Shown here: positions 1-64,000 of the stretch, in pieces
Numbering within the stretch: the stretch's first letter is position 1
Layout: each line of letters opens with the position of its first letter
DNA from: a virus
DNA length: 64,000 bases
Virus record (IMG/VR): IMGVR_UViG_3300045988_151219
Span: 64,001 to 128,000 of that record
Reading direction: 5' to 3' (one strand)
The notes under the pieces: generated by a model
Seen by the model: the letters and a program-made list of their open reading frames with translations, nothing else
What the model was told of the DNA's origin: nothing
Databases searched by the model: none
Position numbers and translations under genes: made by a program

Positions 1-929
1 TCCGCTAAAGCAGATTTTACTTTCTTTCTGTCAAAAGCCCCTACTTCTATTTTAAAGATACGATAAAAAGCAGATTTATTAAATCTTGCTACTAATAAAA
101 TCAGCTCTAAAAGCTCTAAAGTCTCAAAAGCTTCTCGTGCCTGATTTATAAAAGAAGTACCAAATTTAACTTTAAATTCTTTGCTTATTTCAGTAGTTCC
201 TTTATAGTACCTTAAATTGATTTTATCTCTATGATTTCCTCTATCATTTATGATATGGATATAATCTCTTGTACCGTAAATGACTTTATTCTTATCTTTG
301 TCTTCTGCTACAAAGCCTACGTTATCTCCATATTCCTGAATATCCTGTACAGCAAGAGGGTCTGTTATTATTTCATATAAATGTCCTCTCTTGACCACCA
401 GCTTTTCGTCTTGCTCGTCTTTAGGCTTTTCTCTTTCAGCTATGATGTCAGATTCATAAGTCTTTAAAAAGACTTCTCCATAAGCTACAAGATTATAAGC
501 AATAGGATATAAGTTCTGGTCTATCTTTAAAATGTCATAAAGAAAATGATGTACAGTGTCTATTATATCTTCTTTTTCTTTTTCCGTTCCTGATATATTA
601 TAAAGATTTCTAATAGACTTGTATTCCTCTAAATTAGGCTCTGCCCAACAAACATGCATACGGTCAAAGTCCATCTGCGTTGCATCTTCTGTTATCATTT
701 CAATAGCAGAACCTACTACAGAATCATTCATCATATTCTGTAAGTCAGTTATTATATCCTGTCTTGTGTTTGATAACTGTTTTACAGACGAAATAAAACT
801 TAAAAGATTCTGTACAGATGAACCCTCTATTTCAGATAAAAAAGTTTCTTCTACCTGTAAACCTGAACCTGATTTATTAACAGGTATTAAAGTTTTAAGA
901 GACTCGTTAATACTCTTGATTATGTCCAC
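1..929 (-). CDS. Portal protein-like, N-terminal part (gene continues past the left edge)
   Basis: Uninterrupted minus-strand frame from GTG 929-927 to position 1, with GGAG 8 nt upstream and only 3 nt after the terL stop. Missing from the ORF track because there is no stop in the window. Hand translation contains VVGSAIEMITEDAT and AREAFETLELLELILLVARFNKSAFYRIFKIEVG, which resemble conserved portal (T4 gp20-type) blocks. Lies directly downstream of terL. Confidence 0.55.
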   Translation of the reverse strand, partial: MDIIKSINESLKTLIPVNKSGSGLQVEETFLSEIEGSSVQNLLSFISSVKQLSNTRQDIITDLQNMMNDSVVGSAIEMITEDATQMDFDRMHVCWAEPNLEEYKSIRNLYNISGTEKEKEDIIDTVHHFLYDILKIDQNLYPIAYNLVAYGEVFLKTYESDIIAEREKPKDEQDEKLVVKRGHLYEIITDPLAVQDIQEYGDNVGFVAEDKDKNKVIYGTRDYIHIINDRGNHRDKINLRYYKGTTEISKEFKVKFGTSFINQAREAFETLELLELILLVARFNKSAFYRIFKIEVGAFDRKKVKSALA

Positions 930-932
930 TTC

Positions 933-3900
933 TTAATCTCCTTTTATTGCACTGATGTTTGGAATGTCTAAAAGCTCCTGCATTGTAAATCCTTCATCTT
1001 CATCAACATTCATATCTTTGTAAAAATCTAACATTCCTCCTACCGATGACTGTGTAATTCCTGGTGAGGCTGATGAGCCATGCTTAAATGCATTATATAC
1101 AGCACCCACGATTCCGTCACAAACGTCTTTTGAGTTGTGTACTATAATAGAATTATATAACTGGAAGTTGTCTGTCTTCTCCATCTCTATATCATAAACA
1201 GGCATCTTCACTCCATTAAATGATATTTTCTCTATGTCTGTGACTATAATAGGTTCCGGATTATCAGTCAACATAGACATTCCAGCAGATAATTTATCCG
1301 CCCTGATATACTTTAAGTTACTTAACCTGAATAAATGATTGTCTGTTCCTTTTACTACCGAACCGTCAGAAAAAGTTATTTTATATAAGCTGTCTATAAA
1401 TTTAGATATCCAGCATTTTTTCATCTGGCTCTCTACTATAGCTCCTGTCTCCGTTGATGAATAAAGAGTAGCTTTTTTATTCATCAAAGCGTACATAGGA
1501 ACATTTCCTTTTGGTGTCTTTATTAATGTATTACCTAACAAGCAGCCGTCAGAAGGATGGTCTACTTTCCCGCCGTGGTTTTGCCCTGCATCAGGAAAAT
1601 ATAATAAATCAAATAGCTCTTTTTCCTCTGGAGCATATCTATACCCTTTTATTCTTCCTTCATACATGCACTGTATGTAGTATAAATAAGCATCAGCAGT
1701 GCGGTCTACAGATTCAAGTCCTGAAGGTATTCCAGCTTCAGCAAACGCCTGGAGTGAGTACGATGACTGAAATTGGTCTTGTGAAATATACCCATACTCT
1801 ATTCTCCACTTTTCCCGCATATAAAAGATAAAATCAATTATTTTCTGTATAGATATCTTCCTCGGAGCATGCGGAGGTTTTATCTTTAATTTCATATCAA
1901 TAATGATATAAGGTAACTGAACTCCTGATGGCGTAGACTCCCAATGGTCTATATAACACATGCCTATTCCTGTTGAGTCGTTAGTAGTTGACATGTCTAT
2001 ATGCATGTATCTCGGCTTGTCTATATTCCTGGGTCTATATCCCTTTCTAAGAAAATCCCACACCTGTATAGAGTCTCCAGTAGCTACAGATATTTCATCT
2101 TTGTAAAAGGGATGTATTATATTATCAGTACAGCTATCTAAATAAGTAGTCCTGGAGTTAAACAGCTTTCCCATCGGAGCTACAGAAATACCTGCTATAT
2201 CTTGAAGTGACCGTGTTACATTTATTTCAAAAGATTTCCTAAAGTCTTCCGGTATAGCTATAAATTGTTCTTTATCATAGGCATCTAATGACTTGATAGC
2301 TTCTTCTATATTGTCCGTCTTGACTGTGAGTGTCTTATTGACAGATTCTAAATACTGCCTGATATCATTGACTTCTTTTATTATAACGGGGTCTATTAAA
2401 TTAGAACCTTTAAATACATAGAAACATTTGTCTGAATATGTTCCTTTTGGCTTGACTTCCCACAATCTGGCGTTTACTACTTTTGTTTTTGAATCTTTTC
2501 CTTGCAGCAAAGATTCTCTTATTCTCTTGTCTGTAAATGAGGATGTAGATGTGTTAGACGATACTAAAATAGATAACGATGAATCATGACCTTTACTCAT
2601 GAATCGGGAAGCAGACCTATTTACAACGGATGAATACATATCCGCTACTTTACTATAATTCATTGTTGATTTCTGTGTAGACTGTGCGTCTTTCTGAAAG
2701 AAGTTAGCTTCGTCAAGAATAGTACCGATTATATTCATACCGATAGAATTGTGAGTGATTAAAGAGTTACATGTATAAAGCTCTCCTTCAACGGAAGCTC
2801 CGTAACATTCCTGCTCTCCTAAATACTCTATCTTCACGACTGATTCTATCTGTAAAGAATCTTTCATTCCTCTTGGTTGTGAGTCTTTTGTCTTGCACAA
2901 AAAAGCTCCCCTTAATTCCCTGTCTTCCGCCGGAAGTAATTTACAGAATCTTTCATTAGACATATTTTTTAAGAATACAATATATATCAGATATTTACTT
3001 AAATTCTTCTCGTGATATGTTGTCTGGAAACCTAAGCACGACAAGAGATTATGTAAATCCTGTCCTAAACTTGAAGATGAGAAAGTAAAAGAAAATGTCC
3101 GTTTATCTAATTTACCACTCGATAAGAATAATCCATAAAAGAAATAAAACTGCTCTTCAAGCTTTAAATTAACTATTGAGTCAGGAATTACTCTGTCTTT
3201 TCTTTCTTCTGATATTTCAAGCTTCTTCAACAAATTAACTAATTTTAAATCTTGTATAGTAATCTGGCTATAGGCTATTGCTCTGTCTTGTATCTTTGTA
3301 TTTTCCGGTAATATTTCTTTTATATAATCAATATTTTTAGTTAAGAATCTATCTATTATTACTATATTATTTTTATAAACTATTTCTCCAGTTCCTATTA
3401 TCATTCCTAAAAGAGTAAGTAACTTAGGATTAAAGTTTTCTATTTTATGAATAGATTTAAATGATTTAGTAGTTGTGTTCTCGTAACCATTAACTCCGGT
3501 AAACAGTAAGTCTCCGTACTCTAAATGCTGTGTTTCAACAAAACCTCGGTGTGTGTAATGTAAATGATTATCTTTAGTGATGAGCTCTCTTCCTGTGTCT
3601 GTATAAACTTTATACATTTCTCCGGTAGCTTTGTAGGTATATCGTACTTTCTTAAATTCGCTACCGTTATAGACAAAATATTTGTCTGTTAGCTGCTTGG
3701 CTCTTACTATCCCTTTGCTTGTCATAATCATAGAATTAGGGTCTAAGCAGTGTACAGAAGATGAACCATACATAAACATTACATTATCCGGAAATTGCAG
3801 AATAGAATCTAATCTTTCATTTCTCTGAAATCTATCCCTGAAATAAGGTATCTGGTCTATCATTCCTTTAAACTGCCCATACCCTGTTAATTCAGCCTGT

Positions 3901-5150
3901 GCTTTAGAAACGTTGAAGTACATGAACCCAATGATTGATGAAGGCATTAAATCAAACAATCCTGCTATATGTTCATAGCAAGATAATTCATATAGCTTCC
4001 TAACCATTAAAAAGTTAGCACATGAAGTTTTGCCTGTATTATGTGATATAAACGGACCTACAGAATAGTTATGACAAGCTGCTATATTTAAATCTCGGCA
4101 ATATGATTTCTGTGTATATATTGATTTCACTTTGTCTACATAAATATCATATTTCTTTATTAAATAAGCAGTTGTTGTATTTACTCCAAAATCTTCTATT
4201 ATATGCTTATGTGCAAGCTCTCTAACTTGATATTCTACAGTCTGATTAAATTTCTCGTCCTGTAATATCTTCTTATGAAATAAAACTATATTATATCCAT
4301 CTGTTTCTACAGTTAAAGTTTGATTTTCTATCTTTGAGTTTATGCCAAATAAATCCAGCAAAGACTGTATGTCTCTTAAATAAGTCCTTGATTTTGAATA
4401 AACTTTATACTCTACTATAAGATTTTTGAGAACATAAGCTATTCCATTTCTATTTAATAGATAAATAGAAGGAGCTACGGTCTGATGTGATTTAGAGTAT
4501 AAAACTAAGCTGTCTAAAGTATCCTTTGTCATTTCCATCTTTCCAAAAGGACGCTCTGCTCGATGACAGATTAAATAATCAGACGGTTTTATACTTCCTA
4601 ATGTCCGCCATACTATATTAAATTTTCTGTCAAATATTCTAAACCTATGTTCCGGCGTTCCCTCAATTATTCTTCCTGATTCAAAAACAATTCGTTTAGT
4701 TTGTGCTACTCCACGGTCTTTTACTAAATTGATATCTTTAAATCCACCTTCAGTATAAACTTGAAGTCTTGGTAAAGTTACTTTTACTTTATCCGATAAC
4801 TTAACAGACGGCAGCTCTGCTATCTGTTTCAAAGTGAGTAACCCTAAAGAGGTCGGTATCTTAGTGTCTTCATGTAAGCACCCTAAACCACCTGATAAAA
4901 TGACTTCATTATATTTACCTCTGTTTGTTTCAAAAATATCAATTAATAAATTCTTCCAGTACGGATAAATGTAGGAACCCTCCACACCTACATAATATTC
5001 ATCATTCACCCACTGGGAAGCTGGAACCATAGGATACCGTAATTTTGGTTTTGAGAATAAATCCTTGCATTTAATCGCTTGTCTTAATATTGAGATAAGC
5101 TCGCTGGAATCTTTCTCATCCATTCCCTCGACTATGCTGTGGTCTGTCAT
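933..5150 (-). CDS. terL: Terminase large subunit interrupted by three inteins
   Basis: 1405-aa ORF. After conceptual removal of three inteins the exteins (about 653 aa) give Walker A ILSGGLG/TGKTS, Walker B IIGTILDEANF, and nuclease-type acidic blocks HIDMSTTNDSTG and VDHPSDG/SKDVCDGIVGAVYNA. A portal-like gene follows. Confidence 0.85.
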   Translation of the reverse strand: MTDHSIVEGMDEKDSSELISILRQAIKCKDLFSKPKLRYPMVPASQWVNDEYYVGVEGSYIYPYWKNLLIDIFETNRGKYNEVILSGGLGCLHEDTKIPTSLGLLTLKQIAELPSVKLSDKVKVTLPRLQVYTEGGFKDINLVKDRGVAQTKRIVFESGRIIEGTPEHRFRIFDRKFNIVWRTLGSIKPSDYLICHRAERPFGKMEMTKDTLDSLVLYSKSHQTVAPSIYLLNRNGIAYVLKNLIVEYKVYSKSRTYLRDIQSLLDLFGINSKIENQTLTVETDGYNIVLFHKKILQDEKFNQTVEYQVRELAHKHIIEDFGVNTTTAYLIKKYDIYVDKVKSIYTQKSYCRDLNIAACHNYSVGPFISHNTGKTSCANFLMVRKLYELSCYEHIAGLFDLMPSSIIGFMYFNVSKAQAELTGYGQFKGMIDQIPYFRDRFQRNERLDSILQFPDNVMFMYGSSSVHCLDPNSMIMTSKGIVRAKQLTDKYFVYNGSEFKKVRYTYKATGEMYKVYTDTGRELITKDNHLHYTHRGFVETQHLEYGDLLFTGVNGYENTTTKSFKSIHKIENFNPKLLTLLGMIIGTGEIVYKNNIVIIDRFLTKNIDYIKEILPENTKIQDRAIAYSQITIQDLKLVNLLKKLEISEERKDRVIPDSIVNLKLEEQFYFFYGLFLSSGKLDKRTFSFTFSSSSLGQDLHNLLSCLGFQTTYHEKNLSKYLIYIVFLKNMSNERFCKLLPAEDRELRGAFLCKTKDSQPRGMKDSLQIESVVKIEYLGEQECYGASVEGELYTCNSLITHNSIGMNIIGTILDEANFFQKDAQSTQKSTMNYSKVADMYSSVVNRSASRFMSKGHDSSLSILVSSNTSTSSFTDKRIRESLLQGKDSKTKVVNARLWEVKPKGTYSDKCFYVFKGSNLIDPVIIKEVNDIRQYLESVNKTLTVKTDNIEEAIKSLDAYDKEQFIAIPEDFRKSFEINVTRSLQDIAGISVAPMGKLFNSRTTYLDSCTDNIIHPFYKDEISVATGDSIQVWDFLRKGYRPRNIDKPRYMHIDMSTTNDSTGIGMCYIDHWESTPSGVQLPYIIIDMKLKIKPPHAPRKISIQKIIDFIFYMREKWRIEYGYISQDQFQSSYSLQAFAEAGIPSGLESVDRTADAYLYYIQCMYEGRIKGYRYAPEEKELFDLLYFPDAGQNHGGKVDHPSDGCLLGNTLIKTPKGNVPMYALMNKKATLYSSTETGAIVESQMKKCWISKFIDSLYKITFSDGSVVKGTDNHLFRLSNLKYIRADKLSAGMSMLTDNPEPIIVTDIEKISFNGVKMPVYDIEMEKTDNFQLYNSIIVHNSKDVCDGIVGAVYNAFKHGSSASPGITQSSVGGMLDFYKDMNVDEDEGFTMQELLDIPNISAIKGD
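1134..1544 (-). mobile_element. Intein 3 of terL (137-aa mini-intein) in the nuclease domain
   Basis: Starts CLLGNTLIKTPKG (TGC 1544-1542) and ends NSIIVHN (AAC 1136-1134) followed by Ser. Too short to carry an endonuclease domain. Flanks are VDHPSDG / SKDVCDG. Confidence 0.75.
2748..3749 (-). mobile_element. Intein 2 of terL (334 aa) with LAGLIDADG-type homing endonuclease
   Basis: Starts CLDPNSMIMTSKG (TGC 3749-3747) and ends NSLITHN (AAT 2750-2748) followed by Ser. Internal LLTLLGMIIGTGEI and FYFFYGLFLSSGKLD look like the two LAGLIDADG helices. The flanks join just upstream of Walker B. Confidence 0.8.
4038..4880 (-). mobile_element. Intein 1 of terL (281 aa), inserted in the Walker A P-loop
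   Basis: Begins with Cys (TGC 4880-4878; CLHEDTKIPT). Ends ...GPFISHN (AAT 4040-4038) followed by Thr. The flanks join to GGLG-TGKTS. Codons checked by hand. Confidence 0.8.
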
Positions 5151-5191
5151 GTGTTCCTCCTAAATTTTTCTTTCTATAAGATATAAGAAAA

Positions 5192-5217
5192 GTGGAGCAG
5201 TTTTCACTCTGCTTCAC
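5192..5217 (-). terminator. Hairpin between the upstream gene and terL, abutted by a TATACT -10-like hexamer (5218-5223)
   Basis: gtggagcag / ctgcttcac stem (9 bp, with one A-C mismatch in the minus-strand RNA) and an 8-nt loop. Followed on the minus strand by UUUUCUUAUAU. Confidence 0.35.
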
Positions 5218-5321
5218 AGTATAAATTTGAAATTCTCTTATAGAAGTCTGATTTTACAGTTTTGACATTTTTCTTAAAGTGTCAGAACTCATAAAGTCTT
5301 TTTGAAGCCTCTTACAAGCCA

Positions 5322-5921
5322 TTATACGTTGTTTTCGTCCGAATCTTCGGCAGTTATTGAGTCCACAGCGTTTGCGACAGGCTCTTTATTGATAACTTCC
5401 GACAAAACTTTGATAGCTTCCTCCGCTTTATCGTTAGGTAGTGCCATAATGCGGGACATCAGCTGCTCCTGCATAGAACCATTGGATGAAGAATTAATCT
5501 GATGGTTCTGAATAACAAACTTCCGCATTGTCTCCGCCATGTCTGTCAGATTCTTGTTTACCTGTTTATATATTTCCAGCTTGGTTTTGTCCGGATACAG
5601 GTCGAACTTATTCATGTCCAGCAAAGATTCTTCCATCTGTTCAAGTTTCTTTGCTAAAGAAATCTGTCTGCGTAAAGAATTAATAACTGTAAGCCCTAAA
5701 CCCATTGAAACTTTGTTACTGATGTTAGTAGTAGCTTTCTGAACATCATGCGGAGCTTCCGGTGAGTTACCGAAAGCGAACGCAATGAAGTTCCGTAAAT
5801 CTGTTTCAGACAACCCTGTATTGCTAAGGTCGATGTCTGAAATAATGTCATTAGTATCTTCTACTAAATCTACAGCTGATTCCACATTGTCCAAATCATA
5901 ATCAGAAGAAACTGTTTTCAT
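5322..5921 (-). CDS. Hypothetical protein; small-terminase candidate by position only
   Basis: 199-aa ORF immediately upstream of terL. Acidic N-terminus and predicted helical middle. No recognisable motif. Confidence 0.5.
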   Translation of the reverse strand: MKTVSSDYDLDNVESAVDLVEDTNDIISDIDLSNTGLSETDLRNFIAFAFGNSPEAPHDVQKATTNISNKVSMGLGLTVINSLRRQISLAKKLEQMEESLLDMNKFDLYPDKTKLEIYKQVNKNLTDMAETMRKFVIQNHQINSSSNGSMQEQLMSRIMALPNDKAEEAIKVLSEVINKEPVANAVDSITAEDSDENNV

Positions 5922-8900
5922 GTACTAACTTTCCTTTCCTTGACCACTTAATATAACGAACTCCGAAGCCTTGACTTCTTCTAAGCTTTATCAAGTACGG
6001 GTCGACCTTAGGTCTGTCTTTTGTCTTGATTGTTATAGGACTTGACACTGCCTGATAACGCTTGTCTGAAAGTTTCATTGCTCCGTCAACTATTATATTA
6101 TACTTGTTTTCGTCAGTGGCGTTTCTAAATTCAACCTGGAAAGTTTCTCCTTCTCTAATATCAGCTGTGCTTGGGAATGTTACTATCTCTACCGGAGGCT
6201 CTGCTGATGTAGAAACTTTTACTAATGTTTCTGCCTCATTATTGATAGTAACATAAGGTCTCGGCTCTACTTCTATTGTAACATCAGCATCGATTAATTT
6301 AAATTCCTTGCCTTCCTTAAGTATTCCTACTAAAGGCTCTTTTATTTTATATCCTGGCTTAGGAATAATTTTTATCTTGCTACCTACAAATAATGAAGTA
6401 TCCCCATCATGAATTACAGCATTTTCTACTGTCTTGACTTTCACATGTGTTTCGTCCGGAATATGTATAGTAGCAGGAATTTTCTTATGCTCACAATCAA
6501 CCGTTACTACAGGACCTGAAACTTTGTAAGAATATCCGTCAGGAATAGAAGCTTGAAGTTCAGCCCCAGTTACTTTCATATCATATTTATCCTTAAGTGA
6601 AGTGACCCTAAAGAATACTTTAAAGATTTCTTCATTATGGAGCAAGTGTGATGGGAAAGTAGTTACTTCATTGTCCTGTACTAATATCTTAAGTAATGAA
6701 TCTTTGTTATTGTATAAGATAACTGTAGGCTCTTCTTCTACATCTACTTCTACTTCTTTAGCTACTATAGTAAATTTGTTCGGGTCAGATGTCGCCTTAA
6801 GTCCTTTTAATAATGTAGGATTTATTTTAAAGAATTTCTTCGGCACTATCTTTATAACATCGGTAGTAGATATAGATGTATCACCATCATGGATTTCTCT
6901 ACCATCTGATTCAGCTGTTACAGTTACATTAGCTGCATGTTTAATCTTAATATGAGACGATACTACTTTCATAACAGCAGATATATTTACATCAGTAGTT
7001 CCTACACGATATCTATGTTCAGAAGGTGTAGCAGTTGCTCCGGTAACATTAATATCATATAAAGGTTTATAAAGGTCTTCATCTCTATATTCAATGACTA
7101 TTTCCTGGGTCTGATGAATTTTATCCGAACACGGGAACGTATCAATATTGTTACGTACACTATTCCAATAATAAGATACTGAAATAATATCCGGATTATC
7201 GTTATTAATTGTAACAAACGGAACAGGCTCTATTTCTATAGTGACATTCTCATCCGTGATTTCATAAAGATACCCCAGTTTTTGAACAGCACCTACTACA
7301 GATTTTACTCTATATTCATAAGAATATGGAGGTCTTTGAATCTTAAGCTTATCACCTATTGCTAATGAGTAGTCATTATCATAGATTGGCTCATTACTCA
7401 TATTAGTGACGTTAGTGTGTTCTTTATCCAAAATATGAATCTTTGCTTTATGATTTGCTTTAATAATAATAGGACTGCTCAATGCTGTATACATCATTTC
7501 AGATTTATGATTAGCAGCTATAACCGATAGTTTATAATCATTCAAATAACTCGGATTTATCCACTCTATAAGGAAATCTTGATTATCATGAATGGTATCA
7601 GAATTTGGATATGTCGTTAATGTTACTATAGGTGGGTCTACTGTTTTTACAGCTACAATATCAGGATTCTCATTATCTATCATAACGCAATGAGCTTCCT
7701 CTACATTAATAACTACTGATGTAGCATCTTCCCTAACTATATACGTTACTTTTGTACTGGAGTAAGTATGATATACTTCGATACTATCAGAAAAAGTTAT
7801 ATTGATATATTTTTTAAATGCTGGGAGTTCAACAGTAAATTTATCGCCTCTCCTAAGAACTGTACCATTTACTAAATCAGAGCCGTCTCTAATGTTAGTA
7901 ATCTTTACTTTTGTAGTATTAGATTCTAATTTTAAAACTATTTGAGGGTCATACCGTAAATCAATTTTAAAATTAGTTGAATCATCGCTGGGGATTGTAA
8001 ATCCACGTTCATTTTTTGCTGTTATAATATAATCATTTTTATATTCATCTTTTAACTCAACCTTAAAAGGCTCACCTGCATGGAAAATATTAGACGGTAG
8101 TGTTGATGTTGTAGGACCATATATTGAAGTTACGCCTTTTATTTTATCCCTGTCTGCAGGTTCTCGCATATCTAAATTTAATGTGAGTTTTTCCGGCATA
8201 TCGGGTATAGTAACCGTGTCAATTGGAACGTTTTTAATCTGGCATACAAAGTAATGTTGACCATCTAATTCATCATATTTCCAGGGACCCGACTCATTCA
8301 TTGTTGTATTATCAGGGATTTTTAAATAATACCTGGCGTCTGTCATGATAACGCGGAATTTATCTCCGGTTTTCATAACAGTATCGTTGGGAATTACTTC
8401 TTCACTATCGATTTTAATAACTTTACATTTAGTAGTATTAGGAATTTTTAGAGTTACATTTTTGCCTTTAAATTTTATATCGATATAGACTCTACCAATA
8501 CGTGTAGCTTTATAGATATGATTTTCAGCATCTTCTAACTCAAACCCTTTATCTGCATCAGACATATCTACATAGAATCCATCTTTAAAAGTGAGTTGAA
8601 ATCTATCACCTTTGCAAAGCATCGTATAGATAGTTCCTACAGGAATTTCTTTATTATATCTTAAATGAGTACAATGAATATCTGCTTGAGTCTCAAAATC
8701 AGAAGAAACAATAAATCTCTGTAATCTTTCTACTTCTTTGTCAATTAACGTAATTTCCTGGACGTTGGCTCTAAACGTACATTCTTCGGATGAATCATCT
8801 TCCGGCGGATTAACCCACATTATGTAACTATTATCATCCAAAGCCTCAACGTCAGCCCCCGCAAAATAATTTAAGTCTTTAGGCTTTACTTTAATTACAT

Positions 8901-9252
8901 CATTTACATAAAGCTCTGTAGTGTCTGTAATCTTTGTACCGTCAACTTTATATAAATCTACATTAGCGTTGTTTGTAATCTTTAAATATGGAAGCTGTTT
9001 ACTTTTATCTTTATAGCCCAAAATAAAATTCGTTTCATCTTTAACTTTTATTTTTGTGTTAAATCCACTTGTGGAAATTACTTCTGCACAACCTCCATAA
9101 ATATGTGGAACTTTATCAGCATCCATAGTTAAAATATCAAGTATATCCCCAATAGAGACTAAAGACGCTTCGGTTACAGGCTGTCCAGTTGTTTCATTAG
9201 TAATATTAAATAATGACCCTTTTTGAAATATTCGTTTTATCTTAGTTGCCAT
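5902..9252 (-). CDS. Large beta-rich repeat protein (tandem two-domain units); probably virion-associated (inference from position)
   Basis: 1116-aa ORF. One recurring block: IHDGDTSLFVGSKIKIIPKPGYKI / IHDGDTSISTTDVIKIVPKKFFKI / IYDNDYSLAIGDKLKIQRPPYSY / LVNGTVLRRGDKFTVELPAFKKY. It alternates with P(Y/F)VTINN(E/D)... / CVMIDNENPDIVAV / PTVILYNNKDSL. Confidence 0.7.
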   Translation of the reverse strand: MATKIKRIFQKGSLFNITNETTGQPVTEASLVSIGDILDILTMDADKVPHIYGGCAEVISTSGFNTKIKVKDETNFILGYKDKSKQLPYLKITNNANVDLYKVDGTKITDTTELYVNDVIKVKPKDLNYFAGADVEALDDNSYIMWVNPPEDDSSEECTFRANVQEITLIDKEVERLQRFIVSSDFETQADIHCTHLRYNKEIPVGTIYTMLCKGDRFQLTFKDGFYVDMSDADKGFELEDAENHIYKATRIGRVYIDIKFKGKNVTLKIPNTTKCKVIKIDSEEVIPNDTVMKTGDKFRVIMTDARYYLKIPDNTTMNESGPWKYDELDGQHYFVCQIKNVPIDTVTIPDMPEKLTLNLDMREPADRDKIKGVTSIYGPTTSTLPSNIFHAGEPFKVELKDEYKNDYIITAKNERGFTIPSDDSTNFKIDLRYDPQIVLKLESNTTKVKITNIRDGSDLVNGTVLRRGDKFTVELPAFKKYINITFSDSIEVYHTYSSTKVTYIVREDATSVVINVEEAHCVMIDNENPDIVAVKTVDPPIVTLTTYPNSDTIHDNQDFLIEWINPSYLNDYKLSVIAANHKSEMMYTALSSPIIIKANHKAKIHILDKEHTNVTNMSNEPIYDNDYSLAIGDKLKIQRPPYSYEYRVKSVVGAVQKLGYLYEITDENVTIEIEPVPFVTINNDNPDIISVSYYWNSVRNNIDTFPCSDKIHQTQEIVIEYRDEDLYKPLYDINVTGATATPSEHRYRVGTTDVNISAVMKVVSSHIKIKHAANVTVTAESDGREIHDGDTSISTTDVIKIVPKKFFKINPTLLKGLKATSDPNKFTIVAKEVEVDVEEEPTVILYNNKDSLLKILVQDNEVTTFPSHLLHNEEIFKVFFRVTSLKDKYDMKVTGAELQASIPDGYSYKVSGPVVTVDCEHKKIPATIHIPDETHVKVKTVENAVIHDGDTSLFVGSKIKIIPKPGYKIKEPLVGILKEGKEFKLIDADVTIEVEPRPYVTINNEAETLVKVSTSAEPPVEIVTFPSTADIREGETFQVEFRNATDENKYNIIVDGAMKLSDKRYQAVSSPITIKTKDRPKVDPYLIKLRRSQGFGVRYIKWSRKGKLVHENSFF

Positions 9253-9305
9253 ATCAACACCTCTTAAAAATAAAGTACCTAATTAAAATATATTAGCAAT
9301 TTAAA

Positions 9306-9329
9306 ATAGAAGACTTTTTAGTCTTCTAT
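9306..9329 (-). terminator. Rho-independent terminator after 9338..9640
   Basis: Perfect 10-bp stem atagaagact/agtcttctat with a tttt loop. A U-run follows on the minus strand. Confidence 0.6.
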
Positions 9330-9337
9330 TTATCTTA

Positions 9338-9640
9338 TTACTCTTTAAATTTTACTCCGAAACCGTATGTTTTAATCAATCTTTCGTTTGATGTGTCTTC
9401 TTGTATCGGCTCTTCCTGAAATTCATCTTGCTGTTCATTTAACTCATTCACTGTCTCATTTATATCTTCTTGTATCGGCTCTTCATCTTTGATTAAATCA
9501 GTCGCTTCTTCTATTGGAGTGTCTGTAAGGATTTCTCCAGGAACTTCTGCTTTTTCTACTTCTTCTTTCTCTTCTACTGTTTCCTGTACTACTTCATTTA
9601 AATTTTCCTGGTCTTCTACTACTTTCTTAGTTCTCGGCAT
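9338..9640 (-). CDS. Highly acidic small protein
   Basis: 100-aa ORF, very rich in Glu and Asp. The C-terminus LIKTYGFGVKFKE shares a GFGV[KR][FY] motif with the C-terminus of the 1116-aa protein. Confidence 0.6.
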   Translation of the reverse strand: MPRTKKVVEDQENLNEVVQETVEEKEEVEKAEVPGEILTDTPIEEATDLIKDEEPIQEDINETVNELNEQQDEFQEEPIQEDTSNERLIKTYGFGVKFKE

Positions 9641-9641
9641 T

Positions 9642-10025
9642 TTACTTCTCCTTTACTTGTTTAATATAATTTTCTATCTTAGTACATATATCTTTAACTG
9701 CCTGCGGCTTTTTCTTAAATATTATAGCTGCTGAGGATACAGAATCTTCTGTATTATTTCTTTTCTTACAATATAGATATATCTTAACAGATGAAATTAA
9801 ATTTGACAAATATTCTCTCTTGGGATATCTAACTTGCTGTCCTGCCATTGCATCTAAATACATAAGAAATCTATCCTGGAAAATTAGCTGTATTAAATCG
9901 GCATTCAGCTTAGGATTTATTACTGTCAGTGAGTCTACAAGTATATCAACTTCTTCCTGATTTAAGTTGAAAATTAATAAAGAACCTGCACTTTGATTTT
10001 CCATTAATTGACCTCGTTTCCCCAT
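9642..10025 (-). CDS. Hypothetical protein
   Basis: 127-aa ORF, tightly packed with its neighbours. No confident motif. Confidence 0.55.
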   Translation of the reverse strand: MGKRGQLMENQSAGSLLIFNLNQEEVDILVDSLTVINPKLNADLIQLIFQDRFLMYLDAMAGQQVRYPKREYLSNLISSVKIYLYCKKRNNTEDSVSSAAIIFKKKPQAVKDICTKIENYIKQVKEK

Positions 10026-10561
10026 GAATCCCAGCCTTCTCTTATATCCCTTGCAAATAGTTCTATTTTCTCTGTGTTAGGAAACATAGATTCTATCATA
10101 TTATATACATGTTCAGGCTTCTGTGAGTGTTTTTTCACTTTTTCAGAAAAGACGTCTGCCCATTTACCTTGCTCTTCTTTTACAGGCTTTAGTATATTTC
10201 CCTTTTTGTAACACCACAAGAGATATTCATGTTGATAACGTATTGTAAAAGCTGCCGGAATACCTGTGACTTTATCCCAAACAATTCTTGCATGTAATGA
10301 ATATCCTAAGTCATGCATCATCTTCTCTGTTTGAAATAAATATTTCTCTATCGTCCAAACAAAAAAATTATGCTTTTCTTCTGTCTTTACTTGTTGAAGT
10401 ATATTCTTTATATCATTTAAAGACATTGTAGGATAATCTAAATTTTTTCCGCTTGAGTTAGGTCTTGCCACTTTCTTCCCGCCTTTCTTTTGTTCCCACG
10501 GAGGGTCAGCATAAATTATGCTATATTTTTTATTATTGCTTTTTAAATCCGTTATGACCAT
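10004..10561 (-). CDS. MT-A70-family N6-adenine DNA methyltransferase
   Basis: IIYADPPWEQKKGG (DPPW catalytic motif) and KHSQKPEHVYNMIE, both typical of the MT-A70 family. Confidence 0.8.
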   Translation of the reverse strand: MVITDLKSNNKKYSIIYADPPWEQKKGGKKVARPNSSGKNLDYPTMSLNDIKNILQQVKTEEKHNFFVWTIEKYLFQTEKMMHDLGYSLHARIVWDKVTGIPAAFTIRYQHEYLLWCYKKGNILKPVKEEQGKWADVFSEKVKKHSQKPEHVYNMIESMFPNTEKIELFARDIREGWDSWGNEVN

Positions 10562-10594
10562 TTAAATATCTCCTATTATAATAAAACTTTTTAG

Positions 10595-11173
10595 TTAGTT
10601 TATCCACTTTATAATAGGGTCTCCTGTATAACCCTTCTCCCAAACATACCAGGCGAAAGCTACAGCCCCACCTTTAGGTAATGTCCTGTCATTATTTTTA
10701 TAAGTAGTTATACGTCTTCTTGCTACATATAAAGTCTTAAGCGGAAACTCTTCAAATAGTCTTGCTCTTCCCTGGCTTTCTAAAAAGAGTAGCCTAAGGA
10801 ACATACATACTTTTCTTCCCTCCGGAACTAAAGCCATAGCATGTGCTACAAACTCTTCCGCTGCATGATACGGTGGATTAGTTGCTATATCCCCATCCCA
10901 TTTATTTAAACATTTAAAGAAGTCTATTCCAATTTCTCCATATCCGCGGTCTACTAAGTCAGAAGCTCTTCCTAAAACTCCTTTCTCTTTAAAGACTTTA
11001 GCAAGTTCCCCATCTCCGCAAGCACATTCCCAAACATTATTTAAGCTTTCTACCTCTAAAAGAAGATACGCCGCTATATTATCAGTAGCATAAAAATCGT
11101 ATTCCTCTCTCTTGTCTTTAGAGTGGTTGGAAGCTCCCATTGTTACAAATACATTTTTGTTTGACTTTGCCAT
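10595..11173 (-). CDS. N6-adenine DNA methyltransferase (NPPY type)
   Basis: ECACGDGELA (SAM-binding motif I-like) and DIATNPPYHAAEEF (motif IV). Confidence 0.75.
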   Translation of the reverse strand: MAKSNKNVFVTMGASNHSKDKREEYDFYATDNIAAYLLLEVESLNNVWECACGDGELAKVFKEKGVLGRASDLVDRGYGEIGIDFFKCLNKWDGDIATNPPYHAAEEFVAHAMALVPEGRKVCMFLRLLFLESQGRARLFEEFPLKTLYVARRRITTYKNNDRTLPKGGAVAFAWYVWEKGYTGDPIIKWIN

Positions 11174-11174
11174 T

Positions 11175-11750
11175 CTACCACCCCCTATATTTTGATAAAT
11201 AAAGTAACTTCCATAAGAACATAGCCTGTATTATATTATTCCTCGATGTATTAGGTTCTTTATCTGTCTTGATATACCTCTCTATCTTAAACCCTAACTC
11301 CGTAAGTGAGTTCGCTAAATCTTCTTTGTCTTGCTCATTCTTGCAGTATTCATCTAAGCTTTCAAGCTGTAGATTTAATATAGAGAAGTCTATTCCGCTA
11401 AACTGTGTATTGCATATAGATTCTGTATTCGTATCCATAATAGTTGAATCTACAGCAAAATCTTTATTCATCTTATATACATAGTTATGAATCTCATTCC
11501 TTATTCCTGTATATAAATAGTTAAATAAAGAAGCTTTCTTTGGATTATAATTTGACCTCTGTAATAAAGACAAAGCTTTATATAATCCTACCTGCTTTAA
11601 ATCTTCTTTGTCAAAAGCCGGATTAGAATAGAAATGCCTTGCCATTACTATATCACATAAGTTACATATGTTTTTATAACCATTTTCGGTTAGTCTGAAT
11701 TTGAAGTCTTCTGTGTAAAAGTCTTCTATTTTAACGTCTATCTTCTGCAA
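11175..11750 (-). CDS. Sigma-70 region-2-like transcription factor (phage sigma candidate)
   Basis: DLKQVGLYKALSLLQRSNYNPKKASLFNYLYTGIRNEIHNYVYK resembles sigma-70 regions 2.1-2.4. Confidence 0.45.
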   Translation of the reverse strand: MQKIDVKIEDFYTEDFKFRLTENGYKNICNLCDIVMARHFYSNPAFDKEDLKQVGLYKALSLLQRSNYNPKKASLFNYLYTGIRNEIHNYVYKMNKDFAVDSTIMDTNTESICNTQFSGIDFSILNLQLESLDEYCKNEQDKEDLANSLTELGFKIERYIKTDKEPNTSRNNIIQAMFLWKLLYLSKYRGW

Positions 11751-11754
11751 TTTA

Positions 11755-13917
11755 CTACCTCAAAGATTTTGTTAATATCTGAAACACACATAATAACCCT
11801 GTCTGCAACTCTAAGTCAGATTTAAAAGAATCTTCTAAAATCCACGGAGCTAACAAGAACTTTATTATCTTAAGAGTATTAGCTCCAAATAAGCTGTTAA
11901 TCTTCTTAGACTGCTCCGCATAAGGCGGATAATTAACCATGGCTTTTGTCATGTCGGCTAAAACTTCCTGGAAGTCCTGCTGCACAGTTACTAAGGGAAA
12001 TTTTAATATACTGTCTATTGCTTTAAAACAGGTCTCTTTATCTTTCTTTGCAATCGATTCAAGAAATAGATAAATATAAGGATGTGCTGTCCGTACAGAT
12101 TGTACAAAAGCATCATGACCTATTAAGAAGTATTTGTCTAAAAGCATGTGTGCATTTCTCATATGCCCTCTTGAACGTTTGCAAATCACATCTATTACAT
12201 TATCAGGTACTTCTTTGTTTAGCTCTTTAGAAATATTCTTTAAATTCTTGAACATTTCTTCTTTTGATATACCATCAAATTTAAGCTCTATAGAACGTGA
12301 CCTTATTGTCTTGAGTAATTTCTCCGGATTAGTTGTAGCAAATATAAAGAAAACTTTTTTAGGAGCTTCTTCTATAATCTTAAGTAAAGCTGCTTGCCCC
12401 ACACTCGAAATCAGTTGGGCCTCGTCCAGCACTACTACTTTATAGAATGAACCTGAGGAATAGGCAAACGTATCTCTTAGTTCTCTAATATGGTCTACAG
12501 AACCCATAGCCGCTGAATCAAGTTCCATATAATACGGCGTTGTATCTAAGTCTACTGTATTATCGTGATTTATTTCTCTGGCAAAAATTCTCGCACAAGT
12601 TGTATTGTGATTATATGTACCTTGGGCGTAAAATTCATGACACTTCTCTGTTGTTATGTCATAAACATCTTCTACTGTGTCAGTGTATGATAAAATCTTA
12701 GCATATGTATACCCTATTAATTCATCAAAACATGACGGCAAATACCCTAATTCATTCTTAAGATTAATAAGAGTCCTTTCTGTAACACATCTACCCGCTC
12801 GTAAATTATGTAAAACAGCACGTACTCTACTCGTTTTTCTTCCTTTTACATAATGTTCTAATTCTTCCGTCATTCTTCTTGTAACTGAAATAACATTTCT
12901 GGAATTAGCTGTATTTTTATCTTCTAAAATAAACTGTCTACTTGTCCATTTAAAGTCCTGTAAAGAATGATTTTTTATATATATTTTATAATAAACATTT
13001 CCTTTATATCGTCCGGTAGTTAGTGTCTTAGGTATTATCTTTGTAGCTACCCCTAAAGACATGAAAATCTCCTGGTACCCCTTTACCAGCTTTTCAGACT
13101 TGCTCATTAATTCAAACTGATTCTTTGAAATGCACCCATCAGTATCAAATAAGCCCTGAATGAATGCTTTCCTCGTCTCTACGTCTGTATTAAAAACCCA
13201 TTCCGGAACATACTTATTTCCTGCTCCGTGCATGATTTCTATACTCATCTTGTCTTTTAAAGAAGACCTTATATTATAAACGTCTTCTTTTCTCTTATCT
13301 TTAGACAGCTTCCCGCTCCAGCCTACAATTCTTTTAAATTTCTTGCAAGCTTTGAGTGAACCACAATACCCTGCTGCTGTTCTGTCTCTGCTGCACCACC
13401 CATCAGAAAGCCACACGGCTTGTGCATAAGCTAAATCAGGACAGTGTTTAGCATTCTTAAACTCTATAGGTTTCTTAGGAAATAAAATATAATCTCCTAT
13501 TTTTAAATTGCCTAATGGAAATAATCCAATTTCCCCATCTTTAAAAGCTAAGACTTTGTGTCTTAGTGTTCCCCTTACATTATTATTTACATTTAAATTT
13601 ACTGTACGGACTAAAGCTTCTCTTTCAAAATATTTTGCTACTATCTTGTCTTTACCAAACCTGCCCTCTGTCTCTCCTTTACAGTCTGTAAATCCCTCGT
13701 CTATCCCTTTACAGTAATCTCCTATTTTTACATATCCATTCTCTGTTAAAATGCGTATATCTCCTGGAACGCATTTTCCACAACCATATTCTCCATAAAG
13801 TATAAGAGACCTCGGAGCTTCTTCCGGTTTAGCTACCAGTGATTTTAATATTTTTACATTTAAATCCTGCCCTACTACTTCATCAAAAGTTGTCGGTCTG
13901 AATTGCTGCGTAATCAA
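11755..13917 (-). CDS. AAA+ clamp-loader subunit (DNA pol III gamma/tau-like) interrupted by an intein
   Basis: FRPTTFDEVVGQD... Walker A GEYGCGK/TT is split by the intein. Also VVVLDEAQ (Walker B), FIFATTNPEKLLKTIRSRS (sensor 1 / SRC-like). TTG start with a GGGGGAG RBS. Confidence 0.8.
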   Translation of the reverse strand: MITQQFRPTTFDEVVGQDLNVKILKSLVAKPEEAPRSLILYGEYGCGKCVPGDIRILTENGYVKIGDYCKGIDEGFTDCKGETEGRFGKDKIVAKYFEREALVRTVNLNVNNNVRGTLRHKVLAFKDGEIGLFPLGNLKIGDYILFPKKPIEFKNAKHCPDLAYAQAVWLSDGWCSRDRTAAGYCGSLKACKKFKRIVGWSGKLSKDKRKEDVYNIRSSLKDKMSIEIMHGAGNKYVPEWVFNTDVETRKAFIQGLFDTDGCISKNQFELMSKSEKLVKGYQEIFMSLGVATKIIPKTLTTGRYKGNVYYKIYIKNHSLQDFKWTSRQFILEDKNTANSRNVISVTRRMTEELEHYVKGRKTSRVRAVLHNLRAGRCVTERTLINLKNELGYLPSCFDELIGYTYAKILSYTDTVEDVYDITTEKCHEFYAQGTYNHNTTCARIFAREINHDNTVDLDTTPYYMELDSAAMGSVDHIRELRDTFAYSSGSFYKVVVLDEAQLISSVGQAALLKIIEEAPKKVFFIFATTNPEKLLKTIRSRSIELKFDGISKEEMFKNLKNISKELNKEVPDNVIDVICKRSRGHMRNAHMLLDKYFLIGHDAFVQSVRTAHPYIYLFLESIAKKDKETCFKAIDSILKFPLVTVQQDFQEVLADMTKAMVNYPPYAEQSKKINSLFGANTLKIIKFLLAPWILEDSFKSDLELQTGLLCVFQILTKSLR
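12604..13773 (-). mobile_element. Intein (390 aa) with LAGLIDADG endonuclease in the clamp-loader P-loop
   Basis: Starts CVPGDIRILTENG (TGC 13773-13771) and ends QGTYNHN (AAT 12606-12604) followed by Thr. LAYAQAVWLSDGW and KAFIQGLFDTDGC are LAGLIDADG-like. Codons checked by hand. Confidence 0.8.
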
Positions 13918-13930
13918 AATAAGCTCCCCC

Positions 13931-14632
13931 TTAAATATTGCATCCTAATATTGACAGTTGTGTTTTGTAATATTCTTCTAAATAGTCAGCTTCATATGAT
14001 TTTCCAAAATACCTATAATCTGTAAGTGTTCCTACGTCTTTTATTCCGTCAGGATGGTCAGCTATTGAAACATCAAAATATTTCTGTAGCTTATAATACT
14101 CTCTTTTGCTTCCTTTCTTTCCCTGTTCATCGTTATCTAACAGCAAGATTACTTTATTGGTAAGTGTCTTGAGTATCTCTCTTCCCATCGATGAAAGCCC
14201 TGTAGACTGCAAAGCAAATACATATGGATAAATCTTTCCTAAGGTATCCCTGTCTTTCAAGCCCTCTACTAATACTATAGGCGTTTGCGGTGTAAATTTC
14301 TTGTCTAAAGAAAAAATACCATATGGAAATTCTCGATAATTACCATAGGTAATAAATTTCTTGTTGATTAAACTTCGGAATATAATATAAAAGTCTTTAT
14401 CTTGAAAATGATTTACTATACCTACTACCAGTTTTTCGTCAATAATAAAAGTCTTTAAATAAGCGGGAAGTAATGAAGCTTTTCCCGCTAACTGTATTAA
14501 AGACTGCATTGTGAATAATCTATAGTTAGATAAGTCGTAATATAACCCCATATAAGAATACGGGTCTACTACGTCTTTCTTTTTTAGTCTAAAGCTAACT
14601 TTTAACAGTTCGCTTACTGGTAGTGTACTCAT
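13931..14632 (-). CDS. Toprim-domain protein (primase catalytic-core-like)
   Basis: IVLVEGLKDRD (Toprim E-G) and ILLLDNDEQGKKG (DxD-G). Confidence 0.5.
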   Translation of the reverse strand: MSTLPVSELLKVSFRLKKKDVVDPYSYMGLYYDLSNYRLFTMQSLIQLAGKASLLPAYLKTFIIDEKLVVGIVNHFQDKDFYIIFRSLINKKFITYGNYREFPYGIFSLDKKFTPQTPIVLVEGLKDRDTLGKIYPYVFALQSTGLSSMGREILKTLTNKVILLLDNDEQGKKGSKREYYKLQKYFDVSIADHPDGIKDVGTLTDYRYFGKSYEADYLEEYYKTQLSILGCNI

Positions 14633-14633
14633 C

Positions 14634-14978
14634 CTAATCCTCTTTGTTGATTTTTTCTAATTCTTTATTTATCTGTGTGACTGTCTGCGTTAAATCACTT
14701 GACTTAGAATAATAAGAAGCTGTTATGTCTATAATAGATATTTTATTAGGCATTACTCCATATAAGCAGACAATAAATAAGAAAAGAAGTGTTGCTCTTT
14801 TTATCCTTTTCTTATTGCTTGTATTTAAATCAATCTCAAACGGATTAGTAATAAAAACAAGAAAACATCCACCAAATAAAATACTTAATATAATTACTAT
14901 AACTCTTAATGTCTCATGAACATTGCAGTATAAATTCAAAGCATATATAACCCATGGAGATATAAACAGTTCGTCCAT
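14634..14978 (-). CDS. Small membrane protein (two predicted TM segments plus C-terminal coil)
   Basis: 114 aa. Hydrophobic stretches VIVIILSILFGGCFLVFI and LLFLFIVCLYGV. Resembles 40502..40867 (shared ISPW...LFLFI pattern). Confidence 0.6.
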   Translation of the reverse strand: MDELFISPWVIYALNLYCNVHETLRVIVIILSILFGGCFLVFITNPFEIDLNTSNKKRIKRATLLFLFIVCLYGVMPNKISIIDITASYYSKSSDLTQTVTQINKELEKINKED

Positions 14979-15008
14979 AATATTAAATCCTCTCTAAAAG
15001 TATCTCTT

Positions 15009-15017
15009 ATATTATAC
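15009..15017 (-). promoter_or_regulatory. GTATAATAT element, site 1
   Basis: Minus strand reads gaagaaaacaGTATAATATaagagat. Overlaps the stop of the radical SAM gene, 31 nt upstream of ATG 14978. Confidence 0.4.
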
Positions 15018-18000
15018 TGTTTTCTTCGACAAATTGTACAGTAATAATCGTCCTGTACATGTAGGACACATCTTATTATAATCGTGCTTAAACAAAGAAA
15101 AAGTTAAAGAGTTTCCACACTTGCAGTTTGCATCTACTTTCATTGTCTGGTCTACCATCTGAAAAATACAGTCCTGTAAGCATTGACGGTATGACCTCTT
15201 CGTGATTGTGGACATTACTAAATATGGTGAAATATAAGCCGGCAGTGACATATAAACTAAAGCTCCCGCTTTGTACGGTATAGCTAATATCTTGTCTCTT
15301 AATTCCGGCATATACTTTGTTGTAAATGTCATCAGTGTATTAAGACTCTTTCCAGCTACTTTTATATTCCAGTCTGTATTTGCCATTTTGTTTTTAAAGA
15401 AGTCTACAGAATAATCGTTTATCACTCCTAAGTATGTTATCTCGTTTTCTCTTGACTGCTTTAAAGCATCCGCATCATCATAAACAGCTGTAACTTGACA
15501 CGACTCTAATTTACTGTTTACTTCTTCTAAATGTTGTAATAAATCCTGTGCTGATACTTTTTCTTTGAAAGATACATCAAAAAGCCAGCTGCCTGTATAC
15601 CAACCTCTCTGGTCGTTAGCAGATAATAATTGACAAGAGTTTCCTTCTACAGCAAAATACTTATACGCCAATCCAGGAACAGTTTTAAAAAATTGAGATG
15701 TAACGTAATACTGTAAAGCATCTCTATTATAAAAGAACCATTTAGGATTCTGCTTTACAATAAATCTAAGTATTGTAGCTTTTCTTCCTTCAGAAAAAGA
15801 ATTAATGACATCATCGTAATTGCTTTCATCATATATCTTTCTGGTAGTCATATATTTTATATGCTTGGCGTCACACGTCTGGCATCCTAAACATGTAGCA
15901 TCCTCATTGGCTAAAGTCTTTAGACACAGATTAGCCGAAAAGTCCATTTTCTGTGTCCTTTCCCACCACATCTTTTTTACTCTGTCAGTGACCGCCTGCA
16001 TATAATCATTGGGAAATATCCAGTCTTTAGGACGTGCATTACAAAAAAAGAACATATCTTCTATTCCATGTTCTTTTAAGACTTTTACTACTATTTCCTG
16101 GCAGTTTCTTCGAAACCTACTGTAATAAACTGCTCCTTGTTCAGACATCTTTACTAAACAATCAGTTCCTGCCGGACCAAAATCTATTAGCAACTGCTCT
16201 ATCCAGGTTCCCCCAAAGATTGAATGTATCCTTACTCTTACTTTTCTTTTCTTCATCTCTTCTATCAGATAAAGAAATTGATTGCCAGGATAAAATGACA
16301 TTCTTGCAGTCTTTCTATCAAGATATCTAAGTGCTATATTTGTATAATAAAGCAACGGAGTTATATTCATCTGTAGGGATGTTTTAGCTCCGATTTTATC
16401 CCTGATAGCGAACATCTCGTCTACTTCTGAAATGCATTCATCTATGTCTTCTTTAGTTTCATATCCGGTTTGGATATACCCCATTTTTAAGTGCATGATT
16501 TTTAAGCGGTAGATATTTCTTGCCGCCTGCATTATAGTTTCTCTTGATAGATTTTTATTTAAGAATTGATTTCTTAGTCTGTTGGAAAATCCCTCAATAG
16601 GTGCAGATACTCTGGATAATCCTAATTTCTTTGCAATTAACAGCTGCTCCGGTGCATGTGCTATCACGTCTAACCGTTCATTTATCAAAGAAATTTTAGA
16701 AAAGTATTCCGCCCCTTTCTTTATCATGTCCATAAACCTATAGTAGTAGTTTAGATTATAACTATAAAAAGTTACTTTATTAGCAGCAGAAGTCTTTCTT
16801 GCATACTCTAAATTCTTCTCTACATTATCTAAAGTACGTTCATGATAGTTTCCGGCTATAGTTGCTTCGTGACAATTGTGAGTATAAAGCATGTTGTAGC
16901 ATGTCCGATGGTTAGGCAAGGTCTCTGTAGTATATGTTACTTCTTCTCTTCCTAATTTCTTCACAGACATAACATATACAGGAAAATAATCCCCGCTCGC
17001 TAAAGCTTTAAAGATTCTCGGTAAAGAACTATAAGAATATTTCTTTAATGTCTCTATAGAAATATTATTTCCTTGATATGATACAAAAGCTTTGTTATCT
17101 TTATATAAACATAAGTGAATATATTCTCCTGTGATTTCTACAAATTTTCCTACCATACGATATAACAGTTGAATATCTGATTTAAACTTATATTCTGTTA
17201 TCTTAGTTAAATCGTTTTCTACATACTCTAAATATTTCTCTATGCTCTCTTTAGCATAATAGAATACATGGTCAGAAACTCTTTTGTTTTTAAAGTCTTC
17301 TTCGTATCTCTCTTTTAGCTCTTTTTCAGACGGAATATACTTGCCATAAGATTCTAAACCCATCTTGATATAAAAGACATCTCTTATATTGATGTCTTTT
17401 GCTAAGACTTCTTCTTCTCTTCCTTCAGATAAAATCATCCTCATCATGCGATGGTTTTCTGAACAGGTGAATTTAGAACCATCTGATAAAGTAATTTCCA
17501 TTAAAGGCTGCTTTGAAGCCTGTTTTACTGTTGTATATTGCTTTTCGTCTTCTCTTAAAAATCTTGTAGTAGGCACAGCCCCCACGTCTAAAAGAGACTC
17601 TATATTCTCAAGCCCTCTTCCTGTCGGTATCTTAGTTCCTGCCGGTACTGAAAAAGAACATAATGTAGAAGCCCCTGAACAGCCTGAGGATACCTGCACA
17701 TCTATAGATGAACAGTTTGACCCCGCTAAGTGAAAAGTCTTTAAAGGAAAGCCTTCCCATTCATCAAGCTCAAGTTTATTTACTTGCACTCTTTCCGGAA
17801 GTCTTTCGTCTAAAGGCTTAATTGATTTTATTGTATAGTTGTCTTCCGCATAATCCCATTTATATTTATTGGGATAAAAAATATAGTGGTTTAAAATATT
17901 CCTCGATATTAAATACTCCATGAACCCATTAGTATCATGCAGATTTTTACCCTCTTTTACTTTATAGTTGTATGCACTTTCAATCAGTGTAGGTAAAATA

Positions 18001-18593
18001 ACTTCTCCATACCCATGAATAGTCATGTCTACTAAAGATGAGCCTAAGTCTTTCCCCTCTTCATCGTAAACATGTCCATAAAGTATCGGGGCTTCCGTTG
18101 CAGAAGCTCCCCCCATTATAAAAGGCGGAATCCTTAAATCTTTTGCTCTTCCCTCTACCGTGTAAGGTATGCCTGATTTCTTGAGTATTATCGGAATATG
18201 AAACATTTCCGGAATTAAAGCCATTGATACTAATACTAAGTCATAGTCTTTTACCGGATGGTGGGAACAGTTACCAAAAAGATAAGGAATGTGGTTTTCT
18301 TCATAAACCTTTTCATTCCCCTCTTCGATAAAGTAACAGTTGTCTACAAAGATATCTTCGCCATGCTTTTCATGACATAGCCAATTCAAGCAGCTAAAGG
18401 AGTTAGATACTGTCTTGTGTGACCCTGGCAGTAATAACACTACAAGTATTTTTAGTTTTGATTTATCCCATTTCTGTATAGAATCTTGGTTATTGTCTAC
18501 CGCATACAGATATTCAGGATAATTCATCTTCTTCATATTATTATCAAGAAATCTCTCTATCTCTTCATGAGTGACTTCTATTAAATCATTCAT
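15012..18593 (-). CDS. Giant radical SAM protein (B12-domain/TIGR03960-like with fused DUF2344-like C-terminal region), interrupted by an intein
   Basis: ATG 18593 with a GGAG RBS. Cys motif GCSGASTLCSF / CHEATIAGNYHER is split by the intein. Downstream blocks ISLINERLDV, SAPIEGFSNRLRNQFLNKN and KMGYIQTGYETKEDIDE match, from memory, the SLPSLR / APEAG..RLR / YFM.GLP.E..ED blocks of that family. C-terminal Cys clusters CLGCQTC and CKCG...CPTC. Confidence 0.6.
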   Translation of the reverse strand: MNDLIEVTHEEIERFLDNNMKKMNYPEYLYAVDNNQDSIQKWDKSKLKILVVLLLPGSHKTVSNSFSCLNWLCHEKHGEDIFVDNCYFIEEGNEKVYEENHIPYLFGNCSHHPVKDYDLVLVSMALIPEMFHIPIILKKSGIPYTVEGRAKDLRIPPFIMGGASATEAPILYGHVYDEEGKDLGSSLVDMTIHGYGEVILPTLIESAYNYKVKEGKNLHDTNGFMEYLISRNILNHYIFYPNKYKWDYAEDNYTIKSIKPLDERLPERVQVNKLELDEWEGFPLKTFHLAGSNCSSIDVQVSSGCSGASTLCSFSVPAGTKIPTGRGLENIESLLDVGAVPTTRFLREDEKQYTTVKQASKQPLMEITLSDGSKFTCSENHRMMRMILSEGREEEVLAKDINIRDVFYIKMGLESYGKYIPSEKELKERYEEDFKNKRVSDHVFYYAKESIEKYLEYVENDLTKITEYKFKSDIQLLYRMVGKFVEITGEYIHLCLYKDNKAFVSYQGNNISIETLKKYSYSSLPRIFKALASGDYFPVYVMSVKKLGREEVTYTTETLPNHRTCYNMLYTHNCHEATIAGNYHERTLDNVEKNLEYARKTSAANKVTFYSYNLNYYYRFMDMIKKGAEYFSKISLINERLDVIAHAPEQLLIAKKLGLSRVSAPIEGFSNRLRNQFLNKNLSRETIMQAARNIYRLKIMHLKMGYIQTGYETKEDIDECISEVDEMFAIRDKIGAKTSLQMNITPLLYYTNIALRYLDRKTARMSFYPGNQFLYLIEEMKKRKVRVRIHSIFGGTWIEQLLIDFGPAGTDCLVKMSEQGAVYYSRFRRNCQEIVVKVLKEHGIEDMFFFCNARPKDWIFPNDYMQAVTDRVKKMWWERTQKMDFSANLCLKTLANEDATCLGCQTCDAKHIKYMTTRKIYDESNYDDVINSFSEGRKATILRFIVKQNPKWFFYNRDALQYYVTSQFFKTVPGLAYKYFAVEGNSCQLLSANDQRGWYTGSWLFDVSFKEKVSAQDLLQHLEEVNSKLESCQVTAVYDDADALKQSRENEITYLGVINDYSVDFFKNKMANTDWNIKVAGKSLNTLMTFTTKYMPELRDKILAIPYKAGALVYMSLPAYISPYLVMSTITKRSYRQCLQDCIFQMVDQTMKVDANCKCGNSLTFSLFKHDYNKMCPTCTGRLLLYNLSKKTV
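16875..17651 (-). mobile_element. Intein (259 aa, Ser1 type) inside the radical SAM cysteine motif
   Basis: Starts SVPAGTKIPTGRG (TCA 17651-17649) and ends YNMLYTHN (AAT 16877-16875), followed by Cys, which would be the third cluster Cys. Codons checked by hand. Confidence 0.7.
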
Positions 18594-18605
18594 CACTTTC
18601 TCCTA

Positions 18606-19118
18606 CTATATGTCAAGGATTAAATCGTCAAGCTGCTGTTCCAATGAATATTCTTTAGACGGACTGTCAAAAGGGTCAGCTAAAGAACTAAAGATATCCT
18701 CCTGTGTCTCTTCTATCTTATATTCTTTCTGGTCATCTTTTGTATCGTCTAAAAGCTCCTGCGGAAACTTGTCAAACATCTTCTTTAATTCTTCTTCCGG
18801 ATATTTAACTGCTTCCTCTATAGTTGCTTTCGCTCTTTTCGATTTCTTCTCTTCTTTGTTTATCTTTGTCTTCTTAAACTCAATACCAATTTGTTTGAGG
18901 AAAGGAACAAGTTCACCCTCGTATGCTTGCTTCTTCGCCCCCATTGAAGTTTCTTTGTCTTTCAGCCCTAAGTAAACTTCATAGCATCTTTTGACCCTTT
19001 CCTCAAACGCTCTCAACTGCTCTTTAGGTATTGCGTCATATAAAGCTTTATTTACTTTTATTCCCTTTGAAAAAGATACCGCTCCCGATATCTTCTCTGT
19101 TGTCTCTATCATATTCAA
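18606..19118 (-). CDS. Hypothetical protein
   Basis: 170-aa ORF, Lys/Glu-rich, GGAGG RBS. No motif recognised. Confidence 0.6.
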   Translation of the reverse strand: MNMIETTEKISGAVSFSKGIKVNKALYDAIPKEQLRAFEERVKRCYEVYLGLKDKETSMGAKKQAYEGELVPFLKQIGIEFKKTKINKEEKKSKRAKATIEEAVKYPEEELKKMFDKFPQELLDDTKDDQKEYKIEETQEDIFSSLADPFDSPSKEYSLEQQLDDLILDI

Positions 19119-19131
19119 TTCCTCCTTCTCT

Positions 19132-19140
19132 ATATTATAC
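19132..19140 (-). promoter_or_regulatory. GTATAATAT element, site 2
   Basis: Minus strand reads ccagaagtaGTATAATATagagaaggagg. Only about 14 nt from ATG 19118, so promoter function is doubtful here. Confidence 0.25.
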
Positions 19141-19484
19141 TACTTCTGGAAATAGTAGGTCTTGAATATTTCAAATAACGTTCCTCTCTGGACTTGCATA
19201 TTCTCGATTTCAGAACATTTTATAGAGACTTCTCTTCCGTCATTATGCTCTGCCATTAAAAAGGCTGTATTCATAGATAAAGGATTGTGTGTTATTATCT
19301 TGAACCTCGTCTCTTTGACCCACACATATAAAGTATTCCCTTTGCTGAATTTTACTTTAAGACGAACATTTCCCTCTCTTAACTTTCCTAAATAGAAAAC
19401 AGCCGCTCTGATAAGCATTAGTCCTGCTATATTTATTATAGATAATATTCCTATCAGAATATAAAGCAATTCAGCTATAGACAT
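19140..19484 (-). CDS. Hypothetical protein with N-terminal TM anchor
   Basis: 114 aa. N-terminus MSIAELLYILIGILSIINIAGLMLI is hydrophobic. Confidence 0.55.
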   Translation of the reverse strand: MSIAELLYILIGILSIINIAGLMLIRAAVFYLGKLREGNVRLKVKFSKGNTLYVWVKETRFKIITHNPLSMNTAFLMAEHNDGREVSIKCSEIENMQVQRGTLFEIFKTYYFQK

Positions 19485-19486
19485 TA

Positions 19487-20683
19487 TTAAACACTTTCTT
19501 TATATAATATGGCGTCATATTCGTTAGACGATAAACCCATTCCTTTTTCTGTCAGATAAAAAGCAATGGACGACTGTGTGCTAAAAGCTTTGAGGAAAAT
19601 ATAAAGCAGTTTAGACGATATAGTAAAGTTGGAACTCATCGGAGTAGTATCTCCTTCTTTCGACCCTACCAGTGTGAATTTTGAATCGCCTTTCTTTGAT
19701 TTCAAAATAAATTCAACACCTGAATCATTATAGTTAAATTCTACTTTACCTGTACTTGTCGGCAAGATAGATGAAATATCCACCAGCTTATAAAGCTGTG
19801 CATAATCAATATAGCATTTTCCTTTTGCCGCATGGATTATATTATCTATTCCGTCTCTGATAGCCTGCGGTACTGTTGAGTCTGATACTAAGAAAGCATA
19901 CTCAAAATTGGAACCTTTAATGACTTTCCTCTTTGTCACTACTGTCTCGTCTGTCTCCAATATCTCAAGCTCTTCTTCTACCTCTGATAAGACATTCCTA
20001 AGCACGTTTAAATCTTTCACTTTTAAATCCATATTGCTGAAAGATTTTCTGCATGAAATGTTACCCCACATATAAGAAGCATACGCTATGTCTTTGTCAC
20101 ACAGAATACGTCTTTCTGCCGGTGATACTGCATTATTAACTACTGGCGTAAAGTCTTTTACTACAGACAGCAAGTCTATTGAGTTAAGAGACTGCTCTTT
20201 GTGAACACTGTCTTTAAACATAAATTTACTGTTGTCTACTGTATATGTTTCTAAAACGATATCTCCACCAAACAGCTTTAATTTATAATTGTCTCCGTCT
20301 TTGAAAATAACCGTCTTATTCCCTATAGCTCTTGAAAGCTTGTCTAAATAGTCTGTCGGTATGACGATATCTTCCGTCAGCACATTCTCTACATTTATTC
20401 TATCTACTTCATACTTGAAATAAACGTCAAAGTCTGTAATATAGAATTGTACTTTGTCTCCTTCAGGATGTATCAAAATAGCTTTTGAAATGACGTCTCT
20501 TCCTGATACTACAGATAATGTCTTCGCTATTTTTATTAAAAACTTGAACTGCACCCCTGAAAACTTAATGTGAGGTGCTGTAATCTCTTCTTCTACCGTT
20601 CCAAAGTTGGACAAGTCTACGTCTTCCGTATTGTCCATTATAATATTGTCTAATTCGATTTCATTGAACACTGTCTCTTCCAT
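19487..20683 (-). CDS. DNA polymerase sliding-clamp-like protein (DnaN-like)
   Basis: 398 aa, similar in length to DnaN. Weak pattern similarity to beta clamps (IVIPTDYLDKLSRAI; LFGGDIVLETYTVDNSKF). Lies within the replication/recombination gene block. Confidence 0.4.
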   Translation of the reverse strand: MEETVFNEIELDNIIMDNTEDVDLSNFGTVEEEITAPHIKFSGVQFKFLIKIAKTLSVVSGRDVISKAILIHPEGDKVQFYITDFDVYFKYEVDRINVENVLTEDIVIPTDYLDKLSRAIGNKTVIFKDGDNYKLKLFGGDIVLETYTVDNSKFMFKDSVHKEQSLNSIDLLSVVKDFTPVVNNAVSPAERRILCDKDIAYASYMWGNISCRKSFSNMDLKVKDLNVLRNVLSEVEEELEILETDETVVTKRKVIKGSNFEYAFLVSDSTVPQAIRDGIDNIIHAAKGKCYIDYAQLYKLVDISSILPTSTGKVEFNYNDSGVEFILKSKKGDSKFTLVGSKEGDTTPMSSNFTISSKLLYIFLKAFSTQSSIAFYLTEKGMGLSSNEYDAILYKESV

Positions 20684-21650
20684 GCTGGATTCTCCTTACT
20701 ATTCCTCTTTGCTCTAAATAATAAATAATTAAATCTTTCGCTTCTTTGCCGGCAGTTATATTGTCTAAAATAGAATATACTGATGAATTACTTCTCTTCT
20801 TCGACATCATCTCTATCAAGGTGTCAAAGTTATTCGTAAGCTTGCTTGTGAGTTTAGTGATATTCTCACTCTCCATATCTTCACTGCTAAATACCAGCTT
20901 GGGGTCTGTTATCTTCTCCTGATACCTTTGATATTGTATTCCGTCTCCTAATGTCAGCACATCAATATTAAAATAATCCCTCTTGATATTATAATCTTTA
21001 GATGAACCTCTCGACATAGACCCAGGACGAATTATACTCTGGTCTCCTACATATTCTATCGGATAAGGAACGTGGTCATGCCCTAATACATAGTAATCAT
21101 ACCCATATTTTGTGACGTCTTCTTTGTATATCGTCTCAAATCTTTCTCCATACGGAAAATTGTAGTATGAGTGTGAGATGAGAATATTATACTCTCCTCG
21201 GTTTGGAAGCTCATTCACAGCTTTAATAGGTGTATTATAGTCATTCCCTACTAAGACATACTTATCACCATTTATTGTATATTCCAGTGTTACTAAATGC
21301 TCTATCACTTTTGCGTTATAAAGCAACCCTAATGCTGAACGGTGCAGATTAGCTACATTCATATATTGTATATCATGGTTGCCTGTCACTGTTAAAGCTC
21401 TAATGCCCGCTTGCTTATATTCATTGAAGACTTCTATTACTTTATTTAAATAGTCGAACGGCTGGTGAGGTTGGTGGAAGATGTCTCCTAAAAAGATTAC
21501 CGCGTCGATACCGCTCTTGCTCGCAAAGACTTTAATCTGTTTTAATTTCTCTAGCAATGCGTTGGGATAATCGTCTATTCTGCTACGGGGTGCTTGGTAA
21601 TTTAAATGCAAATCTCCGATGAATATTATATTCTTTTCAGTTAAGCTCAT
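20661..21650 (-). CDS. Mre11/SbcD-family nuclease
   Basis: Metallophosphoesterase motifs IGDLHL, FLGDIFH, TGNHD, ISHSY, LGHDH. I chose ATG 21650 (GAGGGTGG RBS) over the upstream GTG. Confidence 0.85.
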   Translation of the reverse strand: MSLTEKNIIFIGDLHLNYQAPRSRIDDYPNALLEKLKQIKVFASKSGIDAVIFLGDIFHQPHQPFDYLNKVIEVFNEYKQAGIRALTVTGNHDIQYMNVANLHRSALGLLYNAKVIEHLVTLEYTINGDKYVLVGNDYNTPIKAVNELPNRGEYNILISHSYYNFPYGERFETIYKEDVTKYGYDYYVLGHDHVPYPIEYVGDQSIIRPGSMSRGSSKDYNIKRDYFNIDVLTLGDGIQYQRYQEKITDPKLVFSSEDMESENITKLTSKLTNNFDTLIEMMSKKRSNSSVYSILDNITAGKEAKDLIIYYLEQRGIVRRIQHGRDSVQ

Positions 21651-22290
21651 GATACCGACCACCCTCTACTTCGTATGTCTTCACCGCATTATGCATAAGA
21701 CGCTCGTCATGCGTGATAAGTACGAATATGAACCCTAACCTCTTGGCTATGTCTTCTATAAACATCTTGAGATAAATTATATATTTGTCCGACAGCTGCG
21801 TGAACGCTTCGTCTAAAAATATAATAGGCGACAGTCCGTGATATTGTATGTAGAATACCTGGAACAAAAAACCTATAGTAACTAATACCCCGCCACCGAC
21901 TGAATCCTTTAGAGATGACTTTAAAATGTCTTCTCCATTCTTTTCAATCAAATAAAGGTTTGCTTGCTTTAAGTTACGCTTGTCTTCTATCTCTATCTCT
22001 ATTTTATATTCTTTGTCATAAAAGATAGTCTTTAAACCCTCATTGATGAAGTTTGCTGCCTCGTTAATGTGTTCAGTAGCCATCGTCTGTATGAGGTTCT
22101 TTAAAAGGTTTAAGCCCTCTTCTTGCAATGTACTTTTCTTAGTAAGCTCTTCGTATTCTTTCTTCTTCTCTTCATAGTTAAGCTTGAACTGGCTTAGCAC
22201 TCGCTTCGTGTTCGTGATTGAGCTTTTCAGACTGATACTTTGCATTTTTGCTTGGTTGTAACGTGATATTATCTCTTCGGCGTTTCCCAT
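21637..22290 (-). CDS. Rad50/SbcC-like ATPase, C-terminal lobe
   Basis: SVGGGVLVTIGFLFQ (signature-like), IIFLDEAFTQL (Walker B), LITHDERL (H-loop). In the same frame as 22294..22548, separated only by TGA-CAG. Confidence 0.7.
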   Translation of the reverse strand: MGNAEEIISRYNQAKMQSISLKSSITNTKRVLSQFKLNYEEKKKEYEELTKKSTLQEEGLNLLKNLIQTMATEHINEAANFINEGLKTIFYDKEYKIEIEIEDKRNLKQANLYLIEKNGEDILKSSLKDSVGGGVLVTIGFLFQVFYIQYHGLSPIIFLDEAFTQLSDKYIIYLKMFIEDIAKRLGFIFVLITHDERLMHNAVKTYEVEGGRYHELN

Positions 22291-22293
22291 CTG

Positions 22294-22548
22294 TCAATCT
22301 TCCTTAATATCTAAAGAAAGACTTTCTTCGGCTTTCGCTAAAGCTCTCTCTATTTCTTCACTTAACCTCTGCACTTCGGTCTCTGCTTCTTCCAAAGTGT
22401 TAAGGTTATATTTTTCTTTTAGCTCTTTAAGTAACGCTCCCTCTCTTTCTTTTAGTACAGACAGCTTCCCGCTTAATTCGACCTGCTCTTCTTTCAGCTT
22501 GTCTCTTTTCTCGGTTAGCTCTCTGAACCGCTCTTTCATTTCTTCCAT
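22294..22548 (-). CDS. Coiled-coil segment of split Rad50/SbcC
   Basis: 84-aa heptad-rich ORF with its own AAAGGAGGAG RBS. Located between the two ATPase halves. Confidence 0.55.
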   Translation of the reverse strand: MEEMKERFRELTEKRDKLKEEQVELSGKLSVLKEREGALLKELKEKYNLNTLEEAETEVQRLSEEIERALAKAEESLSLDIKED

Positions 22549-22561
22549 CTTCGCTCCTCCT

Positions 22562-23788
22562 TTATTTTAAGATTGAGTGGCAGTATGGACAGGCTTTGAA
22601 TGTTGTCAGTTCTTCCTCCACTTCTTTTTGAGTTGAAAGTGTCTTTGTCAGAAGCTGCCCCGCTGCCACTCTTTCTTTGAATACCTGTGATAGTTCCTTT
22701 GTTAGCTCTTCTATATATAATACTTTGGCTGGGTCTATCTTTTTCAGGCTCTCACTATTTTTTAGCTTTTTGTTTATTTTTTGTATCTTGCTCTCTATTT
22801 TCTCTATATTATTCTTTGTCTCTTTTTCTTCTTCTATCCTCTTTGACATTAGCTCTGCTGTCTCAATCTTCGTTGTTAGCTTGCTTAAGTCTTCTGTGTT
22901 CTGTATCTTATTCTCTATATTCTTTATATTATCTTTTTTCTCTTTTATTGCTTCTTTTACGTTTTTAGTTTCTTTAATTATTGTATTAATTGCTTCTATC
23001 TTCTCTATATCTTCTTTTTTAGGTAATTTGATATTATTTAGCTTATTCATTATATTGGTATTTTTGTTTTCTATCTTCTCTATATTATTCTTTGTCTCTT
23101 TGATGTCTTTTTCTATATTGTGTATGTGATTTAGTTCGTTAGCTTTACTGTCTAATTTTAAGATTGTATCGGCTGCTTCTTCGGACTCTTTTAGTTTATT
23201 GAGTCGGTTGCTTTCTTCTAAAGCAAGATTTTTGTTGGTGTCCATGGTATTTTTACAAAGCAAGATGTCTCGCTTGATACCTTTGAAGTCCTGCACCATG
23301 TCTGCTTGGACTTCCCCTAAATTTTCAAATTCAGAAGAGTATGAAAAGAATTTGAAAAGTTCTGATGGTGTCCTATTCAGTAAAAATGGATATGCCATCT
23401 GTGAATAAAAGTTAAGACGCTCTTTTGTTCCTGTAACGTCTACTTCTTTTATACCAAACGTATTCGCTAATTCCTCAAGCTGATTTCTTCCTATCTTAGA
23501 ATATGTTTTGCCATCAATTATATAAGTAGTCTTGATAGATGAATCTTTGTCTCTCGCCCATATGAAATAATGATTCCGATAAGAGAACTTGACAGCAGCT
23601 TTTTTAGCTCCCTTAGTAATGTGTGATTCTCTGGCTAAATTAAAAATTGATGTTTCTAACGCTCTAAATAAAGAAGATTTACCCTGATTGCTGGAACCTA
23701 AGATTAAGTTCAGTCCAGGCTTAAATTCTATTTTAGCATTTTTTATTCTTTGATAGTTTCTAATTTCAATCTTGAGTGAGTTATCCAT
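22562..23788 (-). CDS. Rad50/SbcC-like ATPase, N-terminal lobe plus coiled coil, ending at the zinc hook
   Basis: LILGSSNQGKSSLF (Walker A), then a long Lys/Glu coiled coil. The C-terminus FKACPYCHSILK carries the CxxC hook 5 residues before the stop. Confidence 0.75.
   Translation of the reverse strand: MDNSLKIEIRNYQRIKNAKIEFKPGLNLILGSSNQGKSSLFRALETSIFNLARESHITKGAKKAAVKFSYRNHYFIWARDKDSSIKTTYIIDGKTYSKIGRNQLEELANTFGIKEVDVTGTKERLNFYSQMAYPFLLNRTPSELFKFFSYSSEFENLGEVQADMVQDFKGIKRDILLCKNTMDTNKNLALEESNRLNKLKESEEAADTILKLDSKANELNHIHNIEKDIKETKNNIEKIENKNTNIMNKLNNIKLPKKEDIEKIEAINTIIKETKNVKEAIKEKKDNIKNIENKIQNTEDLSKLTTKIETAELMSKRIEEEKETKNNIEKIESKIQKINKKLKNSESLKKIDPAKVLYIEELTKELSQVFKERVAAGQLLTKTLSTQKEVEEELTTFKACPYCHSILK
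22801..22825. repeat. 25-nt direct repeat, copy 1 (copy 2 at 23077..23101)
   Basis: tctctatattattctttgtctcttt occurs twice inside the coiled-coil coding region, encoding ETKNNIEKIE both times. Confidence 0.8.
23077..23101. repeat. 25-nt direct repeat, copy 2
   Basis: Identical to 22801..22825. Confidence 0.8.
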
Positions 23789-24787
23789 TTATGTTTTTAT
23801 CTCTCCTTTCTCCAGTTCAACAATATGTTTCCCTATATCATATACTACGTTTACTGTTACAGCATTTCCTGCTTGTTTATATAATTGTTCAGTGCTATTA
23901 CATAATAAAGCTTTATGAAACTGCTCGTCAGTAAACCCTTGTAGCCCCCAGCACTCCTTTGGAGTAAGCTTTCTTATATAACACTTAACTCCATTAGATA
24001 ATAAAACTCCGCTTATCTCACCTTTATGGTTGCTTGTTCCTTTATTGCAACCAGTCGTAAGACATCTTGCATATTCAGTTAGTTTTACTTCTTTCTCTGA
24101 AAGGTCTATGAATTGACAGTATAAACCTGTTTTTGCTCCTATACCTCCACCTTGCGATGTTATAGTACAAGCCAAATCTAAATTATATACTCTATCTCCT
24201 TGAGAACCATTTATAATTTCTTTAAGAGTTCTCTCACTTTTTCTTGTGACAGGAAGTAGCGACTGTCCTTTGTGTTCTCCATTATATCCCGCAATGTACA
24301 CTCGCTCACGGCTTTGCGGAACTCCGTAGGCTTTTGAGTTGTAAACACGCCATTCAAGACTGTACCCTCTCGCAGCCATTTCAGACAAGACCTGGAAGAA
24401 TCCCCAGCCATCATCAATTGAAAGCAAGTTCTTAACGTTTTCAGCGATAAGCCATTTGGGTCTATTTCCGCCTGCTTCGTCAAGAAGCCGCATAATCTCA
24501 TAAAATAAGCCACTTCTGGTTCCTCGTTTGATACCTGCTTGTTTCCCTGCAATGGATACATCTTGGCATGGAAACCCGAAGGTCCATATGTCGGCTTTTG
24601 GTATTTTGTCGCCTCTAACTTTTTGGACATCATTTGCAAACCATAATCCCTCCGTGTTATATAAAGCTCTATAACTTCTTTGAGCATATTTATTAAATTC
24701 ACACCAGCCAATACATTTCATTCCCGCCTTCTCAAACCCTGAATGAAATCCACCTATGCCAGCGAAAAAGTCAATAAAAGTTAGCAT
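23789..24787 (-). CDS. dcm: C5-cytosine DNA methyltransferase
   Basis: FAGIGGF (motif I), GFPCQDVSIAGK (motif IV), ENVKNL (motif VI), QSRERVYI (motif VIII), GNAVTVNV (motif X). Confidence 0.9.
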   Translation of the reverse strand: MLTFIDFFAGIGGFHSGFEKAGMKCIGWCEFNKYAQRSYRALYNTEGLWFANDVQKVRGDKIPKADIWTFGFPCQDVSIAGKQAGIKRGTRSGLFYEIMRLLDEAGGNRPKWLIAENVKNLLSIDDGWGFFQVLSEMAARGYSLEWRVYNSKAYGVPQSRERVYIAGYNGEHKGQSLLPVTRKSERTLKEIINGSQGDRVYNLDLACTITSQGGGIGAKTGLYCQFIDLSEKEVKLTEYARCLTTGCNKGTSNHKGEISGVLLSNGVKCYIRKLTPKECWGLQGFTDEQFHKALLCNSTEQLYKQAGNAVTVNVVYDIGKHIVELEKGEIKT

Positions 24788-24827
24788 TCTTTTTCCTCTT
24801 AAAAATTTTAGAATTTGAATTTATTAT

Positions 24828-24836
24828 ATATTATAC
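24828..24836 (-). promoter_or_regulatory. GTATAATAT element, site 3 (upstream of dcm)
   Basis: Minus strand reads ctgaaaacaGTATAATATataataaa, about 40 nt upstream of ATG 24787. Confidence 0.45.
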
Positions 24837-25000
24837 TGTTTTCAGCAAAAAATGTTTCTAAACATATTTTGTAAAAATCGTATCATTTTAAATTCTTCCT
24901 CCCGTAAAATGTCAGTAAACCTTATAAGAATCGTACAAAAAGAAGCTTTTACCAAACATATTGTTCAATATCAGCTTCCTTTTCTTTATTTTATGTATAT

Positions 25001-25396
25001 TTAATTATTTTCTATTAAATCTTCGGTGATATAATCTCCGTTACTTTGTTCTTCTCCGCTATAAATTTCATAGCGGTATTCTCTATTCGGATACATAATA
25101 AAGAATTTAAAATAATCTACACCATGCTTTTTGAAAAAATCATTCCTAAGTTCCTTCTCCCTACTTACAGATATATTCTTAAACTTCGGTTTTTTAATAT
25201 ACACATTATATAAAAGGTTTACCACGTTTAGCTTTATTGAATTTTCTTCCCGTTCTTTCTGATATATTTCTTCTTTAATCTCTAACTGTCTTTTAGCATC
25301 TTTAACTCGTTGTTCATCTCGGCTTATCATTACAATACGTGCTCTTTTATATGGATTATCATAATCGGTACATATTTCTTGCAATACATATATCAT
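25001..25396 (-). CDS. Hypothetical protein
   Basis: I chose ATG 25396 (GGAGGAATAAT RBS, 1 nt after the upstream stop) instead of the longer track ORF. Lys/Glu-rich. Confidence 0.55.
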   Translation of the reverse strand: MIYVLQEICTDYDNPYKRARIVMISRDEQRVKDAKRQLEIKEEIYQKEREENSIKLNVVNLLYNVYIKKPKFKNISVSREKELRNDFFKKHGVDYFKFFIMYPNREYRYEIYSGEEQSNGDYITEDLIENN

Positions 25397-25397
25397 A

Positions 25398-25628
25398 TTA
25401 TTCCTCCGTTTTATTTCTATAAAGATGTTCAACTATTCTAAAAGTGCTTTCAGCATTAGCGTTACTTTCTCCAATAGCTTTTACTATACGCTGTAATAAC
25501 TCTTTTATAGCCTCATTATCTTCTTTCAAAATATTTACTTCTTTCCTTAAGTCACTCACATTCAGCTTTAAATTTCTATTCTCCAGTTTTAAAGCATTGA
25601 CTTTAATTGATAACTTCAAAATATCCAT
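25398..25628 (-). CDS. Small coiled-coil protein
   Basis: 76 aa with leucine-heptad character. First gene downstream of consensus promoter copy a. Confidence 0.55.
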   Translation of the reverse strand: MDILKLSIKVNALKLENRNLKLNVSDLRKEVNILKEDNEAIKELLQRIVKAIGESNANAESTFRIVEHLYRNKTEE

Positions 25629-25671
25629 TATTGTTTTCCTTTCTTCTACAACACATTTAATTTACAAGTAT

Positions 25672-25700
25672 ATTATAAAAGAAATTGTAATATATGTCAA
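25672..25700 (-). promoter_or_regulatory. Consensus sigma-70-type promoter, copy a
   Basis: Minus strand reads cTTGACAtatattacaatttctttTATAATa. The -35 is at 25700-25695 and the -10 at 25677-25672, with a 17-nt spacer. The -35 overlaps the stop codon of the HD gene. Confidence 0.75.
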
Positions 25701-26356
25701 GCTTTATTTTCTATAATAAATCCGCTCCATTGGTCAGCATGTTGCAGTAATAATGCTAAAGGACATTCTTTACAAGCATACTCTTTGTTAGCATTAACAT
25801 ACTGTCCGTCATGTATTAAGATAGCCTGAAATTCTTCCGGTGTAAGTTTAAAATGCCACGTTAAATAATAAAGAGACCTGTGAGGAACAGACATAAACGG
25901 ATAAAGCTTAGTGTTATATTGATAACCAGCTTTCCAATCAGGTTTCTCTAAATATAAAGGATTATGAGGATTACCTGCTTTACCAAAATCATGAAATAAC
26001 CCGCAAAAAGCTACGGAACTTCTGAATACATTAGGCATAGAATCTTTATGTGCTTCATAAAGATTTAAAGCTGTTTCAGCTACATTAAGTGAATGTTCTA
26101 AAAGACCAAATTTCCTATTTAAATGATACTTAGTAGAAGCTGGAGCTGTAAGAAATCCGAAATCTTTAATCACCTCTGTAAAGAAAATTTTAAAACTGTC
26201 GATAAATTGAGAATCTCTTCCTTCTAAAATAACGTTAATAATTTTAGGCAATCTTCTATCAAATAACTCCGGATTTTCTTCCGGATAGTTTTTACTTGGC
26301 TTATCATCACTAAAATGTAAGTCGTCTAAAATGTCTTGATAATTAGTATACATCAT
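25697..26356 (-). CDS. HD-domain phosphohydrolase
   Basis: HSLNVAETAL... and GLFHDFGKAG (the H...HD motif), plus ILIHDGQY. ATG 26356 with a GAGGAG RBS. Confidence 0.7.
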   Translation of the reverse strand: MMYTNYQDILDDLHFSDDKPSKNYPEENPELFDRRLPKIINVILEGRDSQFIDSFKIFFTEVIKDFGFLTAPASTKYHLNRKFGLLEHSLNVAETALNLYEAHKDSMPNVFRSSVAFCGLFHDFGKAGNPHNPLYLEKPDWKAGYQYNTKLYPFMSVPHRSLYYLTWHFKLTPEEFQAILIHDGQYVNANKEYACKECPLALLLQHADQWSGFIIENKA

Positions 26357-26708
26357 CTTCCAACTCCTCAAAAGAATTTAACCAGTCCTGCATAGTTTCT
26401 GCTTCTTCTTTATCTTTTAAATGCTTGATGTAATATCTGATAGTCTTCTTATCATTATCATCTTTAGGGTCTAATACTATAGTGTCTTTATCCGGTTTCT
26501 GATTTATATTGTCATAAACATAAAATCTCGGACATATTTCATTGTGGGCATCTGAAAGTGAAATCCTTAAGGTAGACGCCATCTCTAATACTAATTCAGA
26601 AAGTTTGTCTAAACAGTCTAATTGGTCATAGGGTGTAGTAGACATATCTAAATCGTATAGAAGTTTTGATATCTCTTTCTTGTCTTGTTCTGTCATATTA
26701 AGCTTCAT
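26343..26708 (-). CDS. Hypothetical acidic protein
   Basis: 121-aa ORF. No motif recognised. Confidence 0.55.
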   Translation of the reverse strand: MKLNMTEQDKKEISKLLYDLDMSTTPYDQLDCLDKLSELVLEMASTLRISLSDAHNEICPRFYVYDNINQKPDKDTIVLDPKDDNDKKTIRYYIKHLKDKEEAETMQDWLNSFEELEDDVY

Positions 26709-27729
26709 CCTCGTCTACTACTAATTTTACTCCGCCTTTAGCATTAAACAGTTGCTTGACTTCATCTAAGTTATCCCTTACTAATGCAGAAAGTTTAACC
26801 TGTCCTCTCACTTTAACCATCTCTTTCATAGACGGTAACTGTACATCATACATACCCATCTTGTGAGCTTTGACGTATCCTTCATTAATGAGGAATGTAC
26901 TGTAATAAGAAATGTTTGAAATACCTTTACCAAAATAAATTGCTATCTCTGCTTTCACAAAAGGTCTGTTATATCTATTCTTTTCTGAATAAATAGTGTT
27001 TATTGCTCCATAAGGTGTTTCTTCTCTTCCGGTAATTGTTGATACCATCTTCTTAAGCTTAGTCTTAAGAGTCATCAGAAGCCTAATATCCATATTAAAT
27101 TTCTGTGCAGACCCACCAGCAGCTTCATAAGTTGAACCTCTCATAAAGTTAATCTTATTGCGCATCTGATTAATAAATAAAAAGCTTGCCGGACATCCGG
27201 AATTTTTAAGTTTTGCTTTATATTTAGGTAAAAATAAAGACATATACCTTGCTTGAAGTCCTGGCTCTATTTCCGCAATTGATTTCTCAAGCACCTTTTC
27301 CGGAAATAAATTTGTTATAGAGTCTATTACTATCAATGCAAATCTGTCGTCCGGTATCAATATTGAATCTAAAATCTCTTCCGCCTCTTCAAACGTACTA
27401 ATTTGCCTATGAAAAAAGCTCTTATTTAAATAATCTTTTAGTCCAAAGGATTCTATTTGCGTATCATTTACAGCTTTTTCACTATCTAAATAAAATGTAA
27501 TATAACCATTGGCACACAAGGTTTTACAAATATGAAGTGCCATAGTCGATTTACCACAACCTGATTCAGATGAAAGCTGTATAAATTTTCTTCTCGGAAA
27601 CCCTTTACCGTTAGACAGAACAGCGTCAAATACAATAGAACCTGATTCTAAAAATTCATCTTTATCTACTTCGGTCGTGTCGTCCTGGCATAATGCCGTA
27701 AGCGATTTTACTAAGTCTTGTGTTGCCAT
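26698..27729 (-). CDS. RecA-superfamily recombinase/ATPase
   Basis: SSESGCGKSTMAL (Walker A) and ALIVIDSITNL (Walker B). 343 aa. Located next to the RuvC-like gene. Confidence 0.6.
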   Translation of the reverse strand: MATQDLVKSLTALCQDDTTEVDKDEFLESGSIVFDAVLSNGKGFPRRKFIQLSSESGCGKSTMALHICKTLCANGYITFYLDSEKAVNDTQIESFGLKDYLNKSFFHRQISTFEEAEEILDSILIPDDRFALIVIDSITNLFPEKVLEKSIAEIEPGLQARYMSLFLPKYKAKLKNSGCPASFLFINQMRNKINFMRGSTYEAAGGSAQKFNMDIRLLMTLKTKLKKMVSTITGREETPYGAINTIYSEKNRYNRPFVKAEIAIYFGKGISNISYYSTFLINEGYVKAHKMGMYDVQLPSMKEMVKVRGQVKLSALVRDNLDEVKQLFNAKGGVKLVVDEDEA

Positions 27730-28328
27730 TATTTACTCCTTGTGTATAATAATTTTTCTTTCTCTTCGTGAAATCTTCGCCTCATCGGTAAGTCTTTACA
27801 GTTTTTTCCGCTTGGTAATATTATACCATTCCTCACCATAAGTCTAAAGAGAAAGATAAAAGATTCTGCTGTGTCATTATTGAGTCTATTAGTATATTGT
27901 ATAACTGTTACTTTATTAAGCTTTAAAGTGTCGATTATCTCTTTAGCTAAAATAACAGATTCAGATTTAATAGACTTCTTCGCCTCTTTAACATATTTAC
28001 AATATGTAGGATGTAAATTGTAAATCGTATTAATTCCTTTATCATGTATTAACCTATAGAAAATATGAGTATCCAGTGTATATAGTCCTGATGAAAATAA
28101 AGCAGTAGGCAACGGTTCTTCTGATATAAGTGTGTCTAAATCCCCTTTGGAATATAAAGCATCAACAACCCTATCTCCGAATAAAAGAACTCTATTAAAC
28201 ATTGCCTGATAAGTTTTTTCAGTTGATTCTAATTTTGAAACTGCATCTAAAAATAAAAATGAACGCTCTGTATCATAAATAGAAATACCTGTCCTTGTAA
28301 ATGACGGGTCAAGCCCTGCTATTAACAT
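27729..28328 (-). CDS. RuvC-like Holliday junction resolvase
   Basis: The N-terminus MLIAGLDPSFTRTGISIYD matches the RuvC-type first catalytic Asp block. Confidence 0.55.
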   Translation of the reverse strand: MLIAGLDPSFTRTGISIYDTERSFLFLDAVSKLESTEKTYQAMFNRVLLFGDRVVDALYSKGDLDTLISEEPLPTALFSSGLYTLDTHIFYRLIHDKGINTIYNLHPTYCKYVKEAKKSIKSESVILAKEIIDTLKLNKVTVIQYTNRLNNDTAESFIFLFRLMVRNGIILPSGKNCKDLPMRRRFHEEKEKLLYTRSK

Positions 28329-28347
28329 TATACTCTCCCTATAAATG

Positions 28348-28382
28348 AAAAAAGAGATTATCTACTTTAATAAATAATCTCT
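28348..28382 (-). terminator. Rho-independent terminator after 28401..29174
   Basis: Perfect 9-bp stem agagattat/ataatctct with a 12-nt loop. Followed on the minus strand by UUUUUCAUUU. Confidence 0.6.
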
Positions 28383-28400
28383 CCTTTCCGTTACGATATA

Positions 28401-29174
28401 TTAGTCTGAAAAATAAGAAGAAAGGTCTTCCTCGGAACTGATAGTGTCCGGTGCTGATTCTACACGCTGGGCTATCCCTTTTTTCTCATCGTATTCCTGC
28501 TGTGTCATAGCAGTAGCTACAGGAAGTACAATGTCTTTGATGTGACGTTTCCAGAAGTCAATCACCTGTTGTTTGATTTTAGCAGATTTCTTCCACGTTG
28601 CAGCTCCGGCTACTGTGAAAGTCTTTGATTGAAATTTCTCATCATTACATGTTACCACGATATCAATGTTATTCAGCGGTGTATTCTGTACTTCTTCAAT
28701 AGTTACCAAATCAGAATACTCTCTATACCCCAATACTAATACAGCATTAGTAACATGGTTAGACTGAATAACGCCTTTCCGGTCGGTCTCATAAATCAAG
28801 CATGGATATAAGTACCTTACTCTTACTTTAGGTGAACCCTTAAGCTGCAAATCGTCTGTTACAAGAATATTCGTTGATATTTCTTCATCATACACGGTCT
28901 TTATGATAATTACTTTATTTGAAATTAATGAAATTCTTGACCTTGCAGACACTGTAAATCTTGCTTTATCAACCGGAAATCTTGATACTGTGGTTCCTGA
29001 TTTCCCTACTACCACACCAGGTACTGATGAAAGGGAACCAAAATCTAAATCATCTTTATCTTCTTTTGCTTCTACTATCTCTTCTGCTTTTGCTGCTTCT
29101 GTTTCTTCTACTTCGTTTGTTAGGACGTCTGTGTCATCAAGCACCTGGTCTAAACCTACTTCGTTCGTTGTCAT
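28401..29174 (-). CDS. Hypothetical protein with acidic N- and C-termini (SSB-like tail is only a guess)
   Basis: 257 aa. The C-terminus SSEEDLSSYFSD is reminiscent of acidic SSB tails. No OB-fold motif recognised. Confidence 0.5.
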   Translation of the reverse strand: MTTNEVGLDQVLDDTDVLTNEVEETEAAKAEEIVEAKEDKDDLDFGSLSSVPGVVVGKSGTTVSRFPVDKARFTVSARSRISLISNKVIIIKTVYDEEISTNILVTDDLQLKGSPKVRVRYLYPCLIYETDRKGVIQSNHVTNAVLVLGYREYSDLVTIEEVQNTPLNNIDIVVTCNDEKFQSKTFTVAGAATWKKSAKIKQQVIDFWKRHIKDIVLPVATAMTQQEYDEKKGIAQRVESAPDTISSEEDLSSYFSD

Positions 29175-29195
29175 GACTTTCTCCTTTATTTTACT

Positions 29196-29687
29196 TTAAA
29201 TTTCTTCAATTACTTTCTTCTTCGGCTTTTCTTCTGCTTTTGTTCCATATTTCTTGTAATCAAGCGGATGTAACACATCAAGCATCGCTTTGTCTTCCGC
29301 ATCTTCTGAAACCAAAATTCCATGGAATTTAAGAGAAGATTCAAGTTCTTCAAATCCCAGCAACTGTTCAATATAAGTCTTTACAGCTGTGGACGGATAG
29401 AACTTGAAGTGCGGTACATATTCCCATGTCTTCATTCCTGGAATTGGCTTTCCATTCTTATCAAGACCTGCTTTTGCTCCTCTCGGCTTACTGTGATTAA
29501 TTTTATACTTTCCTACTCCAGCCAGCGGAATATTATGCTGGTCAATGACTGTCGTAAGCTCCGCCATTCCCCACATAATGTCTTTGTACAACTCCCATGC
29601 CTTCTGTTTCGATACATTCACACCCAACGTATCCTTAATGATAAGCTGGATATGACGTTTGACTACTTCGGTCGTCTTAATAGCCAT
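29196..29687 (-). CDS. HU/IHF-like DNA-binding protein with insertion
   Basis: IPLAGVGKYKINHSKPRGAKAGLDKNGKPIPGMKTWEYVPHFKFYPSTAVK follows the HU pattern GFG.F.v..R.aR.g.NP.tG..i.i....v.Fk. Confidence 0.5.
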   Translation of the reverse strand: MAIKTTEVVKRHIQLIIKDTLGVNVSKQKAWELYKDIMWGMAELTTVIDQHNIPLAGVGKYKINHSKPRGAKAGLDKNGKPIPGMKTWEYVPHFKFYPSTAVKTYIEQLLGFEELESSLKFHGILVSEDAEDKAMLDVLHPLDYKKYGTKAEEKPKKKVIEEI

Positions 29688-29717
29688 AAATTTTCTCCTT
29701 TACTAAATAAAATAAAT

Positions 29718-30158
29718 TTACATCTTATAAGTTGAATTACTTATAAGGTATTGAGAAGAATTGTAAAACTGCAATAGCTTCTCATATTTACTTTTCAAAG
29801 TTAATGTAGCTTCTCGGACTAAATCAACTTGTGAAAGTAAAAATTCTATTTGAGCAGTAATTTTACTGCGAATAGACGGCAAGACAGCTTCCTCTCTTAT
29901 AGACTTCCTAAGCTGTCTTAATTTAATTTGTGCCTGCACCAGTAAAGCTAATTTGTTGCAGGCTTCCTGGTAATTAACAGCGGTCTCTTTATATCCCCCA
30001 TAAAGTGTTGACAGCTGTGTAGGGTCTTTGATGTCCGGTATGTCTATCACGCCTTTTTCTAAGTCTGTATCAACAAAAGACATGATAGAGTTTATTACTC
30101 TTTCTAAAGAAGCACACATTGAAAGAAATTCACTTTGCTGCATAGAATTTATCCTCAA
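29718..30158 (-). CDS. Hypothetical helical protein
   Basis: 146-aa ORF. No motif recognised. Confidence 0.5.
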   Translation of the reverse strand: MRINSMQQSEFLSMCASLERVINSIMSFVDTDLEKGVIDIPDIKDPTQLSTLYGGYKETAVNYQEACNKLALLVQAQIKLRQLRKSIREEAVLPSIRSKITAQIEFLLSQVDLVREATLTLKSKYEKLLQFYNSSQYLISNSTYKM

Positions 30159-30972
30159 TAGTCTTAATCAACCAGGCTCTATCTTCTAAAGAGATACTCT
30201 CACTACGTTCTAATATCATAGGAATGTTATTCTCTAAACAATAATGAGCTATCCGTAAAAGTTGAAGTTGCAGTTTACCACTATTAATATACGTTTCTGA
30301 ATGCCTATCCAGATGTGACCCCTGCTTAACAAAATAAGGAATTGAGTTTAAGTGAACCAAAGAAGCATTGCTTAAAACCTTGTTCAAATAAGTCTTGTCT
30401 GTTAAGTCATCTCCATCAGCGTAAGCATGTTCCGTATCATATGTTATATATACGTTTTTGTAGTTTCCCTGTAACTGGAGTAAGTTCTTTACTACACCTA
30501 TCTTAGTAGACTTTTTAGACCCTGGGTCGTTCTCATAAGTAAATTTTATTTTCTTTGAGCTTTGTCTATAAAATTCCTGACTAATATAAGAAAGCTCTTT
30601 GATATTTTCCTCATAAGACAGTTCAGGATTATATGCTCCGCAATGAGATACAAGATAAATGTTTATTCCATACTTGTCTACCATAAAAGACATTTTCTTA
30701 TCTATATCTAAACAGTATTTTAAGATAAAAGCTTTATGAGTTTCTTTAATAAGAGTAAAAATAAAAGGTAAATGTATTACTATATTCACATTATCACTTG
30801 AACTTTTATTCTTTACAAGATATTTACTCATTTCTAAGAATCGCTGATATCTCGGAACTTCCCATTGTGTAGGTGAAGATAAAAACATTTGAAACGTTCT
30901 TACTCCTTGAGTAAAAGCTTCTTTAAAGAAATCTACATTATCAACATGTACTCCGATTAAGTCGTACTGCAT
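30130..30972 (-). CDS. Endonuclease IV-like AP endonuclease (TIM-barrel, xylose-isomerase-like fold)
   Basis: IHLPF, VSHCGAY, YENDPGSKKSTKIG, TYDTEHAYADGDD and VHLNS...GSHLDRH parallel the Nfo metal-binding blocks. Confidence 0.6.
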   Translation of the reverse strand: MQYDLIGVHVDNVDFFKEAFTQGVRTFQMFLSSPTQWEVPRYQRFLEMSKYLVKNKSSSDNVNIVIHLPFIFTLIKETHKAFILKYCLDIDKKMSFMVDKYGINIYLVSHCGAYNPELSYEENIKELSYISQEFYRQSSKKIKFTYENDPGSKKSTKIGVVKNLLQLQGNYKNVYITYDTEHAYADGDDLTDKTYLNKVLSNASLVHLNSIPYFVKQGSHLDRHSETYINSGKLQLQLLRIAHYCLENNIPMILERSESISLEDRAWLIKTIEDKFYAAK

Positions 30973-32198
30973 ACCTTGCCCTCTTTTTTCTGTGACTTAG
31001 CTCTTATATCATAAATAGCATTTTTAAGCTCATCAGCCTTATCCGTTTTCTCCCACGGGAAAATAACATTTCCAAAGAACCCTATTTTAGCCGTCATAGC
31101 ATAATTCCAATCTGTAGGATGTCTTAAGTTAAGCTCTCTTTCTATCCCTGCCGGCGTTAAGTCAAATACCTGTCTAACTGCTCTTAAGATAATAGATGTA
31201 GGTATGTCTGATGTTCCAAAGCATTTTATATTAACGGAACAGGGATTTTCTACACCAATAGCATAAGAAAGCTGTACTTCTACTTTATGAACAAGACCGG
31301 AAGCTACTAAATTCTTTGCTACATATCTTGCCATTAATGCTCCTGATATATCCTGCTTGGTCGGGTCTTTACCATTCATAGAACCCCCACCAGCCGGAAA
31401 ATACATACCATAAGAATCTACAATAATTTTTCTTCCTGTTAATCCAGAATCTACAGCCGGACCAAACTCTGTAAATGACCCTGTAGGATTGATATAAAAT
31501 CTCTTAACATCTTTAATATCAAATCCGCTTGACTGTAATATCGGTGCAATGATTGTCTCTTTTACTCTTTTCCTTAACTCTGTTATTCCTATGTCTTTTG
31601 TTGAAGCTATAGAAATAACCACCGTGTCTACAATAAGTTTTTCTAATCCTCTATTATATCTTATTGTTACTTGAGCTTTTCCATCAGGATAAAAGGGATT
31701 GCCTAAATCAGCTAAAGCTACCTCGGTCATTCTGCATGTAAGCTTTCTTGCTAATTCAATAGGCAGCGGCATAAAGTTAGGTGTTTCATCAATAGCTCCC
31801 CCACATACTAACCCCTGGTCACCCGCTCCCTGTGTTTCAGACTGCTTTCCTCTAACATAAGTATCTTCAACACCTTGGTTAATCTCTTCTGATTGATTAG
31901 TTACTCTTACTTCTATTGATACTGTGTCATAACTAAAGCCTTTAGATGGGTCTATATAACCTAATGATTTAATAGCTTCTCTTGCTACTTTTTCATAAAC
32001 ACAAAAATACTTAGACTTTACTTCCCCCATAATAAGTAAAAAATCTTTACATACTGCACATTCAATTCCTACGTGTGCTTCTGAATCGTTAGCTAAAATA
32101 TCATCCATAATTGACATAGCGATAAAATCACACATTTTGTCCGGATGTCCTACACATACCGATTCAGAAGTAAATAAATAGCCTGTAACCTTATTCAT
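30957..32198 (-). CDS. metK: S-adenosylmethionine synthetase
   Basis: ESVCVGHPDKMCD, GAGDQGLV, AGGGSMNGKDPTKQDISGA and VQLSYAIG are the classical MetK blocks. 413 aa, so full length. Confidence 0.9.
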   Translation of the reverse strand: MNKVTGYLFTSESVCVGHPDKMCDFIAMSIMDDILANDSEAHVGIECAVCKDFLLIMGEVKSKYFCVYEKVAREAIKSLGYIDPSKGFSYDTVSIEVRVTNQSEEINQGVEDTYVRGKQSETQGAGDQGLVCGGAIDETPNFMPLPIELARKLTCRMTEVALADLGNPFYPDGKAQVTIRYNRGLEKLIVDTVVISIASTKDIGITELRKRVKETIIAPILQSSGFDIKDVKRFYINPTGSFTEFGPAVDSGLTGRKIIVDSYGMYFPAGGGSMNGKDPTKQDISGALMARYVAKNLVASGLVHKVEVQLSYAIGVENPCSVNIKCFGTSDIPTSIILRAVRQVFDLTPAGIERELNLRHPTDWNYAMTAKIGFFGNVIFPWEKTDKADELKNAIYDIRAKSQKKEGKVCSTT

Positions 32199-32340
32199 TT
32201 AATATCTCCTTAAAATAAATATTTTCTATAGAAATTTAATTTTATTCTGTATTGCATTCTTAGAGTAGGAGATATTTTAACAGAAAATGCCTTCAGTTAC
32301 TACGGCTTAATAGAATGTTATCCTTCTAAGAATTGTGTTT
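32199..32340 (-). promoter_or_regulatory. Structured metK leader with anti-SD / SD pairing (riboswitch-like, class unknown)
   Basis: mRNA AAUAUCUCCU (32276-32267) is perfectly complementary to the SD region AGGAGAUAUU (32210-32201), which lies 2 nt before the AUG. The same anti-SD can instead join an upstream helix: UUCUUAGA (32332-32325) with UCUAAGAA (32264-32257), plus AGGA/UCCU. Confidence 0.5.
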
Positions 32341-32356
32341 AAGAATAAATAAATTG

Positions 32357-32596
32357 TTAGTTTTTATCTCTATATAATTTTAAATAATCAGAAACTAATT
32401 CACGCATATTTTCTGCAATATGATGAATGAAATCACTATCAGAAACATTATCAGGAATATTATATTTCCACTCACCATCTTTATTGTATCTGTTTCGCAA
32501 GTCATTTAATACTTGAAAGACTTTCTCGTCTGATATAATAATTTCCGATTTATTCTCCATCTCGTGATTTATTGATATTAGTAATAAGCTCTTCAA
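32357..32596 (-). CDS. Hypothetical small protein
   Basis: 79-aa ORF. Start uncertain (TTG at 32596 or ATG at 32560). Confidence 0.45.
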   Translation of the reverse strand: MKSLLLISINHEMENKSEIIISDEKVFQVLNDLRNRYNKDGEWKYNIPDNVSDSDFIHHIAENMRELVSDYLKLYRDKN

Positions 32597-33260
32597 TAGG
32601 TGTATTCATAACTTCATCAACATCACCCTTATCAGCGTAAGTCACTCTTGAATCCCACTCTTCAATGGGGTCATCGTACTTATTAATAACTTCTTTGAAA
32701 GCTTCTGAAATATAACCATTGTTTACACTTTTAGTAGGTTCTACTTCTTCATCTATAGTTTTAAATGAAAATTCCTTTTTCCCTACTTTAGAGAAGTAAT
32801 CCCCTATACGTGTATAAGCAAAAGCTCCTAAAGGCTGTTTACTGCCTATGGCTCCAACAAAAGAGTCCTCTCTTGTAGAAATTAATTTAGCTTTTCCTTC
32901 GCTGTCAACAAATAAAATAGAATCCTGTTTGTACTTAATACCTAATTTCAATCCTAATTTAAATAAAGTGTTTTCTTCTTCTTTAGGTGCAAAGACTACT
33001 AAAGAATCTTCATCTACTACTACAGATGAACCATCTTCTTTTTTCTCTACATAGCTTCCTTTAATTTTGTTGAACCCATAGTTAGCTGCTCGAAAATATC
33101 TTTGCAGCTCTTTAAAGTTCTTTCTATTTTCTTGAGGTGTGTTTTCATTCCTATTTGCGGAAATGAACAACAACACATCCCCACGGTCAAAATGCTGCTT
33201 AATTCTTCCTAAACTTGCTTCGCATATCTTCATATTGTTGAACGTATCTTTTAATGACAT
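32550..33260 (-). CDS. Tandem paralog 3 of an uncharacterised family
   Basis: MSLKDTFNNMKICEASLGRIKQH...LLFISANRNENT...GFNKIKGSYVE...DEDSLVVF. Alignable along its full length with the two upstream ORFs. Confidence 0.7.
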   Translation of the reverse strand: MSLKDTFNNMKICEASLGRIKQHFDRGDVLLFISANRNENTPQENRKNFKELQRYFRAANYGFNKIKGSYVEKKEDGSSVVVDEDSLVVFAPKEEENTLFKLGLKLGIKYKQDSILFVDSEGKAKLISTREDSFVGAIGSKQPLGAFAYTRIGDYFSKVGKKEFSFKTIDEEVEPTKSVNNGYISEAFKEVINKYDDPIEEWDSRVTYADKGDVDEVMNTPIEELITNINKSRDGE

Positions 33261-33888
33261 AATAATTACCTCTTTCTTTATTTAACCTTTTTGTACTTCT
33301 ATTATCCCATTCAGTTAATCCGTCTTCATAACTATTTATAACAGACCTAAATGCTTCTTGTAGAAAGCCCCGCATATATTGTCTTTCAGGCTCTACTGAC
33401 TCCAGAATACTGAATGAGAATTGCTTCTTTCCAATAGTAGAAAAATAATCTACCACTCTTGTATAAATAAACCTACCTAATTCTATAGCAGAATCAGTTA
33501 GTAAATTATAGTATTTTGCTTTTCCTTCACTATTTATAAAGAGAATAGCTTCTTGTTTATATCTTCTTCCTAACTGTTTACCTAATCTTAATAAAGTTAT
33601 TTCATCTTTAGGTTTTCCATAGACTATAAGAGAATCCTCTTCTACAGTAACTGTAGTACCATCTTCTCTATTTTCTACATAGCTTCCTTTGATTTTATTA
33701 TACCCAAAATTAGAATCATAAATATAATGCTGTAACTCTTTAAAAGCTTTCTTGTTTTCCTGGATTGTACTTTCATTCCGATTAGCTGAAATAAATAAAA
33801 TACAATCTCCATTATCGTAATGCTGCTTTAGTCTACCTAAACTTGCTTCATATAATTTTATATTGCTGAAAGTTTCTTTTAAAGACAT
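33199..33888 (-). CDS. Tandem paralog 2 of an uncharacterised family
   Basis: MSLKETFSNIKLYEASLGRLKQH...ILFISANRNEST...GYNKIKGSYVE...EEDSLIVY. Confidence 0.7.
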   Translation of the reverse strand: MSLKETFSNIKLYEASLGRLKQHYDNGDCILFISANRNESTIQENKKAFKELQHYIYDSNFGYNKIKGSYVENREDGTTVTVEEDSLIVYGKPKDEITLLRLGKQLGRRYKQEAILFINSEGKAKYYNLLTDSAIELGRFIYTRVVDYFSTIGKKQFSFSILESVEPERQYMRGFLQEAFRSVINSYEDGLTEWDNRSTKRLNKERGNYYVIKRYVQQYEDMRSKFRKN

Positions 33889-33890
33889 TT
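33842..33890. repeat. 49-nt perfect direct repeat, copy 1 (5' ends of paralogs 1 and 2)
   Basis: cttgcttcatataattttatattgctgaaagtttcttttaaagacattt is identical at 33842..33890 and 34545..34593. Confidence 0.85.
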
Positions 33891-34591
33891 TACTCTTTCC
33901 TATTTTGTTCCACTATTTCTTTTATTGCTTTCTCAAAAGAAGTTTTGCATATTTCTTTAACTTCAAAATCTTCCTCAACACTCCTATCCCATACTGCTAA
34001 AGGATTAGTTGAAGACTCCAATAACTCTATAAAAGATTCTGAAAGTAACCTATCACCTAAGTTATGTTTAGGTTTTACTTCTTCTACTGTCTTAAAAGTA
34101 AAATGTCTCTTTCCTATCTTAGAAAAATAATCCCCTATCTTTATAGGACTAAATTTACCTACTGATTTCTTAGAACCTAAACTACCTATCTTAGTTCCTT
34201 CTTTAGTAGCGTAAAATTGAGCTTCTTTCTTACTATTGATAAAAAGTATAGAGTCCTGATTAAATCTTATTCCTAACTGGATACCTAATTTAAATAAGAT
34301 ATTTTCTTTATCTGCCGGAGCAAATACTACTAAAGAATTTTCCGAAACAGGAACTTTTTCTCCATTACTGTTTTCTTCTACGTAATGTCCTTCTATCTTA
34401 TTATAGCCAAAATTAGCTATCTTTACATAACGTTGAAGCTCTTTATAATTCTTCTTATTCTCTTTTTCTGAATTTTCATTTCTGTTTGCACTTATAAAGA
34501 GTAAACAATCTCCTTTTTCTAAGTGCTGCATAAGCCTTCCTAAGCTTGCTTCATATAATTTTATATTGCTGAAAGTTTCTTTTAAAGACAT
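33890..34591 (-). CDS. Tandem paralog 1 of an uncharacterised family
   Basis: MSLKETFSNIKLYEASLGRLMQH...LLFISANRNENS...GYNKIEGHYVE...SENSLVVF. Confidence 0.7.
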   Translation of the reverse strand: MSLKETFSNIKLYEASLGRLMQHLEKGDCLLFISANRNENSEKENKKNYKELQRYVKIANFGYNKIEGHYVEENSNGEKVPVSENSLVVFAPADKENILFKLGIQLGIRFNQDSILFINSKKEAQFYATKEGTKIGSLGSKKSVGKFSPIKIGDYFSKIGKRHFTFKTVEEVKPKHNLGDRLLSESFIELLESSTNPLAVWDRSVEEDFEVKEICKTSFEKAIKEIVEQNRKE

Positions 34592-34593
34592 TT
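34545..34593. repeat. 49-nt perfect direct repeat, copy 2
   Basis: Identical to 33842..33890. Confidence 0.85.
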
Positions 34594-35225
34594 CATGAAC
34601 CTCTTAAATCATAAATAATCTTCTTTGATAGTTTTAAAATGTTAGTAGTAGCCTGTGACATCTCTTTATTTAAAAATAAAGTAGTCGGGTGTGGTAACGG
34701 AATAATAACTACGTCTTTTTCTTCTTCATTATCTAATATTCCCTTAGATAACTTAGTGTAATAAATTTCTCCTAATGACTGTCTGACTGTTCCAAAGTTA
34801 AATCCAAAGAACCATCTTAGAGAATCGTTACACATCAGAAAAATAACTTTATAATTACTAATAAAGCTAAACTCAAAATATTTTAAAGGTGCTTGTGATA
34901 AAATAGAGTTCCATAAAGGAATTTCTTCTACTACATTATATACCATACATAAATTGGAAACTTCACTCCGTGACAATCCTAATCTTAATAAATACTCATC
35001 AAACAGCTTTCCCTGTATTGTATTTGAAGGAAATAGCATGTTATACTTAGCTTCGTTTTTATCCGGAGACCTTGAAATAAATACTATGTCCGAACCTTTA
35101 ACTAAATGAGCGTGGTTGCCGTAAAGCTTAGTTTCCAACTGATATATTTTTTCTTTACTTGTTAAATTAAATCTCTGTAGATTCTTGATAGCATTTTGAT
35201 TGTACTGAATTTTAAGTGACAGCAT
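34593..35225 (-). CDS. Uracil-DNA glycosylase superfamily protein (family-4-like, divergent active-site motif)
   Basis: IVFISRSPDKNE...FPSNTIQGKLFDEYL parallels vmfVGEaPG..E...PF.G.aG.lL. IIPLPHPTTL parallels the HPS motif. Confidence 0.45.
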   Translation of the reverse strand: MLSLKIQYNQNAIKNLQRFNLTSKEKIYQLETKLYGNHAHLVKGSDIVFISRSPDKNEAKYNMLFPSNTIQGKLFDEYLLRLGLSRSEVSNLCMVYNVVEEIPLWNSILSQAPLKYFEFSFISNYKVIFLMCNDSLRWFFGFNFGTVRQSLGEIYYTKLSKGILDNEEEKDVVIIPLPHPTTLFLNKEMSQATTNILKLSKKIIYDLRGS

Positions 35226-35274
35226 GAATTATACCTTAGCGAAAGATAGTAGGAATTACAACAAATTATCAGGA

Positions 35275-36066
35275 TTAGATTTTAGTAGAACCTATTCCAC
35301 CTAAGCGTGATTTATTCTGAACTTCATCGTGAGAAATAACTTTATATTCCTGGAAAATTCCCTGAATAAGTCTATCTCCTCTATTAACAATAAAAGGTTT
35401 GTCTGACATATTGTAGAACCTTGCACAGATTTCCCCTTCATTATCGGGATTATTTACATATGAGGAATCAATAATTCCTACACTGTTAGCAAGTATAATC
35501 CCATGTTTAATACCTAAAGAAGACCTGATATGCAAAGATAAAAATTCATTCTTAGGCATATAAACTTTAACTCCGAACTTTACAATATCAGAATATTTAT
35601 GAGGTTCTAAAGTAAAGCTGTACAAAGAATAGAAATCATATCCGGCTGAACCGTCATCTGCTCTTCTCGGAAGCGGTGGCTTAAAAGGCTGAACAACGTC
35701 TCCATATCCGCCATCAATGTCTTCTCCATGTAATCCGATAAGGTTATCGAACTCCTGGATTTCATTTGATATTTCTCCCTCATCAGGCTTTGTAATTCCT
35801 ATTATATCTTCTTCCCCAGCTACTCCACATTCACATTCAGCAGCTTGTGCAAATCCTAAGCGGGAAACATATTCAAAATATCTTTTAGTCATTTCATCTA
35901 ATGATTTTAAAGCTGTAGGTGAACACCACGCAAAAAGCTTCTGCCCATTCCCTTTACCAAAAAGGTCGGGATGTTCAGTTTCAAATCTAACCAGCACCTG
36001 ACGGTCTACAGCTAAGACTCGCCCAGGACCATATATTGAATGATAAACTTGTTGTCCAATAAACAT
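35275..36066 (-). CDS. dut: dUTPase with a ~120-aa N-terminal extension
   Basis: AGYDFYS (motif I), GIIDSSY (motif III), GDRLIQGIF and SRLGGIGST (motif V) lie in the C-terminal ~140 aa. The N-terminus is GQQVYHSIYGPGRVLAVDRQVLVRF. Confidence 0.8.
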   Translation of the reverse strand: MFIGQQVYHSIYGPGRVLAVDRQVLVRFETEHPDLFGKGNGQKLFAWCSPTALKSLDEMTKRYFEYVSRLGFAQAAECECGVAGEEDIIGITKPDEGEISNEIQEFDNLIGLHGEDIDGGYGDVVQPFKPPLPRRADDGSAGYDFYSLYSFTLEPHKYSDIVKFGVKVYMPKNEFLSLHIRSSLGIKHGIILANSVGIIDSSYVNNPDNEGEICARFYNMSDKPFIVNRGDRLIQGIFQEYKVISHDEVQNKSRLGGIGSTKI

Positions 36067-36113
36067 TTTAATCTCCTATATAAATCTAAATGTTAAATAC
36101 TATGAAAATATAT

Positions 36114-36335
36114 TTATTCCCCTTTCAAGCTCTTATAGTAATAAAGGGATAAAATCTTGCTACAATTACTACACTGTAAGTAATCTTCTGATATAACTAA
36201 GTATGACCCACAATGAGGACAGCGACACGGACAGCTAACTTCATTGTTTATTATAGAACCGAAAACTTTTTTCTTGTCTTTGCAGCTAAGCTGGATTAAT
36301 TCTTTCGGAGATAAATAAGAGAAAAATTTTATCAC
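36114..36335 (-). CDS. Small zinc-ribbon protein
   Basis: CPCRCPHCGS...CSNCSK (two CxxC pairs) in 73 aa. Confidence 0.55.
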   Translation of the reverse strand: MIKFFSYLSPKELIQLSCKDKKKVFGSIINNEVSCPCRCPHCGSYLVISEDYLQCSNCSKILSLYYYKSLKGE

Positions 36336-37003
36336 GATTTAACCCTCAAATCTAAGAGAAATGATAAAAGCTTTAAATCGCTTTTTATTCCCTTTCTCTT
36401 AATATACGATAATGTAGACTTCTTAATATTGTTACCTATCCTCAAATTGACTGTCTTTAGCAGTCTTTTATATTGTGGATTAACAGTTTGATTTTCCCAA
36501 TCATTTACTCTCTCTAAGAAAGTAAACAGTGAAGATTCAACCATACTGTAAGGCAAATTATCTGTTATTTTAAATCCTGTTAGAATTAAATCCTTAAGAG
36601 ATAAGCTGAAAGATTCATATAAATCATAAATAGATTCATCTCCCTGGCTCTTGTCTACCCATTTACCAGTTAGCCATAAGATTTTAAGCAAGTAGTAAAA
36701 GTAATTATAATCACAATCATCAGCCTGTTCTATAAATCTTTTAGCTATCCTGTATTTCTTTTTCTCTATAACCCAGTTAAGTAACGCTCTGTGAGTAGAT
36801 AAATCTTTATCCGGAACTCCTGCTAAGGAAATAAAATTCCTTGTATATATTTTTAAATCATCTCTTAAAGTCGGATAGTATTTCCCAGTGTAGATTATAT
36901 CTAAGTTTTGACAAGATGAATCAATGACATCCCGACACACATAATTAGGATAAAAAAAGATTACTATCTCTTTTGATTCTACACTTATTGTACAGTTTTC
37001 CAA
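36332..37003 (-). CDS. Hypothetical protein
   Basis: 223-aa ORF. No motif recognised. Confidence 0.55.
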   Translation of the reverse strand: MENCTISVESKEIVIFFYPNYVCRDVIDSSCQNLDIIYTGKYYPTLRDDLKIYTRNFISLAGVPDKDLSTHRALLNWVIEKKKYRIAKRFIEQADDCDYNYFYYLLKILWLTGKWVDKSQGDESIYDLYESFSLSLKDLILTGFKITDNLPYSMVESSLFTFLERVNDWENQTVNPQYKRLLKTVNLRIGNNIKKSTLSYIKRKGIKSDLKLLSFLLDLRVKS

Positions 37004-37017
37004 AGTGAAAACTCCTT

Positions 37018-37536
37018 TTAAATTAAGATATCTATGATTTTTTCATAGTTCCTATTATATCTTAATAACTTATCATAATAATAAAGTTCAGGTGAATTTT
37101 TACCCTGTAAAGCCACTCTTTGATAATAAGGTGTATTCTCTACTGTAGCCTGCTCTATCTTGCTATATCCCTGTTTCATAGTTAAAAATAATGATGTTGT
37201 CTTGTCTTTCATAGCTTTTACTACAGTTTTAAATCTTGATAAGAAAATAAGAGAATTTTTATCATAGTAAGATAAGACTATTACTTTTAATGAAGTCTCT
37301 TCTATAAACTTTAAAAGCTGTCCTTCTACCTGCTTATTAAGAAATGAAATATCTTCTAACACAACAGGTCGGTCTAAATGCTTTATCCCTGAATAATAAG
37401 ACACAAAGTCTTTAACGCCATTCAGATTTTCCACATGATACATAGGAATTTTTATAGATTTCTTAAAGTCATTAACGTAAGAGCCTATGATTAGTATTGG
37501 ATAAACGCTTGGGTCTTTTAAATTAATTTTCCCCAT
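37018..37536 (-). CDS. Possible clamp-loader delta-prime-like subunit
   Basis: VVLEDISFLNKQVEGQLLKFIEETSLKVIVLS resembles the ...a.NaLLK.LEEp....fil block of HolB-like proteins. No Walker A. Confidence 0.3.
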   Translation of the reverse strand: MGKINLKDPSVYPILIIGSYVNDFKKSIKIPMYHVENLNGVKDFVSYYSGIKHLDRPVVLEDISFLNKQVEGQLLKFIEETSLKVIVLSYYDKNSLIFLSRFKTVVKAMKDKTTSLFLTMKQGYSKIEQATVENTPYYQRVALQGKNSPELYYYDKLLRYNRNYEKIIDILI

Positions 37537-37555
37537 AATTTCCCCACAAAATAAA

Positions 37556-37577
37556 AAGAGTAGTTGTTTCTACTCTT
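37556..37577 (-). terminator. Terminator hairpin immediately downstream of a GTATAATAT element
   Basis: Minus strand reads GGTATAATAT-AAGAGTAG-aaacaa-CTACTCTT-TTTATTTT, followed by the RBS GGGGA and ATG 37536. Confidence 0.55.
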
Positions 37578-37586
37578 ATATTATAC
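37578..37586 (-). promoter_or_regulatory. GTATAATAT element, site 4
   Basis: Minus strand reads agaaatgGTATAATATaagagtag, fused to the terminator hairpin 37556..37577. Confidence 0.4.
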
Positions 37587-37591
37587 CATTT

Positions 37592-38227
37592 CTAAAATTC
37601 CACATTTGCTACCAAATAATTAATTAAATCATGCCTAAACTCATGAATCACTTTTGATTTTACATTAAACATAACAGAAATTTCTTTAGCCGTAAACCCA
37701 GCTTCTAAATGAAGAACAAGAACCCTTAAGGACATCTTGCATTTTCCTAAAATTGGAGAATCAATAACTTCGTCAAGTAAACTATCGTTAGGAATAAGTT
37801 TCAAAATTCTTTCTCTCTCTAAACTGCTGTCCACTTCTCTTTCTAAATTCTGCTTAGAAGGTAAAACCATAGAAATTGAGAATCCGTCTTCATCTTCAAT
37901 ATCCATTGAAACAGAATCTCTGATTGCTGTGAATTTATCATCTCTTTTTCTAACTGAAATATCAAGCATTGCCCGATAAACCGCTAATTGTACAAAATAT
38001 TTTTTTGATGTTATCTGACTATTATATTTATCAAAGTATCCCTTTTCAAGAAATTTAACAAAGAACTCTTCCGCTAAGTCTTCAAGTTCTATCTTTGTTT
38101 TTAAATTACTAAATTGCTCTTTCTCATAAAAGTAGCTTGTATAAAATTTAGTAAGTGTATACCCCTCTTCTACTGTTAAGACATCATTCTTCGGAATAGC
38201 TCTAATTTCAGAATATTCAACAAACAT
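37592..38227 (-). CDS. Sigma-70-family-like factor (region 2 plus region 4 HTH)
   Basis: FFVKFLEKGYFDKYNSQITSKKYFVQLAVYRAMLDISVRK is region-2-like. LVLHLEAGFTAKEISVMFNVKSKVIHEFRHDL is region-4 HTH-like. First gene after consensus promoter copy b. ATG 38227 with a GGGAGG RBS. Confidence 0.45.
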   Translation of the reverse strand: MFVEYSEIRAIPKNDVLTVEEGYTLTKFYTSYFYEKEQFSNLKTKIELEDLAEEFFVKFLEKGYFDKYNSQITSKKYFVQLAVYRAMLDISVRKRDDKFTAIRDSVSMDIEDEDGFSISMVLPSKQNLEREVDSSLERERILKLIPNDSLLDEVIDSPILGKCKMSLRVLVLHLEAGFTAKEISVMFNVKSKVIHEFRHDLINYLVANVEF

Positions 38228-38274
38228 CAAAATTTCCTCCCGCCCTTTAAAATGAAGTTTTCTAAGTTGTATTA

Positions 38275-38303
38275 ATTATAAAAGAGATTGTAATTTATGT
38301 CAA
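38275..38303 (-). promoter_or_regulatory. Consensus sigma-70-type promoter, copy b
   Basis: Minus strand reads cTTGACAtaaattacaatctctttTATAATt, with a 17-nt spacer. The -35 overlaps the stop codon of 38300..38719. Confidence 0.75.
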
Positions 38304-38719
38304 GTCTTTTTAAAACTTTTCGTAATTGGAATACTACAATCTACAATCAATACGTTATGATTATCCACTTTCTCTAAAGAACAATAGAATTTTACTGAAA
38401 GAGAATCTTTGGGAACTATGTCCTGCATAGCCTTAACTACACTTGTACAAGATATAATAGATTGTGTAATTTCTTTATTTTTATTATATTTATAAGCTAC
38501 TTTTAAATCTCCGTTTTGAACTTCATCTATATTATTCAAAAAAATAATAGCTACTTGTTCTTTTTCTTTATTGACTAATACTCTTACTCTATACGGAAAT
38601 CCTAAAGATTGAAGTAACCTTTTCTTGATATAAAAGTACGGTGTCTTAGCCATTGTTAAAGTAACTGTATTGACATCTATATTATATTCTTTTCTTTTTT
38701 TCTTCTCTTCGCTGCTCAT
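38300..38719 (-). CDS. Hypothetical protein
   Basis: 139 aa. LGFPYRVRVLVNKEKEQVAIIF weakly resembles LSGPYKVKALVNPQTNQVVIF in 53946..54308. Confidence 0.55.
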   Translation of the reverse strand: MSSEEKKKRKEYNIDVNTVTLTMAKTPYFYIKKRLLQSLGFPYRVRVLVNKEKEQVAIIFLNNIDEVQNGDLKVAYKYNKNKEITQSIISCTSVVKAMQDIVPKDSLSVKFYCSLEKVDNHNVLIVDCSIPITKSFKKT

Positions 38720-38723
38720 TTTC

Positions 38724-38945
38724 TCACCTGAAAATAAAAACCATCAGATTAACTATAATAAGCATTAATAAACCTAACAAGCAAAATTTAAAAGTTTTTT
38801 CTTTATCTTCTATTTCACCTTTAAAAGATTCAAATTCTTTCTCAACTTCCAAAATTTTATAACTGATAATATCAAATCTATCAGTTATAAAATTGTTATC
38901 AGTTTTAAATTCAAGGTCATTAGAATCCGTTGTTAAGTTTTCCAT
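38724..38945 (-). CDS. Small tail-anchored membrane protein
   Basis: 73 aa. The C-terminus FCLLGLLMLIIVNLMVFIF is hydrophobic. AGAGGAGG RBS. Confidence 0.55.
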   Translation of the reverse strand: MENLTTDSNDLEFKTDNNFITDRFDIISYKILEVEKEFESFKGEIEDKEKTFKFCLLGLLMLIIVNLMVFIFR

Positions 38946-38973
38946 ATTTCCTCCTCTTTTGAATATAGGAATA

Positions 38974-39003
38974 GAGTCTTGAAAGTGCTAATTTTCAAGA
39001 CTC
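38974..39003 (-). terminator. Strong hairpin at the 3' end of the tRNA/ncRNA block
   Basis: Perfect 11-bp stem gagtcttgaaa/tttcaagactc with a 7-8-nt loop. The trailing U-tract is weak. Confidence 0.45.
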
Positions 39004-39009
39004 ACCCTA

Positions 39010-39249
39010 CTTTATCTACAACTATTATTAAGCTGTAAATAAATTTTGGTATAACGTATGTAGAAAGGAAGCTCGAAACTACGGGCTACTTGTCTAACTC
39101 TTATACCGGAAGTCAAACAAGCTCGTTATGAGGGGTCGTGAAGAATTGCACTTCACTTAATGATACTATCTACCCCAGGTTTTCCTAATGTAATATAGTT
39201 CTCCCCTTTTTGAAAAGATAAAATCTTATACTTTTACTACATCAGGAAA
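39010..39249 (-). ncRNA. Candidate structured non-coding RNA downstream of tRNA-Leu (unknown class)
   Basis: No ORF, and locally richer in G+C than other spacers. Helices: 39132-36/39172-76 enclosing 39138-43/39151-56. A 10-bp helix 39089-98/39112-21 has two pairs that are G-U only in the minus-strand RNA. Possible pseudoknot 39101-07 with 39048-54. Confidence 0.4.
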
Positions 39250-39336
39250 TGGTGCGAAAGGTGGGACTTGAACCCACACGGTATTTCTACCAGGAGATTT
39301 TAAGTCTCCAGCGTATTCCGATTCCGCCACTCTCGC
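39250..39336 (-). tRNA. tRNA-Leu (anticodon UAA), CCA encoded
   Basis: Minus strand reads GCGAGAG...GGAGA-CUUAAAA-UCUCC...long variable arm...GUGGG-UUCAAGU-CCCAC-CUUUCGC-A-CCA. Confidence 0.9.
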
Positions 39337-39346
39337 ATATAGACAA

Positions 39347-39469
39347 GCTTTTACAGAACCAGCTATTGCTGCCTTGTATGAACAATGGGAGAAAGCAGCA
39401 ATATGAAGAAAAGTGTTTAGGGATATTTTCTTAGCTGTAAGTAAAAGTATGAGGAGCGTCTGTAAAAGC
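39347..39469 (-). ncRNA. Candidate structured RNA between tRNA-Ser and tRNA-Leu (unknown class)
   Basis: 11-bp closing helix 39347-57/39459-69. Inner helices 39360-63/39434-37, 39364-72/39395-403 and 39406-12/39426-32. All pairs are Watson-Crick, so the strand is inferred only from the flanking tRNAs. Confidence 0.4.
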
Positions 39470-39507
39470 CCATCTTATATAAGCAGTTTAATGACTTACT
39501 TAGGTCA

Positions 39508-39598
39508 TGGCGGATAGAGTGAGATTCGAACTCACGCATGCATCTCTGCACCTAACGGTTTTCAAGACCGTCCTCTTGAGCCTCTTGAGTATCTATCC
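39508..39598 (-). tRNA. tRNA-Ser (anticodon UGA), CCA encoded
   Basis: GGAUAGA acceptor, ACGGU-CUUGAAA-ACCGU anticodon arm, long variable arm, GUGAG-UUCGAAU-CUCAC, UCUAUCC-G-CCA. Confidence 0.9.
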
Positions 39599-39601
39599 AT
39601 G

Positions 39602-39677
39602 TGGTGGAAGTATCAGGACTTGAACCTGCATCTGACGCTTATAAGGCGTCTGCTCTAACCGGTTGAGCTATACCTCC
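39602..39677 (-). tRNA. tRNA-Ile (anticodon UAU), CCA encoded
   Basis: GGAGGUA acceptor (one G-U), GCUC/GAGC D-stem, GACGC-CUUAUAA-GCGUC anticodon arm, UUCAAGU T-loop, UACUUCC-A-CCA. Confidence 0.8.
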
Positions 39678-39703
39678 ACATAAGAGAAGAAATCACTACT
39701 CTT

Positions 39704-39712
39704 ATATTATAC
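39704..39712 (-). promoter_or_regulatory. GTATAATAT element, site 5 (upstream of the tRNA cluster)
   Basis: Minus strand reads agaaataGTATAATATaagagtagtg, 27 nt upstream of the tRNA-Ile 5' end. Confidence 0.5.
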
Positions 39713-39747
39713 TATTTCTTCTATAGAATTTTCCAATAATTTTTCTT

Positions 39748-40011
39748 TTAATAAGCATCTAACATATATGCTATATTACCCAGACTTTCTATAAAGCCAG
39801 AATATTCATGTATATCGGTTAAATCATGAATTTCTTTACCTGGAATTTTTAGAAATATATGATTCTTATTCTCTCTACTCTCAAGAACTAAGTATGGAAA
39901 ATCTTTTTCCTATACTTTACTTGATATGAAAAATCCATTTCTGTTCTCAATTATATTAAATTCATATGGACTACTGTTAAGAACAGCTTGTATTTCTTTC
40001 TGGCTAATCAT
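39748..40011 (-). pseudogene. Small gene interrupted by a single in-frame TAG (39912-39910)
   Basis: ATG 40011, 33 sense codons (MISQKEIQAVLNSSPYEFNIIENRNGFFISSKV), then TAG, then 53 more sense codons in the same frame (EKDFPYLVLESRENKNHIFLKIPGKEIHDL...) to TAA 39750-39748. Confidence 0.5.
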
Positions 40012-40025
40012 AATATACTCTTTCT

Positions 40026-40475
40026 TTAAAGCTCATGTTCTTGATTAAATAAAATATGTTTAATTTTATTTATATTTTTAAATGCCTCTTCTTCCCTCAT
40101 AAAACAATTACCGATTTTAACATTAAGTAAATCAATCATATCTCCAGAAAATGAAGAACATACTACTCCTATAGTGTAGTTATCGTCAAAATTAGAAGTA
40201 AGTTCATTTGAAGACTTTCGCCTAAAATATACATAAAAATATCTACCATTCAATTTAGGTCTATATTCAGGCACATCAATTTTCATTCGCTCAAAATTTT
40301 CAATTATTAATTTCCAGTCGTCGGCTTCTTTATCTGATTTAGCATCATATAATTTAGAGTCTTTAAAATAATAATCCAAAGAATCCCACCCTTTAGAAGT
40401 AATTGTAAATATTTCTCCTTCAAGTACACCCAGTTTCTTTTGTAGTAGGTCTATAACCTCTGATTTTAATGTCAT
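40026..40475 (-). CDS. GNCF-family paralog 1 (uncharacterised)
   Basis: 149 aa. MTLKSEVIDLLQKKLGV... and C-terminal KIGNCFMREEEAFKNINKIK, both shared with 43788..44219 and 44372..44773. Confidence 0.65.
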   Translation of the reverse strand: MTLKSEVIDLLQKKLGVLEGEIFTITSKGWDSLDYYFKDSKLYDAKSDKEADDWKLIIENFERMKIDVPEYRPKLNGRYFYVYFRRKSSNELTSNFDDNYTIGVVCSSFSGDMIDLLNVKIGNCFMREEEAFKNINKIKHILFNQEHEL

Positions 40476-40501
40476 AATATACTCCTCCTCTTTTCTTTAA
40501 A

Positions 40502-40867
40502 TTATTTATTATCTTTAATGACTTTAATTTTTTCGACTACTTTATCAGCTACTTTATCTAAATTATCACCCAGATTTTCTATATTTTCTTGTGTGACATA
40601 TTTTGCTACTAACATTTTATATGCCGTGTCTCTATCAGGAATTATTATAAAAAGAAAAAGTAAAATACAGCTAATTCCACCTAAATATTTACCTACTCTT
40701 TTAAACTGTATAGAATCTTCAATATCTTCGTTTAGATTCAAATATAATAATATAACAAGAAAAGCACCAGCAAAACTAAGAATAAGTCCTAAATTAATTA
40801 AGCTTGAAAGCTTTCCAAGTAATTCAATGAAATAAAATAGCCAAGGTGAAATAATAGGCTCACTCAT
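40502..40867 (-). CDS. Small membrane protein (paralog of 14634..14978)
   Basis: 121 aa. ISPWLFYFIELL..., LILSFAGAFLVILLYL, ISCILLFLFIIIP, then a coiled C-terminus. Confidence 0.6.
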   Translation of the reverse strand: MSEPIISPWLFYFIELLGKLSSLINLGLILSFAGAFLVILLYLNLNEDIEDSIQFKRVGKYLGGISCILLFLFIIIPDRDTAYKMLVAKYVTQENIENLGDNLDKVADKVVEKIKVIKDNK

Positions 40868-41252
40868 TTAAAGCTCCTTCTACAGATAATCTTTGTAAAC
40901 TAATATTAAGATTTACAAACTTCCATTTCTTGATAACAGATTTCTTATAATCTAAATAATTTTTAACTTTCTTTTCTATGTCTTTAAGCAGTTTAACTTT
41001 TACTCTATTCATAGCTAAATTTACTCCATAATCTTCATCAAAAACATCTAATTCATGACATTTAGCTACGCATAGATACTGGTCTTTTAGAGTTAGCAAC
41101 TCATTTCCAGAATCAAAGTAATTATATAATAAATCTTGTATTCCCTCTATATAAGCTGTAACAAGTCTCTTGTTTGGATTGATGAGGACACAAACACGTA
41201 TCTTTCGATTAATGCCATCTATCTTAATCCTACGCATAATATACTTATCCAT
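40860..41252 (-). CDS. Hypothetical protein, member of the C-terminal D-x-F-D...G-x-x-L-x-x-x-R family
   Basis: CVAKCHELDVFDEDYGVNLAMNRVKVKLLKDIEKKV. Confidence 0.55.
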   Translation of the reverse strand: MDKYIMRRIKIDGINRKIRVCVLINPNKRLVTAYIEGIQDLLYNYFDSGNELLTLKDQYLCVAKCHELDVFDEDYGVNLAMNRVKVKLLKDIEKKVKNYLDYKKSVIKKWKFVNLNISLQRLSVEGALNE

Positions 41253-41256
41253 AAGT

Positions 41257-41625
41257 TTACCCTACAGAACTAATTCTACGAAAATCTAAGAAAAGCTCAA
41301 TATCTACTAAAATATCATCTATAACAGTATAATACTTAGAACTTTTACCTGTCATAATATTCAAACAGTAAAACTCTTTCGTTATTACTTTAATTTCATT
41401 TAAAATTTCTTCAAAAGATTTTAAATTAGCTTCAGTTTTTCTATCTACAAAAGTATTTAGTATTAACAGATTAACATGTAATAAAGGAATTTTATCTTTA
41501 CTACAAGCATCCCAATTAAGCGATGTGTCATTTGACAACTTTTTTAATTGTGATTCAATTTTTTTCAGATATGATTTAGCACACTTACTATTACTTGGAA
41601 TATTAAAATCTATTGTAGCTACCAT
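41257..41625 (-). CDS. Hypothetical protein
   Basis: 122-aa ORF. No motif recognised. Confidence 0.5.
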   Translation of the reverse strand: MVATIDFNIPSNSKCAKSYLKKIESQLKKLSNDTSLNWDACSKDKIPLLHVNLLILNTFVDRKTEANLKSFEEILNEIKVITKEFYCLNIMTGKSSKYYTVIDDILVDIELFLDFRRISSVG

Positions 41626-41777
41626 AGTTAATTACACCTCTCCTTTATATTAAAATTAACTGTTATACATATAATCCATTATCTTAAGAAAGGAATCAAC
41701 AGCATCCTTCTTAATAGTAAACTTAAGACCGCTAAAAGTTAGTTTACCTGTAAACTTTAATCCACCGCAAGCAGCTA

Positions 41778-41972
41778 CTACTCCAGGAGGAATCCATTCA
41801 AGCTCTTCAAATCAATTGAATCTCCTTCAGAATCCTTAAGCCGATTTATATAATTTTGATAAAAGTTTGGATTAAACCACTCTATAGGTGTTGAAATATC
41901 TTCTAACCCTTCTATTTCTCCTAAGATATCATCAGGACTGTTTTCTGATATTATCAAATCATCTATAGTCAT
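41778..41972 (-). CDS. Small acidic protein; possibly the 5' part of a frameshifted longer gene
   Basis: I chose ATG 41972 (4 nt after the adhesin stop) instead of the track start that overlaps the adhesin. Ends TAG-TAG. A second frame stays open through 41626..41777. Confidence 0.4.
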   Translation of the reverse strand: MTIDDLIISENSPDDILGEIEGLEDISTPIEWFNPNFYQNYINRLKDSEGDSIDLKSLNGFLLE

Positions 41973-41976
41973 AATA

Positions 41977-43770
41977 TTATCTGCTTTCTTTAACAAGCTG
42001 TTCAACAATCATAGTGAGTCTTTCTACTTTATCTTTCAGCTGTTTATTTTCTTCTGTGAGTGTATTTATCTGCTCTACTAATTTCTTGTTAGAAACATAG
42101 TTAAACTGGTTACTTGATTTACCAAATTTTACTGAAAATCCGGCATTGAACATGTTGTTACCATTGCCTACAGTAGAACCTAAGCTAAACATCACATTTT
42201 CACTCGGACGGTAGAATACTCCTAAAGCTACAGCATTAGCATTTCTATAATTTCCATATCCCACAGCGAAATCCCATTTTTCTTCCGGATTAAATTCAAG
42301 CGGATGTAATGCCGCCAAGGCTGCTGAACCTGCACCTACTTTATTAACCCTATCACCTAAAAGTTTTACGTCTCTTCCTACATTAGTAATGTTATTAGTA
42401 ACTTCATTGATTTTTGTGTTGATATTAGTAATACTATCAGAATTTTTCTTAATTGCAGCATCAAGTTTCTTATCAGCGTCAATTAAATTCTGTGCATTAC
42501 TAATATACGTTGTGTGTTGATAAGCATTGTGTAATTCTGTAGTGTTTGTAGAACCAATCATATTGTGAATATTAGTATCACCAGCAATACGATTGTCTTT
42601 CTCTTTCTGTAAATCAGACGCTTTAGCTACATCTTTAATTACAACATATCCAAGCTTAGTGTCTGAATAATTATCTTTCACTTCAAGTGTAACTTTGTTG
42701 TCTTCTATATTATACTCTCCAGGTTCTACTGAATTATCCTTCAGCTTTCCTGTAAGATTGACTTTTGAACCGTCTTTCTTGACAAGAGTAATAGTTCCAT
42801 CATTGTTAATAGAACCTTTTATAACATTATTTCCATGAACTACTTCTGCCAATGAACGAAGCTGTGCTACATTGACAGCATCATCAGAACTTGTACCAGC
42901 AGCTACATTGGTAATCTGACGTTTATACTGACTGTTGCCAACACTAACAGCACCAGCTGTAGACTCCCATACGGACCATCCGGTATGCTTTGGATTAATA
43001 TTCATGGTAGCAGGGTCCCACCCAAGAACTCCTTTATCAATATTTGCTAAAGACTCTTTGCCTAAAGCAATCCCGCCCTTAACATTGGTAGTTGAAAACT
43101 TTCCAATTGCAATGGCATCATCGGCGTATGTTTCTCCACCGATACCTATTACATTATCGCCTTTAACTGTCCACGCATTTATTCCAATAGAATATTTTCC
43201 ATAAACATTAGTAGTAGAACTACCTATAGCTAAAGAATCAATACCATATACGTAAGTAGAACTCCCAACAGCAACACCGTTAGAAGCAAATACCATAGCT
43301 TGTGTTCCTATAGCTACAGCATGATAACCATGTGCTTTTGCAGTGTCACCGAAAGAGACAGCATCTTGACCGATAGCTTCAGAATTTACTCCCATTGCAA
43401 CCGCTTCACCATCACCATGACTCTTTGCAGTACACCCAGAACCTACAGCTACAGAAATCCAGTTTCTACTATTATCAGCATTAGTACCATCAACTTCATT
43501 GTGATTTCCTATAGCCATAGCATCAAAGCCTTTTACTTTATTATAAACTCCTACAGATAAACCCATAGAAGCATTTTCCATTTCCGATTCTCTACCTATC
43601 ATTGTACTCCAGTTAGAGTTTTTCATTTTGAGTTTATTCCCAATGACAGTATATTCGGTACTACCTGTAACTGTGTTATTAGCTCCGTTGTCAATATCTA
43701 CAGCATAAGCTGAACTTGTTAAAAGCAAGCTTACTAAAACGGCAGTAATTAAGCTCTTATTTTTCTTCAT
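41977..43770 (-). CDS. YadA-like trimeric autotransporter adhesin with C-terminal coiled-coil extension
   Basis: Signal peptide MKKNKSLITAVLVSLLLTSSAYA. Head repeats (AVAIGTQAMVFASNGVAVGSSTYVYGIDSLAIGSS). Neck VSVGNSQYKRQITNVAAGTSSDDAVNVAQL. Asn-rich stalk. Anchor AGSAALAALHPLEF...AVGYGNYRNANAVALGVFYRPSENVMFSLG...NAGFSVKFG. Then about 48 further coiled-coil residues. Confidence 0.85.
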   Translation of the reverse strand: MKKNKSLITAVLVSLLLTSSAYAVDIDNGANNTVTGSTEYTVIGNKLKMKNSNWSTMIGRESEMENASMGLSVGVYNKVKGFDAMAIGNHNEVDGTNADNSRNWISVAVGSGCTAKSHGDGEAVAMGVNSEAIGQDAVSFGDTAKAHGYHAVAIGTQAMVFASNGVAVGSSTYVYGIDSLAIGSSTTNVYGKYSIGINAWTVKGDNVIGIGGETYADDAIAIGKFSTTNVKGGIALGKESLANIDKGVLGWDPATMNINPKHTGWSVWESTAGAVSVGNSQYKRQITNVAAGTSSDDAVNVAQLRSLAEVVHGNNVIKGSINNDGTITLVKKDGSKVNLTGKLKDNSVEPGEYNIEDNKVTLEVKDNYSDTKLGYVVIKDVAKASDLQKEKDNRIAGDTNIHNMIGSTNTTELHNAYQHTTYISNAQNLIDADKKLDAAIKKNSDSITNINTKINEVTNNITNVGRDVKLLGDRVNKVGAGSAALAALHPLEFNPEEKWDFAVGYGNYRNANAVALGVFYRPSENVMFSLGSTVGNGNNMFNAGFSVKFGKSSNQFNYVSNKKLVEQINTLTEENKQLKDKVERLTMIVEQLVKESR

Positions 43771-43787
43771 TTCTTCTCCTCATAATA

Positions 43788-44219
43788 CTAAAATTTTGAA
43801 TTGAGTTTCTTTATAATATCTTCTTTATGATTTTCAGCTTCTTCTTTTGTTCTGAAACAATTACCTATACTTACACAAAGTCTACCTAACAAGTCATCTT
43901 CATATTCAACGCATTCAATCATGTATTTATTATCATACAAAGCAAAAAAATTCTTAACTCCTATACGCCAGTATTTGTCTTTACCCTTCGGAACATAATC
44001 AGGCATTTCTATTTTTAAATTTTCAAATTGTAAAATTATATTAGCCCAATCATCAGACTCGTCTAAATATCCTGTTTCAGGCTTTTCTATGAAAAACATA
44101 TGTTCAGAAAACTGATATCTCTCTTTCCTTTCATCAGGATAAGTTACAGTAAAGATAATATCATCTTTAATATTTAAAATCTCCTGTAACTAGTCAATCA
44201 TATACTCTTTAAGTTTCAT
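43788..44219 (-). pseudogene. GNCF-family paralog 2 with an in-frame TAG at codon 10 (44192-44190)
   Basis: ATG 44219 MKLKEYMID-TAG-LQEILNIKDD... continues in frame into the track ORF 43788..44099. The full 143-aa reading aligns with paralog 1 (VIDLLQKKL), and the TAG sits at an aligned Leu position. C-terminal SIGNCFRTKEEAENH. Confidence 0.6.
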
Positions 44220-44371
44220 TTCTTTTCCTCCTTACGATATTTTGCATTCAGCTTTGTCAAGATTAAAGAAGCAGCTTTCTCAACCCTTTCAAAACAGCAC
44301 TCATAGCTGTATCAATTATCTTCCACGCTCTATCTTCTAAAGAGATTTTAGAACTTTCTTCTTTTCCCATT

Positions 44372-44773
44372 TTACTCCTCCATGCCTAATTTCTTGCAAA
44401 GCTCATCTATGTGAGCTTCAGCTTCTTCTTTTGTACGGAAACAATTTCCAGCATATCTATTTACCTGATGTCTTACACTATCTTTTTCAAAAATACACTG
44501 TCCAATTTTCTTATCAGAAGTGATAAAGTAATACAAATTTCCATCAGGAGGATTATATGGAGTATATGATAAAGCTACAGACTCCCATTCACTAATAAAT
44601 CTACTCCAGAAAGGATAATATTCCCATTTATCATTACTTTTTACATAAAGTAACTTATGACTAAATTTAAAAGTAAATGTGAAAGCATGCTCAAAAGTAG
44701 CTGTAAATTCTTCCTCTTCACTAACTCCAATCTTTTTTCTTAAATTTTCTAACACTTCTTCTCTATAAGTCAT
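44372..44773 (-). CDS. GNCF-family paralog 3 (uncharacterised)
   Basis: 133 aa. MTYREEVLENLRKKIGV... and YAGNCFRTKEEAEAHIDELCKKL. Confidence 0.65.
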   Translation of the reverse strand: MTYREEVLENLRKKIGVSEEEEFTATFEHAFTFTFKFSHKLLYVKSNDKWEYYPFWSRFISEWESVALSYTPYNPPDGNLYYFITSDKKIGQCIFEKDSVRHQVNRYAGNCFRTKEEAEAHIDELCKKLGMEE

Positions 44774-44803
44774 CTTGTCCTCCTAATAACCCTAAGCTGT
44801 ACA

Positions 44804-44812
44804 ATATTATAC
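44804..44812 (-). promoter_or_regulatory. GTATAATAT element, site 6
   Basis: Minus strand reads aattaaataGTATAATATtgtacagc, about 30 nt upstream of ATG 44773. Confidence 0.4.
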
Positions 44813-44973
44813 TATTTAATTGAGTCAATCTTCTCTTTTATTTCAACTATTTCTTTATAAATCACTTCTTCATTGTTTAACCTCTCATGATGTAACTCTT
44901 TTATTAACTCCACCAGCTTTTGTGTTCTGTCATCTATTTGTTGTCTTAGTTGAAAATAATGATAGTCGTCCAT
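44812..44973 (-). CDS. Small coiled-coil ORF (53 aa), below the track threshold
   Basis: ATG 44973 preceded by AGGAGG. MDDYHYFQLRQQIDDRTQKLVELIKELHHERLNNEEVIYKEIVEIKEKIDSIK, then TAG. A 30-aa hydrophobic ORF (44973..45065) overlaps it as TAATG. Confidence 0.35.
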   Translation of the reverse strand: MDDYHYFQLRQQIDDRTQKLVELIKELHHERLNNEEVIYKEIVEIKEKIDSIK

Positions 44974-45110
44974 TAAGGAACCTCCTTACATAAACCAGAA
45001 AGATAATATACAAAGGATAACAAAATAAATAACAAAAAAGATAAATTTTTCAGACGGCTTCCCATCTATAAACCCTGACGCTAATACTATTGATAATATT
45101 AAGTTTAAAA

Positions 45111-45686
45111 TTATTTTTCCCTCAACTTATTCTCTAATTCTGATACTCGCTCTTCTAACTTTTCTATTAAGATATTCTGCTCTTTAATATCTCTTTCTCT
45201 CTTTTGAAAAGAGATTTCTAAGCACCTAAGCAGTAACTCAAGAGTCGCCGGAAAATCTATGCTCGTTTTAAACACCGCAGAAGCTTTAAATCCCCTTGAA
45301 GCTACTTCTCGTAAATATTTAATATACTTTTCTAAAACTGTAAGACTTGTTTTTTCATTAGACATTCTTTCTTCCGCTAAATATCTCTTATCAATTTCCT
45401 TATCAAATAAAGTCTCTAAATTAAACATTAAAGCTAAATATTGACTATCTATATAAAGACTATTTCCAATATTATCAAAAAACTTATTAATTCTAAGTTT
45501 TAGTTCTTTATATTTTTCTTCCAATATTTCTGCTTTAACTGTTAAATCAGCTAATAGTTTAAATACTTCTTCCTTAATATCATTAAATTCCTGTTCCTGC
45601 TCTTTGTTAAATGGAAATCTCTGTTCAAGGATACTCTTTACACCAGAAAATACTTTTTGTAATTTCTCGTTATCTTGACTCTGCAT
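45111..45686 (-). CDS. Coiled-coil hypothetical protein
   Basis: 191-aa ORF. First gene after consensus promoter copy c. Confidence 0.6.
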   Translation of the reverse strand: MQSQDNEKLQKVFSGVKSILEQRFPFNKEQEQEFNDIKEEVFKLLADLTVKAEILEEKYKELKLRINKFFDNIGNSLYIDSQYLALMFNLETLFDKEIDKRYLAEERMSNEKTSLTVLEKYIKYLREVASRGFKASAVFKTSIDFPATLELLLRCLEISFQKRERDIKEQNILIEKLEERVSELENKLREK

Positions 45687-45723
45687 AATATTCCTCCCAA
45701 TAAATAAATTATTTTATATTTAG

Positions 45724-45752
45724 ATTATAAACTATATTGTAAATTATGTCAA
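45724..45752 (-). promoter_or_regulatory. Consensus sigma-70-type promoter, copy c
   Basis: Minus strand reads cTTGACAtaatttacaatatagttTATAATc, with a 17-nt spacer. Confidence 0.75.
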
Positions 45753-45765
45753 GTTCTTCTAAAAT

Positions 45766-45794
45766 AAAAACACTTAAAATATCTAAGTGTTTTT
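45766..45794 (-). terminator. Rho-independent terminator after 45812..46354
   Basis: Perfect 11-bp stem aaaaacactta/taagtgttttt with a 7-nt loop, flanked by A/T runs. Confidence 0.65.
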
Positions 45795-45811
45795 ATTGTT
45801 ACTATTATATA

Positions 45812-46354
45812 CTATTGTCTATTCAACGAATTTTTGATTTCCTGGAAGTCATCAATTAACCCAGAAAACTTTCCTATATACTTATCTAAGTATTTATTAT
45901 ATCTACTAACAAACTTCTTAATTAGACGTTCTTTTACTTTCTCCTTACCTATTCTAAAATCAAAAGTATCCCCTTCAGCTAAAATAGTCCTTGCTCTTAA
46001 AGTATGTAATTTATCAATATCATTATCCCTAATAAGAACATCTCCTAAGCCATAAGCTTCTGCTAACATGTTTATAGAAATCATTATTGGAGAATCTACA
46101 CTCTCAAATTTCATCTCACCTAAATGTTGTAATGTGTAGTGAGTTGCTTCCCCTACTATTAAGGTTTTATTGTACTTAAAATCTACATAAACAATGAGTC
46201 TATAATAAATAGAAACTCCTATCTCATTTAGTCTGATAACTTCTGCATAAGTATCCGAATGAATAGGAACTCCTTGACTTTTAGAAAGCTCCATAATATC
46301 AGTCTTTATTCCATTATGTAAAACTTCTACAGGTGATGTAAACATATCTTCCAC
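45812..46354 (-). CDS. Hypothetical protein, D-x-F-D...G family member
   Basis: AEGDTFDFRIGKEKVKERLIKKFVSRYNKYLDKY near the C-terminus. Confidence 0.55.
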   Translation of the reverse strand: MEDMFTSPVEVLHNGIKTDIMELSKSQGVPIHSDTYAEVIRLNEIGVSIYYRLIVYVDFKYNKTLIVGEATHYTLQHLGEMKFESVDSPIMISINMLAEAYGLGDVLIRDNDIDKLHTLRARTILAEGDTFDFRIGKEKVKERLIKKFVSRYNKYLDKYIGKFSGLIDDFQEIKNSLNRQ

Positions 46355-47065
46355 TTACTGATTATAAAAAATATCATTTATTTCTTCTTTCATAACTTCT
46401 ATCTTCATTTTCATATTGTGGTTTGCTCTTTTAAACATTCCGCAAGTCTCATCTAAATTATGAAAGTACCTGTCCAGAACTCGCAACAGCTTCTCAATAA
46501 AACGTGATTCAATTAATTTCAAACCATATTCTAAATCAAAGACATCTTCCGGAGCTGTAACAGCTTTAGTCTTTAGAGAAATAGAGTTAAATGACATTTT
46601 CCCCGTATAATCAACATTTACTCCCCCAACATTATAATAGTAATCTTTAAGAGCTTTCCCTATCAAAACTTCTACTTTCTCTTTAGAAGGAACATCTCTA
46701 TAAAAGATATCTTTCACTTTTGCAGCAATGATAACTCTTCCCTGGCTATCTTTGTTGATAGTATATCTATAGACAAAATGCAGACCTAGAATAAAGTCAA
46801 AAGATTTAAAAGCAGTAAGACATTCTACTTTAGACCGGTCTACAGCTTGTGCTGCCTTTTCTTCTTTTTTCTCTAAATCAAAGACACCTACTGTGGATAA
46901 GTCAAAAGTATTTGTACTAATTTCTTCATCCCCTAAGATTTCAATTTTATCTCCAGGAAATGTTTTCTCCAACAGATGAATCCTTTTCTGTATTTCAAAA
47001 TCATCTAATCCTAAAATAGTTGCTTCTTTCTTTCCGCCGATAGATACTTTTACCTTGACAGCCAT
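46355..47065 (-). CDS. Hypothetical protein, D-x-F-D...G family member
   Basis: APEDVFDLEYGLKLIESRFIEKLLRVLDRY near the C-terminus. Confidence 0.55.
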   Translation of the reverse strand: MAVKVKVSIGGKKEATILGLDDFEIQKRIHLLEKTFPGDKIEILGDEEISTNTFDLSTVGVFDLEKKEEKAAQAVDRSKVECLTAFKSFDFILGLHFVYRYTINKDSQGRVIIAAKVKDIFYRDVPSKEKVEVLIGKALKDYYYNVGGVNVDYTGKMSFNSISLKTKAVTAPEDVFDLEYGLKLIESRFIEKLLRVLDRYFHNLDETCGMFKRANHNMKMKIEVMKEEINDIFYNQ

Positions 47066-47082
47066 TTCTTTTTCTCCTCTTG

Positions 47083-47700
47083 TTAATTCTTTTTGACAGG
47101 TTTAATCTCCAAAATCATATCATGCAAACTATTTTTCTTCTTAAAAAGATAAAATTCATATGCTTTTAAAACTCGCAAAAGAACTTTGTCCATCTTTTCA
47201 AAAAGACGCTTCTTAATTAACTCTACTCCTGTAGCGTAAATAAATAAGTCGTGCGGGTCACAATCTACTTTGATTTTAAGACTCGGTAGATTATACTTTT
47301 TAAAATCAGCAACATGTAATAACACAGGAACAGAATTTTTCTGATTATTAAAGTAATCAGTTACAGCAAACATGCAAATTTCCTGTAAAGTCATTGCTGT
47401 GACATCTTCTTTATTTAAATAAATATTTGTCACTTTACCAACAAGTCTTTTTACTTTATCAGGACGATTCATAACCTGATTGATTTTAACTTTAATATTA
47501 ATCCCCATACGGTACTTAAAAGTATAGGTATCAATATAAGTTTTGTAATCCACATCTTCAAGTAAAGAGTTAAAAAGCTCAATATCTTCTTTCCCTACTG
47601 AATCCGTTTCTTTCACTCTTTCAAGAAAATCACTCAAGCCTTTAGCTAAGGTCTTGAGTTTCTCCGGTGATAATTTCTTTCTTGTCATTTTCTCCTCCAC
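47083..47700 (-). CDS. Hypothetical protein, D-x-F-D...G family member
   Basis: DPHDLFIYATGVELIKKRLFEKMDKVLLRVLKAY near the C-terminus. Confidence 0.55.
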   Translation of the reverse strand: MEEKMTRKKLSPEKLKTLAKGLSDFLERVKETDSVGKEDIELFNSLLEDVDYKTYIDTYTFKYRMGINIKVKINQVMNRPDKVKRLVGKVTNIYLNKEDVTAMTLQEICMFAVTDYFNNQKNSVPVLLHVADFKKYNLPSLKIKVDCDPHDLFIYATGVELIKKRLFEKMDKVLLRVLKAYEFYLFKKKNSLHDMILEIKPVKKN

Positions 47701-47718
47701 AAATTACAAATAACCCCT

Positions 47719-47795
47719 TTAGTTCAGAATCAAATTCATAAACAACTTTATAAACTTGAGTCTGAACTAACAGTACGGCATAACCGTTAGTTCAG
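47719..47795 (-). promoter_or_regulatory. Three copies of a 10-nt element in alternating orientation in the 5' region of 47083..47700
   Basis: ttagttcaga (47719-28), its complement tctgaactaa (47761-70), and gttagttcag (47786-95). The middle copy can pair with either flanking copy. Confidence 0.4.
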
Positions 47796-47864
47796 TTTAT
47801 TATAAGAGATTTACCCTGGACAGGATTAAATAAGTAAACCTCTTACATATAATATACGATAGAA

Positions 47865-48080
47865 TTAATTCTGGTTTTCTTCTTCCCGCTCTTTGATTGA
47901 TTTATCCAAAGCTTCTGCTTCTTCATAAGGGTCATCAAACGCAGGGGCTGCCGGAATTTCAGCATTGTCTCCTGTTTTAGGACCCCACTTAGCTTCAGAT
48001 TCTTCTCTCTTTCTAAGTGCTTCTGCCTCTTCTTCCGGTGTGTCGAAAACTTCGTTGTAATACTGTCCTTCTTTTTCCAT
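47865..48080 (-). CDS. Small acidic protein
   Basis: 71 aa, rich in Glu/Ala/Pro. Confidence 0.5.
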   Translation of the reverse strand: MEKEGQYYNEVFDTPEEEAEALRKREESEAKWGPKTGDNAEIPAAPAFDDPYEEAEALDKSIKEREEENQN

Positions 48081-48092
48081 GACTAATCTCTC

Positions 48093-48410
48093 CTATCTAT
48101 AAATAAAAACTTGTTTAACTCGCCTACCCCATTCAATAGCCCGCTGGTAATCGTGCATAAATATATCTACGCAACCATCGATACCACAGATATCATTGAC
48201 GATATAATCAATTCCATCTATCTGAATTTTTGTTCCTAACGGAAGAAAGTTGCAAGCAACCCCTCCTTCATAAGGGATTTCACCTGTTGCTGTAGGATTA
48301 CTATATGTTTCTACACCTGTGTAAGCTGATGTCTCAACTGTAATCCATTCTGCATAAGAAGGAGCAAAGCATCCAGAAACTATTAAAAGAGATAATATGA
48401 ATTTCAACAT
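48093..48410 (-). CDS. Secreted 3D-domain protein (MltA/RlpA-like cell-wall hydrolase fold)
   Basis: Signal-like N-terminus MLKFILSLLIVSGCFAPSYA, then EWITVETSAYTG...TATGEIPYEGGVACNFLPLGTKIQIDGIDYIVNDICG...VDIFM. Confidence 0.6.
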   Translation of the reverse strand: MLKFILSLLIVSGCFAPSYAEWITVETSAYTGVETYSNPTATGEIPYEGGVACNFLPLGTKIQIDGIDYIVNDICGIDGCVDIFMHDYQRAIEWGRRVKQVFIYR

Positions 48411-48543
48411 AAATTAACCACCTTTCTAAAATAGACCGTGTTTTCCATTTCCAGCTGTATTCACTTCTCTATGAAGTTTTGCACTGGATAATCTTCTTTA
48501 GCTGTATCAACCCACCTTTCTTGTCACATAAATTGGAACGTAT

Positions 48544-48552
48544 ATATTATAC
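48544..48552 (-). promoter_or_regulatory. GTATAATAT element, site 7
   Basis: Minus strand reads gaatttataGTATAATATatacgttc, followed by a leader of about 130 nt before ATG 48410. Confidence 0.4.
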
Positions 48553-48559
48553 TATAAAT

Positions 48560-48862
48560 TCAAGTTTTTATCTTCTTTACTGTTACAGAAGACAAATAAT
48601 CTATATAGGGAATAGTTTCTTTTAACTCTTTTATAAATTTACGATAGTCTTGATTAAATACAGGAACCGGTATAGTGTTCAGTACGCCTATCACGCAGAC
48701 TTGATGAACCATGTCATTTTCTGATTTAAGGTAATAAATAGCACTATGATAATCAAAATACCCTTCAGCATATTGAAATGAACGATATAATAAGTTTTTA
48801 AAACTATCTATAGAATCTTTATCTTCCTGCTTAAAGTAAAGCGTCATTGTTACTGTAATCAT
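48560..48862 (-). CDS. Hypothetical protein
   Basis: 100-aa ORF. Confidence 0.5.
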   Translation of the reverse strand: MITVTMTLYFKQEDKDSIDSFKNLLYRSFQYAEGYFDYHSAIYYLKSENDMVHQVCVIGVLNTIPVPVFNQDYRKFIKELKETIPYIDYLSSVTVKKIKT

Positions 48863-48877
48863 TGAAAGCTCCTTATT

Positions 48878-49603
48878 TTAAATATTTTTCATATTTTCAA
48901 TGTATAAAAGGGCTTCTTGATGTCTTTCACAACATTTACATTTTGATTCAGCGTGAATACCAAATAGTTGAACATTACAATCTTCTCTTGCTTCACAAAA
49001 AGTTACTTTATTGTATAAATCATTTTTCTGAAGGTACAAGATAATATCTTCTTTAGAAGTATTATCTAATGGAAAATCTATATTGATATCTTTTATTCCG
49101 TATATTTTAAAAATATTAGAATATATATCTAATATTTCTTTTTTATATTGCGTTGCATCATCATCTTTGATATACCCCATAAATATTTGTATTTTATTCG
49201 GTGGTATAATGATTAATGTACTGGCTATTGATAATATCCATAATACAGGTAAAACCAAATATTTACTATATTTATGTGTTTGATTGGAAGTATATGTTTC
49301 ATGCAATCTACTATCCAAAATAATATCATATATACGGAATCCTTGATTTTTGTATATACTCATAATATCAGAAACACTATGACGTTCCCGAACAAGTATA
49401 CCAGGATATCTAAAAGATGGTATAGAATGATAAGCCAAAAATATATCACATTCATCTTTAAGATGGTTCTTTTCAATTTCTTTACAAAGAATATCAAGAA
49501 TGGTTGTGCTATCACAACCACCCGAAAAGGATATGATAAATGACCGTTTTCCTTGCCTTAGGATATTAGCAATTCGTTCTTGCCCTAAAGATATAGTAGA
49601 CAT
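48878..49603 (-). CDS. QueC-like PP-loop ATPase (7-cyano-7-deazaguanine synthase-like)
   Basis: FIISFSGGCDSTTIL (SGGxDST PP-loop), ...IFMGYIKDD..., DFPLDNTSKEDI, and a C-terminal Cys cluster FCEAREDC...CKCCERH. These parallel the E. coli QueC blocks as I recall them. Confidence 0.55.
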   Translation of the reverse strand: MSTISLGQERIANILRQGKRSFIISFSGGCDSTTILDILCKEIEKNHLKDECDIFLAYHSIPSFRYPGILVRERHSVSDIMSIYKNQGFRIYDIILDSRLHETYTSNQTHKYSKYLVLPVLWILSIASTLIIIPPNKIQIFMGYIKDDDATQYKKEILDIYSNIFKIYGIKDINIDFPLDNTSKEDIILYLQKNDLYNKVTFCEAREDCNVQLFGIHAESKCKCCERHQEALLYIENMKNI

Positions 49604-49611
49604 TTTACTCC

Positions 49612-49980
49612 TTATTTTAAATATTTTTCGATAGAAATTTTATACTTAGACTCAATAATGAAGTTAGCTAAAGAAAGCAACTCTGCCCTAAATACAGATA
49701 TAGGACATGTAGATTCTTTAGCTGAATAGCCTAATTTGCAGCGTAATAAGTTAAAGACTAAATCTCTTTCCATCAAAACTTTATTTGTTTTGAAAATCAA
49801 GATTTCCGCATAACGTTCGTTATAGTCAATATAAGTCTCTTCCGGTAAGAAATCTTCCTCAAAAACAGTCGCTATTTCTACTGTAATATACCAGTGTCTT
49901 AGGTCAAATTTATCTAAGTATTTATCAAACACTTTAGCTAAAATTTTATTCTTTGATAAATCTTTTAACTTTTTAGACAT
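49612..49980 (-). CDS. Hypothetical protein
   Basis: 122-aa ORF. Confidence 0.5.
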   Translation of the reverse strand: MSKKLKDLSKNKILAKVFDKYLDKFDLRHWYITVEIATVFEEDFLPEETYIDYNERYAEILIFKTNKVLMERDLVFNLLRCKLGYSAKESTCPISVFRAELLSLANFIIESKYKISIEKYLK

Positions 49981-49991
49981 TCAGTCTCCTA

Positions 49992-50774
49992 TTAAACGAA
50001 AATTCTGCATAACTTATAGTAATAATAAATAACTGCTGGTAAAAGTAAAAGAGATCCTAAACCTGCACCAAAACTTTCAGGAGAAAATTTAAATAAATTT
50101 AGAATTCCAAACATTGTTGTAGGAACTATTAAAATTCCCCCAATAATAAAAACAGTGATAAGAGTATACCGGATAAAATAGAAAAACTTACTAATATTAC
50201 TATAATCCCCCATCAAAACTTCATCACTGTAAAACTCGTTAAACTTGAAATACTTACACGTACTGTACGGTTCCAAATTAACAATTTTCCGATAGTTTAA
50301 GGTTCTATGAAATTCATTTTCATTATAGTCTGATTTACAATAATCTAAATATTTAAAGTATTTAGAAATAATATTATCGTCCTTGTCGGTATGTAGACAA
50401 GGCTTATCATAGAAATGAATAATTCTATGTTTATTGCTTATAATAGACCTAACACTATCTATTTTAGTAGGAACATAACATTCTGTTTCTGCTAAAGGAA
50501 TATCTGAAAGAGTCTGTTCATAAGCTTCCGCATGACAATTAAGAATACTTTCTAATCTTTCTAAATCTTCCTTCTCTTGAGCTTCATTTATCCAAGACTG
50601 AAACCAACCTACTTTTTCTTCCTTAGGATTTTCCTTAACAGCTTCAACTTGAACTACTTCTGTCTCTTTCTTTTCTTTCTCCTTCTTCTCTTTATTCTTA
50701 CTTGCAAAATAGTTAAAAGCTGTAAGTCCTAAAGAAAGTGTAAGCAGTGTGTTGAAAGTTTCTTTTGAGTACAT
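49992..50774 (-). CDS. Membrane protein (N-terminal TM plus C-terminal TM pair)
   Basis: FNTLLTLSLGLTAFNYF near the N-terminus; LITVFIIGGILIVPTTMFGILNLF and GAGLGSLLLLPAVIYYYY near the C-terminus. First gene after promoter copy d. Confidence 0.6.
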   Translation of the reverse strand: MYSKETFNTLLTLSLGLTAFNYFASKNKEKKEKEKKETEVVQVEAVKENPKEEKVGWFQSWINEAQEKEDLERLESILNCHAEAYEQTLSDIPLAETECYVPTKIDSVRSIISNKHRIIHFYDKPCLHTDKDDNIISKYFKYLDYCKSDYNENEFHRTLNYRKIVNLEPYSTCKYFKFNEFYSDEVLMGDYSNISKFFYFIRYTLITVFIIGGILIVPTTMFGILNLFKFSPESFGAGLGSLLLLPAVIYYYYKLCRIFV

Positions 50775-50826
50775 GATAGTGTCCTTTCTCTTAACAGTAA
50801 ATATTACTAATATATTTTATGTCTGT

Positions 50827-50855
50827 ATTATAATATTTATTGTAATATTTGTCAA
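50827..50855 (-). promoter_or_regulatory. Consensus sigma-70-type promoter, copy d
   Basis: Minus strand reads cTTGACAaatattacaataaatatTATAATa, with a 17-nt spacer. Confidence 0.75.
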
Positions 50856-50861
50856 GTGCTT

Positions 50862-52646
50862 TTAACATTTTTCATAAGCTTCACACCAGTTACTTCCGAA
50901 AGCCCACTCATACTTAAATTTGAAATCTTTATATAAATCTGAAAAATCAAATAAGCTGTCTAAAAGCTCCTCTGCTTGTTTGTCTGTATAAGTCTCCGGA
51001 ACTTCTATCAAGTGACTGTCAAAAACTCCCAACACCCATTGAATGTCTTTAATATCTTTTGTTCTTCTAACTACCATCTTAAAGAAATCAGCACATGAAG
51101 ACTGTATAGCTGTGTTAAAAGCTCTTCGCTCATCAGCAGACTTTTCAGATTCATCAAAAGAATTTATGTTTACTAAAGTACGTCTTCTGCCAATTATCGT
51201 TTCTGTATATCCGTTCTTCCTGGTTTTTGCTATGACTTCATCTCTGAATTTAGCTAATTCCGGAAATAATGAGAAATATTTATTAACTAATTTCTGCCCA
51301 TCTTCGTATGATATATTTAACGCTCTTGCAGTAGCTGCTCCGGCAGAACCAAAAATAGTGCTGAAAGAAACAACTTTAGACACATTTCTTTCTTCTTTAG
51401 AGATTTCTGTTTTACCTAATAATCTTTTGGCTATCTCGGTGTGTAAGTCTACTCCTTTATTAAACCAGTCTAAAAGAGTTTTACAGTTAGAAAGATACGC
51501 TGCTATATAAAGTTCCGCTGATTTCCAGTCCGCATATAAGAATTTATTTCCTTTGTGAGGAATTATACTTTTTCTAAATTCAGCCGGATATGCTGAAACA
51601 ATAGGGTCTTTTACATATACACGACTTGAAGCAGTTCCATACCCAACTGATTCAAATACCGGATGAAAAGCTCCATCATCAGAAACCATTGAAGTTACTT
51701 TCTTTAAAGAGTTCTTGACTGAAAGATTATGTTTCAACTCTAAGATATTCGTTATTATTTTAGAGTTTTCAGTCTCTCCTTTATTAGCTAAGTTTTCAGA
51801 AAGCATATTTAAAGATTGTGCATTGAATGACGGTTTCCCTTTAGGCGATTTTAAAGGTATTTCAAATTTCTTCTCATCTACTAAAAAACTATTTAAATCA
51901 GAAAAAGCGTTAGGTCTGAAAGTTTCTTTCCCTATCTTTTTACAGAAATTATTTAAGTCTATATCATACTTCTTGTTGACTGTATTTTCTATTTCAGTAA
52001 ACTTGTCCGCATCAAAAAGTATTCCTCTTCCACTTGATTTAATAACTTCTGATATAAAGTCAAATTCAAGCTGCAAGACTTTTTTCTGCTGTATTATATT
52101 GTCTTTGTAATATTCCATTATCCTAAACGGTAAGACAGAATCTAAAGCGGAATATTGTAAAACCAGCTTATTTTCTATATCATATCTAAATTTTCCATCT
52201 TCATCAGGTGTAAAAATGTTTTCAAACTTTCGGATAAGAGAAGCTTTTTCCGGATATAAGTTAATAAAAATGTCTTTTAAAGCGTTTAACTCTAATTGAA
52301 AAACTCTTGCCATGATAAAAGTATCAAAGTAAATAGGAACGGCTACTCCAAATTGGTCATATATTCTTGACAAATCAAATTGAAGGTTATGCCCTACTGC
52401 TTTAATACTTGATAAAAAATCTTTCAGAATAGATTTCTCAATATCAGAAAGTTCTGTATATGTGTCTGTTTTATTTGAATATGTTTTTATCGGTATAACT
52501 AAAGAAATATCTTCCTGCAAGTTATATAAAGAAAGTAAAGTTATCGGAGATTTAAAATCCAAACTTTCTGTCTCTATGTCTAATCCTAAATTTTTATTCT
52601 TCCAGGTAGAAGGTATCTCACTCGGTAAAGCTAATTTTATCTGCAT
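50862..52646 (-). CDS. Family-A DNA polymerase, divergent copy (3'-5' exo plus pol domains)
   Basis: Exo I LGLDIETESLD, Exo II GHNLQFDL, Exo III YSALDSVL. Pol motif A LYADWKSAELYIAAY, motif B RNVSKVVSFSTIFG. Motif C reads VLGVFDSHLIEV instead of the usual HDE. Confidence 0.7.
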   Translation of the reverse strand: MQIKLALPSEIPSTWKNKNLGLDIETESLDFKSPITLLSLYNLQEDISLVIPIKTYSNKTDTYTELSDIEKSILKDFLSSIKAVGHNLQFDLSRIYDQFGVAVPIYFDTFIMARVFQLELNALKDIFINLYPEKASLIRKFENIFTPDEDGKFRYDIENKLVLQYSALDSVLPFRIMEYYKDNIIQQKKVLQLEFDFISEVIKSSGRGILFDADKFTEIENTVNKKYDIDLNNFCKKIGKETFRPNAFSDLNSFLVDEKKFEIPLKSPKGKPSFNAQSLNMLSENLANKGETENSKIITNILELKHNLSVKNSLKKVTSMVSDDGAFHPVFESVGYGTASSRVYVKDPIVSAYPAEFRKSIIPHKGNKFLYADWKSAELYIAAYLSNCKTLLDWFNKGVDLHTEIAKRLLGKTEISKEERNVSKVVSFSTIFGSAGAATARALNISYEDGQKLVNKYFSLFPELAKFRDEVIAKTRKNGYTETIIGRRRTLVNINSFDESEKSADERRAFNTAIQSSCADFFKMVVRRTKDIKDIQWVLGVFDSHLIEVPETYTDKQAEELLDSLFDFSDLYKDFKFKYEWAFGSNWCEAYEKC

Positions 52647-52661
52647 AATTTCTCCTATATT

Positions 52662-53933
52662 TTAAAGTATCATAGAATTTAAAAAGCTTTCAGTCATTAC
52701 ACAAGCATCAGGGGATTTATCAGGTCTCCACTTAATAAGTCTTGCATGCTTCAAAGCTTTAGCTCTTCCACTAACAGCTTGTCCGTCTATCTCTGCAACC
52801 CTACCATACCATTCTTGCTTTAATGTAGGTTTTCCATCTACAGTTTCTGTTATATCTTTTCTTAAATCTAAAGGTAAAGAAGCTATATTAGCTATAACGT
52901 GATTAGCTTCTGTGCCATCTTCTTTCTTTAAAATAACTGAAAACTGTAAAGCTCCAACTAAACCTGCCCAAGCTTTATTTTCATCTGCCGGCTCAAATCC
53001 TGTAATATAAGCATCAATAGTATCCCCTAATCCAGCCATAGCTGAACTTTCAGACATAGACCGTTTTACTTTCACCCAACCATCAGAAAGTCGATTGTTA
53101 GCTGTAGAATACTTTGAATATAAATTCTTGAGAACAATACCCTCTCCACCTTGAGCTACGATTGCTTTATAAAATTGTTTTTTATTTGTGTAAGCTGAAT
53201 AAGGAAGTTCTATTTGCATTCCTGATTTTTTTAAATCTTCAAACACCTTCAGCATTGCTACTTTACGTTCTACTAAAGGTCTATTTAAAAGCCAATTATC
53301 TTTATAATAAAGACAATCAAAACAATTAAATTGAATTACAGGTCTCCCCTCTTGTGATTTCAGCTTCTTTTGAATATTAAGAGAATCATGAGCGTTTAAA
53401 GCTAAAAGTGCTGTAATAGCTTGCAATTGAGCTACTGTTACTACTCCCCTGGATTCCATTTCAGTTGATATAGAGTCATCTAAAGATGTAAGCTCACAAT
53501 CCAAAATAAAGTCATATGGAATCTTTTCTTTATCCCAATCTTCTAAAATGTTACCGGCGTAAGATACAGGCAAAAAATCTTTGACAGAAATATTCCTGGA
53601 ATAATACTGCCAATCATTATTAAACTTGACCAGCATAAATCTTACTCCGTCAAGCTTTGTTTCTGCTATCCAGTCCTTAGACAGCCATAAAGAGTTTTGA
53701 ATATCAGGCTGTAAATAATTCATCCGTTGACATAACATAGGACTATCTATGTTTAAAATAGCAGATAAAGTCTTTGGAATATAATTTCCGTAAAGCTGCT
53801 CCATATAATATTTTCTTAAAGCTAAGATGTAATCAGTCTTTCCCAGCTTAGTTTCAGTATAAGGCAACTCTATAGATAATTCTCTACACTGTTTATCTAA
53901 CCCTTTAATAGTCCTGGTTGTAGAAATAGACAT
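52662..53933 (-). CDS. ATP-dependent DNA ligase
   Basis: AETKLDGVRFML (motif I, KxDG), GGEGIVLK (motif IV), WVKVKR (motif V). Confidence 0.8.
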   Translation of the reverse strand: MSISTTRTIKGLDKQCRELSIELPYTETKLGKTDYILALRKYYMEQLYGNYIPKTLSAILNIDSPMLCQRMNYLQPDIQNSLWLSKDWIAETKLDGVRFMLVKFNNDWQYYSRNISVKDFLPVSYAGNILEDWDKEKIPYDFILDCELTSLDDSISTEMESRGVVTVAQLQAITALLALNAHDSLNIQKKLKSQEGRPVIQFNCFDCLYYKDNWLLNRPLVERKVAMLKVFEDLKKSGMQIELPYSAYTNKKQFYKAIVAQGGEGIVLKNLYSKYSTANNRLSDGWVKVKRSMSESSAMAGLGDTIDAYITGFEPADENKAWAGLVGALQFSVILKKEDGTEANHVIANIASLPLDLRKDITETVDGKPTLKQEWYGRVAEIDGQAVSGRAKALKHARLIKWRPDKSPDACVMTESFLNSMIL

Positions 53934-53945
53934 AGTATATTTTCC

Positions 53946-54308
53946 TTACTTATCAAATCCGGTTGATTTCATATCCGTTAAATCAAACAGTAAAGCTTTA
54001 TTTTCTTCATCATATGTACCATACAATCTTCCGGTACCCCAATGAGCTTCAATATACTTTCTAAGCGGAACGCTATTAATAGAACCGTTTGATTGGATAA
54101 CTTTTCCATCGGTATCTTCATCAGCTACTTTAAAAATTACTACTTGGTTTGTTTGTGGATTTACCAATGCTTTTACTTTATACGGTCCGGAAAGTTTATT
54201 AAAACCTACAGAACTAATAAACACTCCCGCAAAGCAAGTCTTAATAAAAATGCCTCCTGTACGTCCAGGACCAGCAAGTTCTTTCGGGTCTAAAAATCCT
54301 TCTAACAT
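53946..54308 (-). CDS. Hypothetical protein
   Basis: 120-aa ORF. Weak similarity to 38300..38719. Confidence 0.5.
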   Translation of the reverse strand: MLEGFLDPKELAGPGRTGGIFIKTCFAGVFISSVGFNKLSGPYKVKALVNPQTNQVVIFKVADEDTDGKVIQSNGSINSVPLRKYIEAHWGTGRLYGTYDEENKALLFDLTDMKSTGFDK

Positions 54309-54339
54309 TTTATCTTCTCCTTTAAATTAAAATATAAAA

Positions 54340-55086
54340 TTATTCCACTTCTAACTTTATTATACTATATTGTTTTCTATTTAAATCTTCTTCACTTGAA
54401 ATATCAGCATTTCCAAAAATATTTAATGCATCAAGTATATAAACATCTCCATGAATTTTTGCATTATCAGTTATAATACAGTGATTATCTATAACAGCAT
54501 TTTCATAGACTTCCGCATTCCCCATAATTTTTGCTTGTTCAGATATTGTAGAATCACCATAAACTTTAGCATTATCAGATACTCGTACATATCCTGAAAT
54601 GTGTGCGTTCTCATACACTTTTGCAGTTCCACCAATAACAGTACAGCCCAGCAAAACAACATGGCCATAGACACTTCCACCACCTGTAACCCAAACATTA
54701 TCCTTCAATAAAGCAGAACCATATACTCTTGCTCCGTCTATCACTCTACAGTTTCCTCTAAGTAAAGCATTTCCATATACTTTTGCTAACCCTGAAATCA
54801 AAGCATAATCTTTTATTTCCGCTACGTCAAAAACACTTGCAGAACCTTTAATTATTACATCATCATATACTTTAGCATTTCCCCAAACTTTAGCTCCCTC
54901 ATATACAATAGCATTATGATAAACCCAGCAAGTTCCTTCTTGTGATAAGTTGTCCTCACTTTCTACATAGCCTCCTAAATCTCCAGCTTGTATATCGTTG
55001 AAAGATTTTAAAGCTCTAATTCGATATAAAGTATTACCTAATGTTGTTTTTGTTTCATTAGTTAGTTCATATTTTCTATCGCCCAT
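54340..55086 (-). CDS. Left-handed beta-helix-like repeat protein (nine 18-residue repeats)
   Basis: GNAKVYDDVIIKGSASVF / DVAEIKDYALISGLAKVY / GNALLRGNCRVIDGARVY / GSALLKDNVWVTGGGSVY ..., with strict 18-aa periodicity. Confidence 0.55.
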   Translation of the reverse strand: MGDRKYELTNETKTTLGNTLYRIRALKSFNDIQAGDLGGYVESEDNLSQEGTCWVYHNAIVYEGAKVWGNAKVYDDVIIKGSASVFDVAEIKDYALISGLAKVYGNALLRGNCRVIDGARVYGSALLKDNVWVTGGGSVYGHVVLLGCTVIGGTAKVYENAHISGYVRVSDNAKVYGDSTISEQAKIMGNAEVYENAVIDNHCIITDNAKIHGDVYILDALNIFGNADISSEEDLNRKQYSIIKLEVE

Positions 55087-55126
55087 TTTTGTTTCCTCAC
55101 TTATAATATAACTCTTTTATGACTAT

Positions 55127-55155
55127 ATTATAAAATAGATTGTAATATATGTCAA
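55127..55155 (-). promoter_or_regulatory. Consensus sigma-70-type promoter, copy e
   Basis: Minus strand reads cTTGACAtatattacaatctatttTATAATa, with a 17-nt spacer. Confidence 0.75.
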
Positions 55156-55171
55156 GTATTTTTTACAACAA

Positions 55172-55206
55172 AAAAGAAAAAGCAGGGAGGAACTGCTTTT
55201 TCTTTT
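55172..55206 (-). terminator. Rho-independent terminator after 55288..56478
   Basis: Perfect 14-bp stem aaaagaaaaagcag/ctgctttttctttt with a 7-nt loop. Confidence 0.65.
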
Positions 55207-55287
55207 CGTAAGGAGAAAATACACATCACACAAACAATTAGATTCCAAAGTGGTAATCGCTTTACCACTGCTTTAATATATAAAGTC

Positions 55288-56478
55288 TTAGTCTTCTTCC
55301 TCGATTTTATAAGTTTTCGCTAAATAATTATAGGCATCCTCTAAGGTATCAAATTCTTCCACAGTATCAACTGCAATCGTATACGGACGTTCTTTCAAAG
55401 GAATATGTACTGCTAATTCTAAATTCCCTTCTTCATTGTATATATTATATACTACATTATACTCTCTATCAATCTCTCTTTGTACAGAATACTCGGTTGT
55501 GTTTAACTTAAGCATTAACTGATTTATCTTATCATAATATGGTGATGTAGGTGATGTATATAAATTGTCATCTTCATCAGATACTATTACTGTATCTTCA
55601 TAAATACCCATGACTACAGCTTCGCCTATAAAGCAGCCGTTAAATACAGAAGGTTTTAAAGTAACTTCTTTATAAGCTTCTTCATCAGATACAGATTCAT
55701 CTAAAGATAAATCTACTTTATATAAATCTCCTGATTCAGAAATAAATCCGAAATATTCCCCTACAGTAGATTCTTCTACTTTAGTATTTTCTATCCTGCC
55801 ATTTATTTCTTCTTTGGCTTCTTCTACAGAATCCACATTAGCTACAAAATTTCCATCAGGATCTAAAACTGTATAATGGTCTTTATCAGCACAGTATGTA
55901 TAGCCTTTATATTCCTGTTCAGATTCAGAAATAGATTTTACTTCTTTTGAGAAATCATCTTCTGACATGGAATAATATTCACCTGTAGAATCTGTTAGAT
56001 AAACTATATTTTTATCTACAGAATATACTACAAACTGCCCGTCATCAAAATCATATGATTTTCCTACTTCCGGCTTAATCGGCTTAGGCTCTTCTTCTGC
56101 CTGTTTATCTTTAGGCTCATCATTCATATAATCAATCTTAGGTGCTAAATCAGACGCCTGTGTAGCGTCTTCTTCTACTTCTTGTTCATAAATCCTTGTA
56201 TTCATATTTATATAATCAGAAAGATTGCTTTCATCTATCTCTTTTAATCTCTCAAGCAAATCTTCTGATTTAAGATTATCCGAAACTATTTTATATGTAA
56301 CGTTCCGGTCTTTAAATTGAACACCCGAAAAAGTTGATTCTTTTATTAAAGAAAAATCTTTTTTATTAAGCTTTTCAAATTGCGGCACCTTTAAACGTTT
56401 TTCTTCTTCTTCTGTAGATTCATTTACAGTCAAGTCTTTATTAACTTGAAGCAATGCTCCTAAGTAATCTATGTTCAT
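55288..56478 (-). CDS. Large acidic hypothetical protein
   Basis: 396-aa ORF, rich in Glu/Asp/Tyr. Confidence 0.6.
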   Translation of the reverse strand: MNIDYLGALLQVNKDLTVNESTEEEEKRLKVPQFEKLNKKDFSLIKESTFSGVQFKDRNVTYKIVSDNLKSEDLLERLKEIDESNLSDYINMNTRIYEQEVEEDATQASDLAPKIDYMNDEPKDKQAEEEPKPIKPEVGKSYDFDDGQFVVYSVDKNIVYLTDSTGEYYSMSEDDFSKEVKSISESEQEYKGYTYCADKDHYTVLDPDGNFVANVDSVEEAKEEINGRIENTKVEESTVGEYFGFISESGDLYKVDLSLDESVSDEEAYKEVTLKPSVFNGCFIGEAVVMGIYEDTVIVSDEDDNLYTSPTSPYYDKINQLMLKLNTTEYSVQREIDREYNVVYNIYNEEGNLELAVHIPLKERPYTIAVDTVEEFDTLEDAYNYLAKTYKIEEED

Positions 56479-56535
56479 TTACAGTCTCCTTCGTAAGATA
56501 ATAAGTGTTTATCATCAATAAAAATATATATAAAT

Positions 56536-56559
56536 AAGAGTGTAGAAATTTACACTCTT
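56536..56559 (-). terminator. Rho-independent terminator starting at the polymerase stop codon
   Basis: Stem aagagtgta/tacactctt with a 6-nt loop, followed on the minus strand by AUUUAUAUAUAUUUUU. Confidence 0.55.
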
Positions 56560-58706
56560 TAAATTTCAAATATAGACTCTTCCTGCTCTTCTTGTACTAC
56601 TTCTTCTAAAGCTTCTTCTCTAATTTGTTCAGTAGGAACAGCTTCTACTTTAGGTGAAATAGTTCCGTCTTTATAGTTGACATTAAAATCAAAACACTTC
56701 CCCCAACAAGTTCCTATACTCGGCTCTGCTTTCATCTGACATTGCCAGTTAGGTATTGTAAACTCCATACACTTTTTAGCCAATAATAAGTTATGTATAA
56801 AGTTTTCATCATTAGGTATCGACAAATCTATTTCATCATGAATGGTATTCATGAATCTAACCCCTGTATTTAATTTTGGATTTAACAGCTTATTCCACAT
56901 TCTAAGTATGGAAAGTTTAGTTATGTCCGCCGCTGTTGCTTGTATCTTGTCATTTATAATAGTCCGCCGTCCATAAGCTCGCATCTTTGGATTAGCAGAC
57001 TCCATATAAAATTTTACTCTTCTCGGTCTCCCAAAATAAGAATAAACTGTACCTACTTTTTCTGCTCTTCTTTCTACTGTACGTACCCATTGAAATAATG
57101 TAGGTAATCCTTTTTTAAAGTCATCTACCAGTTTTTGAGCTTCTTCTAACGGTATTTCTAATTTCTCCACGTAAGTATGTGCATTACCGCCGTAAAGCTG
57201 GGAGAAAGAAGCTACTTTAGCCATCTTTCTTTTATGCTTATCATAATTTTCTTTTCCCCAAATCTGACAAGCGGTTTCTGCGTGTACATCTCCCCCCTGT
57301 GTAAACGGTCTGACCCATGCAGGTTCTCCTGAAATAGCAGCTGGTATTCTTAGCTCTTGTGCGTTAAAGTCAATAGCTACCCATAGACAACCTTTATCCG
57401 GCAAAAAAGAAGACCTCAAATTTAAATGCTGGTCAAATCCTTCTGCCCAAACATCAGCTTTCCGCCATGTTGAAAACAGCCAGTCTCTTATAATAATCTC
57501 GTCTTTTGTAATGGTAGATAAATCTATGTCTTTTAATTCATGCACATAATACATGCAAGGCTCCGGCTTAGACAATGCCTGTATATTCATATGAGTAAAA
57601 TATGTATTCTTCTTGTCTGAACCTGACGCCAGTCTCCCTGACGGAACATTAAAATGAATATAAGAGAAACGGCACTTTCCGTTCTGTCGAACAGCTTCAT
57701 CATATAAGCTGCCAAAGAATGAAGACTGCATTTTCTTGAGTTTTGAGTATTCTACAAGCTTAGTTAAAAGCTTCGTCTCTTCTGTATTGCCTAATTTCTT
57801 TGATACAGCAGTTAATGTATTTATATCTGTCTTCATCTGTCCGGTAGCTGTATATACTCCTGTTGTAATACCTACCGAAATTAAAGCTTCCCCTAACTGC
57901 TTAGGAGATTTTAATGTAAAAGGATATCCTACTGTAGCGTATATCTCTGATTCTAATTTTGCTAATGCAGGCTCTATTTCATCTAATCTCGCTTTGACAT
58001 AGTCTACATCAATATTTACTCCGTTATCTTCAAAGATAACAAAAGGCATTAAAATATTATTGTCTATCTTTGATGAAATTCCACCCTCTTGATAGAATTT
58101 AAAAGTCTTTGCTACTAAAGCAAAAGTTCCAATAGCATCATAGCAAGCATACTTATAACCATCTTCCGGATTAACATAATAGAAAGATGAATTAGAACCT
58201 ACTGTCTCTTCAAAGGTAGGTGGCATATACCCTAAGAAATGTAAAGTGCTTTTCTTGAGTGACGGCAGCTTAACATTAGTATCCGAAAGCCATGTACACT
58301 CCATAACGTCTAAGTATTTAATTGCCTGGATATCATATCCTAACTTATAAAGCCACCGGATATCAAACTTATAGTTATAAAAGAAAACTTTCTTGCTTTC
58401 TAATAATGCTTTATACAATAAATCAAGGGAATCTTTCCCTAAATTATTTCCCACAGCATGTTTGACTGGAATATAATATCCTTCGTCCGATGAAAAAGCT
58501 ACCGAAAACCCTACTATAAATCCATTGTCAGGGTCTAAATCGGATGTTTCAAAGTCAAGAGACATCAATTTTGCTTTATTCTCTTCAAACAGCTTTTTCA
58601 GTTCTTCTATTGATTTAATAAGATGTGTCTTTAATGAGTTTATTCTCTCCTGATTTTCACGCACTGCTGGAATATAATGTTCGTATGCTGCTATATTCTT
58701 TGCCAA
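56559..58706 (-). CDS. Family-A DNA polymerase, canonical copy (3'-5' exo plus pol)
   Basis: Exo I SLDFETSDLD, Exo II FYNYKFDIRWL, Exo III YACYDAIGTF. Motif A VAIDFNAQELRIPA, motif B RKMAKVASFSQLYGG, motif C NTIHDEIDL. TTG start with an AAGGAG RBS. Confidence 0.85.
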   Translation of the reverse strand: MAKNIAAYEHYIPAVRENQERINSLKTHLIKSIEELKKLFEENKAKLMSLDFETSDLDPDNGFIVGFSVAFSSDEGYYIPVKHAVGNNLGKDSLDLLYKALLESKKVFFYNYKFDIRWLYKLGYDIQAIKYLDVMECTWLSDTNVKLPSLKKSTLHFLGYMPPTFEETVGSNSSFYYVNPEDGYKYACYDAIGTFALVAKTFKFYQEGGISSKIDNNILMPFVIFEDNGVNIDVDYVKARLDEIEPALAKLESEIYATVGYPFTLKSPKQLGEALISVGITTGVYTATGQMKTDINTLTAVSKKLGNTEETKLLTKLVEYSKLKKMQSSFFGSLYDEAVRQNGKCRFSYIHFNVPSGRLASGSDKKNTYFTHMNIQALSKPEPCMYYVHELKDIDLSTITKDEIIIRDWLFSTWRKADVWAEGFDQHLNLRSSFLPDKGCLWVAIDFNAQELRIPAAISGEPAWVRPFTQGGDVHAETACQIWGKENYDKHKRKMAKVASFSQLYGGNAHTYVEKLEIPLEEAQKLVDDFKKGLPTLFQWVRTVERRAEKVGTVYSYFGRPRRVKFYMESANPKMRAYGRRTIINDKIQATAADITKLSILRMWNKLLNPKLNTGVRFMNTIHDEIDLSIPNDENFIHNLLLAKKCMEFTIPNWQCQMKAEPSIGTCWGKCFDFNVNYKDGTISPKVEAVPTEQIREEALEEVVQEEQEESIFEI

Positions 58707-58720
58707 TGTTTTTCTCCTTA

Positions 58721-59242
58721 TTATTTATTTGGCTGAATTAAGATAAATAACGTCTCCTGTCCGGAAGCAGAAACCCTGCTGATAATAGATGTGTATTCCC
58801 CCGCTTTCTCTTCCGGTATATAAAACTTTACTAACCCCTCAATAGATGAAATTTTAGGGTTATTGATTGAAATTAAAGAACTTGTGTTTGTCATAATATA
58901 AAGTGTTGTATTTTCTAAGTAATTAGTTAGCTCTCCATATTGTGATAGAGAATTTAAAAGCTCATCTTTCTTGTTACATTTAAATTTTACTCCTATACTA
59001 TCCTTATTCATGCTAAAGTTACAAGCTTGATAAAAATATTTATTCAGTTTTATAGTAAGTGAGTTCGCATCGTATATATTATATCTTAACCCTTTGTCTG
59101 AAAGGTCTATTCTAAATCCGAAAAAAATAAAATTGTTTCCGTTTATTTTTTTAGCAATAGGTGATGGAATCTCTACTACCTTAACAAACAACAATCTTAT
59201 TTTCATTATTAATTTCTTTATAAATCTAAGAATAATACCCAT
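58721..59242 (-). CDS. Hypothetical protein
   Basis: 173-aa ORF. Confidence 0.5.
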   Translation of the reverse strand: MGIILRFIKKLIMKIRLLFVKVVEIPSPIAKKINGNNFIFFGFRIDLSDKGLRYNIYDANSLTIKLNKYFYQACNFSMNKDSIGVKFKCNKKDELLNSLSQYGELTNYLENTTLYIMTNTSSLISINNPKISSIEGLVKFYIPEEKAGEYTSIISRVSASGQETLFILIQPNK

Positions 59243-59788
59243 TTACACCTGCTCCGATAAATCATTGTAAGGGTCGTAAAGCCTTAAATACAACCCTGTA
59301 AAGTTTTCTTTGTCTACACTGTTAATATAATCTAAAATTTGATAAGCAATAGTTTTGTTATTAATTCCTTGTTTGTATTCATCATACCTTGTAGAAATAA
59401 ACTTTTTATATAATTCCTTCAGCTGGTTATAAAGCTCTAATGATTTTGCATCGTTTGAAATCTCAAGCTGCTTATTCCTGATATATTCTGTAACAGGGTA
59501 TTTATAGACTTCTGTATAAGCAAATACAAACAAGACTTTTTTATCATATATTAACATTTTACTAAATTCTTCTCCGCCGTGAGAAAGATTTATCAAAATC
59601 TGATATATGATATATTTTACCGTGTTTGATAGTTTATGATAATCCGTTAGACCATTAGAAAGCTTGCAAAGCTCTAAGTAAGAAGTAGTCTTGCAATTAT
59701 TCTCTTTTTTATATTCTTTTAAAAAAATATCTTTAAAATATTCCAAAGCAAATATTTTTACTACTCTATCTATTTGTCCATTAGTCAT
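59243..59788 (-). CDS. Hypothetical protein
   Basis: 181-aa ORF. Confidence 0.5.
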   Translation of the reverse strand: MTNGQIDRVVKIFALEYFKDIFLKEYKKENNCKTTSYLELCKLSNGLTDYHKLSNTVKYIIYQILINLSHGGEEFSKMLIYDKKVLFVFAYTEVYKYPVTEYIRNKQLEISNDAKSLELYNQLKELYKKFISTRYDEYKQGINNKTIAYQILDYINSVDKENFTGLYLRLYDPYNDLSEQV

Positions 59789-60017
59789 AAGAACTGCTCC
59801 TTTTTATTTTGTCTTCTTCTATATTATACTTCTTTCCTAAAACAATATTTGTCTGAATTTTAAGCAGAAGCCGTTCAGTTTCAACCAAATCTACCAGGTC
59901 ATAAACCCTCTTCCTAACTATTTGATACTCTGTAGGTGCTGTTTGTTCTATGCTAAAAGAAGCTGAATTTTTAAATTCATCTATTAATTCCTGTATCTTA
60001 TTCTCATCTAATATCAT
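59781..60017 (-). CDS. Hypothetical small protein
   Basis: 78-aa ORF. Carries a GTATAATAT copy (59821-29) 35 nt upstream of the next start codon. Confidence 0.5.
   Translation of the reverse strand: MILDENKIQELIDEFKNSASFSIEQTAPTEYQIVRKRVYDLVDLVETERLLLKIQTNIVLGKKYNIEEDKIKRSSSYD
59821..59829 (-). promoter_or_regulatory. GTATAATAT element, site 8 (inside the 3' end of 59781..60017)
   Basis: Minus strand reads aaagaaGTATAATATagaagaag, 33 nt upstream of ATG 59788. Confidence 0.35.
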
Positions 60018-60020
60018 GAC

Positions 60021-60332
60021 TCACACCTCTATATAAATAACTTCCCCATTTTCATATGAATTGTAAATGTTAGCGTATACTTCTTTAGAAATAATTCCAT
60101 TGTTTGGAAAGTACATTGTTTCTTCAACTATGGTCTCTGAAACCAAAGTCATTTTGTTTCCTCTTGTGTCTGAAATCTTTAACGTAACTTGGAAATCCTC
60201 AAGCTCTTTAGCTTTTTCAGGCTCAAATAAGAAAGTTAAATACATCGGTTCCATTTTTACATGTACTGTATAAACTTTCTTATTAAGTGTAAATATCTGT
60301 ATAGGTTTAGTTTTAGCTAAAATATGTAACAT
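60021..60332 (-). CDS. Hypothetical protein
   Basis: I chose ATG 60332 (AAGGAG RBS). The track's GTG start would lie inside the upstream terminator hairpin. Confidence 0.5.
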   Translation of the reverse strand: MLHILAKTKPIQIFTLNKKVYTVHVKMEPMYLTFLFEPEKAKELEDFQVTLKISDTRGNKMTLVSETIVEETMYFPNNGIISKEVYANIYNSYENGEVIYIEV

Positions 60333-60349
60333 TCTTTTCTCCTTAAAAT

Positions 60350-60379
60350 AAAATCCCACCTCTTCTAAGGTAGGATTTT
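60350..60379 (-). terminator. Rho-independent terminator after 60453..60704
   Basis: Minus strand reads AAAAUCCUACC-uuagaaga-GGUGGGAUUUU-AUUUU. The one non-Watson-Crick pair is U-G only in the minus-strand sense. Confidence 0.6.
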
Positions 60380-60420
60380 TAAATCGTCTGTATTTATTTT
60401 TTCTACCTGTTTATTTAGCT

Positions 60421-60429
60421 ATATTATAC
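60421..60429 (-). promoter_or_regulatory. GTATAATAT element, site 9
   Basis: Minus strand reads tactttttaGTATAATATagctaaat. Lies upstream of terminator 60350..60379, so its role is unclear. Confidence 0.3.
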
Positions 60430-60452
60430 TAAAAAGTAGAAGTTATTGTGTT

Positions 60453-60704
60453 TTATTTTACGTCTTCTTTGTTTGACGCCAGCATTTCTAATGCCGGAAG
60501 CATAGTAGACATCACACGTTTAATTTCAACACTCTTATTTAAAAGAATCGGATATTTACCTTGCTGTACATAGTTCAGGCAAACTTCGCAAAGTTTAATC
60601 GTATTCTTCAAATCTCGTACAGCTACTCGGCGATAAGTCTGTTCTACCGTTTCTTCATCAATTCTTGACTCAAAAATATTTTTCAGATTGTACTGTTTCT
60701 TCAT
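60453..60704 (-). CDS. Hypothetical small protein
   Basis: 83-aa ORF. Confidence 0.5.
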   Translation of the reverse strand: MKKQYNLKNIFESRIDEETVEQTYRRVAVRDLKNTIKLCEVCLNYVQQGKYPILLNKSVEIKRVMSTMLPALEMLASNKEDVK

Positions 60705-60757
60705 GATTAAAGTCCTTTCAAAAATTAATTTGTTGTTACTCTAATCTATATGTTTTT

Positions 60758-61090
60758 CTATTTTGCTTTCTCAAAATATTTATCTGACAGCTTAATCGGG
60801 AACTTGATGTCTTCTATATCTACCAAATAGAAAAGCGGTATCGGAATTTCTTTGAGATAAAGCAAATCTCCCATTACTGGGTCTACTCCATTGTACTTTA
60901 ATGATGTACCTGCTTTAAGATAAAGCTGGCTGTCTTTGATATCAAAGTTTTCAAAAAAAGATTCCAAATCTAAATCTCCATTTAACTTTTCCTCATTTAC
61001 TACTCGGTCAATAATTGCTCCGATAGTAGAAAGAAAGGTCGGCAGCCTTGTATCTTTTTTTAATTTTACATATTCTCCTTCTTTAAACAT
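60758..61090 (-). CDS. Hypothetical protein
   Basis: 110-aa ORF. Confidence 0.5.
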   Translation of the reverse strand: MFKEGEYVKLKKDTRLPTFLSTIGAIIDRVVNEEKLNGDLDLESFFENFDIKDSQLYLKAGTSLKYNGVDPVMGDLLYLKEIPIPLFYLVDIEDIKFPIKLSDKYFEKAK

Positions 61091-61553
61091 CTGTTTCTTC
61101 TCCTTTTATCACGTCAATAATGTTAATTAAAAACTGGATGTGTGAACCTATATTGGCTTTATATTCCTTGAACCTGTTTAAATTCTCTTTATTATTATAC
61201 CAAATAGGTGAAATAGTGTCTGTGTTGTAAGTACCAAACTCTTCTTCTAAAGCTCTTCTCTCATCAAGAGAAAGCTTATTCCAAATATTATTAAAGAGTT
61301 TTTCAACATTGTACTTTATAATATTCTTCTTAAAGAAGTCTACCGGATGGTACACTTTCCTCTCTGAAAAGCAAAACAGAGTATCTCCGTCCTTATTGTT
61401 ATAAAGCTTTGCTGCCGGCGTATGATAATTTTCATGAAAAGGACAATAAACTTTTCCCTCATATGAGTTTACGTTATATTGCAGAAAAGAATTTAATAAA
61501 AACGGAATATTAATCTTTCTATTAATAACGTATTCCTTAAACGCCTCTTCCAT
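61083..61553 (-). CDS. Primase zinc-binding-domain-like protein (CHC2-type, second Cys pair degenerate)
   Basis: KVYCPFHENYHTPAAKLYNNKDGDTLFCFSERKVYHPVDFF parallels DnaG CPFH.E.tPSf.v......f.CFgCg.gGd.i.F. Confidence 0.45.
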   Translation of the reverse strand: MEEAFKEYVINRKINIPFLLNSFLQYNVNSYEGKVYCPFHENYHTPAAKLYNNKDGDTLFCFSERKVYHPVDFFKKNIIKYNVEKLFNNIWNKLSLDERRALEEEFGTYNTDTISPIWYNNKENLNRFKEYKANIGSHIQFLINIIDVIKGEETDV

Positions 61554-61850
61554 TTATTTTCCTCTCTTAGGAAATGCAGCTACTCGATAAATCTCTTCTA
61601 AAGCATCTTCTTCGGTTAAATAACCTTTGACATCACCATATCCTAACTCTTCGTCATAAATAAGCCCTCCCCTTTCGTTAGTAAGTGCTGTCTCATATAA
61701 ACCTAAGTCGTGTCCATAAGACATCCCATTTTGAATTAACGAAAGTCCATATCCGTTGTCAAACTTATACTTGTAGCTTATTCCACCTAATATACAATCC
61801 TTAGACTTATCTTCTACGTGAAACGGTACATCTAACAATTTGTTTTTCAT
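61554..61850 (-). CDS. Hypothetical protein
   Basis: I chose ATG 61850 (GGAGGAG RBS), 41 nt downstream of the -10 of promoter copy f. Confidence 0.5.
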   Translation of the reverse strand: MKNKLLDVPFHVEDKSKDCILGGISYKYKFDNGYGLSLIQNGMSYGHDLGLYETALTNERGGLIYDEELGYGDVKGYLTEEDALEEIYRVAAFPKRGK

Positions 61851-61890
61851 TTTAGCTCCTCCTAAATAATACAATTATTTCTATATCTGT

Positions 61891-61919
61891 ATTATAAAAG
61901 AAGTTGTAAAATATGTCAA
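61891..61919 (-). promoter_or_regulatory. Consensus sigma-70-type promoter, copy f
   Basis: Minus strand reads cTTGACAtattttacaacttctttTATAATa, with a 17-nt spacer. The -35 overlaps the stop codon of the ThyX-like gene. Confidence 0.75.
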
Positions 61920-62530
61920 GCTTTTTCTTCAACTTTTTTATGATGGTCTTCATATATTAAATCATAAAATTTTGGGAAGTTTTTAAGGTATTCACAAAAG
62001 GCTCTCCATTCAGGAAGCTTATGATTTTTCCGCTGATTGTATATTGTTTTCAGCTGACGATAATTAGTCGTCATGCGTGCTGTGTATGAGAATCCTGTCG
62101 GAATATTATAAAGTAATTTAAGCATTTTTTCTTCGGACGGATTCTCTGCATATTCTTTCTGTAATTTCTTTAATAAATTTTTTGCCTCTTCTGTAACGTA
62201 ACTGTTACAGTTTTCATCTATCTTCAAAGCGTTTATTTTGTGTATAGTCGATTGTGAAGTAACAAAATCAATAAAATGATACCGTTGTAATTCTACCCAC
62301 ATCTTGATTGAACAGTGTAAATCAAACTGTGCAATAATTCCGTTGAGGTAATTATCTTCTCCCGAATTAGGTGCTTGGTGTGCTAATACTCTGGCTCTCT
62401 TAATATCGGAATCTTTAGGCGTATCCAAATCTCTATTAACTTCTTCCGCCATAGAATATCCGGAAGCTACAATAGATTCACTAAGTCCAAAGACTCTTAA
62501 ATTAGATATGATATTTTCAAATTCTTTCAT
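61916..62530 (-). CDS. ThyX-fold protein with a divergent signature motif
   Basis: GEDNYLNGIIAQFDLHCSIKMWVELQRYHFIDFVTSQSTIH aligns by eye with ThyX ...FEH..F.F.v...i.v.rq..RHR..S.ne.S.RY. MTTNYRQLKTIYNQR aligns with t.N.R.l..f..lR. The RHRxxS block reads RYHFID here. Confidence 0.5.
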   Translation of the reverse strand: MKEFENIISNLRVFGLSESIVASGYSMAEEVNRDLDTPKDSDIKRARVLAHQAPNSGEDNYLNGIIAQFDLHCSIKMWVELQRYHFIDFVTSQSTIHKINALKIDENCNSYVTEEAKNLLKKLQKEYAENPSEEKMLKLLYNIPTGFSYTARMTTNYRQLKTIYNQRKNHKLPEWRAFCEYLKNFPKFYDLIYEDHHKKVEEKA

Positions 62531-62541
62531 TTCTTTCTCCT

Positions 62542-63960
62542 TTAAAAGTTTAATCCTAAATCAAAATCATCTGACCCCACTAAATCAGAAAGCTCATCAG
62601 ACGACATCATGATTTTCTGGTCTGCATCTTCGCTTCCTACATTATACATTTCTGGGTCAAATTTAATTGCAACAGGGTCTACGATAACAGGACCGTATCT
62701 ATTTTTCAGCAGACACATATTAGCTTCTTTAGCTAATTTTAAATTCTCGTCTGTGTATATAGACAAGACTACTATAGACGATTTCTCAAGCTCGTTAGCT
62801 TCAGCTATTGCTCGTAAATCATACGCTCCCTGGTTTTTAACCGCTCTTGCCCAGCCTTCACGGTTAGCCTGCGCTGCTACCATGACATGTATCTTTCTAT
62901 ACTCTCCTGTGGTTTTATCTTTCCTGAAATTTAACGCTAATTTTCTAAAGTAAGAAACATACTCATTAATGACAGCATATTCATTCTGGTTCTTTGAAAC
63001 CGCTCCGAATTTAAAGAGATTAATATAATCAACAAAAACTCCGTCTATACCTTTACCTGTCTCTTTTATAAATTCATCATCTACGTCTTCCAGCTTGGTT
63101 CTGACTTCCGCTTTAGACATTGTAGCAAAATCAGTCTCATCCAGTATCTTTATTTTTCCGCCTGTCTCATAAAAGTCCGGCAAAATAGTTTCTGTAAAAT
63201 ACTCTGTCTCTTTTTCATTCAGTTTACACTGTCTGATTTTTTGATGTGGTAATCCAACATATTCCGTAAATTTTGACTCATTGGAATGTCTTGAAAGCAG
63301 CTGTATAAGCACATCTTCTTTTGAGACTTCCAATGATATTATTACTACATTATAGTTTTCTTTCTTGGCATTATTATAAGCACAGTTTAACATGTAAGTT
63401 GATTTACCGTTTGCTACGAAACCAAATACAGTTGAAATACCGCCCATAGGCAGTCCACCGATAGCCTCATCTATTTCCGGTATGAATGACAACAAACCAA
63501 TAGGTTTGTTTTTCTTCGCCTTATAATATTCTAAAAAAGCTTCTGGTGTGTCTGTAGTAGATTTCTCGACTTTCCCCTGGTCTACTTTAATATCAGCTAA
63601 TCTGTCTTGAAGCTCCGGCGTAAATCCTTTCGCTTTGACTTCCCCTGCCACCTGCATTAAGGTCTTGGAAATGTCTTGGTTTATTCTCTGTCTTAACAGT
63701 AGCTTATATCTTATCTTTAAATCTTCTTCTGATAAGACTTTCGCTTTGCTAAGAGGTACTTCATATTCCGGATGTTCATTTAAGAAATAGCTTTCTGTAG
63801 GCAGCTTGCCTAATTCTTTTAAGTTATCCCTGAACTCTTCAAACAGCTGTGTTTCCTGTGATGAAAAATAATTCTGGTTTTCCGGTGATAATACCTGGTT
63901 AATGATTAAAGCTGTCTCGTCTCCTGATGTATTCAGTATAGACTTAATTATAGTCTCCAC
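62542..63960 (-). CDS. DnaB-family replicative helicase
   Basis: GFVANGKSTYMLNCAY (Walker A), GVFVDYINLF (Walker B), VAAQANREG (arginine-finger region). GTG start with an AGAGGAA RBS. Confidence 0.8.
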   Translation of the reverse strand: METIIKSILNTSGDETALIINQVLSPENQNYFSSQETQLFEEFRDNLKELGKLPTESYFLNEHPEYEVPLSKAKVLSEEDLKIRYKLLLRQRINQDISKTLMQVAGEVKAKGFTPELQDRLADIKVDQGKVEKSTTDTPEAFLEYYKAKKNKPIGLLSFIPEIDEAIGGLPMGGISTVFGFVANGKSTYMLNCAYNNAKKENYNVVIISLEVSKEDVLIQLLSRHSNESKFTEYVGLPHQKIRQCKLNEKETEYFTETILPDFYETGGKIKILDETDFATMSKAEVRTKLEDVDDEFIKETGKGIDGVFVDYINLFKFGAVSKNQNEYAVINEYVSYFRKLALNFRKDKTTGEYRKIHVMVAAQANREGWARAVKNQGAYDLRAIAEANELEKSSIVVLSIYTDENLKLAKEANMCLLKNRYGPVIVDPVAIKFDPEMYNVGSEDADQKIMMSSDELSDLVGSDDFDLGLNF

Positions 63961-64000
63961 TTATATTTCCTCTATTTCCATTCTTTTTTGTCCTAAAGTA

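What the first reader, a model, noticed from the sequence alone, without database searches (positions are those of the whole stretch)
15012..18593. Giant phage radical SAM protein of an uncharacterised bacterial family, with an intein splitting the Fe-S cysteine motif
The largest enzyme-like ORF here (about 1193 aa) has a Rossmann-like N-terminal region followed by GCSGASTLCSF | 259-aa intein | CHEATIAGNYHER. The predicted third cluster cysteine is therefore the intein +1 residue, and the cluster site exists only after splicing.

The spacing would be Cx6Cx2C rather than the canonical Cx3Cx2C. Later blocks (ISLINERLDV, SAPIEGFSNRLRNQFLNKN, KMGYIQTGYETKEDIDE) match my recollection of the TIGR03960-type B12-domain radical SAM proteins. 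The long C-terminal half fits the DUF2344/TIGR03936 'radical SAM-linked' domain that is fused or adjacent in bacteria.

To my knowledge that family has no assigned function. A phage copy, sitting near a phage metK and DNA-modification genes, suggests a role in nucleic-acid or nucleotide modification. That last point is inference.
Basis: partly seen in the sequence, partly recalled or inferred. Interest (0 to 1): 0.7.

Follow-up and report, generated by a model that had tools for sequence, protein, structure and literature searches.

The report
Intein-split radical SAM enzyme in phage
A large uncultured phage encodes a 1193-residue enzyme of an uncharacterised radical SAM family whose iron-sulfur binding motif is cut in two by a self-splicing intein, so the catalytic site can only form after splicing; the enzyme's substrate is unknown but is most likely RNA or DNA.

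Summary
ORF 15012..18593 (-) encodes 1193 aa. A 259-aa intein (16875..17651) lies between GCSGASTLCSF and CHEAT, so intein residue +1 is the third cluster cysteine.

After in-silico splicing, the 934-aa protein matches Radical_SAM above Pfam's cut-off. It aligns over about 600 residues with bona fide TIGR03960 proteins (hhalign 99.85%) but scores far below NCBI's membership cut-off. It belongs to a sister clade of about 930-aa proteins. In all six loci examined the gene lies in a phage replication module.

The CX6CX2C spacing is real; across the clade it ranges from CX3 to CX8.

The C-terminal domain gives no DUF2344/TIGR03936 HMM hit. Deep profile comparison (E 5e-5) and a pseudouridine-synthase-like predicted fold suggest a very remote DUF2344-type domain.

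Of 160 representatives, 46 carry inteins, about 23 at this same site.

Function remains unassigned. An RNA- or DNA-modifying radical enzyme is the best inference. Inteins in radical SAM enzymes have a precedent (P. abyssi MoaA). I class this as a new variant of a known kind, of moderate interest.

The parts
15012..18593 (-). Whole gene: 1193-aa precursor (ATG at 18593; stop codon 15012-15014)
   Evidence: The same gene is called on three independent related contigs (P0001).
17652..18593 (-). N-extein, residues 1-314. It holds a Rossmann-like Radical_SAM_N2 domain (about residues 79-209, window 17967..18359) and the start of the radical SAM core, and ends in GCSGASTLCSF.
   Evidence: Pfam PF19864 E 1.2e-7; coordinates checked.
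17652..17684 (-). First two cluster cysteines, G-C305-SGASTL-C312-SF. This is the N-terminal part of the CX6CX2C motif.
   Evidence: C305 and C312 are invariant in A1 and A2.
16875..17651 (-). Intein, 259 aa (residues 315-573): Ser1, block B SENH, terminal THN. No homing-endonuclease domain was detected.
   Evidence: Insertion relative to 13 intein-less homologues. Pfam Intein_splicing E 3.2e-5. Similar to inteins at the same site in P0081 and P0020.
16872..16874 (-). Cys574: intein residue +1 and the third [4Fe-4S] ligand (C315 of the spliced protein).
15867..16874 (-). C-extein part of the TIGR03960-like region (spliced residues 315-650): the rest of the radical SAM barrel plus a helical extension.
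   Evidence: Pfam Radical_SAM 41 bits after splicing. TIGR03960 E 1e-22. hhalign 99.85% over residues 41-650.
15873..15926 (-). Second cysteine motif, CLKTLANEDATCLGCQTC (Cx10Cx2Cx2C). It is a candidate auxiliary Fe-S or zinc site.
   Evidence: All four Cys are invariant in A1 and at least 90% conserved in A2. It aligns with the CxxxxCSGCG end of bona fide TIGR03960.
15126..15839 (-). C-terminal alpha/beta domain (spliced residues about 660-897). The predicted fold is pseudouridine-synthase-like, with a remote DUF2344/TIGR03936-like signal.
   Evidence: AlphaFold2 pLDDT 84-88. Foldseek matches PUS10, TruA, PUS3 and PUS1. hhalign against DUF2344 gives E 5.1e-5, with controls at E 0.06 or worse.
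15057..15125 (-). C-terminal zinc-ribbon-like CKCG...CPTC
   Evidence: The Cys are at least 90% conserved in A3 but lost in P0005, P0007 and P0009.

Best explanation
The gene encodes a precursor of a phage-borne radical SAM enzyme. Its [4Fe-4S]-binding motif, C-X6-C-X2-C, is interrupted before the last cysteine by a 259-aa intein.

Shown:
- The architecture is a Rossmann-like N-domain, a radical SAM barrel, a conserved 4-Cys motif, a pseudouridine-synthase-like alpha/beta domain, and a zinc ribbon.
- The first 650 residues are homologous to the bacterial TIGR03960 family.
- The protein belongs to a distinct clade of about 930 aa. In all six loci examined (five contigs plus this window) the gene lies in a phage replication/recombination module.
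- The intein sits at a site that many clade members use.

Inferred:
- The intein excises itself after translation (Ser1 or Cys+1 chemistry, then Asn573 cyclisation). This joins F314 to C574 and creates CSGASTLCSFC.
- Only then can the cluster assemble, bind SAM and generate a 5'-deoxyadenosyl radical.
- The C-terminal domain, a very divergent counterpart of the TIGR03936/DUF2344 partner protein, holds the substrate.
- The substrate is most likely a nucleic acid. RNA (rRNA or tRNA) is the first guess and phage DNA the second.
- The second Cys motif carries an auxiliary cluster or zinc.
- The chemistry is unknown. Methylation is plausible if the N-domain binds cobalamin.
For: ORF and intein boundaries. 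Intein motifs, the Pfam hit, and homologous inteins at the same site.

Radical SAM assignment: PF04055 rises from 28 bits (precursor) to 41 bits (spliced), against a cut-off of 29.5.

TIGR03960 relationship: E 1e-22 over profile positions 57-586 of 605; 44 of 48 clade members hit it best; hhalign 99.85%, E 1.5e-30, against three annotated members.

Conserved Cys: C305, C312, C315 and C631, C642, C645, C648.

Structure: the model has pLDDT 87.7 and pTM 0.89. Its top structural matches are B12-radical SAM methylases (MgmA, TsrM, OxsB, Mmp10) and MiaB/MtaB/RimO.

C-domain: Foldseek matches PUS10, TruA, PUS3, PUS1 and Cbf5. Pfam places DUF2344 in the pseudouridine-synthase clan (PMC7955657). Deep hhalign against DUF2344 gives E 5.1e-5 over 187-219 collinear columns, while ten shuffles and one reversal give E 0.06 or worse.

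Phage context: conserved order clamp - (small ORFs) - rSAM - Toprim - clamp loader in the window and in L001-L005.

RNA link for the cellular relatives: TIGR03960-TIGR03936 pairs lie next to rng/rne, rplU, rpmA, obgE or rplS, ylqF, rnhB in 4 of 5 loci.

Other genes in the window: three tRNAs and a MetK-like gene.
Against: - No experiment shows splicing, cluster binding or activity.
- The intein's Pfam score is below the gathering threshold. Its closest relatives have Asn or Asp at position 1, so the canonical Ser1 mechanism is not certain.
- The protein fails the NCBIfam TIGR03960 cut-off (80 against 462 bits). No member hits DUF2344 or TIGR03936 HMMs.
- The pseudouridine-synthase fold match is modest (TM about 0.40), and no catalytic Asp is conserved.
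- The position inside a replication module argues as much for a DNA-related role as for an RNA one.
- Bacterial fused relatives of the P0017 type have no informative neighbours.
- Cobalamin binding cannot be judged from sequence.
Confidence: 0.6

Rival explanations
1. The enzyme modifies phage DNA, or a replication intermediate or nucleotide pool, rather than RNA. On this view it is a new DNA-hypermodification or replication-linked radical enzyme that protects the genome from host restriction.
For: The gene always sits between the sliding clamp/SbcCD and the Toprim primase-like gene and clamp loader. The phage also carries two DNA methyltransferases and a MetK-like SAM synthetase.
Against: The synteny may simply reflect shared ancestry of one phage lineage. 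The cellular relatives sit next to RNase E/G and ribosomal genes. The C-domain resembles RNA-binding pseudouridine synthases. No known DNA-modification family was hit.
Confidence: 0.25
2. The substrate is a protein, peptide or small molecule. The C-terminal alpha/beta domain would then be a protein-binding or regulatory module, not a nucleic-acid binder. Examples would be modification of a ribosomal or replisome protein, as RimO and MgmA modify proteins.
For: The best structural match is MgmA, a protein glutamine C-methylase. RimO, a ribosomal protein S12 methylthiotransferase, is also among the matches. NCBIfam gives weak hits to P-methyltransferases and RiPP enzymes. Ribosomal protein genes lie next to the bacterial relatives.
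Against: These matches reflect the shared Rossmann-plus-barrel scaffold at 10-13% identity. No RiPP precursor or peptide-recognition domain was seen. The C-domain's best matches are all RNA enzymes.
Confidence: 0.12
3. The gene product is inactive. The insertion would be a decaying, non-splicing intein remnant, and the precursor cannot assemble its cluster.
For: No homing endonuclease domain was detected, and the intein HMM score is sub-threshold. Related inteins have non-nucleophilic residue 1.
Against: The ORF is intact over 3.6 kb in this window and in three other contigs at 98% identity. Substitutions are equally sparse in intein (7 of 259) and extein (19 of 934). Ser1, SENH, THN and Cys+1 are all present. 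The exteins keep every invariant residue of the family.
Confidence: 0.05

Closest known systems
TIGR03960 family B12-binding radical SAM protein with its partner TIGR03936/DUF2344 'radical SAM-associated protein' (bacterial, function unknown)
   Same: The Rossmann-like N-domain, radical SAM core, helical extension and terminal Cys-rich CxxCG motif are collinear (hhalign 99.85%). A roughly 230-280-aa alpha/beta domain follows immediately. In bacteria it is a translationally coupled separate gene; here it is fused. Remote profile similarity to DUF2344 is seen (E 5e-5).
   Different: - About 21% identity; 80 bits against the 462-bit cut-off.
- CX6CX2C here (CX3-8 across the clade) instead of the invariant GCxRGCRFC.
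- Cx10Cx2Cx2C instead of Cx3-4Cx2C at the domain end.
- The C-domain is not recognised by DUF2344 or TIGR03936 HMMs.
- An extra zinc ribbon is present.
- The gene lies in a phage replication module instead of next to rng/rne-rplU-rpmA-obgE.
- Inteins are frequent in this clade.
Bacterial fused proteins of about 840 aa of the P0017 type (Omnitrophota, Oligoflexia, Planctomycetota and others; labelled 'YgiQ-like' by JGI)
   Same: They share Radical_SAM_N2 plus Radical_SAM plus a C-terminal extension in one polypeptide. P0017 was the only cellular-type hit in the first homology search (29% identity).
   Different: They have canonical CX3CX2C in 118 of 118 sequences. P0017 lacks the 4-Cys motif. 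They are chromosomal genes without conserved neighbours. Their C-terminus aligns only partly with the phage profile.
Pyrococcus abyssi MoaA intein (an intein in a radical SAM enzyme acting as a redox trap)
   Same: An intein interrupts an oxygen-labile radical SAM enzyme, with an N-extein Cys at -3. By inference from the CX3CX2C motif, this is the same position: before the third cluster Cys. Clade members with Cys1 inteins (CSF|C...) have the same C(-3)xxC(1) arrangement.
   Different: The window intein has Ser1, so the Cys-3/Cys1 disulfide trap cannot form. The host protein is unrelated to MoaA beyond the superfamily. The setting is a phage, not an archaeon.
Class B (cobalamin-dependent) radical SAM methylases (MgmA, TsrM, Mmp10, OxsB) and MiaB/RimO/MtaB methylthiotransferases
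   Same: These are the best structural matches for the N-domain plus barrel (E 1e-10 to 1e-7). Like MiaB, the protein has a three-module layout: Rossmann-like domain, radical SAM barrel, then a putative substrate-binding domain.
   Different: Identity is only 10-13%. The N-domain has no conserved Cys, so there is no MiaB-type auxiliary cluster there. There is no TRAM domain. Cobalamin binding is untested.
Pseudouridine synthases (TruA, PUS1/3, PUS10, Cbf5)
   Same: The predicted fold of the C-terminal domain matches them (probability 0.99-1.0, TM about 0.40).
   Different: Identity is 6-10%, and no conserved catalytic Asp is present. The domain is most likely a binding module, not a synthase.

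Membership tests
Radical SAM superfamily (PF04055) | Pfam model score above the gathering threshold | tested here: met
   41.0 bits against 29.5 for the spliced protein. The precursor scores 28.0, just below threshold.
Radical SAM superfamily (PF04055) | Three-cysteine cluster motif (canonical CX3CX2C) with an aromatic residue before the last Cys | tested here: met
   The motif is present as the variant CX6CX2C (C305, C312, F314, C315). All are invariant in 14 and in 48 sequences. Spacing across the clade is 3-8.
Radical SAM superfamily (PF04055) | Partial TIM-barrel fold like solved radical SAM enzymes | tested here: met
   Foldseek probability 1.0 to MgmA, TsrM, MiaB, AprD4, LipA and others.
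Radical SAM superfamily (PF04055) | [4Fe-4S] binding and reductive SAM cleavage | not testable with these tools
   Needs anaerobic biochemistry.
TIGR03960 (NCBIfam) | Score at or above the curated cut-off (462.3 bits) | tested here: not met
   80.4 bits, E 1e-22. The best of 48 clade members reaches E 2e-61. Bona fide members score 720-935 bits.
TIGR03960 (NCBIfam) | Full-length collinear homology to family members | tested here: met
   hhalign 99.85%, E 1.5e-30, residues 41-650 against 34-613.
TIGR03960 (NCBIfam) | Canonical GCxRGCRFCQAG cluster motif | tested here: not met
   GCSGASTLCSFCHEA here, with a three-residue longer first loop.
TIGR03960 (NCBIfam) | Neighbourhood next to TIGR03936 and RNase E/G and ribosomal genes | tested here: not met
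   Here the neighbours are a sliding clamp, SbcCD, a Toprim gene and a clamp loader. Bacterial loci.
TIGR03936 / DUF2344 (PF10105) | HMM hit in the C-terminal domain | tested here: not met
   No hit in the window protein or in 48 diverse members, in Pfam or NCBIfam.
TIGR03936 / DUF2344 (PF10105) | Profile-profile homology | tested here: inconclusive
   Thin profiles give E 0.53. Deep profiles give probability 67%, E 5.1e-5, over 187-219 collinear columns. Shuffled and reversed controls give E 0.06-0.95.
TIGR03936 / DUF2344 (PF10105) | Same fold as DUF2344 (pseudouridine-synthase clan) | tested here: inconclusive
   The C-domain model matches PUS10 and TruA, and Pfam places DUF2344 in that clan. 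No DUF2344 structure was available for direct comparison.
Intein (class 1) | In-frame insertion absent from close homologues, at a conserved site | tested here: met
   259 aa lie between F314 and C of CSFC; the insert is absent from P0003-P0015.
Intein (class 1) | Nucleophile at position 1, block B T/SxxH, terminal His-Asn, and nucleophile at +1 | tested here: met
   Ser315, S378-E-N-H381, H572-N573, Cys574.
Intein (class 1) | Pfam Intein_splicing above the gathering score | tested here: not met
   24.2 bits against 35.8, E 3.2e-5. TIGR01445 gives E 0.11.
Intein (class 1) | Homing endonuclease domain | tested here: not met
   None detected in the 259 aa. P0016's intein at the same site has a LAGLIDADG domain.
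Intein (class 1) | Protein splicing activity | not testable with these tools
   Needs expression and mass spectrometry.
Cobalamin-dependent (class B) radical SAM methylases | N-terminal Rossmann-type cobalamin-binding domain | tested here: inconclusive
   The fold and the GG...GYGE motifs resemble this domain, and the top Foldseek hits are class B enzymes. Cobalamin binding cannot be read from sequence.
MiaB/RimO methylthiotransferases | Three conserved Cys in the N-domain (auxiliary cluster) and a C-terminal TRAM domain | tested here: not met
   No invariant Cys in residues 1-300. No TRAM hit.
Pseudouridine synthases | Conserved catalytic Asp | tested here: not met
   No invariant or near-invariant Asp in the C-domain of A1 or A3.

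The most novel reading that the evidence does not exclude
The inteins at this Fe-S site, including the window's lineage, may not use the classical position-1 nucleophile. Residue 1 is Ser, Asn or Asp in the window's lineage and Lys, Met, Ala or Ser in a second lineage. Residue +1 is always Cys, and both lineages keep a Cys 8-9 residues before the C-terminus.

On this reading they splice through the +1 cysteine (class-2-like) or through an internal cysteine. The future iron-sulfur ligand would then itself be the splicing nucleophile, and splicing would be coupled to redox state or cluster assembly.

The mature enzyme would be a previously unknown phage nucleic-acid-modifying radical enzyme acting alongside the replisome. 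It could give the first functional handle on the widespread TIGR03960/TIGR03936 system.
Probability: 0.15. Interest if true: 0.75.

Novelty: new variant of a known kind. Interest (0 to 1): 0.5.

Why it matters
TIGR03960/TIGR03936 is a widespread bacterial radical SAM pair with no assigned function. No paper in the searched library addresses it.

This work shows a large sister clade: 468 cluster representatives at E<=1e-30. In every locus examined it was phage-borne. In it the two proteins are fused, the cluster loop is expanded, and inteins have invaded repeatedly at catalytic motifs.

Three things follow.
1. It adds a pseudouridine-synthase-like substrate domain and an RNase E/G and ribosomal gene context to the evidence that the system acts on RNA.
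2. It offers compact single-polypeptide versions for biochemistry.
3. It provides a natural collection of inteins placed in an Fe-S ligand motif, some with non-canonical first residues. These are useful for studying conditional, redox-linked splicing and for intein engineering.

For phage biology, it flags an unrecognised conserved gene in the replication module of a lineage that has no close cultured relatives.

Tried and rejected
- PHROGs gave no hit for the protein.
- tblastn against 50,697 GenBank phage records gave no match at all.
- An IMG/VR pattern scan found no relative.
- A GTDB genome scan found only one MAG contig, which is itself phage-like.
- A profile search of PDB sequences gave only insignificant MiaB/RimO-type hits around the Cys motif.
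- BFVD held no full-length structural equivalent.
- Known functional subfamilies (QueE, NrdG, HemN, MoaA, viperin, MiaB) were considered and rejected. None scored better than the weak generic B12-rSAM hits.
- A MiaB-like N-terminal auxiliary cluster was rejected because the N-domain has no conserved Cys.
- A catalytic pseudouridine synthase was rejected because no conserved Asp is present.
- The alternative intein boundary, starting at the Cys of CSF, was rejected. The ligated product would lack the CxFC that all intein-less homologues have.
- A class 3 intein with a Cys at block F position 4 was considered. The lineage-conserved Cys lies much nearer the C-terminus, so this does not fit.
- Neighbourhoods of three bacterial P0017-type genes gave no functional clue.
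- The first hhalign against three DUF2344 sequences was negative. Only deep profiles gave a signal.

Full report
**Observation**

The ORF list shows a single long frame at 15012..18596 on the minus strand, 1194 aa from a GTG. The ATG one codon later (18593) follows an AGGAG motif. It is also the start used by gene callers on related contigs, giving 1193 aa.

The protein reads ...SSGCSGASTLCSF-SVPAGTKIPT...CYNMLYTHN-CHEATIAGNYHER... The stretch from S315 to N573 is exactly 259 aa, window 16875..17651.

Thirteen homologues of about 930 aa (35-46% identity) lack this stretch and read GCSGxxxxCSFC[ML]EA without interruption. The 259 aa are therefore an insertion placed precisely between the Phe and the last Cys of the cluster motif.

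The insert carries the residues expected of a splicing-competent intein: Ser1, a block-B S-E-N-H, penultimate His, terminal Asn and Cys+1. It gives a weak Pfam Intein_splicing hit (E 3.2e-5, 24 bits, below the 35.8-bit gathering score), and no endonuclease domain was detected.

A 98%-identical copy with the same intein occurs on three other contigs from different samples. Substitutions are equally sparse in intein (7 of 259) and exteins (19 of 934).

**Family assignment**

The unspliced protein gives only marginal hits: Radical_SAM_N2 at 31 bits, Radical_SAM at 28 bits (just below threshold), nothing in NCBIfam beyond a weak intein hit, and nothing in PHROGs.

After in-silico splicing, Radical_SAM rises to 41 bits (cut-off 29.5). 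TIGR03960 appears at E 1e-22 over profile positions 57-586 of 605. However, the score is 80 bits against a curated cut-off of 462.

To test the relationship directly, I fetched five bacterial loci with TIGR03960 genes. Three are annotated as such (Ruminococcus albus, Monoglobus, Collinsella). Two I verified myself at 935 and 720 bits (Acetoanaerobium, Nonomuraea).

A profile of the phage clade aligns with the three annotated proteins at 99.85% probability, E 1.5e-30. The alignment covers residues 41-650 against 34-613, at about 21% identity, and includes the terminal Cys-rich CxGCG motif.

The protein is thus a genuine but distant relative: a sister clade, not a member by NCBI's criterion. No known functional subfamily (QueE, NrdG, HemN, MoaA, MiaB and others) scored better than weak generic B12-radical SAM hits.

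**Size and nature of the clade**

The word-indexed search found only 17 relatives. An exhaustive profile search of 1.84 billion cluster representatives found 2004 at E<=1e-3 and 468 at E<=1e-30. Many of these are full length, about 900-960 aa.

The gene's neighbourhood was examined in five related loci: L001 to L004, plus L005, a contig binned in a Halanaerobiaceae MAG. In each, as in the window, the gene lies in the same block:
- RecA, HD protein, SbcC-like and SbcD-like proteins
- a beta-clamp-like protein and small ORFs
- this gene
- a Toprim primase-like protein and a clamp loader

The window also holds two family-A DNA polymerases, a ligase, a DnaB helicase, a dUTPase, two DNA methyltransferases, a MetK-like gene and three tRNAs. 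All are on one strand.

The best GenBank phage match to its DNA polymerase is about 25% identical, and the radical SAM protein has no tblastn match in 50,697 phage records. This is a phage, or at least a large phage-like element, of an uncultured lineage. 'Giant' is not shown; the longest related contig is 145 kb.

A separate bacterial group of fused proteins of about 840 aa (P0017 type) is chromosomal and has no conserved neighbours.

**Cluster motif**

C305, C312 and C315 (spliced numbering) are invariant in the 14-sequence and 48-sequence alignments.

The spacing between the first two Cys is 6 here. Across 115 clade members with an uninterrupted motif it is 3 (18 members), 4 (11), 5 (60), 6 (22), 7 (1) or 8 (3). 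All 118 P0017-type bacterial proteins and the three bona fide TIGR03960 proteins have CX3CX2C.

1. A second motif, C-x10-C-x2-C-x2-C (window 15873..15926), is invariant in the close alignment and at least 90% conserved in the diverse one. It aligns with the CxxxxCSGCG end of TIGR03960. It is a candidate auxiliary Fe-S or zinc site.

2. A terminal CxC...CxxC zinc ribbon (15057..15125) is present in most members but not all.

3. The clade is an intein hotspot.
   - Of 160 representatives, 46 carry at least one intein-sized insertion, and some carry three by the census criteria. A few proteins of 1.7-2.1 kb show four or five matched stretches.
   - Insertions occur at eight or more conserved positions.
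   - About 23 insertions are at the same CxF|C site as here.
   - At that site there are at least four intein lineages.
   - The window intein is most similar to those of P0081 and P0020 (blastp E 3e-17 and 3e-9), whose first residues are Asn and Asp.
   - A second lineage starts with Lys, Met, Ala or Ser and often ends in Gln.
   - Residue +1 is Cys in every intein inserted at this site, and both lineages keep a Cys 8-9 residues before the C-terminus.
   - This suggests that some of these inteins do not rely on a position-1 nucleophile. That is unexplained and untested.

**C-terminal domain**

No DUF2344 (PF10105) or TIGR03936 hit was found in the window protein or in 48 diverse members.

The AlphaFold2 model of the spliced protein is confident (pLDDT 87.7, pTM 0.89). 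Its N-terminal two thirds match B12-dependent radical SAM methylases and MiaB/MtaB/RimO.

A separate model of residues 645-934 (pLDDT 84.5) matches pseudouridine synthases best: PUS10 at E 4.8e-4, then TruA, PUS3, PUS1 and Cbf5, with TM about 0.40. Pfam treats DUF2344 as part of the pseudouridine-synthase domain clan (PMC7955657).

A first hhalign against three TIGR03936 proteins was negative (E 0.53). I then used deep profiles: 111 clade C-termini against 123 DUF2344 sequences. These gave 67% probability, E 5.1e-5, over 187-219 collinear columns. Ten column-shuffled controls and one reversed control gave E 0.06-0.95.

Together with the equivalent position directly after the TIGR03960-like region, this makes a very divergent DUF2344-type domain likely, but not proven. 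No catalytic Asp is conserved, so it is a binding module rather than a pseudouridine synthase.

**Functional inference**

Nothing was found in the searched literature on the function of TIGR03960, TIGR03936 or DUF2344.

In four of five bacterial loci, the translationally coupled TIGR03960-TIGR03936 pair lies next to RNA-processing or ribosome genes:
- rng-rplU-rpmA-obgE in Acetoanaerobium
- rne in Nonomuraea
- rplU-rpmA-obgE in Collinsella
- rplS-ylqF-rnhB in R. albus

Combined with the pseudouridine-synthase-like domain, RNA is the best guess for the substrate of the cellular system. By extension it is the best guess for the phage enzyme, which has phage tRNAs and host rRNA and tRNA available.

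The constant placement in the replication module, and the phage's own SAM synthetase and DNA methylases, keep a DNA-directed role as a serious rival. The chemistry is open: methylation if the Rossmann-like domain binds cobalamin, otherwise something else.

**Mechanism proposed**

Translation gives a 1193-aa precursor that cannot ligate the radical SAM cluster, because its third ligand is 259 residues away and is the intein's +1 residue.

The intein then excises itself. This could proceed by Ser1 N-O shift, transesterification to Cys574 and Asn573 cyclisation, or by direct attack of Cys574. Either route joins F314 to C574.

The resulting CSGASTLCSFC loop binds [4Fe-4S] and SAM, the second Cys motif binds a further metal centre, and the C-terminal domain presents the substrate.

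The anatomy and the homologies are shown. Splicing, metal binding and substrate are inferred.

**Comparison with what is known, and novelty**

Inteins typically sit in catalytic motifs. One in a radical SAM enzyme is already known: the P. abyssi MoaA intein forms a Cys-3/Cys1 disulfide that blocks splicing under oxidising conditions. By inference from the CX3CX2C motif, that is the same position as here.

An intein splitting the Fe-S motif is therefore not new in kind. The window intein, with Ser1, cannot form that particular trap, although Cys1 alleles in the clade can.

What is new is the following:
- a large clade, phage-borne in every locus examined, of fused TIGR03960/DUF2344-like enzymes
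- its expanded cluster loop
- its fixed place in a replication module
- its exceptional intein load, with atypical first residues

I rate this as a new variant of a known kind, with interest about 0.5.

Noticed in passing
window 11755-13917 (-): The clamp-loader (DNA_pol3_delta2/AAA) gene carries a LAGLIDADG intein inside its P-loop (GEYGCGK|C...YNHN|TT). Relatives L002-L004 have the same arrangement.
   Followed up: partly
window 933-5150, 5322-5921 and 5902-9252 (-): These are three consecutive ORFs of 1405, 199 and 1116 aa with no extein family hit. The first contains two intein-splicing hits. In relatives L003 and L004 the corresponding region is one 2685-aa gene, so here it may be split or differently interrupted. 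Its function is unknown.
   Followed up: no
clade members P0016, P0047, P0092, P0133, P0083, P0081, P0020 (inteins at the CxF|C site): These inteins start with Lys, Met, Ala, Asn or Asp, often end in Gln, always have Cys+1, and keep a lineage-conserved Cys 8-9 residues before the C-terminus. They may splice by a non-class-1 mechanism. The window intein's nearest relatives are the Asn1 and Asp1 forms.
   Followed up: partly
window 23789-24787 (-); L003 2746-4794: The C5 cytosine DNA methyltransferase is intein-free in the window (332 aa). In the 98%-related contig L003 it is 682 aa with an intein. This is an intein presence/absence polymorphism between close relatives.
   Followed up: no
window 39250-39677 (-): A cluster of three phage tRNAs: Leu(UAA), Ser(UGA) and Ile(UAU). 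The Ile(UAU) tRNA would read AUA directly, without the modified CAU anticodon that bacteria usually use for AUA (from general knowledge, not tested here).
   Followed up: no
window 50862-52646 and 56559-58706 (-): Two family-A DNA polymerase paralogues lie in one replication module. The better one is only about 25% identical to any GenBank phage polymerase, which points to a deeply divergent lineage.
   Followed up: partly
window 30957-32198 (-): A MetK-like S-adenosylmethionine synthetase (GHPDK and GDQG motifs) lies 12 kb from the radical SAM gene. It was identified by motifs only.
   Followed up: partly
L009, L011, L012, L013 (bacterial loci): Bona fide TIGR03960-TIGR03936 pairs overlap by a few bases, which suggests translational coupling. 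They lie next to rng/rne, rplU, rpmA, obgE or rplS, ylqF, rnhB. This suggests an RNA or ribosome role for this uncharacterised system.
   Followed up: partly
L005 (PWFW01000113.1, Halanaerobiaceae MAG): This is the only hit among 185,579 species genomes. It shows the same phage synteny (clamp-like, PolA, rSAM, Toprim), so it is probably a phage contig binned into the MAG, or a prophage. It is a possible hint of the host.
   Followed up: partly
P0005, P0007, P0009 (C-termini): These three clade members have lost all four Cys of the terminal zinc ribbon while keeping the rest of the protein. The ribbon is therefore dispensable in part of the clade.
   Followed up: no
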